DNA of 35,934 nt. Source: a virus (lineage: Duplodnaviria > Caudoviricetes). Positions 1 through 35,934 of the stretch are shown here, piece after piece. The number at the start of each line of letters is the position of its first letter. Within the stretch, counting starts at the first letter, position 1. Under the pieces are notes generated by a model that worked only from the letters and a program-made list of their open reading frames with translations, searched no databases and was not told where the DNA came from. A program made the translations under genes and the position numbers. The DNA is taken from positions 1 through 35,934 of IMG/VR virus record IMGVR_UViG_3300007764_000004, one strand, 5' to 3'.

Positions 1-65
1 CCCGCGACGAAGAAATGGATCTTAAACCAGGAAGCGGTTAAATAACACTTAAAAATAAGTTAATT

Positions 66-212
66 ATGTCGAAGGCCGGCAGAACCGGAAAGGATATCGC
101 GATCGCGATTTTATTCTTTCTTCTTATTTCGATCGCGATAACTTGCGGACGAAGTATCCAGAACGATAACCAGGACCGTCCCCCGTCCATAAATGTTTTA
201 ATCGATGAATGA
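66..212 (+). CDS. Small membrane or lipoprotein-like protein (48 aa, not in ORF track)
   Basis: ATG at 66, reads MSKAGRTGKDIAIAILFFLLISIAITCGRSIQ...; hydrophobic stretch ending in Cys; TGA overlaps next ATG (ATGA at 209-212). Confidence 0.5.
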   Translation: MSKAGRTGKDIAIAILFFLLISIAITCGRSIQNDNQDRPPSINVLIDE

Positions 213-775
213 AGGAAAAAGAAGTCTGGACCGTCGAACAGTACAGACAGTATGTGTCGGGGCGTTCGTTTTTTAAATCATCCCCGAAGAAGAATTCCCG
301 GCCGACGAAGCCTTATTCCTGGGACGTCCCCGAACCCTACGTCGAAGGATATCGCCCGAAGATATTATCCCATATTCGGCCCGACTTATTGATCTGGGCC
401 CCGACGATCGGAAAGTCGACGAATAAAACGAACGGTCGAGAACACTGGAAGAAACGGGACGACGACGTTAAGTTCTGGCAGGGGGTCGCAGCCGACGCAG
501 TTCGCCGGCAGAAAATACGACCAGTTAACGGTCCAGTCTTCGTCTTTTATTACCTTCTATTCGGGACCGATCGGAACGTCTTCGACTGGACGAACTGTTC
601 GAATACTGCGAAGTTATTCGAAGACGGACTGGTTAAGGCCGGCATATTTCCCGACGATAAAAAGGAATTTATCGACTGGGGGGGACTGGTTCCCCAGGCT
701 ATCCCTTATCTGGTAAGTTATACGATCGTCGAAATCTATGAACTGGAAAACCTGGATAATCGCCTGGGTCGTTAG
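209..775 (+). CDS. rusA: RusA-like Holliday junction resolvase
   Basis: C-terminal FDWTN...KLFEDGLVKAGIFPDD matches the RusA D-x-x-N..K...D.L...G...DD pattern; position typical of the post-replication region. Confidence 0.65.
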   Translation: MKEKEVWTVEQYRQYVSGRSFFKSSPKKNSRPTKPYSWDVPEPYVEGYRPKILSHIRPDLLIWAPTIGKSTNKTNGREHWKKRDDDVKFWQGVAADAVRRQKIRPVNGPVFVFYYLLFGTDRNVFDWTNCSNTAKLFEDGLVKAGIFPDDKKEFIDWGGLVPQAIPYLVSYTIVEIYELENLDNRLGR

Positions 776-1181
776 CCCCTTCGCCCTGGCCCTGGTCTGG
801 GTCGTCTTAATGGAATTATTCCGTTACTCGTTAATTAAACACGCCCTTAATACCATGTTAAAAGATTTCTTTTTTAATGTCCGACGTGCGTTCGCCTTTT
901 TTACTTCGTCTTTCGCGAACCCGACGATTCCGATTTTCTGGTTTTTCTTCCTGGCCCTGGTCTTTCTGTCTGCCGGCCTGTTCGATCAATCCAGAAGGGT
1001 CCGACGTCTGGAACTGTATATCGAACAACAGGCAACCGAAACCGGCCAGGACCGTTTACAATTATGGAAGGCCGTTTCCGTCCTTCACGATACCCTTAAC
1101 CCCCCAGATTCGATTTATCATAAATACGATTTCCCAGGGCGAATGCCCCCCGATTCTTTATTCATCGAGCGACCCGAATAA
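738..1181 (+). CDS. Hypothetical membrane protein (two hydrophobic segments)
   Basis: WIIAWVVSPFALALVWVVL and IFWFFFLALVFLSAGL; stop abuts the MTase ATG; alternative start at 855. Confidence 0.6.
   Translation: MNWKTWIIAWVVSPFALALVWVVLMELFRYSLIKHALNTMLKDFFFNVRRAFAFFTSSFANPTIPIFWFFFLALVFLSAGLFDQSRRVRRLELYIEQQATETGQDRLQLWKAVSVLHDTLNPPDSIYHKYDFPGRMPPDSLFIERPE
837..851 (+). repeat. Dispersed 15-bp motif AAACACGCCCTTAAT, copy 1
   Basis: Identical at 33017(+), 18690(-) and 23242(-); 2-mismatch copies at 1971(+) and 34697(+). Confidence 0.85.
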
Positions 1182-1994
1182 ATGAACGACGACTCATTAA
1201 CCTGCGGTTCGATATTTTCCGGAATCGGGGGCCTGGATCTGGGCTTCGAAGAAGAAGGTTTCGAAACTTTATGGCAGATCGAAAAGGATCCAGCCTGTCG
1301 AACCCGATTAAAAAAAAGGTTTCCTTATGCAGAACAATTCGAAGACGTCTTCGACGTCGACGGTCGATCACTTCGGCCAGTTTCAGTTATTCACGGGGGC
1401 TTCCCCTGCCAGCCCTTTGCAACCGTTGGAAAAAGAAAAGGCGATAAGGACGACCGTTTTCTATGGCCGGAAATGCGTCGAATCATTGAACAGAACGAAC
1501 CCGAATGGGTCGTCGCTGAAAACGTTCCAGGAATTCTTACTGGTAAACTGGAAGCCGTATTCGAAACGATCTGCCGTTCGCTGGAAGAATTATCGTTCGA
1601 AGTCTGGCCGGTTATTCTCCCGACTTTATCCGTCGACGGCCCGACGATTCGGGAAAGGGTCTTTATCATTGCCAGAAATCGCAAGAACAGTCAACGAAGA
1701 ATTCGTAATCTGGCCGACGCCCCTGTCGAGTCTTCGAAGCGGACGCGGGGGGACGCCCCAACGGGTCGAAGCCGGCCCGAACGTATCGTTTACCCTTCAC
1801 GACTTCGTGCTGTGGTACGAACGGGAAGTCCAGGGGAATCCGGAATCGTCTGGCCCGATGAACCCCGAGTGGGTCGAATGGCTTATGGGGTTCCCGACCG
1901 GCTGGACCGACTTGGAGCAATAGGGAATGCAGTCTGTCCGATCCTGGCCCGTGTTCTGGCCCAGGGAATTAAACACGCCATAAATACAGATTAA
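1182..1994 (+). CDS. DNA (cytosine-5)-methyltransferase, alpha polypeptide (motifs I-VIII and X)
   Basis: FSGIGG (I), GFPCQPF (IV, catalytic PC), ENV (VI), RERVFIIA (VIII), AIGNAV (X); no motif IX in this frame. Confidence 0.93.
   Translation: MNDDSLTCGSIFSGIGGLDLGFEEEGFETLWQIEKDPACRTRLKKRFPYAEQFEDVFDVDGRSLRPVSVIHGGFPCQPFATVGKRKGDKDDRFLWPEMRRIIEQNEPEWVVAENVPGILTGKLEAVFETICRSLEELSFEVWPVILPTLSVDGPTIRERVFIIARNRKNSQRRIRNLADAPVESSKRTRGDAPTGRSRPERIVYPSRLRAVVRTGSPGESGIVWPDEPRVGRMAYGVPDRLDRLGAIGNAVCPILARVLAQGIKHAINTD
1327..1923 (+). CDS. C5 methyltransferase beta polypeptide in the +1 frame (motif IX), nested in the alpha gene
   Basis: Ends MNPEWVEWLMGFPTGWTDLEQ = motif IX-type LxGFPxxW; WPTP segment upstream; same arrangement as M.EcoHK31I. 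True start uncertain. Confidence 0.75.
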   Translation: MQNNSKTSSTSTVDHFGQFQLFTGASPASPLQPLEKEKAIRTTVFYGRKCVESLNRTNPNGSSLKTFQEFLLVNWKPYSKRSAVRWKNYRSKSGRLFSRLYPSTARRFGKGSLSLPEIARTVNEEFVIWPTPLSSLRSGRGGTPQRVEAGPNVSFTLHDFVLWYEREVQGNPESSGPMNPEWVEWLMGFPTGWTDLEQ

Positions 1995-1998
1995 AGAC

Positions 1999-2036
1999 GA
2001 AGGCCCAGGAAAACGGACGTCCCTGGGCCTTCTTTG
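1999..2036. terminator. Intrinsic terminator hairpin between convergent transcription units
   Basis: GAAGGCCCAGG (1999-2009) pairs with CCTGGGCCTTC (2022-2032), followed by TTTG; a second hairpin GGCCGGCG/CGCCGGCC lies at 2041-2065. Confidence 0.65.
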
Positions 2037-2084
2037 ATATGGCCGGCGAATCCACCCCGCCGGCCTTCCCGGTTGAATATCGAT

Positions 2085-2294
2085 TTACCCCGCGTTTTCC
2101 TTTTCCCGTTTTCCGACCAGGAATCGAACGACCCCCAGGCCGACCATAACCAGGAAATTCCCCCCGACGACCAGGGCGTCCCCGATCGTTAAGGTCCCGT
2201 CCTGCAGGACGGAAACGTCCAGGCCAGGAACCAGGGCCAGGGCTGCGGCTGCGATAACCAGAACAATCGAACCGTTAAGAAGAACCTTTTCCAT
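2085..2294 (-). CDS. Small two-TM protein, holin-like
   Basis: 69 aa, two hydrophobic helices, charged C-terminus GKREKENAG; last gene of the late operon. Confidence 0.5.
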   Translation of the reverse strand: MEKVLLNGSIVLVIAAAALALVPGLDVSVLQDGTLTIGDALVVGGNFLVMVGLGVVRFLVGKREKENAG

Positions 2295-2447
2295 AATAAG
2301 TCGGGGCTATTTAAAAGGAAGTCGGCCAGGGGGTAAAGTGCGACCGAAACCCCCTGGCCTAGAACGCGACCCATTAACACGCGACCCGAAAACGGTCGTT
2401 ATAGATGGGTTTTCAATGATACAAACATATTTTGTACAGTACAAGTT

Positions 2448-2813
2448 TCACGGATTCCCCTGGTCCGGATTCTTAATTCTGTTTTCGATATTCCTTCCGA
2501 CCAGTTTAACGGTTTCGTCTAGTTGGTCGACGGATTCCTTAAGCTCGCGAACGTCGAATTTTATGTCGTCGACGTCCCGTTCCAGCCCCGAAACCCTGGA
2601 CGTATTATTCCCGACGATCGGTTCCAGTTTATCGTTTAAGTTATCCAGGGTTTTTTCGATCGCTGAAAGTTTAACTTCCTGGACGGTCTGGGCCTTATCG
2701 ACCTGCAGAAGAAGGGCCGATCCCCCCAGAACGATCGCGATTAATATTCCGGAAAGAATACCCAGGGTCCAGCGAATTACGTAAGTCGGTTGTTTGTTTG
2801 CGTCGTCTGGCAT
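2448..2813 (-). CDS. Membrane-anchored coiled-coil protein (lysis-region hypothetical)
   Basis: N-terminal TM (WTLGILSGILIAIVLGGSALLL) followed by a heptad-rich tail. Confidence 0.6.
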   Translation of the reverse strand: MPDDANKQPTYVIRWTLGILSGILIAIVLGGSALLLQVDKAQTVQEVKLSAIEKTLDNLNDKLEPIVGNNTSRVSGLERDVDDIKFDVRELKESVDQLDETVKLVGRNIENRIKNPDQGNP

Positions 2814-2822
2814 AGATCCCCC

Positions 2823-5800
2823 TTAAGACGTTGTAAAAGGTTTTTTCGTTGTAAGTGTTAGGGCGTTCGAAGTCGACCTGTTCTGGGTTATGTTCGCGTC
2901 CCCGACGTTCCAGGACCATATCCTTTCACCGTCGCAGCCGACCCAGACCATTGCGTCTTCGAATTCGAAGTAATCGATATAAATCGAATTACTTAAGGGG
3001 GCATTCCCGGCGACTGTCGAAGCGTTCGTCGGGTTGTTTATTGTTACGGGGTTATACTGATAAACTGCGGACCCGATAATCCTATATCCGACCGAATTCG
3101 AGTCGTCGACAGTTCCCCCGCGTTGATTGATTCCAGAAGCCGTCTGTAAAAATTCTGCGGCCCCTGCGTCGTCCGCGTCGAATCGATAAAGCGAATTCCC
3201 GTCCCAGGTCCATATATAATTCGTCCCCCCGATCGTCCCGACTGCCTGGGGGCCCTGGGTTATGCTGTTCGTCTGCCAGCGACTTTCGAAGTTCTGGATC
3301 GCAGATCCGGCCAGGGTATAAATATAAATGTTATGCTGGAAGGTCCCGACCCGATGGGTCCCCAGGATTATCCTGTCGTTTTTATTATCGATATGGATCC
3401 TTTCCAGGTCGGTAAATCCAGAATCGAAAACCTGTTCGAAATCCGATCCGTCGTACTTCCATTTATAAACGATCCCCCCCGTCGATAACCCATAGATCGT
3501 TAACGTCGGAACGTGAATCGCGATATCTAAAATCGAATATGGGGACAGGTCCAGCCCAGTCCCGATTTCTTCCGAAAAGTCGCCAGACAGGGTTTTAAAT
3601 TCTTCCGTATCGGTATCGACGAAGAAGATTTCGGGGGCCAGATCGGACCAGTCGACCGTCGTCGCCTGGGCGTCCGGATCGCTACAGTCGATACATTCCC
3701 CATTCCTGGGGGCGACCTTCTGGCCGGCATAATCGACCGTCGCGCGCGGAATCTCAAAAGCGGACGTTACCGTCCATTCGACGGTCCAGGTTTCGTCGGG
3801 GATCGTCGCGGATAAGTCGTTCCCCATAGTCTTCGTAAAGGTTTCCAGGACGATACCAGAAAACGATTTACAGACCAGGGTCCCGGCCCAGTTTCCGGTT
3901 AAGACTAAGCGAAGCCCCTGGACGGGGAAGGTATAGGAAAGAAAAGCCGACGTTCCAGAGAAACGACCGAAGCCGTCGACGGAATCGCCTTCCGAAACGA
4001 CCCATAACGGACCGACGAAATCGTCGTCGCGTCGGCCTTTCAGTTCCCATACAGGGGCAGAACCCGAACCCGATCCAGACCCAGAACCCAGTCCGGCGCC
4101 CGAACCGATTCCCCCAGAACCCGACCCCGAACCGATTCCCCCAGAACCCGACCCGACGCCAGCTGGCGTTTCTGGGTCGCGTTCTGTTGCTACGGTCATA
4201 TTCCAGGGGAAGCATTCCAGGACGTTCGCGGACTGACAGATCGCGGACGACTTATGTCGGGAAACGGTTTCGAATCTGGCCCCCGCGAACTGGCCGGCCC
4301 CGCGTCGGACCGGAATAAGACTTCCTTTCGTGTCGACGAACCAGGACTGGACGACGGACTTCCCGATCCCGAAGATCCGGAATTCGCAGCCCTGGTTAAT
4401 CATTTTTTTCAAATGATGAATCTGGGACGACCGGATTAAATCCAGGCCGAACGAATCATCCTTCGAAATGATTTCGGCCCGTCCCCCGTCGAAGTAATCG
4501 GTCGACGACGTCGGGGTCCCTATGTTAAGGGCTTCGTTTCCCATTACGTCCAGGACGTTCCCCGTTCTAGGTTGCCATATAACGATCCGGTCGTAACCGT
4601 CGCGATGGATCGTCCCGTAACATGCTTCTTCTGGGCTTCCCCCAGACCCAGAACCCGACCCAGGGAAGACGCCCCCAGACCCAGAACCCGACCCAGGGAA
4701 GACGCCCCCAGACCCAGAACCCGACCCCGCAGGGACGCAGCCGGTCCCCTGGCCGTCCCCGTCCCCGTCTGTCGGACAGTAAATCGCGTTCCAGTATGTC
4801 GTCGGGTCGTTGGGGTTTCGGGAATACGTTATGTGTTGGGCCGTCGACCAGTTATCGCGGACGATCCAGACGGCCTTTAATTTCCCCGGCCATTCCTCCG
4901 TAATAGTAGAAGGCCGGCTTCCTGCCGACGTCTGGGTCGCCCCCAGGATAATCGGATTCGAATTCGCGAATAGCGTTCCAGCGATTGATCCCGAACCGAT
5001 TAACGTTCCCCCCGACCAGTATTCGATATCGACATTCGACCCGTTCTTAACGAGTTTTGCGCTTACTTGATACCATGTTCCAGTCGAAAAATTCGACGAC
5101 CTTCCGACCGTTACCCCCTTAAATCCCGACGAATAAAAGTAAGTGTTTATTTCGTCGGGGGCGTTATTAAACGACTGGCCGTAATTCGTCCCCAGGCCGA
5201 TTCGTTTGTTAATGATTCCACAAAAGCCGGACGACGGGAAAGACGTATAATTCACCATATAGTGCATTATTACGTTATCCGTAATATCCAGGGAATCCGC
5301 GTCCGCGACTACTGCGTAATCGTCGACCCCGTCGAACTCCATCGAATTAATACCGAAGGGGGCGTCGGAAACGGACGCGGCCCCCGTCGTTTCATTATCC
5401 GCGTCGTTTTGATTCCCAGACATATCGGGGAAGATATCCCCAGACTGGTCGCCCCCATTAATCCCCATCTTCCATTTATACGGGACGACAGAATCGGCCC
5501 CGTGTTGGCCGTCCCTGGCTGGCTGCAGGATCGACCCGTCCCCAGAACCAGATCCAAAGATTTCCCCAGACCCCAGAAGGCCGTCCGGTTTCCACCAAAG
5601 GAAGACCCCGTTTTCCCGGCCAGGGTCGCCAGATCCAGATCCAGATCCCCAGGGGCCAGGGAAGGGGCCCCCAGATCCCGACCCTTCGTTCGGATAAAGG
5701 GTCGGTTCCCTGGTCCAGAATTCGACTTTTGAAAGGTTCGGGTTATTGTTCAGACTTAAATAAAACTTCCCTGGAAGGGGTTCGGCCCCGTCGACGTCCC

Positions 5801-6659
5801 AGGAAAAGCGAAGCGACCCTTCGTCGAAGACGTTCGGGCCGTCCCCGTCCAGTCCTTCGAAAACATAGTCGATCAAAACATTATGATCGATTACGACCGG
5901 ATTCCCTGGAAGGGGGATCGGCCCTTCGATCATATCCGCAGTTACGGGGATAAATACCTTTCTGGCCCCCGATCCTGGCTTCGCGTAATCGCGTTGCAAT
6001 AAGCCCAGGCGAATCCCGATCGATACGACGGTCGCGTCCCTTGCGGCCCCCGAGTAAGACCAGGACGTCGTCCCCGTCGCCCCTGCGTTCGCAGTATTCC
6101 AGAAGCCGGCGATCTGGTTTCCCCCAGACCCCGTCGTCGTAACGTCGAAGAATGAAGTAAAACCCGACGCGGGGGTTATGGTCTGGGCCGAATTCGTATC
6201 CAGGGAAACGATACTTATCCATAAGACGTCGTCCGTTTCGAAGGTAAGGGAAGGCCCAGTCGCGGGATTCGAAGCCGAATTAAACTGGATCTGGGGGGTA
6301 ACGTCCAGGCCGTCGTCGCCCCGAATCTGGATAATTACAAAATTCTTTAATTCAGAAGCCGACCCCGACCAGTAATAACCCGTCGTCGAATCGGGGTCTT
6401 CGTCCCTGGGGGTTACAAATTTTTCATAAAGGAAGACCGAAGGGTCGTCGGCATTATGGGAAGCCAGGGGATTAAATCCCGCGTCGTCGCCCCCAGACCC
6501 ATTAAAAAGAATAGGGGGCGAACTTGCGTTCGGGCTTCCATCCGAACCGACGACGGCCAGAAGCCGGTCCCCGACGCGTAACTTTTCGACGGTCGTCGTT
6601 ATGTCGACGGCTGCGGACGAATCGGAAGAAGGGAAAACATTTATTATCTGGGCCGGCAT
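2823..6659 (-). CDS. Large multidomain tail/receptor-binding protein (DUF2341-like, LamG/ConA-like, copy of the upstream tail protein, C-terminal beta-propeller-like region) with Gly-Ser repeats
   Basis: 1278 aa; SMEFDGVDDYAVVADADSLDIT is a LamG-type signature; multiple GSGSG runs; position after the tail-tip genes. Confidence 0.8.
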   Translation of the reverse strand: MPAQIINVFPSSDSSAAVDITTTVEKLRVGDRLLAVVGSDGSPNASSPPILFNGSGGDDAGFNPLASHNADDPSVFLYEKFVTPRDEDPDSTTGYYWSGSASELKNFVIIQIRGDDGLDVTPQIQFNSASNPATGPSLTFETDDVLWISIVSLDTNSAQTITPASGFTSFFDVTTTGSGGNQIAGFWNTANAGATGTTSWSYSGAARDATVVSIGIRLGLLQRDYAKPGSGARKVFIPVTADMIEGPIPLPGNPVVIDHNVLIDYVFEGLDGDGPNVFDEGSLRFSWDVDGAEPLPGKFYLSLNNNPNLSKVEFWTREPTLYPNEGSGSGGPFPGPWGSGSGSGDPGRENGVFLWWKPDGLLGSGEIFGSGSGDGSILQPARDGQHGADSVVPYKWKMGINGGDQSGDIFPDMSGNQNDADNETTGAASVSDAPFGINSMEFDGVDDYAVVADADSLDITDNVIMHYMVNYTSFPSSGFCGIINKRIGLGTNYGQSFNNAPDEINTYFYSSGFKGVTVGRSSNFSTGTWYQVSAKLVKNGSNVDIEYWSGGTLIGSGSIAGTLFANSNPIILGATQTSAGSRPSTITEEWPGKLKAVWIVRDNWSTAQHITYSRNPNDPTTYWNAIYCPTDGDGDGQGTGCVPAGSGSGSGGVFPGSGSGSGGVFPGSGSGSGGSPEEACYGTIHRDGYDRIVIWQPRTGNVLDVMGNEALNIGTPTSSTDYFDGGRAEIISKDDSFGLDLIRSSQIHHLKKMINQGCEFRIFGIGKSVVQSWFVDTKGSLIPVRRGAGQFAGARFETVSRHKSSAICQSANVLECFPWNMTVATERDPETPAGVGSGSGGIGSGSGSGGIGSGAGLGSGSGSGSGSAPVWELKGRRDDDFVGPLWVVSEGDSVDGFGRFSGTSAFLSYTFPVQGLRLVLTGNWAGTLVCKSFSGIVLETFTKTMGNDLSATIPDETWTVEWTVTSAFEIPRATVDYAGQKVAPRNGECIDCSDPDAQATTVDWSDLAPEIFFVDTDTEEFKTLSGDFSEEIGTGLDLSPYSILDIAIHVPTLTIYGLSTGGIVYKWKYDGSDFEQVFDSGFTDLERIHIDNKNDRIILGTHRVGTFQHNIYIYTLAGSAIQNFESRWQTNSITQGPQAVGTIGGTNYIWTWDGNSLYRFDADDAGAAEFLQTASGINQRGGTVDDSNSVGYRIIGSAVYQYNPVTINNPTNASTVAGNAPLSNSIYIDYFEFEDAMVWVGCDGERIWSWNVGDANITQNRSTSNALTLTTKKPFTTS
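4099..4154. repeat. 27-bp perfect tandem repeat x2 (encodes GSGSGGIGS)
   Basis: Unit cccgaaccgattcccccagaacccgac at 4099-4125 and 4126-4152. Confidence 0.9.
4639..4727. repeat. 33-bp perfect tandem repeat x2.7 (encodes GSGSGSGGVFP)
   Basis: Unit cccccagacccagaacccgacccagggaagacg at 4639, 4672 and partially at 4705. Confidence 0.92.
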
Positions 6660-6671
6660 AAACTCGAGTTT

Positions 6672-7586
6672 TTAAGAAGTCCAGGAAGGAATCCCAGTAA
6701 CGACCCCGTCGTCCCCGACATAAAGGCCGACCCTGGGGTCGACGGCCCGACCAGGCGAATCGACGGTAACTTCTGGGATCTGGCCGGCAGAATCGACCGA
6801 TAACCGGATCGTCCAGGTCCCGTCTGGGATTTTAATCGTCTGTTCGGTCGCGTCCGTCTTCGATACGCTGGACAAAAGATTCCCCGACCAGTCGAAACAT
6901 AATAAAGAAAAAAGGACGTCTTCGCCCCCTAGACGAAGGGTCGACCCTTGACAGGGAAGGACCAGATCCAGAATGGGGTTTCCCCCTGCAGACTTCGTTA
7001 ACTGGCCGGCTACGTCGACCGACGCCCCGTCCCCCCTGGGATCCCAGGTCGGCCCTTCGAATCCCTTCCGGTACGTTTCCAGAAGTTTCCAGTTCGACGC
7101 GTCCCCAGACCCGAAAAGAGATCCAGACCCCGATCCGGCTTCCCCTGGAATTAATATCGATTCTGTACATTCCCAGGGAATATTCCCGATCAAATTATCG
7201 GACTGGCCGAAGGCCCCGTCGAAGACGATCGACGAAAGTCTGGCGATCGCTCCGGCCATATTGCCGGCCCCCCGTCTGGCGTCCTGAACGTCCAGGAGTT
7301 CCCCGACTGCCCATATATCGTGTACGGCCATTCCGAAAAGGTAAGCGGTTACAGGCCATTCCAGGTCGGCCATAATGCGAAGATACTGGATATCGCATTC
7401 GCGATGGATCGGGACTTCCAGAAGACGGGTTCGCGAAAGGACGCGTTCGGTCCCGTCGAAGGCCATTCGTTTTTCGTCGACTGTCGGGGACGCGGTATTC
7501 TGGGCCATTAATGCCCCGATATCGACGACCATTCCAGTAACTTCCTGGATAAAAATAATTCTTATATATCCGTCCCTGGCTGGCAT
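6672..7586 (-). CDS. Putative tail-tip/minor tail protein
   Basis: 304 aa in the tail operon; paralogous to an internal domain of 2823..6659; contains EAGSGSGSLFGSGD. Confidence 0.7.
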   Translation of the reverse strand: MPARDGYIRIIFIQEVTGMVVDIGALMAQNTASPTVDEKRMAFDGTERVLSRTRLLEVPIHRECDIQYLRIMADLEWPVTAYLFGMAVHDIWAVGELLDVQDARRGAGNMAGAIARLSSIVFDGAFGQSDNLIGNIPWECTESILIPGEAGSGSGSLFGSGDASNWKLLETYRKGFEGPTWDPRGDGASVDVAGQLTKSAGGNPILDLVLPCQGSTLRLGGEDVLFSLLCFDWSGNLLSSVSKTDATEQTIKIPDGTWTIRLSVDSAGQIPEVTVDSPGRAVDPRVGLYVGDDGVVTGIPSWTS

Positions 7587-7589
7587 AGT

Positions 7590-9479
7590 TTAGGAAGTCG
7601 ACAGTTCGACGACGTTTTCGTAAGCGGAATATTTAGTTATTTCTTCGTGGAAGAAAAACTGCAAGTAATACGGGATAAATTCGTCCGTTCCTTTCGACAG
7701 GGTATTCCTGGGGGTAAGGGTTCCGAAATGCGTCCCCTTAATAACCCGAAGGTCCAGGGGGGCCCGTGCAAGTCGAACGAAGGCCGATAAATGGGCCAGA
7801 TCGAAATACTTCGAATCTGCCCCGACGATCTGTCCCCGCCACTGCCCCGCAGTTTCCCAGGACAGGACCCCGATATCGATTTCGATCTGGGGACTTAACG
7901 AAGCCCGAAGGATCTGGGCCTGTAACCATTTCCTTCTAAACTGGACGACGTTTCCTTCTGCTATATTCCCCCCCATTTCGATCGACTTAAAACGGGCGAC
8001 CCAGGTCGAAAACGGGGCCGAATTATCCAGGACATTAATATCGATTTCGAAGTCGTCCGTTTTAAGCCATAAGTCCCAGTCCGACCCAGTATCCCCCGCG
8101 ATCCGGAACTGGATATGGCCGTCGTTCGGGAAGTCGCCCCCGACCGATACGACGAACGTCCCGTCTTCGGTAACGGAAAAAGGATCGGTCCCGAAGGGGT
8201 CTGGGGTAAATGGACCAGACGTCGGAATGTTTAAGGACGTCGGGGTCGCGGTCCATTGACCGAAGGCGTCCCCAGATCCAGGGGGTTCGCGATAATAGGT
8301 CGTCCCGTCTGGGTCCAGGGGGACGGCCCGAATTTCGATCGGGAAGGAAGCCGTCCCCGATCCCCCCGAAGTATAGACGGCCCCATAACTGAAAGAAATA
8401 AAAAATAAAATCTGTTGGCCCTTTTTGAAGAATGGCCCGTTATGCCAGATTTCGTTCCCCCCCGATTCGATATAAGCCCAGTTATTCGCGGACTGGTTAA
8501 GAATCCCTGGCGTGTTCTGTTCCCAGTTATCATTATCGGTCGACGTGTTCCATCCTTCGTTAAATTCCCCGCGATTAATCTGGGTATCGACGACGTCGTC
8601 GTCTTCGTATCCCCTTTCAATTTCGACGGCTGCGTCCGCGTTATATATCCCCTGTTTCGCTTCGTCGTCGGATATCAGAAGGACCAGTCCCCCCGAATAT
8701 GCGGTTTCCGAAATCGAATCCGCGTCGACTTCGTAAAGGTTCGACAGGCGATCGGCTGCGTCGTATGCGTTCCCTAATAACCAGGGCTGCGCAACGAACC
8801 AACGACGGGGCCAGGACAGGTCGTTAAAAACGACGGCCTGGAATCCTTCTGCAAGGTCGGCCAGTTCATCCCCTGCAGGTTCGACGTTCCCGTCTGTTTC
8901 GGTATAGGTTCGAATTATATCGCTGAAACGGAATTTATCCATCCAGGCCCCCGTCGACCCGACGCGGTTTCCACGCCAGCCGAAAAGATACTGTATATTC
9001 TGGGAATGCAGGGCGTCGACCAGAAGATCGACGAACAGACCGTTTAAGGTTATCGCCTGGGTCGCTGTATACGCTTCCTGTTCGGGGGTCCTGGTCATTC
9101 CACAAAAGCCGATTAACTGGGTTACTGGTTGTTTTACCCCAGTCTGTAAAAGCGTAAAGGACGACGCCAGTCGCAAGAAAAGCCGGATATCGTATTCCTG
9201 CAGGGAATCGTATATCCGCAGCCGGAAGGCGAACTGGGACGACGTCCGAATATCTTCCCATATAACGCCCCCTGGATCGTTAATCGAAAAATTTACTTCG
9301 GCCGGCATTATGTACTGGTCCAGGGCTTCGTCGAACTTATCCTGGCCCCATTGAATGTTCGCGTCTTTATCGATATAAAACGTTCTGGGGTTCAGGGTCG
9401 CCCCTTCCTTTTCCAGATCGAAAAACCATTTCCGCGTCCGGCCTGGAAGTATGCCCCGATATTTTGGAGTTATCGCCAT
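7590..9479 (-). CDS. Putative tail-tip (hub/baseplate) protein
   Basis: 629 aa, directly after and translationally coupled to the tape measure gene; acidic and beta-rich. Confidence 0.7.
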   Translation of the reverse strand: MAITPKYRGILPGRTRKWFFDLEKEGATLNPRTFYIDKDANIQWGQDKFDEALDQYIMPAEVNFSINDPGGVIWEDIRTSSQFAFRLRIYDSLQEYDIRLFLRLASSFTLLQTGVKQPVTQLIGFCGMTRTPEQEAYTATQAITLNGLFVDLLVDALHSQNIQYLFGWRGNRVGSTGAWMDKFRFSDIIRTYTETDGNVEPAGDELADLAEGFQAVVFNDLSWPRRWFVAQPWLLGNAYDAADRLSNLYEVDADSISETAYSGGLVLLISDDEAKQGIYNADAAVEIERGYEDDDVVDTQINRGEFNEGWNTSTDNDNWEQNTPGILNQSANNWAYIESGGNEIWHNGPFFKKGQQILFFISFSYGAVYTSGGSGTASFPIEIRAVPLDPDGTTYYREPPGSGDAFGQWTATPTSLNIPTSGPFTPDPFGTDPFSVTEDGTFVVSVGGDFPNDGHIQFRIAGDTGSDWDLWLKTDDFEIDINVLDNSAPFSTWVARFKSIEMGGNIAEGNVVQFRRKWLQAQILRASLSPQIEIDIGVLSWETAGQWRGQIVGADSKYFDLAHLSAFVRLARAPLDLRVIKGTHFGTLTPRNTLSKGTDEFIPYYLQFFFHEEITKYSAYENVVELSTS

Positions 9480-11515
9480 TAAGTCGTCCTGGTTCTTATG
9501 GATCCCCTGGTCTGGTCGACGACGACTTCGACGTTATCCAGGTCCGCTTTTAACTTTTGAAGGTCCCCCGTAAGTTGCCCGGATAACTGGATCCGGATCG
9601 TCTGGGACCCCGATCGTCCGTCGATCGCTGGACGATCGCCCCTGTTCATTGCTTCCAGAATCGGTCGGTTCCTGGACGTTGATTCGCGGTTCATTACGAA
9701 TTCCCCGTCCGATACGCGGATTACATTCTGGTCGACCCCAGGCCGGCCCCGAACGATACCCCCTTCGTTAAACCCTGGAAGGACCGAAGAAAACAGGGCC
9801 TTAATTCCTGCAGCGACCAGGGGACCGATAACCAGGGCCAGGGGTCCCAGGGGGGCCAGGGCCCCCGCGATCGTTTGGGCCAGTTTCGCAGTTATGATCT
9901 GTTTCGCCTGGGAAAGTAAAGTTTCGGTTACGTTCCCCGATAATAAGACGGCCTGGGTCGAATTCGCGATCTGTTGTTCCAGGGCTACTTTCTGAGCTTC
10001 GGCCAGGGCTGCAGCGGCTTCCTGTTCCTTTTCCCTGGCTTCTAATCTTTCCCTGGCTCGAGCCAGGGCCATTTCGTGAAGTTGGGCCCTTTGATCTTCG
10101 ACGATTAATTCCTGTTCGGCCAGGGCTTCCAGACCGTCGCCTTCGGATTCCAGGCCGGCTTTTTTGAGTCTGGCCCGTTCTTCTTCGATCTGCAAGATTT
10201 CCCGATTTACGGCCAGAAGTTCTTCGGTTATCTGGCCTTCCTTAATTAATTCGTCCTGGCGATCCTTAAGGATTTTTAATCGGTCGTCTTCCTTTTTATC
10301 TTCGGCGCCCGACGTCGAACTGGATCCGGCCGGCGACCCCCCCAGTAAATTCGCAAGGGCCCCCGACGCAGTCGACGCGGTTTTCGCCTGTTCTTCCAGG
10401 GCGTCGTCCCCGTTCCGAATAGCTTCGATTAACTGGTTTTCCCCCTGGATCATTGCGTCCAGGGCCAGTCGTCTAATTTGTAACTGTCGGATATTTTCTT
10501 CCTGGGCTTCGGTATTCAGTCCCAGGAATTCCCGACTTTTTAAAATCGCATTCTGGACGGTTTCCTGGATATCGACGACCGTCTTCTGGAAGTTTCGATA
10601 ACCGATAACCATCTGGCGAATACCGACGCGGACGGATCTGTTAAATCCCCCTATATCGTCGATTAATCCGACCAGGAACTTAAGGGCCTGTCCGACCGAA
10701 TTCCCGACAGACCGAACGAAGGAAGCCGTCTGTTTATCGTCAAGCATTAACCTTAAATCGGTCGCGACTTCTTCGATAACGGGACGAAGCCCTTCCCCCA
10801 GGGTTTCCGACAGATCGCCGGCCGAATTCTGGATCTGGACCAGGGGGTCGACGGCAGATTCGGCCAGACCTTGAAAGTTCGCGTCCAGGATTTCGGTAAG
10901 AAGGTTTATTCGGTCCATTCCTTCGGACGCTTTAAACTGTTCTTCCTGGGCGTCCGTTAAAGAAATCCCGTATCGTTTCAGGGCCGAAACCCCGTCCGTT
11001 AACGACTTCCCGATCGCGATCGCGACGGAATTAAGATCGGCCCCTTCCTGGCCGGCCTTCTGCAGACCTGCGGCCATATCCAGAAGACGGGGAAGAAGAA
11101 GCCCGACGCCCTGCGATCCCCCGACTTCCTTAAATGTTAATAACATGGTTGCAGCCGATAACTGGACTTCGTCCCCGAAATTCGAAACCGACTGTAACTG
11201 GGCGGCCAGGGCCTTTAATTTTGGAAGGGATTCTTCTGCACTTTCCCCCTGGTTCGTTAACGCCTGGGCCAGTTTGTTTTCCGCGATCTGTTGGATCCCG
11301 CGATCCTTTACGGCCTTCGATAAAGTTCGGAACGCTACGGCCCCGGCTGCGACGGCTGCGAAGGCGACCCCGACGACCTTCCCGAATTTCGACGCCCCCT
11401 TCCCGGTTTTATCCAGGGTCGTATCCAGTTTAGTCGCGGCCCCTTCGGAATCTTTGAGAAATTCGACGGTTCCGTTATCGTCGATTCGAAAAGTAATAGT
11501 TACGGGACGGGCCAT
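9479..11515 (-). CDS. Tail tape measure protein
   Basis: 678 aa, Ala/Gly/Leu-rich helical; LQSVSNFGDE and GVSALKRYGI segments typical of TMP; C-terminal FNEGGIVRG..G.D...RVSDGEFVMN; follows the frameshifted TAC. Confidence 0.88.
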   Translation of the reverse strand: MARPVTITFRIDDNGTVEFLKDSEGAATKLDTTLDKTGKGASKFGKVVGVAFAAVAAGAVAFRTLSKAVKDRGIQQIAENKLAQALTNQGESAEESLPKLKALAAQLQSVSNFGDEVQLSAATMLLTFKEVGGSQGVGLLLPRLLDMAAGLQKAGQEGADLNSVAIAIGKSLTDGVSALKRYGISLTDAQEEQFKASEGMDRINLLTEILDANFQGLAESAVDPLVQIQNSAGDLSETLGEGLRPVIEEVATDLRLMLDDKQTASFVRSVGNSVGQALKFLVGLIDDIGGFNRSVRVGIRQMVIGYRNFQKTVVDIQETVQNAILKSREFLGLNTEAQEENIRQLQIRRLALDAMIQGENQLIEAIRNGDDALEEQAKTASTASGALANLLGGSPAGSSSTSGAEDKKEDDRLKILKDRQDELIKEGQITEELLAVNREILQIEEERARLKKAGLESEGDGLEALAEQELIVEDQRAQLHEMALARARERLEAREKEQEAAAALAEAQKVALEQQIANSTQAVLLSGNVTETLLSQAKQIITAKLAQTIAGALAPLGPLALVIGPLVAAGIKALFSSVLPGFNEGGIVRGRPGVDQNVIRVSDGEFVMNRESTSRNRPILEAMNRGDRPAIDGRSGSQTIRIQLSGQLTGDLQKLKADLDNVEVVVDQTRGSIRTRTT

Positions 11516-11805
11516 TAAAACAGGGGTTTAATATTTTTTAAGGCGTCCTGGGCTTCCCTGTCGATTTCCCTTTGTTGATAAAACAGGTTCGACGTGCGAA
11601 TCCAGATAAGTAAGTCGGCCAGATCCATTTCGAAAACTGCGACCTGGAATTCGTGTGGACGAAGTCCCCCCATTCCCAGGATTATCGACTTCGCAGGGGT
11701 CCCAGTTCCCGGCAGACCTTCCGGAATTGCTGAACGACGATCTAACAACCTGTTAACGCGACTGGCCCTGTTCAGCCTAGATACAATCGCGACATAAAAT
11801 TTCCC
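11515..11805 (-). CDS. Tail assembly chaperone, C-terminal (gpT-like) part reached by -1 frameshift
   Basis: The -1 frame is open from the slippery site (GGG AAA TTT TAT GTC GCG...) through LLDRRSAIPEG to the TAA overlapping the TMP ATG. Confidence 0.8.
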   Translation of the reverse strand, partial: GKFYVAIVSRLNRASRVNRLLDRRSAIPEGLPGTGTPAKSIILGMGGLRPHEFQVAVFEMDLADLLIWIRTSNLFYQQREIDREAQDALKNIKPLF

Positions 11806-12128
11806 AGAAGATACCCCAGGAACGCTTCGTAAAGGTTCGGGGGCCAGGAATCCAGGTCGTATTTATCCCCGTTTTTCAACAGGATTTTAACGGCCTTTTT
11901 TACTTCGGAAAGTTTAGGGGCCTTTAAATTATCCAGGTCGACTTCGCCGGCCAGGACGACGTCCGCGTCCAGTCCCAGAAGGGGCGAAACCTTTTCGACC
12001 AGTCCCAGGGTTATCGGCTGGAACTTTAAATCTGGTCTTATTATGATTTCTTCGCCCCCTTCTGGGAGTTTACGACGCAGGAAATTCCCGTCCTTCTTTC
12101 TGCCGAACCTTTTAAATAAACCTTTCAT
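11772..12128 (-). CDS. Tail assembly chaperone (gpG-like), 118 aa
   Basis: ATG at 12128 (MKGLFKRF...) downstream of the tail tube stop; lies between tail tube and TMP genes. Confidence 0.8.
   Translation of the reverse strand: MKGLFKRFGRKKDGNFLRRKLPEGGEEIIIRPDLKFQPITLGLVEKVSPLLGLDADVVLAGEVDLDNLKAPKLSEVKKAVKILLKNGDKYDLDSWPPNLYEAFLGYLLGNFMSRLYLG
11796..11805 (-). other. Programmed -1 ribosomal frameshift site
   Basis: CTG GGA AAT TTT contains two in-frame X XXY YYZ heptamers (G GGA AAT and A AAT TTT). Confidence 0.82.
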
Positions 12129-12151
12129 AACGAACAAACGGTAAAGGTTAA

Positions 12152-12628
12152 TTAAGCCCCTGAACCGGACCCGACAGGTTCGGTCTGCAAAGTTTGACCA
12201 GTCGCATTTCCCGAACTGGTATAGGAAAAGGACGCCTTTTCCAGACCCCCCGCGTCGGGGATCGCCCGTTCGTTCCATACGACCCCGCAGCCGAACTGCC
12301 CCCCGACGATCGTATAGTTATCCTTACCCAGTTCGCGAAGGCGAAACCAGACCAGGGTTAAATCGTCGGACGCGGTTTTTAACCCGTTCTGCCATGTATC
12401 GGTCGATTTAAGGGCGACCGGCTGGACGCCATTATTTAACCAGATTGCAGCCAGGGGGATAAGGTTCGTTCCGTCGACGGTCTGGGCGACTTCGCCAGGA
12501 CGCGTCGAACCGTCGCTTAATAACTGCCCCCTGGGGATAGTAACGAACGTTCCGGAACTTGTGTTATCGGGATCGTAATCGGTCGCGTATTCTAGCGACT
12601 GCAGGACCCCGCGATGGATATCAGACAT
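12152..12628 (-). CDS. Major tail (tube) protein
   Basis: 158 aa directly upstream of TAC/TMP; ends ...EPVGSGSGA. Confidence 0.75.
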   Translation of the reverse strand: MSDIHRGVLQSLEYATDYDPDNTSSGTFVTIPRGQLLSDGSTRPGEVAQTVDGTNLIPLAAIWLNNGVQPVALKSTDTWQNGLKTASDDLTLVWFRLRELGKDNYTIVGGQFGCGVVWNERAIPDAGGLEKASFSYTSSGNATGQTLQTEPVGSGSGA

Positions 12629-12640
12629 ACCGTTTCCTCT

Positions 12641-13192
12641 TTAAGTTATGATTACAGTAAATTCGGCATAATGGACGAAAAGATCCCGGTTCCCAAAAGC
12701 CGAAACAGGGAAGTCGGGAATAACGATCGACGCGGGGGGTTTCGCTTCGACGACCCAGGAATCGCCAGAAGCCGGAAAGATTTCGAACCCCCCGACGCCA
12801 TTAAAATAAGAAAGAAGCCCCTTCGGGGTTTTACCCAGAAGAAGGTTATTAAATTTCTGTTGGGTCGATCCTTCGTATTCGTCGGATTCTTCGTACTGAA
12901 ACTGCAGAAGGATTCGATAATCGATCGCTTCGACCAGGCGTCCGGTTCCGGCCCCCCCTTCGTTCGGGGCTTCTAAGGTCGGTTGAAGGACCAGATCGAC
13001 AGGGGCGACCCTGGCCCAGAATACCGGATTTCCGAAGATCGCGTCGAAATCGTATTTCGATTCCAGGCCCAACATATACCCAGTTACAAATTTTTCGACG
13101 ATCGGGGTTCCGACATTATGCGCCGTTAACAGGTCTTCGACCTTTGATCGAAGCCCTTCCAGTTTGTCGTCTGCGTTCAGAGTTAAAGACAT
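12641..13192 (-). CDS. Putative tail terminator/completion protein
   Basis: Position just before the tail tube gene; ends in a beta-strand (HYAEFTVIIT). Confidence 0.55.
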   Translation of the reverse strand: MSLTLNADDKLEGLRSKVEDLLTAHNVGTPIVEKFVTGYMLGLESKYDFDAIFGNPVFWARVAPVDLVLQPTLEAPNEGGAGTGRLVEAIDYRILLQFQYEESDEYEGSTQQKFNNLLLGKTPKGLLSYFNGVGGFEIFPASGDSWVVEAKPPASIVIPDFPVSAFGNRDLFVHYAEFTVIIT

Positions 13193-13746
13193 TAGGGTAA
13201 TTCCTGGTTTAAAAAATCGACGACGATATTAAGGGCCCGAAACCGGATTTCGTCCCCTTCGTCGTCTAGGGCCGGTTGTATGTAAGATCGTTTCGGCATA
13301 TCAATTTTAAAAACGGTCTTCTTCGTAAGGGCCATAAATTTCCATTTCTCGTCCTTCGTATCGTAGAACATAGCCCAGAAAAAGGAACGCATTTTCGCAG
13401 TTACGGGGATCGATATTTCCCCCCCGAATTCATGGATAGCAGCATAAGGGACGAAGATTTCGATTATAAAGTTAATCGTCCGACCCGAAACTTCGATCCG
13501 ATTCTTCGATCCGGCCCCCCCTTTTACGGCCCTGGCGAGTCGTCCAGTTTGCTTTATAAGCCCCCCGTCGTCCCCAGGCTGGCGAACCTTCGGTCCTTCC
13601 TGCATATAGGTCTGGACCGATCGCGTCGAAAAACGCGTCGTCGCCATTCTAGCGATACGCTTTCTTAACTGGGGAAGACGGGCCAGGGCTTCGGATAACG
13701 ACTTCTGCAAGTCGTCGACATTATGTTCGACGCGAAAGTCTGCCAT
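13192..13746 (-). CDS. Neck/tail-completion protein (HK97 gp10 / virion morphogenesis family)
   Basis: TGRLARAV, VPYAAIHEFGG and MPKRSYIQPAL motifs. Confidence 0.8.
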   Translation of the reverse strand: MADFRVEHNVDDLQKSLSEALARLPQLRKRIARMATTRFSTRSVQTYMQEGPKVRQPGDDGGLIKQTGRLARAVKGGAGSKNRIEVSGRTINFIIEIFVPYAAIHEFGGEISIPVTAKMRSFFWAMFYDTKDEKWKFMALTKKTVFKIDMPKRSYIQPALDDEGDEIRFRALNIVVDFLNQELP

Positions 13747-13994
13747 TACGAAGTATAAATATCGACAGGGGGACCCGTCGCGGTTACTGCTATCGGGGGG
13801 AATCCTTCCTGTCCAGGGGCCCAGTATAAGTTAATCTGGATCAGACCCCCGGCCAGAATCCGTTCCCGTTCTTCTTCGGTCGGTTCCCAGACGGTAACGA
13901 ATGCCCCGTCTTCTAACTTCGCCGGCAGATCCCCGACGTCTTTCCCGTCGCCCTTTAAGACGACGGTCGTTCCGATAAATTTCTTTGGTTCCAT
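13746..13994 (-). CDS. Hypothetical protein
   Basis: 82 aa, translationally coupled; DLPA...VWEPTEEERERILAGG...PPI resembles small phage proteins. Confidence 0.65.
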   Translation of the reverse strand: MEPKKFIGTTVVLKGDGKDVGDLPAKLEDGAFVTVWEPTEEERERILAGGLIQINLYWAPGQEGFPPIAVTATGPPVDIYTS

Positions 13995-14002
13995 TTCGCG
14001 TC

Positions 14003-14764
14003 CTATGCTGGAATATGTCTGTAAGTATTGAGTTTCGCCAGCTCGCGATCGACGAACCCAGACGTTACCTTATTCCGCTTTATCTTCATTCGGTCCGCGT
14101 CGACTTCGGATTCGTCGACCCCGATTAATCGGTTATATTCCCAACGAAGGGAAGCGATAACCAGATCGTTACAGACCGTTTGAATATCGAAGGGAAGTTC
14201 GGGGACTTCTGCGTCCTGGTCCAGACCTGTAAGGGCCGAAGTATTAAACGCGGAATTCCACGTTTCCCCCGATCCTGGGACGTCCAGATCCGGCCGGCGA
14301 TACCCTGCGAAAACCTGGGCCTGGACCGGCCAGTCGTCCAGGTCGTCGTCGAAATGGATAACGGCCAGATCCATTTCGACGCCTTCGATCGCCATTTCGT
14401 CGGCCAGGGTCGCGTCGGCATTAACCGAAACGATCTGGACGACGGGCCATTCCTGGAAGTATGCCGAATACCTGGGGTTCTGGGAAGGAAGGGTATATCG
14501 CGAATCCGGCTTCCATGCGTTCGAAAACGAATCGACGACCCAGGTCTGGTCGACCAGGCGAACCATAATCTTTCGATTTAAATGGTTTTCAATTCGTCGC
14601 GTATAGTTCTTAATGAACCTTAAACATGTTTGCTGGATTTCTTCGGTATCGCCGGAACCGTTCGGCGCCCGAAGCGCTTCTTCGATTGCTTTTCCCAGAC
14701 CCCCCAGGGATTGATCGGCTACGATCGAAGGGGTCGTTAAGTCGGTATAATCAGACGTTAACAT
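14003..14764 (-). CDS. Head-tail connector/adaptor protein
   Basis: IENHLNRKI, WPVVQIVSV, AGY...LPFDIQTVC and C-terminal LNTYR, typical of gp6/gp15-like adaptors. Confidence 0.75.
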   Translation of the reverse strand: MLTSDYTDLTTPSIVADQSLGGLGKAIEEALRAPNGSGDTEEIQQTCLRFIKNYTRRIENHLNRKIMVRLVDQTWVVDSFSNAWKPDSRYTLPSQNPRYSAYFQEWPVVQIVSVNADATLADEMAIEGVEMDLAVIHFDDDLDDWPVQAQVFAGYRRPDLDVPGSGETWNSAFNTSALTGLDQDAEVPELPFDIQTVCNDLVIASLRWEYNRLIGVDESEVDADRMKIKRNKVTSGFVDRELAKLNTYRHIPA

Positions 14765-16274
14765 TTTTTTCGATCCATTCTTTTTTCAAGGTTTCGACGC
14801 GTTCGTCTGCAGTTCCGGCCCCCCTTATCTGGTCGACGACGACCCCGTCTTCGCAGATATCATAATAACCCCCCCCGCGATGGATCGCTTCGAATTCGGG
14901 GATCTTTGATTCGTCCAGGGTTTCGACCTGTCCTTCATGGTCGCCCTTTCCAGGGAAGGGGATAATTTCGTCCGCTTCTGGTTCCCTGGCATACTGCAGT
15001 TTAAGAAGGTCCCTTTTATGGGACGCGTCGGTCCAGAATGTTCGCCCTGGCTTCGCGTTAATCCCTGAAACGACCGAATTCCCCCTGGGGGTAAATCCCC
15101 GGTTCGAATTCTGCAATCTTACCCGGGCGATTAATTGAAACTGTTCCATAACTTTTCCTCTTATCATTTTTCTTTTTTCGGGGATGTAAATGGACGTCGC
15201 GTTCTTCTTTCGAAAACGTTCGACAGTTTTCCGGATCGCGTCCCCTGCACGGTCCGACGATTTACCGTCCGTAAATTTAAAAACTTGTTCGACGGCTTCC
15301 CGTCTTTTTTTCTGGCGTTCGGGTTTATCGGCCAGGGCTTCGATTACAGCCGAATATAAATCCCCTGGCTTATCGACCTGGATCCCGACGTCTGCAGCCG
15401 ACCAGTATCTTAACCCGTGTTCTACCCCCTTTCTATAATGGGGGCAGTTCATAACGACGACGGGGCGACCGTTACCCCCTTCGCCGGCCGACGCGAATTC
15501 GTAAAGGGTCGACATATGGTCCATAATATACAGATCGGCCCGACGCATAACTTCGGAAAAGTTACCTATTACTGGAACCTTCCTTTTCCGATATTCTGGG
15601 GTCCAGTGTTTTAACGCCCTGGGGTGACCGTGACCATATAGGATAAAATCCTTTCCGCTTTTCTTCGCCAGTTCGTCGAGCCCTGGGAGCATATGCCAGA
15701 AGGCCGACCGCGTTTCGGGGACGACCTTGCAATCCCAGTGTGACGAAAAGACGACGACGGGGATATTGTTCTTCGGGGGGTCTAGTTCTCCCGAATGCCA
15801 GGGGTCCAGTTTAGGGCAACCGACGACGAAAACTTCGGCTTCGGGATACAGGGGTCGATCCCTGTTCGCGGGATGATTCCCAGGGAATATTAACGCTGCA
15901 ATATTTTTACGGCCTGGATATCCTGCATACGACGACTGAATCCGAGTAAAGGACTGGCCGGCCCCGTGTTGGGTAAATATCGCATAACGTCCAGCCCTGG
16001 CGACCTGGATCTGGTCCCCCGACGCAGAACAGACGACCAGGCGTCGACGGTCCTTCGACATATGGATCCTGGCCTGGGCCCTGTTCCCGTGGTAGGTTAC
16101 GACGTCTTCGATCCCGTGTACAGTCCTGGCGTATTTTTCCAGATAATTCGGAAGGATAAAGTCGCCCCGAAATTCGTCTGGGGTCGAATGATACATGGGG
16201 ACTAAATGGTCCAGGAAATGTTTTTCATGGGCCAGGAAGTCCGCTAAAATCCAGTGTTTATTTTTTTTCGCCAT
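14751..16274 (-). CDS. GT-B enzyme, CDP-glycerol glycerophosphotransferase (TagF)-like, with an extra C-terminal domain
   Basis: TQHG, VGCPKLD, GHPR, ADLYIMDHMSTLYEF..RPVV and DGKSSDR motifs; roughly 150 extra C-terminal residues. Confidence 0.72.
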   Translation of the reverse strand: MAKKNKHWILADFLAHEKHFLDHLVPMYHSTPDEFRGDFILPNYLEKYARTVHGIEDVVTYHGNRAQARIHMSKDRRRLVVCSASGDQIQVARAGRYAIFTQHGAGQSFTRIQSSYAGYPGRKNIAALIFPGNHPANRDRPLYPEAEVFVVGCPKLDPWHSGELDPPKNNIPVVVFSSHWDCKVVPETRSAFWHMLPGLDELAKKSGKDFILYGHGHPRALKHWTPEYRKRKVPVIGNFSEVMRRADLYIMDHMSTLYEFASAGEGGNGRPVVVMNCPHYRKGVEHGLRYWSAADVGIQVDKPGDLYSAVIEALADKPERQKKRREAVEQVFKFTDGKSSDRAGDAIRKTVERFRKKNATSIYIPEKRKMIRGKVMEQFQLIARVRLQNSNRGFTPRGNSVVSGINAKPGRTFWTDASHKRDLLKLQYAREPEADEIIPFPGKGDHEGQVETLDESKIPEFEAIHRGGGYYDICEDGVVVDQIRGAGTADERVETLKKEWIEKNVNV

Positions 16275-16287
16275 TCTAACAAACGTA

Positions 16288-16321
16288 AAGGGGGACCAGG
16301 GCGTCGACCCCGATCCCCCTT
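16288..16321 (-). terminator. Intrinsic terminator/attenuator after the capsid gene
   Basis: On the - strand GGGGGATC-GGGG-tcgacg-CCCT-GGTCCCCC, then TTTACGTTTG. Confidence 0.7.
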
Positions 16322-16353
16322 CGGCTATTCGTGAAACAAAAGAAGACGGACCG

Positions 16354-17688
16354 TTACGATCCCGAACCCTGGGCGTTCGCCAGCGCTCCGGTTACGAACG
16401 ACGTCGGGCGATAGACTGTAAGGGCCAGTCTTTCTTCGGCGCGAATCGTAACCAGATTCTTCCGGAAGTTATCGGAATCTTCGGTCGAAAACTGGACGGC
16501 TGCGTCCATTCGGTCCCAGACCTGGGCCCCGAGTGAAAAAGCCCCGACCAGGAATTCCCCATCTGGGGCCGACTGCGAAGGAACGACGGGAAGACCCCAG
16601 ATTCGGGGGGCCGTCGTATTCTGCGGATTCGTGAAGATATACCGATTCTGGGAATCCTTCGTTAGTTCGATGGAAGCCCAGTTAAACGGGGGAAGGACGA
16701 TTCCCGTCGCGGGGAAATTCGCTAACGTAACCTGCAGGATCGCAGCCCGAAGCGTATCCAGATCCGTCGCGGACGCTACCCCGAGATTCGTAAGAAGGCC
16801 GGCATTAAAGGCCGTCGCCTGGGTAATCAATCCGTTCAGATTGTTTGTCGTCCCGTCCCCGTTCAGAAGTTGATTATCTTCGACCAGAAGGACCAGGAAG
16901 CGGACGCGACTGTCCAGGTAACTTTGCAGACCGACTGCGTCCTGTAAAATCTGGGTCGACGCGATTACATAAGTCGCGATCGTCTCGACTTCTTCGGACG
17001 CTGCAGCGAAATCGAAATCGGATTCGCCTTTATCGGCCCCCTGGCCGGCCTGTATGCCGGCTGCATCCGTTACCGCAGATTCACGAACGAAGCGGACCAG
17101 ATCCGAAGACGTTCGACCGATCGGCAGAAGGTCCCGGATTAAAAGGGGTTGTTCCCCTGGCCGAACGATCCCTGGAACGCGCATATAATCGACTGCGTCC
17201 CCTGCGGACGCGTCCGCGTTCGTTATCGCTTTCATATCCCCAGGGACGTCCCCTGTCAAAAGCGGATAAGAACGACGATCGTCGGCAGACAGTCGCCAGG
17301 ACTTAAGGGCGATTTTACGCGATCCCCTGGACTTCGTAATTTCGGTTAAGTCGATCGGGTTTTCCTTCCTGGTCGCTGCATTGAAACAGACGATCCCTGG
17401 GGTTTCGGGGCGACCTTTGAACGCTGCAGACTTACGCAGTTTTTCGGCCATTTCGGTTTCGAACTTATCCTGGCGTTCTTCGATTTCTTTCTGTTTCAGG
17501 ACCAGAAGTTCGTCGACTTTCTTTTCGACGTCTTTCGAAATCGTCTGGACCTGTTCCTTAAGGTCTGCGACCCCCTTCTGGGCTTCTTCGCCCTGTTTGA
17601 TCTTCGGTTCCAGATCGGCCATAACGTCCGTAAGACCCTTATTTATGCCGGCGACGGATTCCTTAATTTGTTCTTCGATTGAAGGCAT
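16354..17688 (-). CDS. Major capsid protein, HK97 family, with N-terminal delta (scaffold) domain
   Basis: Coiled-coil N-terminus; EDNQLLNGDG, RIWGLPVV, NFRKNLVTIRAEERLALTVYRP; ends QGSGS. Confidence 0.96.
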   Translation of the reverse strand: MPSIEEQIKESVAGINKGLTDVMADLEPKIKQGEEAQKGVADLKEQVQTISKDVEKKVDELLVLKQKEIEERQDKFETEMAEKLRKSAAFKGRPETPGIVCFNAATRKENPIDLTEITKSRGSRKIALKSWRLSADDRRSYPLLTGDVPGDMKAITNADASAGDAVDYMRVPGIVRPGEQPLLIRDLLPIGRTSSDLVRFVRESAVTDAAGIQAGQGADKGESDFDFAAASEEVETIATYVIASTQILQDAVGLQSYLDSRVRFLVLLVEDNQLLNGDGTTNNLNGLITQATAFNAGLLTNLGVASATDLDTLRAAILQVTLANFPATGIVLPPFNWASIELTKDSQNRYIFTNPQNTTAPRIWGLPVVPSQSAPDGEFLVGAFSLGAQVWDRMDAAVQFSTEDSDNFRKNLVTIRAEERLALTVYRPTSFVTGALANAQGSGS

Positions 17689-17692
17689 AACG

Positions 17693-18433
17693 TTAAAACC
17701 TGTTTTTAATGCTGAATAATTCGAGTGAAGCGGACATTAAGTCCAGGTCCCGAAGGACCCCTTTAAGGACGTCGTTTTCCGGTCCTTCCTGGGGTGGACT
17801 GGCCGGCCCCTTTTCGGATGGATCTTCGACTAATTTAAGCCAGGATTCGATCTCCCGACCCAGGCGATCGGATATCCCGTGTTCCAAAGAACGGCGAGCG
17901 ATCTGGATCTGTTTTTCCAGGGGGGTTTCGATCGTCCCCTGGACGACCCCGTCTTTCGTTTTCATATCGACGACAGGGGTTTTCGGATTCGCCCCCCAGG
18001 TTACGACAGATCCTTCCCATAACCGGGCGACTTTTATAATTCTTCGGTCTTCGTCGGAACGCTCGACGACGTCGATCCCGACCGAATGTTCGTTTAATGC
18101 CCCTTCGTTATAAAGGGTAAGGACGTCGCGTCCCAGACCCCCGTAAACGTCGGGGAATATCTTCGTTACGACCAGAAGCCCGAAATCGTCTTCTTCCATA
18201 AGGATCGGCATTCCGATAACCTTTTCGGTCCAGTGCATCCAAAGGAATTTAATCTGGTTCGTCCCCTGGGGTCCGCGTTCCCGAATGGTCTTCGCATATG
18301 CCCCTTTTTCTATTATGTCCCAGTGAAGGTCCATATTATCGAAGGCCGACCAGTAATGGGTAACGATCCCTTTCGATACGGAAACGTCGTCGACGAATGC
18401 GTCCTTAAAAAGTAATGAAGACGGAATGGGCAT
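17693..18433 (-). CDS. HK97-family prohead protease
   Basis: DIIEKGAYAKTI, FLWMH (His), EHSVG (Ser), LWEGSVVTWGANP. Confidence 0.92.
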   Translation of the reverse strand: MPIPSSLLFKDAFVDDVSVSKGIVTHYWSAFDNMDLHWDIIEKGAYAKTIRERGPQGTNQIKFLWMHWTEKVIGMPILMEEDDFGLLVVTKIFPDVYGGLGRDVLTLYNEGALNEHSVGIDVVERSDEDRRIIKVARLWEGSVVTWGANPKTPVVDMKTKDGVVQGTIETPLEKQIQIARRSLEHGISDRLGREIESWLKLVEDPSEKGPASPPQEGPENDVLKGVLRDLDLMSASLELFSIKNRF

Positions 18434-18434
18434 T

Positions 18435-18752
18435 TTAATTTAACGGGCTATAGGCCAGGACTTCGTCGATCGTCTTCTGGCTAGAAAAACGAACGGTCCC
18501 GACTTTCTGGTTAAAATCAACGCATACAGGAAAACCGAAACAGGTCGTCCCGGCTGCATAAGACCAGGCGATCGGCTTCTTCCCTGTCGGCCAGTAAACC
18601 CCGAAGGCGATCGATTCCCGCGTTAATTCCTGCAGGGTAAGGGGGTTTACATAAAGAACGGGGTCCCCCCATTCGGATTCGAACAACCCATTAAGGGCGT
18701 GTTTTATTTCGTCCAGTAACGGGGTAAAAGGGGGATATAATGTCGCGTTCAT
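18435..18752 (-). CDS. Hypothetical protein
   Basis: 105 aa, tightly packed in the operon. Confidence 0.6.
   Translation of the reverse strand: MNATLYPPFTPLLDEIKHALNGLFESEWGDPVLYVNPLTLQELTRESIAFGVYWPTGKKPIAWSYAAGTTCFGFPVCVDFNQKVGTVRFSSQKTIDEVLAYSPLN
18690..18704 (-). repeat. Dispersed 15-bp motif AAACACGCCCTTAAT, copy 2
   Basis: + strand reads ATTAAGGGCGTGTTT. Confidence 0.85.
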
Positions 18753-18958
18753 ATTCTCAATTTAACGACTAGGTCGACGAATAGATTATCGGAATCGCGA
18801 TCGACTTTTTCGATCCGGACGATCCTGGATCCTGTAAATATTTCGATCGCGTCCTGTTCCCCTAATATAGCCCCCAGGCGATCGACGACGCAAATAACGC
18901 GATCTTTCTGGATCCCGTCGATTTCCTTTTTAAATGCCGGCTTCGTTTCCTGGTTCAT
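18749..18958 (-). CDS. Hypothetical protein
   Basis: 69 aa, ATGA overlaps on both sides. Confidence 0.6.
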   Translation of the reverse strand: MNQETKPAFKKEIDGIQKDRVICVVDRLGAILGEQDAIEIFTGSRIVRIEKVDRDSDNLFVDLVVKLRI

Positions 18959-19866
18959 TCGTCGATTAATTTTTCGAAGGGTTCGGTCGTACAGCGACAG
19001 TTTATTACGTTCCCGGCAGACCCGACCGGATCCCCTGGAAACATAAGGGATTCCCCCGAAACCGTAAAGGGTTCCGATATCTTAACCCTTTGTCCAGATT
19101 CGTCCGGTTCCAAATGGTCGAACTTCCCTGTTCGGACCAGACCGTCGCGTCGACTTATCCAGCCCTTAAAAGGGAACCCCGCGTCTTCGAATGCCTGGAT
19201 CTGGCCGACTTCGAAACCTGGGGTCGCTGCAGTCTGGCCGATCGTCTGGGCCCTGGACCGTGAAACGTTGAAGGCCCTTTGAACATATGGGACGAAATCT
19301 TCGGCCCCTTCGTCTAGTCCCCTTTGAATATTCTTAACGAGATCGTCCAGGACGGAATCGTTAATCCCCTTTGTCTTCGAAAGGACTTCGGTAAGGGTCT
19401 GTCGGATCCGATCGGCTTCTGGGTCGAAGTCCAGAACCGCGTCGACCCTGGAAAGTCCGACCTTAAAACCCTGCAGGGCCGTCGCTGCAATCGAAGGGCC
19501 GAACCGTTTAACGGTTTCTTTATACCAGAATTCTATATCGAATATCTGGAAGACCATATCCAGGGCGTCTTTCTGGATATACTTTTTCGACTGGATCCGT
19601 TTAAGATTTTTTAACGCTTCCTTTTCCTGGTCGGCAAACTGGCGAAGGGCGACGTTTCGGATCGGCTTTTCCCCTTCCCGTTTAAAGGCGTCGACCATAA
19701 ACCATTCCGCAGTCCGGACGGCTTCGGTCTGGTCTTTCTGCAGGGTATAAAGAAGGCCGGAACGACGAAAACGTCCGATCTTAAACAGGACGTCGGAATG
19801 GACCTGGAAGGCCCTGGTCGGGCCGACCCTGGGTCGATACGCTTTTATCTGGCATTTATCACACAT
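18955..19866 (-). CDS. Minor head protein, MuF/SPP1 gp7 family
   Basis: KGWISRRDGLVR...H...LMFPGDP.GSAGNVINCRC; likely start at the ATG at 19866 (TAATG overlap). Confidence 0.9.
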   Translation of the reverse strand: MCDKCQIKAYRPRVGPTRAFQVHSDVLFKIGRFRRSGLLYTLQKDQTEAVRTAEWFMVDAFKREGEKPIRNVALRQFADQEKEALKNLKRIQSKKYIQKDALDMVFQIFDIEFWYKETVKRFGPSIAATALQGFKVGLSRVDAVLDFDPEADRIRQTLTEVLSKTKGINDSVLDDLVKNIQRGLDEGAEDFVPYVQRAFNVSRSRAQTIGQTAATPGFEVGQIQAFEDAGFPFKGWISRRDGLVRTGKFDHLEPDESGQRVKISEPFTVSGESLMFPGDPVGSAGNVINCRCTTEPFEKLIDE

Positions 19867-20723
19867 TAAAAGACCTTCTTCGGGACGGCTTCTTTTCTCC
19901 ATCGTTTCACGCGATGAACGCCCCATATTCTTCGGAATAACTTTTCCCCGTCGACGTCCCGTTTTCGAAGGCGTTGATATTTCGGGGGCCTGTTTTTCAT
20001 ATGGTCGACCAGTAACGACGGAACGAAGGCGACCTGGAAACGGCCAGGGTCGACGACCCTTCCGATCGGACCCTTACGTCCGAAGCCGGCCTTCTGGGAT
20101 TCGTACTGTTTAACGATCGACGGATCCCCGTTCGCCAGCTGAACGCGAAGGAAAAAGTCCGCGTGTTCCCCCCCGATCTTATATCGTTCGTCCCATAAGA
20201 CGTCGTCGAATAGTCGCCTTTTAGCTACCCAGAAATTCGATATAACGTCGACGATCTGGAAGGGCCGGCCCTGGAACTTCCTGGCCGGCCTGGACGGTTT
20301 CGCAGCATACAGGACGCCATTATCGACCCAGACGTCCGCGTAATACTTTGTCCATCCCCTTCGATTCGGTCGGATATGCCGGCATTTTGTCCCGGCCATA
20401 ACCAGGGAATCGTCGGATTCCAAAAGTTCAGCCAGGTATAAAATATCTGTTTCTTCGGTAAATAAATAATCGTCGTCTAATTGAACAACGAAAGGTTCGT
20501 CCGTCGATCGAATGCAATGATTCCGGCCGGCGCAGACCCCGACGTCGTAATCCAGTTTCCAGACCTTCGTCGCCCCTGGGTATTCGTGCGATCTGGCCGA
20601 CTGGTCCGCGACGTATATCTTCGCCCCTGGATACTGGGCCAGGATCGAATTAATCATCCTACGAACTAGGCCAGGACGTTCGAAGGCATTAACGCAGAAG
20701 GCGACGTCGTCGATCGTTCCCAT
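19866..20723 (-). CDS. GT-A glycosyltransferase (GT2-like, resembling the B4GALNT/GT12 catalytic domain)
   Basis: AFERP, YVADQS, GVCAGRN, QLDDDY (DXD), WDERYKIGGEHADFF. Confidence 0.88.
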   Translation of the reverse strand: MGTIDDVAFCVNAFERPGLVRRMINSILAQYPGAKIYVADQSARSHEYPGATKVWKLDYDVGVCAGRNHCIRSTDEPFVVQLDDDYLFTEETDILYLAELLESDDSLVMAGTKCRHIRPNRRGWTKYYADVWVDNGVLYAAKPSRPARKFQGRPFQIVDVISNFWVAKRRLFDDVLWDERYKIGGEHADFFLRVQLANGDPSIVKQYESQKAGFGRKGPIGRVVDPGRFQVAFVPSLLVDHMKNRPPKYQRLRKRDVDGEKLFRRIWGVHRVKRWRKEAVPKKVF

Positions 20724-21349
20724 TACTTTTTCCGTGTTTTATTGCGATGGATTCCGGCCTTAATAGCCTGGTCGACTGGGTCGATCCCGATCCAGTCCAG
20801 GATCCTTTTAAGTCCGCGTTCTGAATTAAGGGCGTCGACGTATACGACCAGGACGTTATCGGGTCCGCATTCCTCGAGCGACGACGGGACCAGTTCGTTA
20901 TATACATGGTCCCAGTACTGGCCCAGGGCCTTCGCTTTTGACGGGCCAGGGAATTTCGGGAAACAGTTAAACCAGGGCGAACGGGGCGTCCCCCCGTTTT
21001 TCTTGTGTTGCCAGTTATTCCGATTCCTGGATTTACGAAGGAAAGACCCGATAAATTCTTCCCGTCCCCGTTTCAGGACGACGACCTTCGCCCCCCTGTC
21101 GACCAGAAGGGGAATATTATTCGTCCATTGAAGGGCGACGTCCCCGTAATATCTGGCCCCCGAATTCTGTCCCCTTCGGATAAGTTTATCGACGAAGACC
21201 TTCTGGCCGACCCGATCCCAGGGAAGGGTTTTCGAAAACGTTTCATGGGATACGATCGCCCCCTGTTGGGCGTTCAGGAAATGGGCGAAAGACGTCGTTC
21301 CACAACGACCAGAACCGGCCCCGATAACCAGTTTAAATTCCGTAATCAT
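20723..21349 (-). CDS. PAPS-dependent sulfotransferase
   Basis: N-terminal 5'-PSB loop VIGAGSGRCGTTSFAHFLN; 3'-PB-like KVVVLKR....FIGS; C-terminal LVVY....G...ILDWIG. Confidence 0.82.
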   Translation of the reverse strand: MITEFKLVIGAGSGRCGTTSFAHFLNAQQGAIVSHETFSKTLPWDRVGQKVFVDKLIRRGQNSGARYYGDVALQWTNNIPLLVDRGAKVVVLKRGREEFIGSFLRKSRNRNNWQHKKNGGTPRSPWFNCFPKFPGPSKAKALGQYWDHVYNELVPSSLEECGPDNVLVVYVDALNSERGLKRILDWIGIDPVDQAIKAGIHRNKTRKK

Positions 21350-22304
21350 ATTTATATGTTATCGCTGTATTCCAGGTATGCACGCCAGAAAAACCCCATC
21401 TGTTTTTCATATGCCGGCGAAACGACGACCCCCGTCGTCTTAATGCTTTATATTCTTCGTTCCTTTCTGCAGTATCGACAAAATGGGACCCAGGAAGGAA
21501 GGCGACCAGAAGACGACCTTCGTTTATCATTTCCGGAAACTTCGGCGCCCGATCTGGATCTGTTTCGGCCCTTATCCTTCCTTCCAGATAATCGATAATC
21601 TTCTTCTTCCCATTCGCTGCAGCCAGTCGAAGAAAAAAGTCGATATGTTCCCCGCAGGTCTTATACCTTTCGTCCCAGTCGACGATTTCCAGAACGTCCC
21701 GTCGAACCATACAACAAAGGGGAACGAAGTCGACATAAAAGAAGGGGATCGGGGTATTATCAGAATGTCCCCAGTCGCGACGGTATATCGTCGGACGTTC
21801 TGGGGGCCGGATCGTTTTAAGGGCCATTCCTTCCCTGGACGTCGCAAGTCGGAACCGCGATTCCGAATTCGACCAACGATTTCGGCCAGGGTCGTTTTTC
21901 CTTTGTCCGACGACGGCCAGTCGCGGGAAAAACTCGAGTAAAGCAAACATGTGATCGAAACGGGTTTCGGGGCCGACCAGATTATCGTCGTCCATAAAAA
22001 CGATATAAGGGGCGTCGGTATGTTTTAACGCCCTGTTTCGCTTCTTCGATACCCCCGCGTCGAAGTCGAAATAAACCCCGTCGACGTTATCTGGGAAGGC
22101 GTCGACGATTCCCCGAAGGACGTCTGGATCTGGGGAATCGTCCGCGACGGTAATTCGGGCCCCGACGTGAAGGTCCAGTAAATGCCGGATCGTCTTCTTA
22201 CAGGTCTTCGGACGATTTAAAGAAGTTATCCAGAAATGAACCAGGGATCGAAAAGGTCGATCGGGGGGATTTCGTCTGTCCATTTTGTCCAGGTAAGTTT
22301 CCAT
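21333..22304 (-). CDS. GT-A glycosyltransferase, paralog of 19866..20723
   Basis: TSLNRP, TVADDS, GVSKKRN, FMDDDN (DXD), WDERYKTCGEHIDFFLR. Confidence 0.88.
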   Translation of the reverse strand: METYLDKMDRRNPPDRPFRSLVHFWITSLNRPKTCKKTIRHLLDLHVGARITVADDSPDPDVLRGIVDAFPDNVDGVYFDFDAGVSKKRNRALKHTDAPYIVFMDDDNLVGPETRFDHMFALLEFFPRLAVVGQRKNDPGRNRWSNSESRFRLATSREGMALKTIRPPERPTIYRRDWGHSDNTPIPFFYVDFVPLCCMVRRDVLEIVDWDERYKTCGEHIDFFLRLAAANGKKKIIDYLEGRIRAETDPDRAPKFPEMINEGRLLVAFLPGSHFVDTAERNEEYKALRRRGSSFRRHMKNRWGFSGVHTWNTAITYKYDYGI

Positions 22305-22305
22305 T

Positions 22306-23220
22306 TTAATTCCTCCGTTCCGACGTGTCGTTCTGAGTTTCGACCCATCTGGTTAAGTATTTTTGGAACTCAACCGGCCAGGACAGGTCGGGAAACATAC
22401 GGACCCCCAGGCCCTTCGGACTGTCTGTCCATTCTTTATTCCGAATTCGACGTTTCCTGGCTGCGTCGAAATCATTCATCGAAACCCCCGTCTTAAGGTC
22501 GACGACGATCTGGTTAACTTCGTCTGCCCCTGGCCCGAATACCATATCGAACAAATGGGCCCGTTCCAGTCCGATCGACTTTAAGTTCTGGCCGATATGC
22601 GCTTCCATTCGTCGACGTGCGTTCGATGGATATGGGGTCCAGCCCAGGCGATCCAGGACGTCCGAAGAATAGAACCGTCCAGGACCATATCCGAAGGGGT
22701 TTCTTTTGGGATATACGATCCCGGTCGCAGACGTCGACCAGTTAAAAAAGACACATTGTTTAATCCCGACTATGGGTCGGCCGGCGATTACATTCGAAAC
22801 GGCCCGTTCGACATACGGCCAGGATATAAGGTTATCCGATCCCATTTGTAAGACGACGTCGGCCCCCCATTGAAGGGCCATTAAAAACCCTTCGTTCCAT
22901 TTCGGACCCATTACTTCGTTTGAATAGACGACTTCCAGGACGCCCCCTGTTTCGACTTCCTTCCAGAACCAGTCCAGGCCGTCCCAGGGGGTTTCGTCTT
23001 CTGGGCTACGAATGCAGATCGCGACCATTTCGAACAGGTCTTTTAATTTATGCCGGACCTGGACAAAGTTTTCCAGGACCAGTCGAAAGACTTCTGGCCG
23101 GCCCCATAAGGGGAAGATCCATCCGACTTTCGTCTTCTTCGCGGGGGCTTCGGTTTCTGCATACCCAGGGCCGGCATATAACCGACGCGAAAGGTCGCCT
23201 TTTTCATGTGTCGCGTTCAT
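22306..23220 (-). CDS. Divergent GT-A glycosyltransferase
   Basis: IFPLWGRPEV N-terminal strand-helix, MGPKWNEG, VLQMGSDNL (variant of DXD), GPGRFYS. Confidence 0.65.
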   Translation of the reverse strand: MNATHEKGDLSRRLYAGPGYAETEAPAKKTKVGWIFPLWGRPEVFRLVLENFVQVRHKLKDLFEMVAICIRSPEDETPWDGLDWFWKEVETGGVLEVVYSNEVMGPKWNEGFLMALQWGADVVLQMGSDNLISWPYVERAVSNVIAGRPIVGIKQCVFFNWSTSATGIVYPKRNPFGYGPGRFYSSDVLDRLGWTPYPSNARRRMEAHIGQNLKSIGLERAHLFDMVFGPGADEVNQIVVDLKTGVSMNDFDAARKRRIRNKEWTDSPKGLGVRMFPDLSWPVEFQKYLTRWVETQNDTSERRN

Positions 23221-23229
23221 TTCGATTTC

Positions 23230-24636
23230 TCAGTTTATCCCATTAAGGGCGTGTTTAATTAATCCGTCCAGACCCCGACTTAACTGGGCCAGGGAATCCC
23301 CGTCGTCCGGTTCGTCTTCTGGGTCGACTTCGTCGTCGTCGTCGGCTGCGGGTTCAGGGACGGGAACGGTAAAGGCCGTATCTTCCAGGGCGACGACGCC
23401 AGTTCGGGCCAGTAATTCGTCGGCCTGTCCCCCCCTGGGGTCTTCCCCTAGTTTCTGTCGGGCTTCGTCTGGGGAAAGAATGGTCCCCGCGACCAGGGCG
23501 ACCAGTCGGGTCGCCTTCGCGTTTAAGTCTTCCTGGATCGCGGAAATCGCCTGTTCGTCGTATGTTACGAAATGGTCGGGGGTCCCATATGCCGGCATTA
23601 ACTGGCAGTTCATCTGCGAAAGGATCCAGTCGACCAGGGGAAGGACGGTTAACTGGAACAGGGCCCGATATGCTTCGACGTAATTCGAATAAGTCTTATT
23701 CGCGTTATCCCCCAGAAGGGCCGGATCGATCCCGATCCCTGCAGCGATCATTCGCATATAATTAATCAATCCCTGGGCCCAGTTCGCTTCGTTGGGATCG
23801 ATCGCGTTCTTTTCGAACTTCATTCCCCCTTCCAGGAGTCCAGGAAGGGCCGTCCCAGAATCGCGGACGTATGCTTCCTGCATTTCCCTTTTTAACCTGT
23901 CGGCCTGGGAATCCCCCAGTTTACCTTCGGCCATAAAGAACCCAGGGATTCTTCCCTTATGTTCGGAAATGGATTTCCCCCATTCCATAGCTTCGTCGAA
24001 CAGGTCCAGGGCTTGTAAGATAGAAAGGATAAGGGGCCGGCCCCGTCCCCAGATATCCAGGGGATCGTAATTCGCGACGAAGATAATTTCCTTTCTGTCG
24101 TATTCCCTGGAAACCCCCGTTAAATTCCGGATCCAGAACCGGACGATTTCCCCTGTATCTTCGTCGACGTCCATCTGGATAAGTCTATTCGGGGCGACCC
24201 TTAAAAACCTGTCGGGCTTAAATCTGGTCGTCGGACCGACCATTCGGATAATTATTTCGCCCCCCAGAAAAAGATCGTAAATCAATTTCTTAAAGAAGTC
24301 GGACGTCGATTCCTGGGAATTCGGCTTCCTTAGAAGTTGGGCGATCGGATGATTTTCGACGGTTTCTTCGCCCCCCTTTCCATCTGGCCGGCGAACGACC
24401 AGGGTATCGGCTATCGACGAAACCGCGTCCGCGATTAACTGCATACCCCGCGACGAATAGGGATTCCGAAGGGCCTTCCTTGCTAGAACTTCGTAACTGG
24501 GTTTCGTCCAGGACGCGGAAATGTTCATCCAATAAACCCCGATCGCGTTCCCCGCAGTTCGGACCAGTCCCTTAAAACTCCCGAAGAAATTGTTAACCTT
24601 CGAAAAGATTCGGGCTGGATAACTTGTCTTTTTCAT
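23230..24636 (-). CDS. Portal protein, HK97 family
   Basis: HPIAQLLRKPN, LEGGMKFE, IAAGIGIDPALLG, TYSNYVEA, GTILSPDEARQKLG; start taken at ATG 24636 (ORF is open to 24672). Confidence 0.95.
   Translation of the reverse strand: MKKTSYPARIFSKVNNFFGSFKGLVRTAGNAIGVYWMNISASWTKPSYEVLARKALRNPYSSRGMQLIADAVSSIADTLVVRRPDGKGGEETVENHPIAQLLRKPNSQESTSDFFKKLIYDLFLGGEIIIRMVGPTTRFKPDRFLRVAPNRLIQMDVDEDTGEIVRFWIRNLTGVSREYDRKEIIFVANYDPLDIWGRGRPLILSILQALDLFDEAMEWGKSISEHKGRIPGFFMAEGKLGDSQADRLKREMQEAYVRDSGTALPGLLEGGMKFEKNAIDPNEANWAQGLINYMRMIAAGIGIDPALLGDNANKTYSNYVEAYRALFQLTVLPLVDWILSQMNCQLMPAYGTPDHFVTYDEQAISAIQEDLNAKATRLVALVAGTILSPDEARQKLGEDPRGGQADELLARTGVVALEDTAFTVPVPEPAADDDDEVDPEDEPDDGDSLAQLSRGLDGLIKHALNGIN
23242..23256 (-). 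repeat. Dispersed 15-bp motif AAACACGCCCTTAAT, copy 3
   Basis: 21-bp identity with 831-851; at the portal 3' end, 22 nt before the first GT start. Confidence 0.85.
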
Positions 24637-25276
24637 GGTCGACCTTTGTCTTTTTAATTCCCTGGACGACATACCATTTCCAGGGGGTTCGAATCTGTTT
24701 AATTTGAATATAAGGACTGTATCGAAAGACGACAGATTCCTTCGAAGTAAAATGTCGACAGTGCGCTTCGTCGTCGAACGAAGGGACCGATATAACGACG
24801 GGACTTCCTTCTGGAACCAGGGACAGGATTTCCAGATCCTTTTCGACGTGTTCCAGGACTTCCAGGATCGTAAACGTCCAGACGTCCGCGTCCCCGAACC
24901 GGAAGAACGCCTGGGAATGGAAGCCGGCCAGGGCGTTTAAATCGACGACATTAAATTCCCATCTTTTATCGTCGCCCGATCCCAGATATTCGTCGATCCG
25001 TTTGTCGACCAGGCGTTCCCTGGACATACGGACGGCCTTTTCTGAAAAGTCCAGGCCCTTATAATACTGGATCCCCGTCGTTTCGAAAAGGCATTCGGCA
25101 AACTGTCCGGCGCCCGAACCCAGGTCGACGACCCCTGGCGTATTAACGAAAGACGCTGCAGCCGACCAGAGTTTCTTCCTGGGGGATATCTGGTTCCAGG
25201 ACTTCCGGTATTTCGACGAATTCGCATACAGCGAATTATAATAGTTTGAATCCTGTTCTTTTCCCATCTTATTCAC
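24593..25276 (-). CDS. Class I SAM-dependent methyltransferase (small-molecule/glycan type)
   Basis: VVDLGSGAG, YKGLDFS, LEVLEHV, VISVPS; lacks DNA-MTase catalytic motifs. Confidence 0.85.
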   Translation of the reverse strand: MNKMGKEQDSNYYNSLYANSSKYRKSWNQISPRKKLWSAAASFVNTPGVVDLGSGAGQFAECLFETTGIQYYKGLDFSEKAVRMSRERLVDKRIDEYLGSGDDKRWEFNVVDLNALAGFHSQAFFRFGDADVWTFTILEVLEHVEKDLEILSLVPEGSPVVISVPSFDDEAHCRHFTSKESVVFRYSPYIQIKQIRTPWKWYVVQGIKKTKVDHEKDKLSSPNLFEG

Positions 25277-25460
25277 CCCCCGAAAACAAGTCGTTCTGTT
25301 CGACCCATACAGTCGAAACGGTTTCTTCGTCGACGATCTTCCAGCCCTTCTTTTTCAGTTTCGTAAAAAAGCCCAGGAAGGGTTTATGGCTGGAAAAGTT
25401 CTGTTCGTCCAGGGTCCGACCGTCTGTCGTATCGCGTACGATAACTTTAAGTTTTTTCAT
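25269..25460 (-). CDS. Hypothetical protein
   Basis: 63 aa, in-operon spacing. Confidence 0.55.
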   Translation of the reverse strand: MKKLKVIVRDTTDGRTLDEQNFSSHKPFLGFFTKLKKKGWKIVDEETVSTVWVEQNDLFSGGE

Positions 25461-25469
25461 GGTTTGCGT

Positions 25470-25670
25470 TCATTTTAAGACCGAAGGACCGACGCCCCCG
25501 GGCGTCCGCATAGACCTAAGCCGGCGCATTAAACGGGATACGACCTTCCTGCAGCGATCCGAACAGGTCCGACGTTTTCGGCCCCGTCCGTTTTTAATTT
25601 CGATCATTACATTACAGGACGGGTTCGCGCACTCGACCAGGGTCGTCGATTCTTCGGTCTGGGTTTTCAT
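25470..25670 (-). CDS. Small Cys4 zinc-finger protein
   Basis: ATG at 25670 (TAATG overlap); CANPSC...GRGRKRRTCSDRCRK. Confidence 0.7.
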   Translation of the reverse strand: MKTQTEESTTLVECANPSCNVMIEIKNGRGRKRRTCSDRCRKVVSRLMRRLRSMRTPGGVGPSVLK

Positions 25671-25927
25671 TACAGTTTTCTTTTTATTGCCATACATACG
25701 AAGCCGGCTTCGATCCCCATCTGGCCCCCTTCCAAAATGTAAACGACTTCCACAAATATAAGCCGACCCGAATATCGTTCTTCGACGGGGTCCCATTCCT
25801 GCAGTATCAAAATATCGCGGACCTGGAAGTCCCGATCGTTCTTCCGAACTTCGAAGGTTTTCTTACCTTTGTCGATCGCGTCGAAAAACGTCGGCCAACA
25901 CTTTAATTCGTGTATTTTTGGACTCAT
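25670..25927 (-). CDS. ASCH/PUA-like (DUF3850) protein
   Basis: IHELKCWPTFFDAIDKGKKTFEVRKNDRDFQVRDILILQEWD. Confidence 0.85.
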   Translation of the reverse strand: MSPKIHELKCWPTFFDAIDKGKKTFEVRKNDRDFQVRDILILQEWDPVEERYSGRLIFVEVVYILEGGQMGIEAGFVCMAIKRKL

Positions 25928-25935
25928 TCTTCCCC

Positions 25936-26496
25936 CTAATTTTTAAACATTTTAACTTCTGCCGTTTCCGAATTCGAATCTTCGGATTCCCAGTCGTTCG
26001 AAAATAAATCCCCCTGCATACCCTTTCGACGGGAAACGTAAAGTCGCAATTCTTCGGCCAGGGTCGCGACGTCGTCCAGCTCGCGTTCGTCCAGGGAATG
26101 TTTCATCTTTTCGACCGACGTAAACTGGACCCCCTTCTTATAGATCGCAGTTATTCCCGTGTTCTGCGACGTGTATTCGAACGATATAAACAGATCGTAA
26201 ATATCCGTCGTCCTGCGTTTAAACTCAATTCCGACGACGACGATCTGGGCCAGTTTGCCGGCCTTCGCTTCCCAGTCCATCCCCCGACAGACCAGGAATT
26301 TAAGTCGGGCCAGGGCTTCCCAGAAGTCTTCGTCCGGCTGCAGGTCCGCGATATTTATTTCCTTCGTATACTTTTCCGGCCAGGGGCCGACCATAGTCGG
26401 GGCCAGGAAGGTAACATGGAAGACGGAATCGTCCTGTTTCCATTCCCATTTAACGGTCTGGAATTGTTCGTAATTAATGATCGCGTGTTTTTTCAT
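25936..26496 (-). CDS. Hypothetical protein
   Basis: 186 aa, ATGA overlap with the TerL stop. Confidence 0.65.
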   Translation of the reverse strand: MKKHAIINYEQFQTVKWEWKQDDSVFHVTFLAPTMVGPWPEKYTKEINIADLQPDEDFWEALARLKFLVCRGMDWEAKAGKLAQIVVVGIEFKRRTTDIYDLFISFEYTSQNTGITAIYKKGVQFTSVEKMKHSLDERELDDVATLAEELRLYVSRRKGMQGDLFSNDWESEDSNSETAEVKMFKN

Positions 26497-27875
26497 CGTT
26501 TCCCTTTTTTTGTTGGTTCATTCAATGACCTATACCCATATTCATATCGGGGCCGGTCGCGTAAATGCTTTGCAGCCATTCCCAGGGACATAACCCCGTC
26601 GTCGGTTTCCCCTTCGGGGGCTTCGTATGTCGTCCCGGTTCGCTTAACTGTATATTCTATCGTTTGAAGTTCCGACTTTAATCGTTCGTCGAATATCTTA
26701 ATTCCCCCGCGTTGAATATCGACGGCCAGACCTTCCATTAATTTTTGTTTCGATCCGTTTATCCCCCCCGAGAAAATAAACCCTTCTGCGTCCAGGCAAA
26801 ATTCCTGTATCATTTCCAGGACTGCGTCCCCGACACCAGTCGAGTCGACCAGGGTCGGAACGTCCCCGCATATCTTCCCGACGATCTTCGCGACTTCGCG
26901 CCAGGGCTTCTTCTGGAATCGAACCGACGTCGTCTGGGTCCCCGTTTCGTCTAATCCGATTATCCAGGTCCAGTCCTGTTTTTTTGCAAGGTCGACGCCA
27001 TAAACAACCGCCGGCCGGTCCGAAGGTCCGTCGACCATTATTTCTTCGATAAACTTCATTCCGAAGGGGTTTCCCCCGTCGTCCGTCGCCTGGGCGAAGT
27101 ATAGTTCCAGAAAGACTTCCTGGGGTAAATCCTGTTCGGCCTGGGCCAGGACGTCGGGGTCCATTACCCCCCCTTCGATCGCGTCGTCTGCCGTTAATTT
27201 ATGATAAGCCCAGTCTTTTAATTTCTTCGACTGGGCTTTTCTGGCGATCTTAAAGGCCCAGTTTTTCGACCCCTTAACGTTCCCGATTAACTTCGCCCTT
27301 CCCCCCGTCGCGGATAAGGTCGTATAACATGCAGTCCAGGCCCCTTCTTTCCAGCGGGTTATTTCGTCCCCGACTAATGTATGGACGTCTTCCCCGAAAA
27401 GGTTATCCGGTTTTTCTGCCGTCTTAAACCAGATCGCAGCCCCCCCGACCCAGATAATTCGACGGGTTTCGTTCGACTTAAAGGGGATCGGTTCCCCGAC
27501 CCGTTTAAGTTTTCCCCTTTGTTGAATGAATCCGTTAAGTCGTTGCTTCGTCCGTCGATACGCGATATCGGCTGTATCGTGAGTAGTAGCGACCCACCAG
27601 GAATTCCCGAAGCCCCTTTCGATGGATTCTTCGATAATCCATTCGATATGCGACATAGTCTTCCCGGCCTTCGTCGTCGCTTCGCATATCGTGAAACGGG
27701 ACCCGTCGTCGACGATCGCGGCCTGTTTCGGATATAAGGGGACGCGTTCCCATTTGATCGGCGCCCGATCTTCTGGGCCGGCTTCGTCGGACTTACGCTT
27801 CCCCCTGGACTGTTTCGAAGGGACCCATCTGTCGATCCGTCGCTGTAAGGATTCTATTTTCCGAAGTCCGCGCAT
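26493..27875 (-). CDS. terL: Terminase large subunit
   Basis: YPKQ, Walker A-like ATTKAGKT, Walker B LVGDE, nuclease motifs GVDLA, DSTGVG and TDDGVMSL. Confidence 0.93.
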   Translation of the reverse strand: MRGLRKIESLQRRIDRWVPSKQSRGKRKSDEAGPEDRAPIKWERVPLYPKQAAIVDDGSRFTICEATTKAGKTMSHIEWIIEESIERGFGNSWWVATTHDTADIAYRRTKQRLNGFIQQRGKLKRVGEPIPFKSNETRRIIWVGGAAIWFKTAEKPDNLFGEDVHTLVGDEITRWKEGAWTACYTTLSATGGRAKLIGNVKGSKNWAFKIARKAQSKKLKDWAYHKLTADDAIEGGVMDPDVLAQAEQDLPQEVFLELYFAQATDDGGNPFGMKFIEEIMVDGPSDRPAVVYGVDLAKKQDWTWIIGLDETGTQTTSVRFQKKPWREVAKIVGKICGDVPTLVDSTGVGDAVLEMIQEFCLDAEGFIFSGGINGSKQKLMEGLAVDIQRGGIKIFDERLKSELQTIEYTVKRTGTTYEAPEGETDDGVMSLGMAAKHLRDRPRYEYGYRSLNEPTKKGKR

Positions 27876-28263
27876 TTAGTAAATCAATCGCCAGTTTATA
27901 GTCGAACAATACGGCCAGGGTCGCCCCGATCGCTTCCAGGGATTCCGGCTTCTTTTTGTCCAGTTCCTTACAGGCCGTCGCGACGGCTTCCAGGGCCCCT
28001 TCGATCGTCCTGGACAGTTTGTCCGGCCAGTCCGTTTTTTCGAATTGCGAAATCTTATAGGCGACAACTCCCGACAGTTCGGGGTCCTCGAGCGACCTGG
28101 ATCGATAACGCTGTATCGTCCGAACGGTCCTTCCGAATTTTTCCGATGCGGCTTCGTCCCCGTGGAATGCAGCATAAACCAGACATTCCGCAGCCAGATT
28201 TAAATCGATCCTGGGACGGTTCTTCGTCTTCGCCTGGTCGCGTGTTTTTTTCCTTTGTGCCAT
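27793..28263 (-). CDS. Putative terminase small subunit
   Basis: N-terminal HTH-like ASEKFGRTVRTIQRYR followed by helices; immediately upstream of TerL. Confidence 0.6.
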   Translation of the reverse strand: MAQRKKTRDQAKTKNRPRIDLNLAAECLVYAAFHGDEAASEKFGRTVRTIQRYRSRSLEDPELSGVVAYKISQFEKTDWPDKLSRTIEGALEAVATACKELDKKKPESLEAIGATLAVLFDYKLAIDLLNARTSENRILTATDRQMGPFETVQGEA

Positions 28264-28281
28264 ATCGCGTTCCTTTTCTGG

Positions 28282-28533
28282 TCAAAAAGGCCAGATAAGT
28301 TTTAAATCGTACATATCGAAAAGGGAAATCCCGAACCAACCGACCCCAAAACAACAGATCGCAAAAAGGGCGAACGACATAAGTCGAAGGACGACGGCTT
28401 CGTCCAGTCGGCCTTCCCGAAGAAGGCGTCGGGCTATTGAATAGACCCAGACGATATCGACGATCGACCAGGCGATTAAACCCAGGGACGAAACCCAGAA
28501 CCAGACCCAGGTCCATATTAATTCGGATTCCAT
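28282..28533 (-). CDS. Hypothetical two-TM membrane protein
   Basis: 83 aa, two hydrophobic segments; first gene of the leftward unit. Confidence 0.55.
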   Translation of the reverse strand: MESELIWTWVWFWVSSLGLIAWSIVDIVWVYSIARRLLREGRLDEAVVLRLMSFALFAICCFGVGWFGISLFDMYDLKLIWPF

Positions 28534-28641
28534 AGTCGTTTTAATGTATGTCAGAAAAAAAGTTTATCAATCTGGAACCTATAGATTCCAGGTCGTATAT
28601 TACCCTAGAACGCGACCTTAAAACCATTAACACGAAAACCC
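28534..28641. promoter_or_regulatory. Divergent control region between the late (left) and early (right) arms
   Basis: AT-rich non-coding gap at the strand switch; contains dyad CTGGAA-N8-TTCCAG (28572-28591) and CCTAGAACGCGACC (28604-28617). Confidence 0.65.
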
Positions 28642-29490
28642 ATGAAAGCACTTATCGACGTTACGACCCCCGAAGGAATCCAGAAAGTTATCACTTTAAT
28701 CGAAGGATACTTACATGTTATCTGGGCCGAATTCCTGGATTCGGGGATCGTCGATCCCCATAAATACGCTAACGAATATGTTGAGTTTTTCAACCTGACA
28801 GGGGAACACGATTTATACACGGGGGACCCCTTACCCATGTTTAACGACGTCCCCGTCGCTTATCGGATTATCCTGGACAGGATCGTCCTGGACATTATGG
28901 AACGGGGCTGGATCCCTGTCTTCGATACGAAGGACGGGACCGAACTGTCGACCCTTCTTTCCCCGAACCCCCCAACGAATCCCGACTGGCTGGATAAACA
29001 CTGTACGAACCGGCATTTAACGACCCAGATTTATCCCGATATTTTGGATAAGGTAAAGTCGGGGCAGATAAAGCGCTTCTTTTTATCCGAAGACGACTGG
29101 GAAATTATGGCCCTGGATAACGACGGCCAGGAATATAAGACCGATATTTTCTGGAACGTCGACGGGTCTTCGGACTGCAGGGACCATACACGTTTCGAAC
29201 CGAAGGAATTAACGCGGGAATCAGTCCTGGCCTTTTTCGAGAACGCCCCTTATCTGGAAGACGTCCTTCCCGAAGTCGGTTCCGGCCAGTCCAGGTTCGT
29301 TCGGATAAACGCCCGAATGGATATATATAATACCTGCGTCTTTCCTTCCTTCGATTACGACGTCGAAACGAAAACGGTCGAAGTCTGCATTTACGAAGAA
29401 GACGGACGGGAAAACCCGTTATTCGTGTCGGACGGCCCCTTCGATAAAGTTTCCGACGCCCTGTCGTTCGTTTTTAAAGAATGCAATTAA
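28642..29490 (+). CDS. Hypothetical protein
   Basis: 282 aa acidic ORF with genome-typical codon use. Confidence 0.75.
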   Translation: MKALIDVTTPEGIQKVITLIEGYLHVIWAEFLDSGIVDPHKYANEYVEFFNLTGEHDLYTGDPLPMFNDVPVAYRIILDRIVLDIMERGWIPVFDTKDGTELSTLLSPNPPTNPDWLDKHCTNRHLTTQIYPDILDKVKSGQIKRFFLSEDDWEIMALDNDGQEYKTDIFWNVDGSSDCRDHTRFEPKELTRESVLAFFENAPYLEDVLPEVGSGQSRFVRINARMDIYNTCVFPSFDYDVETKTVEVCIYEEDGRENPLFVSDGPFDKVSDALSFVFKECN

Positions 29491-29547
29491 GCCCCCCCGA
29501 TCGCGACCGATTTAATCGGGATCATTAACTTCAATTCACGCGAACCC

Positions 29548-30222
29548 ATGAAAAAAGAAACCTATTCGATTTCGCCTATTATGGCGAACTGTTCCCATAT
29601 CGGATTCCAGACGATTTCGGTCTTATGGATGGAACGCTTCCTTTCCGAAGCCCTGTCGATCTGGGCCGTTTTTACCCTTTCTATTCTCGAAAGATTTAAG
29701 GCCGTTTATTCGAAACGATCGGAATCGGTCGACGCCCTGCGATGGACCCAGTTTTTCGACTATTTAATCGAATGTAAAAAGGCCGGCATTTCCCCCGACG
29801 TCCTGGTCGATACGCATATTAAATGGATCCGTTACTGGACGCCAGAAGGCGTCGAACTGGCTTCGATATCTGTTCGGGACTGGAAGTCCAGGGGATCGAC
29901 TGCCCTGGATTTCGCGAAAGTCTGGGGGCTTAAACCCCTTAATATGTACTATGGCCCAGAAGACGGGATTGATAACGGGGACCCAGACCAGGACCTTTTC
30001 TGGCAGATCGCCCCGATCCCCGACGACTGCGACCGGAAGAAGGCCCAGACCGTCGTTTCTATCGCGTCGGATATAATGCTGGACCTTAAGTCCTGGGTCG
30101 ACCTGTCCGTCCTTTCTGGGAATGCTGCGTCGGCCCGTTCATATATCGAATGGGTCTTATCAGAAGGCCGGCTTCCCGCGAAATATCAACAGAACCCGAT
30201 TATAAAAAAAATACGTGGATAA
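29548..30222 (+). CDS. Hypothetical protein
   Basis: 224 aa ORF. Confidence 0.7.
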   Translation: MKKETYSISPIMANCSHIGFQTISVLWMERFLSEALSIWAVFTLSILERFKAVYSKRSESVDALRWTQFFDYLIECKKAGISPDVLVDTHIKWIRYWTPEGVELASISVRDWKSRGSTALDFAKVWGLKPLNMYYGPEDGIDNGDPDQDLFWQIAPIPDDCDRKKAQTVVSIASDIMLDLKSWVDLSVLSGNAASARSYIEWVLSEGRLPAKYQQNPIIKKIRG

Positions 30223-30580
30223 ATTCTTCGTCGGAATATTTAACACATACGACGCCCCAAAAGTCGAAAGGGCGTGCATAAGTATAAACAGATTAATTCG
30301 GAGAAATTCCCAGGGGTCGCCCCCCCCATCCCCGAAGGTTTCCTGGGTCCTGGATTCTGGGGCATTTACGCAGGTTACGAAATACGGGAAATTCAAAATC
30401 CCTGTTTATCGATATGCGTCCTTAATTCGTCGATACTGGGTCGCTGCAGAATCCGGACTTTATGGCCCTTCAAAGTTGGAATGGGCTGCATCACAAGATT
30501 ACATGTGTGAACCCTTCGCATTTCCTTTAAAGGGGGGAAGGGCGATATCCGATCGATGGAATCGACGATCCAACAGATAA
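30215..30580 (+). pseudogene. Truncated DpdA/TGT-like (deazaguanine DNA modification) gene
   Basis: WVLDSGAFT and WAASQDYMCEP resemble the N-terminal half of the TGT-like barrel; similarity ends ~30520 and the ORF stops at 121 aa. Confidence 0.62.
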
Positions 30581-30696
30581 CCCAGGACTGTTCGAATATC
30601 CTGGGGGTCGTCGTCGACGTCGTCGCGGACTTATCAATTAATCCAAACCAACGTCTTAAAATCATATGTAAAGCAACGCCAAAAAAAAATGAATAA
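30556..30696 (+). CDS. Small hypothetical protein or 3' remnant of a deleted gene (46 aa)
   Basis: MESTIQQITQDCSNILGVVVDVVADLSINPNQRLKIICKATPKKNE; stop overlaps the next start. Confidence 0.4.
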   Translation: MESTIQQITQDCSNILGVVVDVVADLSINPNQRLKIICKATPKKNE

Positions 30697-31123
30697 AAAC
30701 GAATCCCCCTTCGACTTCGTCCTGGACGATCTGCATAAGATCAACGTCCAGACGAAGTTCGACCAACATAACGAAATGGACGCGTTAATCGTTACTTTCA
30801 AGTCGAAGAACGAATCGCGATCGTATTTCGAAGATTCCCTGGACTGGATCTTCTGCGGACCCCAGTCGACGAAACATTTCGTCCAGGTCGACCCAGAAAA
30901 TCGCGTCCTTATTGCCGAAGTCGACGATCGGGGCTTCGCGGCCATATGGTTCCACGGGGACCAGGATTTCGGACCGATCGAAAAAGCTATCCATTTATTC
31001 CGCGTTATCCCGTCCGAAGAATCGATTTCGATTGTTTCGAAGGCGATGAAACGATATAAGGATTATTCCGATTTCGTAAAGATCGGCCTTTATCGACGGA
31101 CGGGCCCGACGCGTATAACTTGA
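30689..31123 (+). CDS. Hypothetical protein
   Basis: 144 aa ORF in operon. Confidence 0.7.
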   Translation: MNKNESPFDFVLDDLHKINVQTKFDQHNEMDALIVTFKSKNESRSYFEDSLDWIFCGPQSTKHFVQVDPENRVLIAEVDDRGFAAIWFHGDQDFGPIEKAIHLFRVIPSEESISIVSKAMKRYKDYSDFVKIGLYRRTGPTRIT

Positions 31124-31129
31124 GAACCC

Positions 31130-31501
31130 ATGAAAAAGAAACCTTTTAAAATCGAACTGTCCCTGGACGAATTTAGTCCAGACCGGATCGTCCCCGAAGG
31201 AATGATCCTTCCCGACGAACCGATCCCAGTAACCCTTAACTTCGACCAGGAAAGGGTCGTCGGAAGGGCCCAGGATTTCGACCTGGACGCAGAAGGCCGG
31301 CTTCGGGCCGACGTCGAACTGGTCCCAGAATTCGAAGCCCTGGATAATATGCCCGAAGGTATCTTTCGACTGTTTCCTAGTTATATCGTCCAGGAATGGG
31401 AAGAAGGCGTCGACCAGGAAGAAGGCGTCCGCATTATAACGAAGTCGCGAATCCTGGAAGTTTCGTTCTGTCCCGTCCCCCCTGCATCCCCTGGAACTTA
31501 A
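31130..31501 (+). CDS. Degenerate prohead-protease-like protein
   Basis: IPVTLNFDQERVVG...RIITKSRILEVSFCPVPPASP follows the HK97 protease pattern but has F at the His position and lacks SxG. Confidence 0.6.
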   Translation: MKKKPFKIELSLDEFSPDRIVPEGMILPDEPIPVTLNFDQERVVGRAQDFDLDAEGRLRADVELVPEFEALDNMPEGIFRLFPSYIVQEWEEGVDQEEGVRIITKSRILEVSFCPVPPASPGT

Positions 31502-31525
31502 GTATTCCAGGGAAGTCCTTACACT

Positions 31526-31789
31526 ATGAACGCGACCGAAAAAAGATTCTGCCCTTCCTGCGGGAACGGCTTCGACGCCCCTGTCGGGGTAAGGGGTCGA
31601 CCTCAGGTCTTTTGTTCGCCCCTTTGTAAAAAGATCGAACAGTTATTTTCCTGGATGGAAGACGAAATATCGAAGGAAGACTTCGACCCCGTCCATTCGA
31701 AAATAAAAGAAATAAGGCGTCGTCTTTTTTACCTGTCGAATCTACTGAACGCGAAATCCCATAACCAGAAAACGCGACCGAATGAATAA
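31526..31789 (+). CDS. Small Cys4 zinc-finger protein
   Basis: CPSCG...RGRPQVFCSPLCKK. Confidence 0.7.
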   Translation: MNATEKRFCPSCGNGFDAPVGVRGRPQVFCSPLCKKIEQLFSWMEDEISKEDFDPVHSKIKEIRRRLFYLSNLLNAKSHNQKTRPNE

Positions 31790-32489
31790 TCCTTATCTGG
31801 CGTTTATCGACTTTACGGTCGAATTACGTCGCCTTCGAATGAAGTCGGGTTTAAGCTACCCAGACCCGATCCAATACCCCCCAGAAGCATTTCCGAAACT
31901 GGAACGCGAACTCTTCGCCCTTTCCGATTCTGCTAAACAACACGGAATAACAGGGGGGTCGACGAAGAAGTTAACGAAGCCGATTCGACTGTCGGAAGGC
32001 TGGACGAACTTCGTTCTTAAGATCCAGGATCGACAGGCGAAGAAACCCAGGCGATCGGCCAGGGACGACGACGACTTCGCCCCCCCAGATATCGGCCCGT
32101 GGGAATTTACCTTCTTATTTGAAGAAGGGTTTTACGGCCTTCCCCAGATCCCCTTCCAGCGAATAGCCCTTCGGTATGGGATCGGACATTTACTTCGATT
32201 CGATTATCCCTGTTCGCGTTGCTTCGGTCGGGGACACTGGGTTTCCAGTAATCGCGGACGGACCCTTTATGGAATCGGGGTTAACCTTCTGGGGGATTCG
32301 TCGAAGCCCTGTTTTCGTTGCTTAGGATACAAGGTCGACCCCGAGTTCTGGGATAATCTACAGGCACAATATGGGGAATTTTACGACGACCCCGTCTGGA
32401 CCCTTCCTTCGGCTGCGAATAACGAATTTTACGAACATATGTCGGGGGCCAGTTACACGCCCCCCCGACGCGAACGAACAATCGAATAA
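31782..32489 (+). CDS. Hypothetical protein with a DnaJ-type CxxCxGxG zinc ribbon
   Basis: CSRCFGRG ... CFRCLGYK. Confidence 0.65.
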   Translation: MNNPYLAFIDFTVELRRLRMKSGLSYPDPIQYPPEAFPKLERELFALSDSAKQHGITGGSTKKLTKPIRLSEGWTNFVLKIQDRQAKKPRRSARDDDDFAPPDIGPWEFTFLFEEGFYGLPQIPFQRIALRYGIGHLLRFDYPCSRCFGRGHWVSSNRGRTLYGIGVNLLGDSSKPCFRCLGYKVDPEFWDNLQAQYGEFYDDPVWTLPSAANNEFYEHMSGASYTPPRRERTIE

Positions 32490-32491
32490 CC

Positions 32492-32677
32492 ATGAATCCA
32501 AAAGAACTTTATACCGAAATCGGCCAGGAAGCAATCCGAAACCTGGACCGTCCAGCGAATGCCGATTCCCTTCCAGGGGCCGGCGCGATCGGATCCCTTA
32601 TCCTTATCGTCGTCGTCCTGGTCGTCGTCGGGGGCCCCATATTTTTCGGCCTTCGACGTGCGATCCGAAGTCGTTAA
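32492..32677 (+). CDS. Small membrane protein
   Basis: One long hydrophobic stretch, basic C-terminus. Confidence 0.55.
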   Translation: MNPKELYTEIGQEAIRNLDRPANADSLPGAGAIGSLILIVVVLVVVGGPIFFGLRRAIRSR

Positions 32678-32717
32678 GGCCGGCGCCCGATTTTATTAAT
32701 CCTTAAAACCTGAAACG

Positions 32718-32990
32718 ATGCAATCGAAAAAACTGATTATCGGGGAAACGTTGGAACTGTCCCTGGACGACCTTCGGCCAGAATGCGAACAGATCGTCGA
32801 CAGGATCGGGTCCATTTCAGAAACGGCCCGTCTTCTGGGGGTTTCCAGGACTGCGGTTCGGGACGCCTTGAAAGACTGGGGACCCGATAAGCCCTTCCAA
32901 TATATCGACCTTAGAATCCGAATTCTGCAGGTCGAACAGGACGTCGCCCTGGCCGACGTCCATTTAATCTTCGAACATACTAACATTTAA
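32718..32990 (+). CDS. Helix-turn-helix DNA-binding protein (Cro-like)
   Basis: GSISETARLLGVSRTAVRDALK. Confidence 0.75.
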   Translation: MQSKKLIIGETLELSLDDLRPECEQIVDRIGSISETARLLGVSRTAVRDALKDWGPDKPFQYIDLRIRILQVEQDVALADVHLIFEHTNI

Positions 32991-33004
32991 AAAGAGAACG
33001 CGAA

Positions 33005-34072
33005 ATGAATACTATTAAACACGCCCTTAATACCCTGGTTAAAACGATCGCCTTATGGGTCGGTATCTTGCGCAGGTTTAACGGTCTGGCCGGCCAGATC
33101 GCATCCAACGACGTCCGGCTTAATATGCTGGAAGAAGCCCTGGGACAGTACACGCGACCCAGTAAATCGTCCGACCCGAAGGACGGGATCGCGTCGGTCC
33201 GGTTCTATCGGGTCGACCATTTGAACGCCCTTTGTAAATTCTTTGGAATCCAGGAAGACGATAATCCAGTCGACGGGGGTCCGGTTATTACTTCGTCCTG
33301 GATCCAGGATTATCGGGATTCTTCAAAAGTAATCAACAGGGGATTACATGGTCTTCGAACAGAAATCGATCGGATTAAATCGGTTTTCGAAATCAAACAG
33401 ACCCCAGACCTTAAGGGCGATTACGTTTCGGAAACCCTGGACAGGATTCGCGCTAATTATGCTGTCGTACTGGCCTTCTGCGAACAGTCGGCCCAGTATA
33501 TTCGGGAAATCGGTCGGTCCCTGGGTTACGACGACGAACGGCCAGAAGACGACAGGTTTAAACGGATTGCTGGCATATTCGAAAGACTGGCCCATCTGGA
33601 AAGGGAATGTAATACAGGGGGGGGATACACGGATAACGGGGGGGATTCCATCGCGACCAGGGTCGACAAATTAACAGGTTTTGCAGCGAATCAACGGGAA
33701 GACCTGTTAAGATTCGAATCGGCCCTGGGGGGTATAAGGCCCCGCGATAATTCCGAAGACCCTGGACCGGTCTGGGAATTCGAACAGGTCGAACGCTTAT
33801 GGGATACGGTTACTAAACTGGGGGCATGGAAGACCCGTGTTTCGAAGGGCCTGGATATCCGAACGACCCCCGAAGGGGCCCTGGTCGTTTTTAAGTTCGT
33901 CGAGCTCGCGAAGGAATTCGACGAATTTCGCGACGAAGTTAACAATTCGATCCTGTCTGTCCAGGTCGACGTCGAACAAATGAGAAAGGGGGAAGGGGAA
34001 GAAATGCCATATCTTCTTCGGAAATGGCTGGAAAAGATCGCGAAGGATATCGAAGCCCAGTCGACGGAATAA
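33005..34072 (+). CDS. Hypothetical coiled-coil protein
   Basis: 355 aa of alternating amphipathic helices and short linkers. Confidence 0.75.
   Translation: MNTIKHALNTLVKTIALWVGILRRFNGLAGQIASNDVRLNMLEEALGQYTRPSKSSDPKDGIASVRFYRVDHLNALCKFFGIQEDDNPVDGGPVITSSWIQDYRDSSKVINRGLHGLRTEIDRIKSVFEIKQTPDLKGDYVSETLDRIRANYAVVLAFCEQSAQYIREIGRSLGYDDERPEDDRFKRIAGIFERLAHLERECNTGGGYTDNGGDSIATRVDKLTGFAANQREDLLRFESALGGIRPRDNSEDPGPVWEFEQVERLWDTVTKLGAWKTRVSKGLDIRTTPEGALVVFKFVELAKEFDEFRDEVNNSILSVQVDVEQMRKGEGEEMPYLLRKWLEKIAKDIEAQSTE
33017..33031 (+). repeat. Dispersed 15-bp motif AAACACGCCCTTAAT, copy 4
   Basis: 21-bp identity of 33014-33034 with 834-854. Confidence 0.85.
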
Positions 34073-34177
34073 GTATCCAGGGGGGGAAGTCTTCGGTTTC
34101 GGTCTGCAGACTGGAACTGGATACTTTCCCCCTTTGTAATTATATTTCCTTTTTAAAAACTAGAACGCGACCGAATT

Positions 34178-35125
34178 ATGGAAAACACAAATTACCGGCC
34201 CCTGGCCGAAACCCTGTCCATTCTGTCCAGGCCTATCCCCCGCGAATACTGCGTAACGAAACCCCGACGCGAAAAAACATTCCCTGGGATCTGCCGATTT
34301 ATCGTCGCCCTTTCATGGGAAGGGACCGTCCGCGATATGAACGATCGTCTTCCATTCTGGTCCTTTACCCTTCCATATCAGCCAGTAGTCGTCGGATCTT
34401 ATGTGTCCATTACGGCCAGGGTTTCGATTCCGACTTCCGACCAGGGCGTTATCGTCCGCGAAATGTCGGGGGCCGTCCAGTTAAAGGACGGGGATCTGGC
34501 CGAAGGATATGGGGATCCGGTTACGACTGCAGCACATAAGGCCGTAAGAAAGGCCCTGGCTTATTTCGGTTACGGCCTGGAATTCGAATTACCGGAAATA
34601 TGGATGGAATTAAAACCGAACGGGAAAATTCCGAAATACGACGAACGAATGGCCGTCGATAAATGGAAATACTATTCAAAAGACGGACGACCCGTTAAAC
34701 ACGCCCAAAATACCCCAGAACGTCCGCAGTCTTCCACGCGGGGAAATACCCAGGCCGACAGGGGAACGACGCAGGACGCCCCAAAAGCGCTTAACCTGGG
34801 GGATCTAAAGAAAGCCTATTACGACGTCGGGATTACGATCGGGGACGATCGCGATCGCCTGGGCCCCGTCTTTCATGGGATATATGCGAAGCCGGCTTCC
34901 CTGGAATCGGTCCTGTCGACGAACAGGTTAACCGAAGACGACGAACGGGTTATTAAAATCCTTCGGGCCGTCCGCGAACAATTCACCCCCGAAGAATATG
35001 GTTCAGCCGAAGCGATCCATCGTTCGGCCAGGGCTTTTATTCAACGGACCATTAACGACGGTTACGATCTGAAAAGTCCAGCCAAAATTAAACAGGCAAT
35101 AACCGAATATAAAACCCCCGCATAA
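34178..35125 (+). CDS. Rad52/Sak-family single-strand annealing protein
   Basis: LSWEGTVRDMN..PFWSF, ARVSI, DPVTTAAHKAVRKALAYFGYGLE match the Rad52_Rad22 pattern; low-complexity linker follows. Confidence 0.72.
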   Translation: MENTNYRPLAETLSILSRPIPREYCVTKPRREKTFPGICRFIVALSWEGTVRDMNDRLPFWSFTLPYQPVVVGSYVSITARVSIPTSDQGVIVREMSGAVQLKDGDLAEGYGDPVTTAAHKAVRKALAYFGYGLEFELPEIWMELKPNGKIPKYDERMAVDKWKYYSKDGRPVKHAQNTPERPQSSTRGNTQADRGTTQDAPKALNLGDLKKAYYDVGITIGDDRDRLGPVFHGIYAKPASLESVLSTNRLTEDDERVIKILRAVREQFTPEEYGSAEAIHRSARAFIQRTINDGYDLKSPAKIKQAITEYKTPA

Positions 35126-35126
35126 T

Positions 35127-35934
35127 ATGAGTTATTACCTTCTTCCGACCCGTCCCTGGTTATTCCTGCCGGCCCTGGCTCGAATAATCGGGGTAAGGGA
35201 AGCAATTATCGCGCAACAAACTTACTGGTTAATGAACGACCTGGGGGTCGACGAACTGGAATGGGGCTGGACGGACTTCGAAGAAATCTTCGACTTTATA
35301 GCCCCCAGGACGCTTCGAAGGGTCGTCGACGGAATGGTCGAACAGGGGATTATTATTCGGAAGGCCAGGGATGGAAGGAAGCCATTAATTTCCATCGATA
35401 AAGGTCGAATCGAAACCCTGGCCGGAATGGTTCGGGGGTCTGTCCAGAATGGCCGGCCCCCTGTCCAGAACGGCCAGGGAAACCCTGTCCAGAATGACCA
35501 GGGCGACATTATTATAAGATATATACTAAGAAAATATATATTTCCTCTTAACGGGACTTCTGAAAACGAAATGCTGGAACGGCTGCGACTGCAGAATCCT
35601 TACCAGTTGATTGTAACATGGTGGAATACGATCGCGAAGGAACACGGGTTCGTTATTTGTTCGACCGATAACTTCCACCGATCGACGAATATCGATCGGG
35701 CCCTGGGGGAAGGATTCCTGGACCATTTAGACCGGATCGAACAGGCCCTTAAATCGAACCCGTTTTACTGTGGGGGAAACGATACTGGATGGGTCGTTAC
35801 GCTCGACTGGCTTTTAAAGGAAGGGAAATGGACCCAGGTCGTCGACAGGTCCGGCGCCCGAACCCGTCTGTTCGATTATAAAGGGGCCCTGGATTACTTT
35901 ACGAAACGTTTCGGCCCCCCGTCCCAGTCGAAGC
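35127..35934 (+). CDS. Phage replication initiator (lambda O-like architecture), runs off the window end; not in ORF track
   Basis: ATG 35127, open to the end: PALARIIGVREAIIAQQTYW winged-helix N-terminus, internal iterons, C-terminal SNPFYCGGNDTGWVVTLDWLL. Confidence 0.8.
   Translation, partial: MSYYLLPTRPWLFLPALARIIGVREAIIAQQTYWLMNDLGVDELEWGWTDFEEIFDFIAPRTLRRVVDGMVEQGIIIRKARDGRKPLISIDKGRIETLAGMVRGSVQNGRPPVQNGQGNPVQNDQGDIIIRYILRKYIFPLNGTSENEMLERLRLQNPYQLIVTWWNTIAKEHGFVICSTDNFHRSTNIDRALGEGFLDHLDRIEQALKSNPFYCGGNDTGWVVTLDWLLKEGKWTQVVDRSGARTRLFDYKGALDYFTKRFGPPSQSK
35418..35543. other. Putative replication origin: 3-4 iterons plus AT-rich unwinding element
   Basis: CTGTCCAGAAYGRCC at 35440, 35461 and 35485, a degenerate copy at 35418, then ATTATAAGATATATACTAAGAAAATATATATTT. 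Confidence 0.8.

Follow-up and report, generated by a model that had tools for sequence, protein, structure and literature searches.

The window, which is the whole 35,934-nucleotide stretch of viral DNA that was analysed, encodes several predicted virion proteins with short Gly-Ser-Gly (GSG) motifs, two of them with such a motif at the C-terminal end, and the question raised by this locus is whether these tags are structural elements or acceptor sites for the transferases encoded among the same virion genes. Six predicted virion proteins are tagged:

16354..17688, minus strand: HK97-fold major capsid protein (Pfam Phage_capsid, E 5.5e-46), ending QGSGS-stop (tag 16357-16368)
14003..14764, minus strand: predicted head-tail adaptor with internal tags PNGSGD (14651-14659) and VPGSGE (14267-14275)
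12152..12628, minus strand: predicted tail tube protein, between the terminator and the chaperone/tape measure genes, ending VGSGSGA-stop (tag 12158-12172)
7590..9479, minus strand: 629-aa predicted tail protein with tags SGGSGT (8355-8369) and PPGSGD (8271-8279), at sites that are not conserved
6672..7586, minus strand: 304-aa predicted tail protein, placed by synteny, with the GSG cluster EAGSGSGSLFGSGD at residues 151-161 (7104-7136)
2823..6659, minus strand: 1278-aa predicted tail-tip protein, placed by synteny, with 31 GSG in 15 runs

All motifs quoted for these proteins in the initial annotation are present. Pfam, PHROG and NCBIfam gave no match for the proteins named tail tube, adaptor, and terminator or for those of 629, 304, and 1278 aa, and their virion label comes from gene order and synteny only.

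Compared with within-protein shuffles (1,000 each), the 11 predicted virion proteins contain 41 GSG where 4.06 are expected, and 10 against 1.76 (p = 0.001) when the 1278-aa protein is left out; the 34 non-virion proteins contain 4 against 1.75 (p = 0.10), so that counting structural against non-structural proteins bears out the excess proposed by the initial annotation. Its picture of tags across the virion proteins holds for the six listed above but not for the other five of the 11 (portal, tape measure, gp7-like, 184-aa neck, and 183-aa terminator proteins), and its remark that non-virion GSG are sparse and partly explained by cofactor loops stands, except that it missed two outside such loops, YLGSGDD in a methyltransferase and EVGSGQ in a 282-aa protein. 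Neither GTG (3 against 3.4 expected) nor GAG (5 against 3.8) is enriched in the virion proteins; the GSG excess is therefore Ser-specific, and generic glycine-rich composition is ruled out as the source of the tags, as is a single DNA repeat by their mixed codons (Ser: TCT 25, TCG 18, other 5; Gly: GGG 33, GGA 18, GGT 17, GGC 7). We also rejected an acidic-flank sequon, since Asp and Glu make up 11.3% of the residues within 5 positions of the 23 GSG runs against a background of 13.3%; the only position more often acidic is the one directly after the run (8 of 22 runs; p = 0.005, post hoc).

The terminal tag of the capsid is conserved within the clade. All 19 of the closest capsids end in GS or GSGA, against 2 of the next 101 that end in GS, and on a quick tree this label is clustered, with 3 changes against 11.6 when shuffled. 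The tail tube protein of the window ends GSGSGA, with its serine third from last, and exact GS ends occur in 5 of 6 relatives; among 23 profile homologs of the tail tube, 9 end in GS and 14, of which a minority have a known genomic context, lack such a tail. No read-through or frameshift extending either protein is conserved across the window and five relatives: in the window an open +1 frame connects the capsid terminus with the 507-aa gene, and in both the window and the related locus L114 a further open frame covers the tube end, but neither is conserved in the five relatives, and we rejected the idea that the tails are linkers to a longer product. Both tails are therefore true protein ends, in agreement with the earlier argument that a C-terminal GSGS cannot join domains. 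Because the C termini of HK97-fold capsids and siphophage tubes point outward, the tags would be exposed on the particle surface. Within its accessible text, the preprint on the capsid of mycobacteriophage Che8 (10.1101/2022.09.09.507160) does not address exposure of the C terminus.

Among the minor proteins, the adaptor retains GSG at its first site and [GA]SGETW at its second in 5 of 5 close orthologs, and both sites are missing from two Salinibacter-type orthologs. The tag sites of the 629-aa protein are without GSG in L001 and L114, and L290 has one GSG, while the cluster in the 304-aa tail protein is found at the equivalent position in both L001 and L114 and is also present in L290. Residues 686-987 of the 1278-aa protein form a paralog of this 304-aa tail protein in which the same tag has grown to a 32-residue GS array, and near-identical repeats occur, with VFPGSGSGSGG present three times; orthologs of the 1278-aa protein have 12, 11, and 16 GSG, and PDB sequence searches with it gave no useful match, mostly returning engineered GS linkers. 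The biggest arrays lie between domains, in this protein and in the terminator of L271, which has 20 GSG.

Embedded among the portal, capsid, and adaptor genes are the predicted enzymes:

14751..16274, minus strand: 507-aa protein predicted to be a transferase of GT-B type, immediately after the capsid gene (Pfam Glyphos_transf, 25.1 bits, cut-off 22.1)
19866..20723, minus strand: GT-A glycosyltransferase, 285 aa, with a B4GALNT1-like model (Pfam GT2)
20723..21349, minus strand: predicted sulfotransferase, 208 aa, recognised through an ortholog and structural neighbours
21333..22304, minus strand: GT-A glycosyltransferase, 323 aa, paralog of the 285-aa enzyme (Pfam GT2, E 7e-14)
22306..23220, minus strand: GT2/SpsA-fold enzyme, 304 aa, recognised from its model, of a mostly viral family (Atlas)
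24593..25276, minus strand: SAM methyltransferase, 227 aa, in front of the portal gene (weak Methyltransf matches below cut-off)

Four glycosyltransferases (GTs) are thus predicted, two from Pfam GT2 matches above cut-off, one from a GT2-fold model, and one from a GT-B-type match. The 285-aa GT resembles human B4GALNT1 by profile search against the PDB (E 5e-24) and by structure (Foldseek E 1.6e-16, TM 0.65; model pLDDT 94.8), and it is a candidate for attachment to Ser or for addition of the first HexNAc. Its 323-aa paralog is 29% identical and has the DDD and GEH[AI]DFF motifs in common with it; scanning with the single sequence of the 323-aa GT yielded no viral locus. The predicted sulfotransferase has no Pfam match of its own, but its L114 ortholog matches Sulfotransfer_4 (30.2 bits, cut-off 22.8), and its Atlas structural neighbours reach TM 0.84-0.85. 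The model of the 304-aa GT (pLDDT 81) aligns with the fucosyltransferase WrtF (VIA Z 19.5, rmsd 2.2, 183 aligned), and no match to this GT was found among cultured phages. PDB sequence searches with the sulfotransferase, the 507-aa protein, and the 304-aa GT gave no useful match. Orthologs of the 507-aa protein occupy the same place in L001, L111/L271, L114, L272, and L275; a visual resemblance between its C-terminal domain and the small protein encoded after the capsid in Salinibacter phages was discarded for lack of HMM support (E 0.08). The methyltransferase, conserved in L001, L114, and L272, is possibly a glycan methylase.

Tags and enzymes co-occur across phages. Capsid and tail tube are both tagged in 6 of 6 distinct relatives with the pair of 285-aa-family GT and sulfotransferase (L001, L114, L271, L272, L287, and Salinibacter phage 14_1), and in tagged relatives the sulfotransferase is found as consistently as the GT, which always accompanies it. 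Among capsid clusters at 90% identity, GS tails occur in 5 of 9 GT-positive against 3 of 108 GT-negative clusters (Fisher p = 3.8e-5; looser GT calls, 5/19 against 3/98, p = 0.003; GT-ascertained L026 dropped, p = 3e-4 with strict and 0.011 with looser calls; 70% clustering, p = 0.037; 80% clustering with loose calls and L026 dropped, p = 0.041), values that overstate independence because most supporting loci are kin. The GT calls come from 13 probes and Pfam on 148 of 206 filtered cluster representatives, with some others also scanned, a limited coverage that makes GT-negative calls weak. The initial annotation had named tails equally common without GTs as evidence against its reading; GS tails are in fact rarer without GTs, with exceptions both ways. 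GS ends with no GT found occur in HK97 and in three other capsid clusters, L246/L236, L262/L176, and L155 (flanks of 10 kb or less), and GT clusters without tags in L112, L123, L239, and the L020 group. The relative L292, which has the same tail tube family, shows the ends ALTGA and LQIQV and no GT probe match in its portal-to-tape-measure stretch, and homologs of Che8 gp110 occur in only 2 of 266 capsid loci (L045 and L076), both ending in GS. Tag number scales with enzyme number, from one recognised GT with terminal tags only in Salinibacter-type phages to four GTs with internal arrays in the clade of the window, to which arrays are confined.

We favour, with a probability of roughly 0.7, the reading that the GSG(-Ser) tags are acceptor sites to which the phage GTs add an O-linked chain that the predicted sulfotransferase then sulfates. 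Virion O-glycosylation, a known kind of system, is likely in this phage, and the chain on its particle may be sulfated. The interpretation of the initial annotation is supported in part, by tags that are non-random, Ser-specific, and conserved, that travel with GT and sulfotransferase genes, and that resemble the capsid ends of glycosylated phages; its proteoglycan comparison, read as membership, is not supported. Enzymes and particle proteins would be made together in the cytoplasm from a late operon. For attachment to serine, the best candidate would be one of the two B4GALNT1-like enzymes (285 or 323 aa): Salinibacter-type relatives, which retain the terminal tags, have no other recognised GT, whereas members of the 304-aa GT family are also found in two tagless phages. 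Since the acceptors of B4GALNT1 are sugars, initiation may fall to a different enzyme. The serine read would lie in a small-Ser-Gly or terminal Gly-Ser context and need not be the last residue, because several tails end GSGA. The other GT-A enzymes and the GT-B would extend the chain from host nucleotide sugars, probably with N-acetylhexosamine, and the sulfotransferase and methyltransferase would decorate it using host PAPS and SAM. With several hundred copies of capsid and tail tube proteins, the particle would acquire a hydrated anionic coat, which could protect it or hide it from host or predator binding.

A narrower version, to which we give well short of even odds, has only the terminal capsid and tail tube serines glycosylated, as in Che8, and takes the internal GSG runs for slippage-expanded linkers or turns. 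It fits the interdomain position of the arrays in the 1278-aa protein and in the terminator of L271, where linkers are expected, the threefold VFPGSGSGSGG, the unconserved sites of the 629-aa protein, and the tagging at ends only in Salinibacter-type phages, but it sits poorly with the two single Ser-Gly motifs at fixed alignment positions in the adaptor, with a serine that is not replaced by Ala or Thr, and with arrays limited to the clade with the larger enzyme set. That the tags are unmodified inherited structural features, with enzymes that act elsewhere (on the host surface, on a host glycan, or on other residues) and a co-occurrence due to kinship, we consider improbable: the GS ends, with no GT found, of HK97 and Acetobacteraceae prophages, the tagless GT clusters, and the relatedness of most positive loci speak for it, yet the pairing recurs with unrelated capsid lineages and unrelated GTs (Che8, Corndog, L045/L076, and the Salinibacter type), the enzymes are embedded between virion genes, and read-through does not explain the tails.

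Quite unlikely, in our view, is a chemistry other than a plain O-glycoside, in which the P-loop-like 208-aa enzyme would sulfate (or phosphorylate) the serines themselves or the GT-B would make a phosphodiester-linked glycan on them. In its favour are the constancy of the sulfotransferase and its place directly behind the capsid gene in Salinibacter-type phages, a weak match of the 507-aa protein to CDP-glycerol glycerophosphotransferases, and distant relatives of the 285-aa GT that carry fused LicD and cytidylyltransferase domains in phages whose tails are rich in Ser; however, no sulfotransferase homolog was detected for Che8, Corndog, or L045/L076, all of which have the GS tail, and a GT always accompanies the sulfotransferase. 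Animal proteoglycans carry their glycosaminoglycans on Ser-Gly sites initiated by a xylosyltransferase (GT14), and a true counterpart here, with xylose on Ser-Gly, a linker, and then a glycosaminoglycan chain, is very unlikely. It could draw on the Ser-Gly repeats, the acidic residue that follows 8 of 22 runs, the chondroitin and heparosan synthases among the fold neighbours, and the joint presence of GalNAc-transferase-like enzymes and a sulfotransferase, but those synthases do not outscore other GT2 folds, and the best matches are B4GALNT1 and WrtF. Against the proteoglycan comparison of the initial annotation stand the flanks, which are not enriched in acidic residues, and the nearest solved relatives, which are B4GALNT1 and bacterial GT2s. 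No xylosyltransferase could be assigned: none is among the listed fold matches of the two GT models, the best being B4GALNT1 and GT2 folds, though one may lie outside that list. For this phage the proteoglycan is an analogy only.

If the acceptor-site reading is true, virion glycosylation would extend to a different host group with unrelated enzymes, plus sulfation, and its acceptor motif would be portable, internal as well as C-terminal. A cytoplasmic enzyme that glycosylates Gly-Ser tags would serve bacterial glycoengineering, and a terminal GS could flag glycosylated phages in genome data. A bolder form, speculative and in our judgement doubtful, is a virion proteoglycan mimic, in which a soluble B4GALNT1-like enzyme would read a portable Ser-Gly sequon at the ends and in the loops of any virion protein and its partners would build a sulfated, GalNAc-containing chain, giving an anionic glycocalyx; a cytoplasmic toolkit of five or six genes would then be available for placing glycans on common GS linkers in bacteria.

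Set beside known systems, the 285/323-aa family has its best profile and structural match in human B4GALNT1 (GM2/GD2 synthase, PDB 9H6J), followed by the polypeptide GalNAc-transferases (E 3e-9); identity to B4GALNT1 is about 21%, and the phage enzymes are soluble and single-domain, with predicted donor and acceptor. Animal proteoglycans share with the window Ser-Gly repeats in flexible segments and predicted sulfation, whereas the window lacks acidic-flank enrichment and assignable xylosyltransferase or linker enzymes and has cytoplasmic assembly.

The close precedent, which the initial annotation missed, is the virion O-glycosylation of mycobacteriophages, and it lowers the novelty of the window system. 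To our knowledge, virion glycosylation in phages has been demonstrated only for mycobacteriophages, where Freeman et al. reportedly placed it, in Cell Host Microbe in 2023, at a C-terminal serine. In the accessible parts of the literature, Che8, Corndog, and Myrna are reported as glycosylated (PMC12363180), with virion O-glycosylation attributed to Che8 gp108-110, Corndog gp36-38, and Myrna (PMC12363180, PMC11256854, PMC10877033, PMC12582341). Glycosyltransferases are phage-encoded in both cases, the GS tail of the window has its like in Che8 (capsid TGS, tube DGS), Corndog (capsid VGS), and Myrna (gp98 GGS), and in Corndog, too, the GTs and methyltransferase are encoded between the portal and protease genes. 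In contrast, the window has no homolog of gp110 or gp38 (no blastp or phmmer match; hhalign probability 0.8 and 0.2), and Che8 gp110 belongs to Pfam GT25 whereas the window enzymes are GT2-like; hhalign found no homology of the window GTs to gp109 or gp110, and we set aside a match to gp108 (79%, 80 columns) as generic GT2 likeness. New relative to the mycobacteriophages, as predicted from the genes, are tags that are repeated, internal, and sometimes sub-terminal (GSGA), on six proteins that include minor ones, together with B4GALNT1-like enzymes, a GT-B, a sulfotransferase, and no homolog of the Che8 initiator; the host is probably not an actinomycete, unlike those of mycobacteriophages. In HK97 (capsid FSSGS, gp6 EEGS; no GT found), the final 9 codons of a gp110-like gene remain, a remnant that points to loss of this gene, and the HK97 tail indicates that a GS end can persist in the absence of the enzyme.

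Salinibacter ruber M8 phages (e.g., 14_1, OR896218; 184 records), in which capsid and tube both end AGS, share with the window homologs of the 285/323-aa GTs (E 4e-27, 6e-20) and of the sulfotransferase (E 2e-29), as well as homologous capsid, portal, and neck/tail genes. Their genes are annotated as hypothetical, and we found no paper on glycosylation of these phages. They differ from the window in having one recognised GT and the sulfotransferase directly behind the capsid gene and no internal arrays; a further GT could have been missed there, because Pfam missed the recognised GT itself. If the acceptor-site reading is true, these cultured phages, with one recognised GT, one sulfotransferase, and AGS ends, would represent a minimal and directly testable version of the system in the window.

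The 35.9-kb window, a linear virus record with an estimated completeness of 41%, carries a siphophage late operon in this order:

Minus strand, first: terminase, methyltransferase, portal, glycosyltransferase (GT; 304 aa), GT (323 aa), sulfotransferase-like protein (208 aa), GT (285 aa)
Minus strand, next: gp7-like protein, protease, HK97-fold capsid, GT-B (507 aa), adaptor, neck, terminator
Minus strand, last: tail tube, tape measure, 629-, 304- and 1278-aa proteins

The adaptor, terminator, tube, and three distal proteins are named by gene order and synteny and have no family match. Because the head, neck, and tail genes are homologous to those of Salinibacter ruber phages, their sequences suggest a Rhodothermota-like host. 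Several words are strongly avoided on both strands across positions 1-35934 (AGATCT, 0 vs. 16; CCGCGG, 0 vs. 19; TGGCCA, 0 vs. 32; GGCGG, 4 vs. 39; GTCA, 18 vs. 93), which suggests many host restriction systems. Further features of the window are:

1182-1994: phage-encoded C5 DNA methyltransferase
16287-16322: long hairpin between the capsid and 507-aa GT-B genes, likely reducing downstream expression; one frame across it is open into GT-B in the window genome only
30215-30580: ORF of 121 aa that covers just positions 1-100 of a queuine tRNA-ribosyltransferase-like PHROG and may be a truncated gene for DNA modification

The Gly-Ser-Gly tags that the initial annotation described across virion proteins are real: all motifs it quoted are present, and there are 41 GSG across the 11 predicted virion proteins, compared with 4.06 expected from 1000 shuffles within each protein. 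Enrichment persists without the 1278-aa protein (10 vs. 1.76; p=0.001), and the 34 other, non-virion proteins contain 4 vs. 1.75 (p=0.10). Neither GTG nor GAG is enriched in the same test, 5 of the 11 virion proteins lack any GSG, and codons within the tags are mixed. The flanks within 5 residues of GSG runs are poor in basic residues (2.7% vs. 9.3%) and rich in proline (11.3% vs. 4.5%). Neither the capsid nor the tube is extended by a conserved read-through or frameshift.

Of 120 capsid homologs listed, the top 19, a set that contains the window's own copy, end in GS (18) or GSGA (1); among the 101 that follow, 2 end in GS. In a quick tree built from the 60 highest-ranking homologs, this tail requires 3 changes (11.6 with shuffled labels), and the adjacent capsid group has Thr at its C terminus. 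GS ends occur in 9 of 23 tube homologs. The adaptor keeps Ser-Gly at both sites in all five close orthologs, the sites being missing from two Salinibacter-type orthologs, and the GSG cluster of the 304-aa tail protein is retained in 3/3 relatives. In orthologs of the 1278-aa protein, GSG occurs 12, 11, and 16 times; residues 686-987 of the window's protein are paralogous to the 304-aa protein and carry an expanded version of its tag at the corresponding site. Neither site of the 629-aa protein is conserved in L001 or L114, two of the viral loci compared. A 20-GSG array is inserted in one terminator ortholog:

L271:9409-10887: tail terminator ortholog with an extra N-terminal domain, linked via the array (GSGSGE/V repeats)

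Six distinct relatives in which both capsid and tube can be seen encode the 285-aa GT family (GT285) and the sulfotransferase; every one of these 12 capsid and tube proteins carries the tail (capsid/tube ends):

L001: TGSGA/PGSGS
L114: ASGS/GSGSGA
L271: TSGS/ASGS
L272: AGSGS/AGSGS
L287: SSGS/FSGS
Salinibacter phage 14_1: TAGS/NAGS

Six more putative pairings of a tailed capsid with a GT285 homolog, partly overlapping these loci, point in the same direction. We clustered at 90% identity the loci remaining from 263 with a complete capsid ORF (flanks ≤10 kb) after removing the window's own copy. GS tails occur in 5/9 GT-positive vs. 3/108 GT-negative clusters (p 3.8e-5) or, counting candidate glycan-modifying genes loosely, 5/19 vs. 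3/98 (p 0.003), all p values here being inflated by kinship. Leaving out L026, which was found via its GT, gives p 3e-4 and 0.011 (loose calls); clustering at 80% gives p 6e-4 to 0.041, and at 70%, with probe-only GT calls, p 0.037. A homolog of gp110, a GT of glycosylated mycobacteriophage Che8, occurs among the loci in L045 and L076 alone, and both capsids end in GS. These two loci, Che8 (capsid TGS, tube DGS), Corndog (VGS, GDS), and Myrna (gp98 GGS, gp99 LRKA) count as independent lineages. L292, whose tube belongs to the window's family, has no tail and no GT probe match from portal to tape measure.

The 285/323-aa pair shares the motifs DDD and GEH[AI]DFF. Its profile finds human B4GALNT1 at E 5e-24 (next match 4.5e-6), and the 285-aa model (pLDDT 94.8) matches B4GALNT1 (E 1.6e-16, TM 0.65), then ppGalNAc-transferases (E 3e-9). 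The 304-aa GT model has a GT2/SpsA fold (WrtF, Z 19.5, rmsd 2.2, 183 aligned). An ortholog of the 208-aa protein reaches 30.2 bits against Sulfotransfer_4 (cut-off 22.8); this and Atlas structural neighbors (TM 0.84-0.85) mark the protein as sulfotransferase-like. The 507-aa protein only just passes the Glyphos_transf cut-off and has a conserved 130-aa C-terminal extension. Pfam, run on 61/63 genes of phage 14_1, named zero GTs and overlooked the GT285 homolog itself, so "one GT" there means one recognized. Salinibacter-type GTs lie behind the capsid module, each beside a small-protein gene:

L026:25175-26293 and 24807-25154: GT and small protein
L287:5610-6860 and 6864-7334: GT and small protein

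The GT carries an inserted copy of this neighbor (phmmer E 1.3e-7), a module that possibly ties the enzyme to the head. The 507-aa extension looks similar, a resemblance unconfirmed by HMM.

We put at roughly 0.7 the probability that phage enzymes would O-glycosylate the tag serines in the cytoplasm, the glycan then being further decorated, probably by sulfation. By parsimony, the 285/323 family is the best candidate initiator, even though the closest solved structure is of an enzyme with sugar acceptors. An overlapping but less likely reading is that only the end tags are used: inter-domain arrays could be linkers, but the fixed adaptor sites point to internal use. True xylose-linked glycosaminoglycan is very improbable; the acidic context expected of such sites did not materialize, with D/E at 11.3% vs. 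13.3% within 5 residues, although D/E immediately follows 8/22 GSG runs (p=0.005, post hoc). Direct sulfation or a phosphodiester link is improbable too. The phage neck modules of L276, L277, L278, L280, and L281 encode distant 285-aa GT relatives as fusion proteins, those of L277 and L278 (865-894 aa) joining GT2, LicD, cytidylyltransferase, and GT2. Capsid-region proteins of L278 end LSSTS and LTTSS and its predicted tubes TASSS, VASAS, and TVSAS; a phosphodiester-linked virion glycan on Ser-rich tails is possible in these LicD-fusion phages.

That the tags are simply unmodified we consider unlikely. The tail-GT association has exceptions in both directions. GS ends occur in L246/L236, L262/L176, and L155, where no GT was found in flanks ≤10 kb, and in HK97 (capsid FSSGS, gp6 EEGS), where none was detected. 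HK97 retains a remnant:

L270:39028-39054, just before gp74: last 9 codons, ERRRAWRLA-stop, of a Che8 gp110-like GT gene

Because these codons are identical to the gene end in L045, they suggest that HK97 lost this gene; its relatives L045 and L076 have the GT pair complete, and it is possible that HK97 was once glycosylated and lost its enzymes. Conversely, GTs are present but GS tails absent in L112, L123, L239, and the L020 group. The capsids of L123 and L112, from the neighboring group, end in Thr (AIT, TIT), which may be the acceptor there, and both loci have a glycan cluster different from the window's that includes a homolog of the 304-aa GT:

L123:3811-7700: glycan cluster with GT1_4, FkbM methylase, sulfotransferase, pyruvyl transferase, and the homolog
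L112:193-1625: glycan cluster with the homolog

Virion glycosylation by phage GTs is reported in Che8, Corndog, and Myrna (PMC12363180, PMC11256854, PMC10877033, PMC12582341), and the window's proposed system would be a variant thereof. Within coverage that mostly excluded subscription journals, no publication was found on a Gly-Ser sequon in phages, sulfotransferase-linked virion glycans, or Salinibacter phage glycosylation. Mycobacteriophage virion glycosylation is reportedly placed at a C-terminal serine by Freeman et al. 2023. The window's four GTs and 208-aa protein include no gp110 homolog. Its proposed system, which can be tested directly in a cultured relative, would work in like manner to the mycobacteriophage one but falls outside it with respect to the initiating enzyme.
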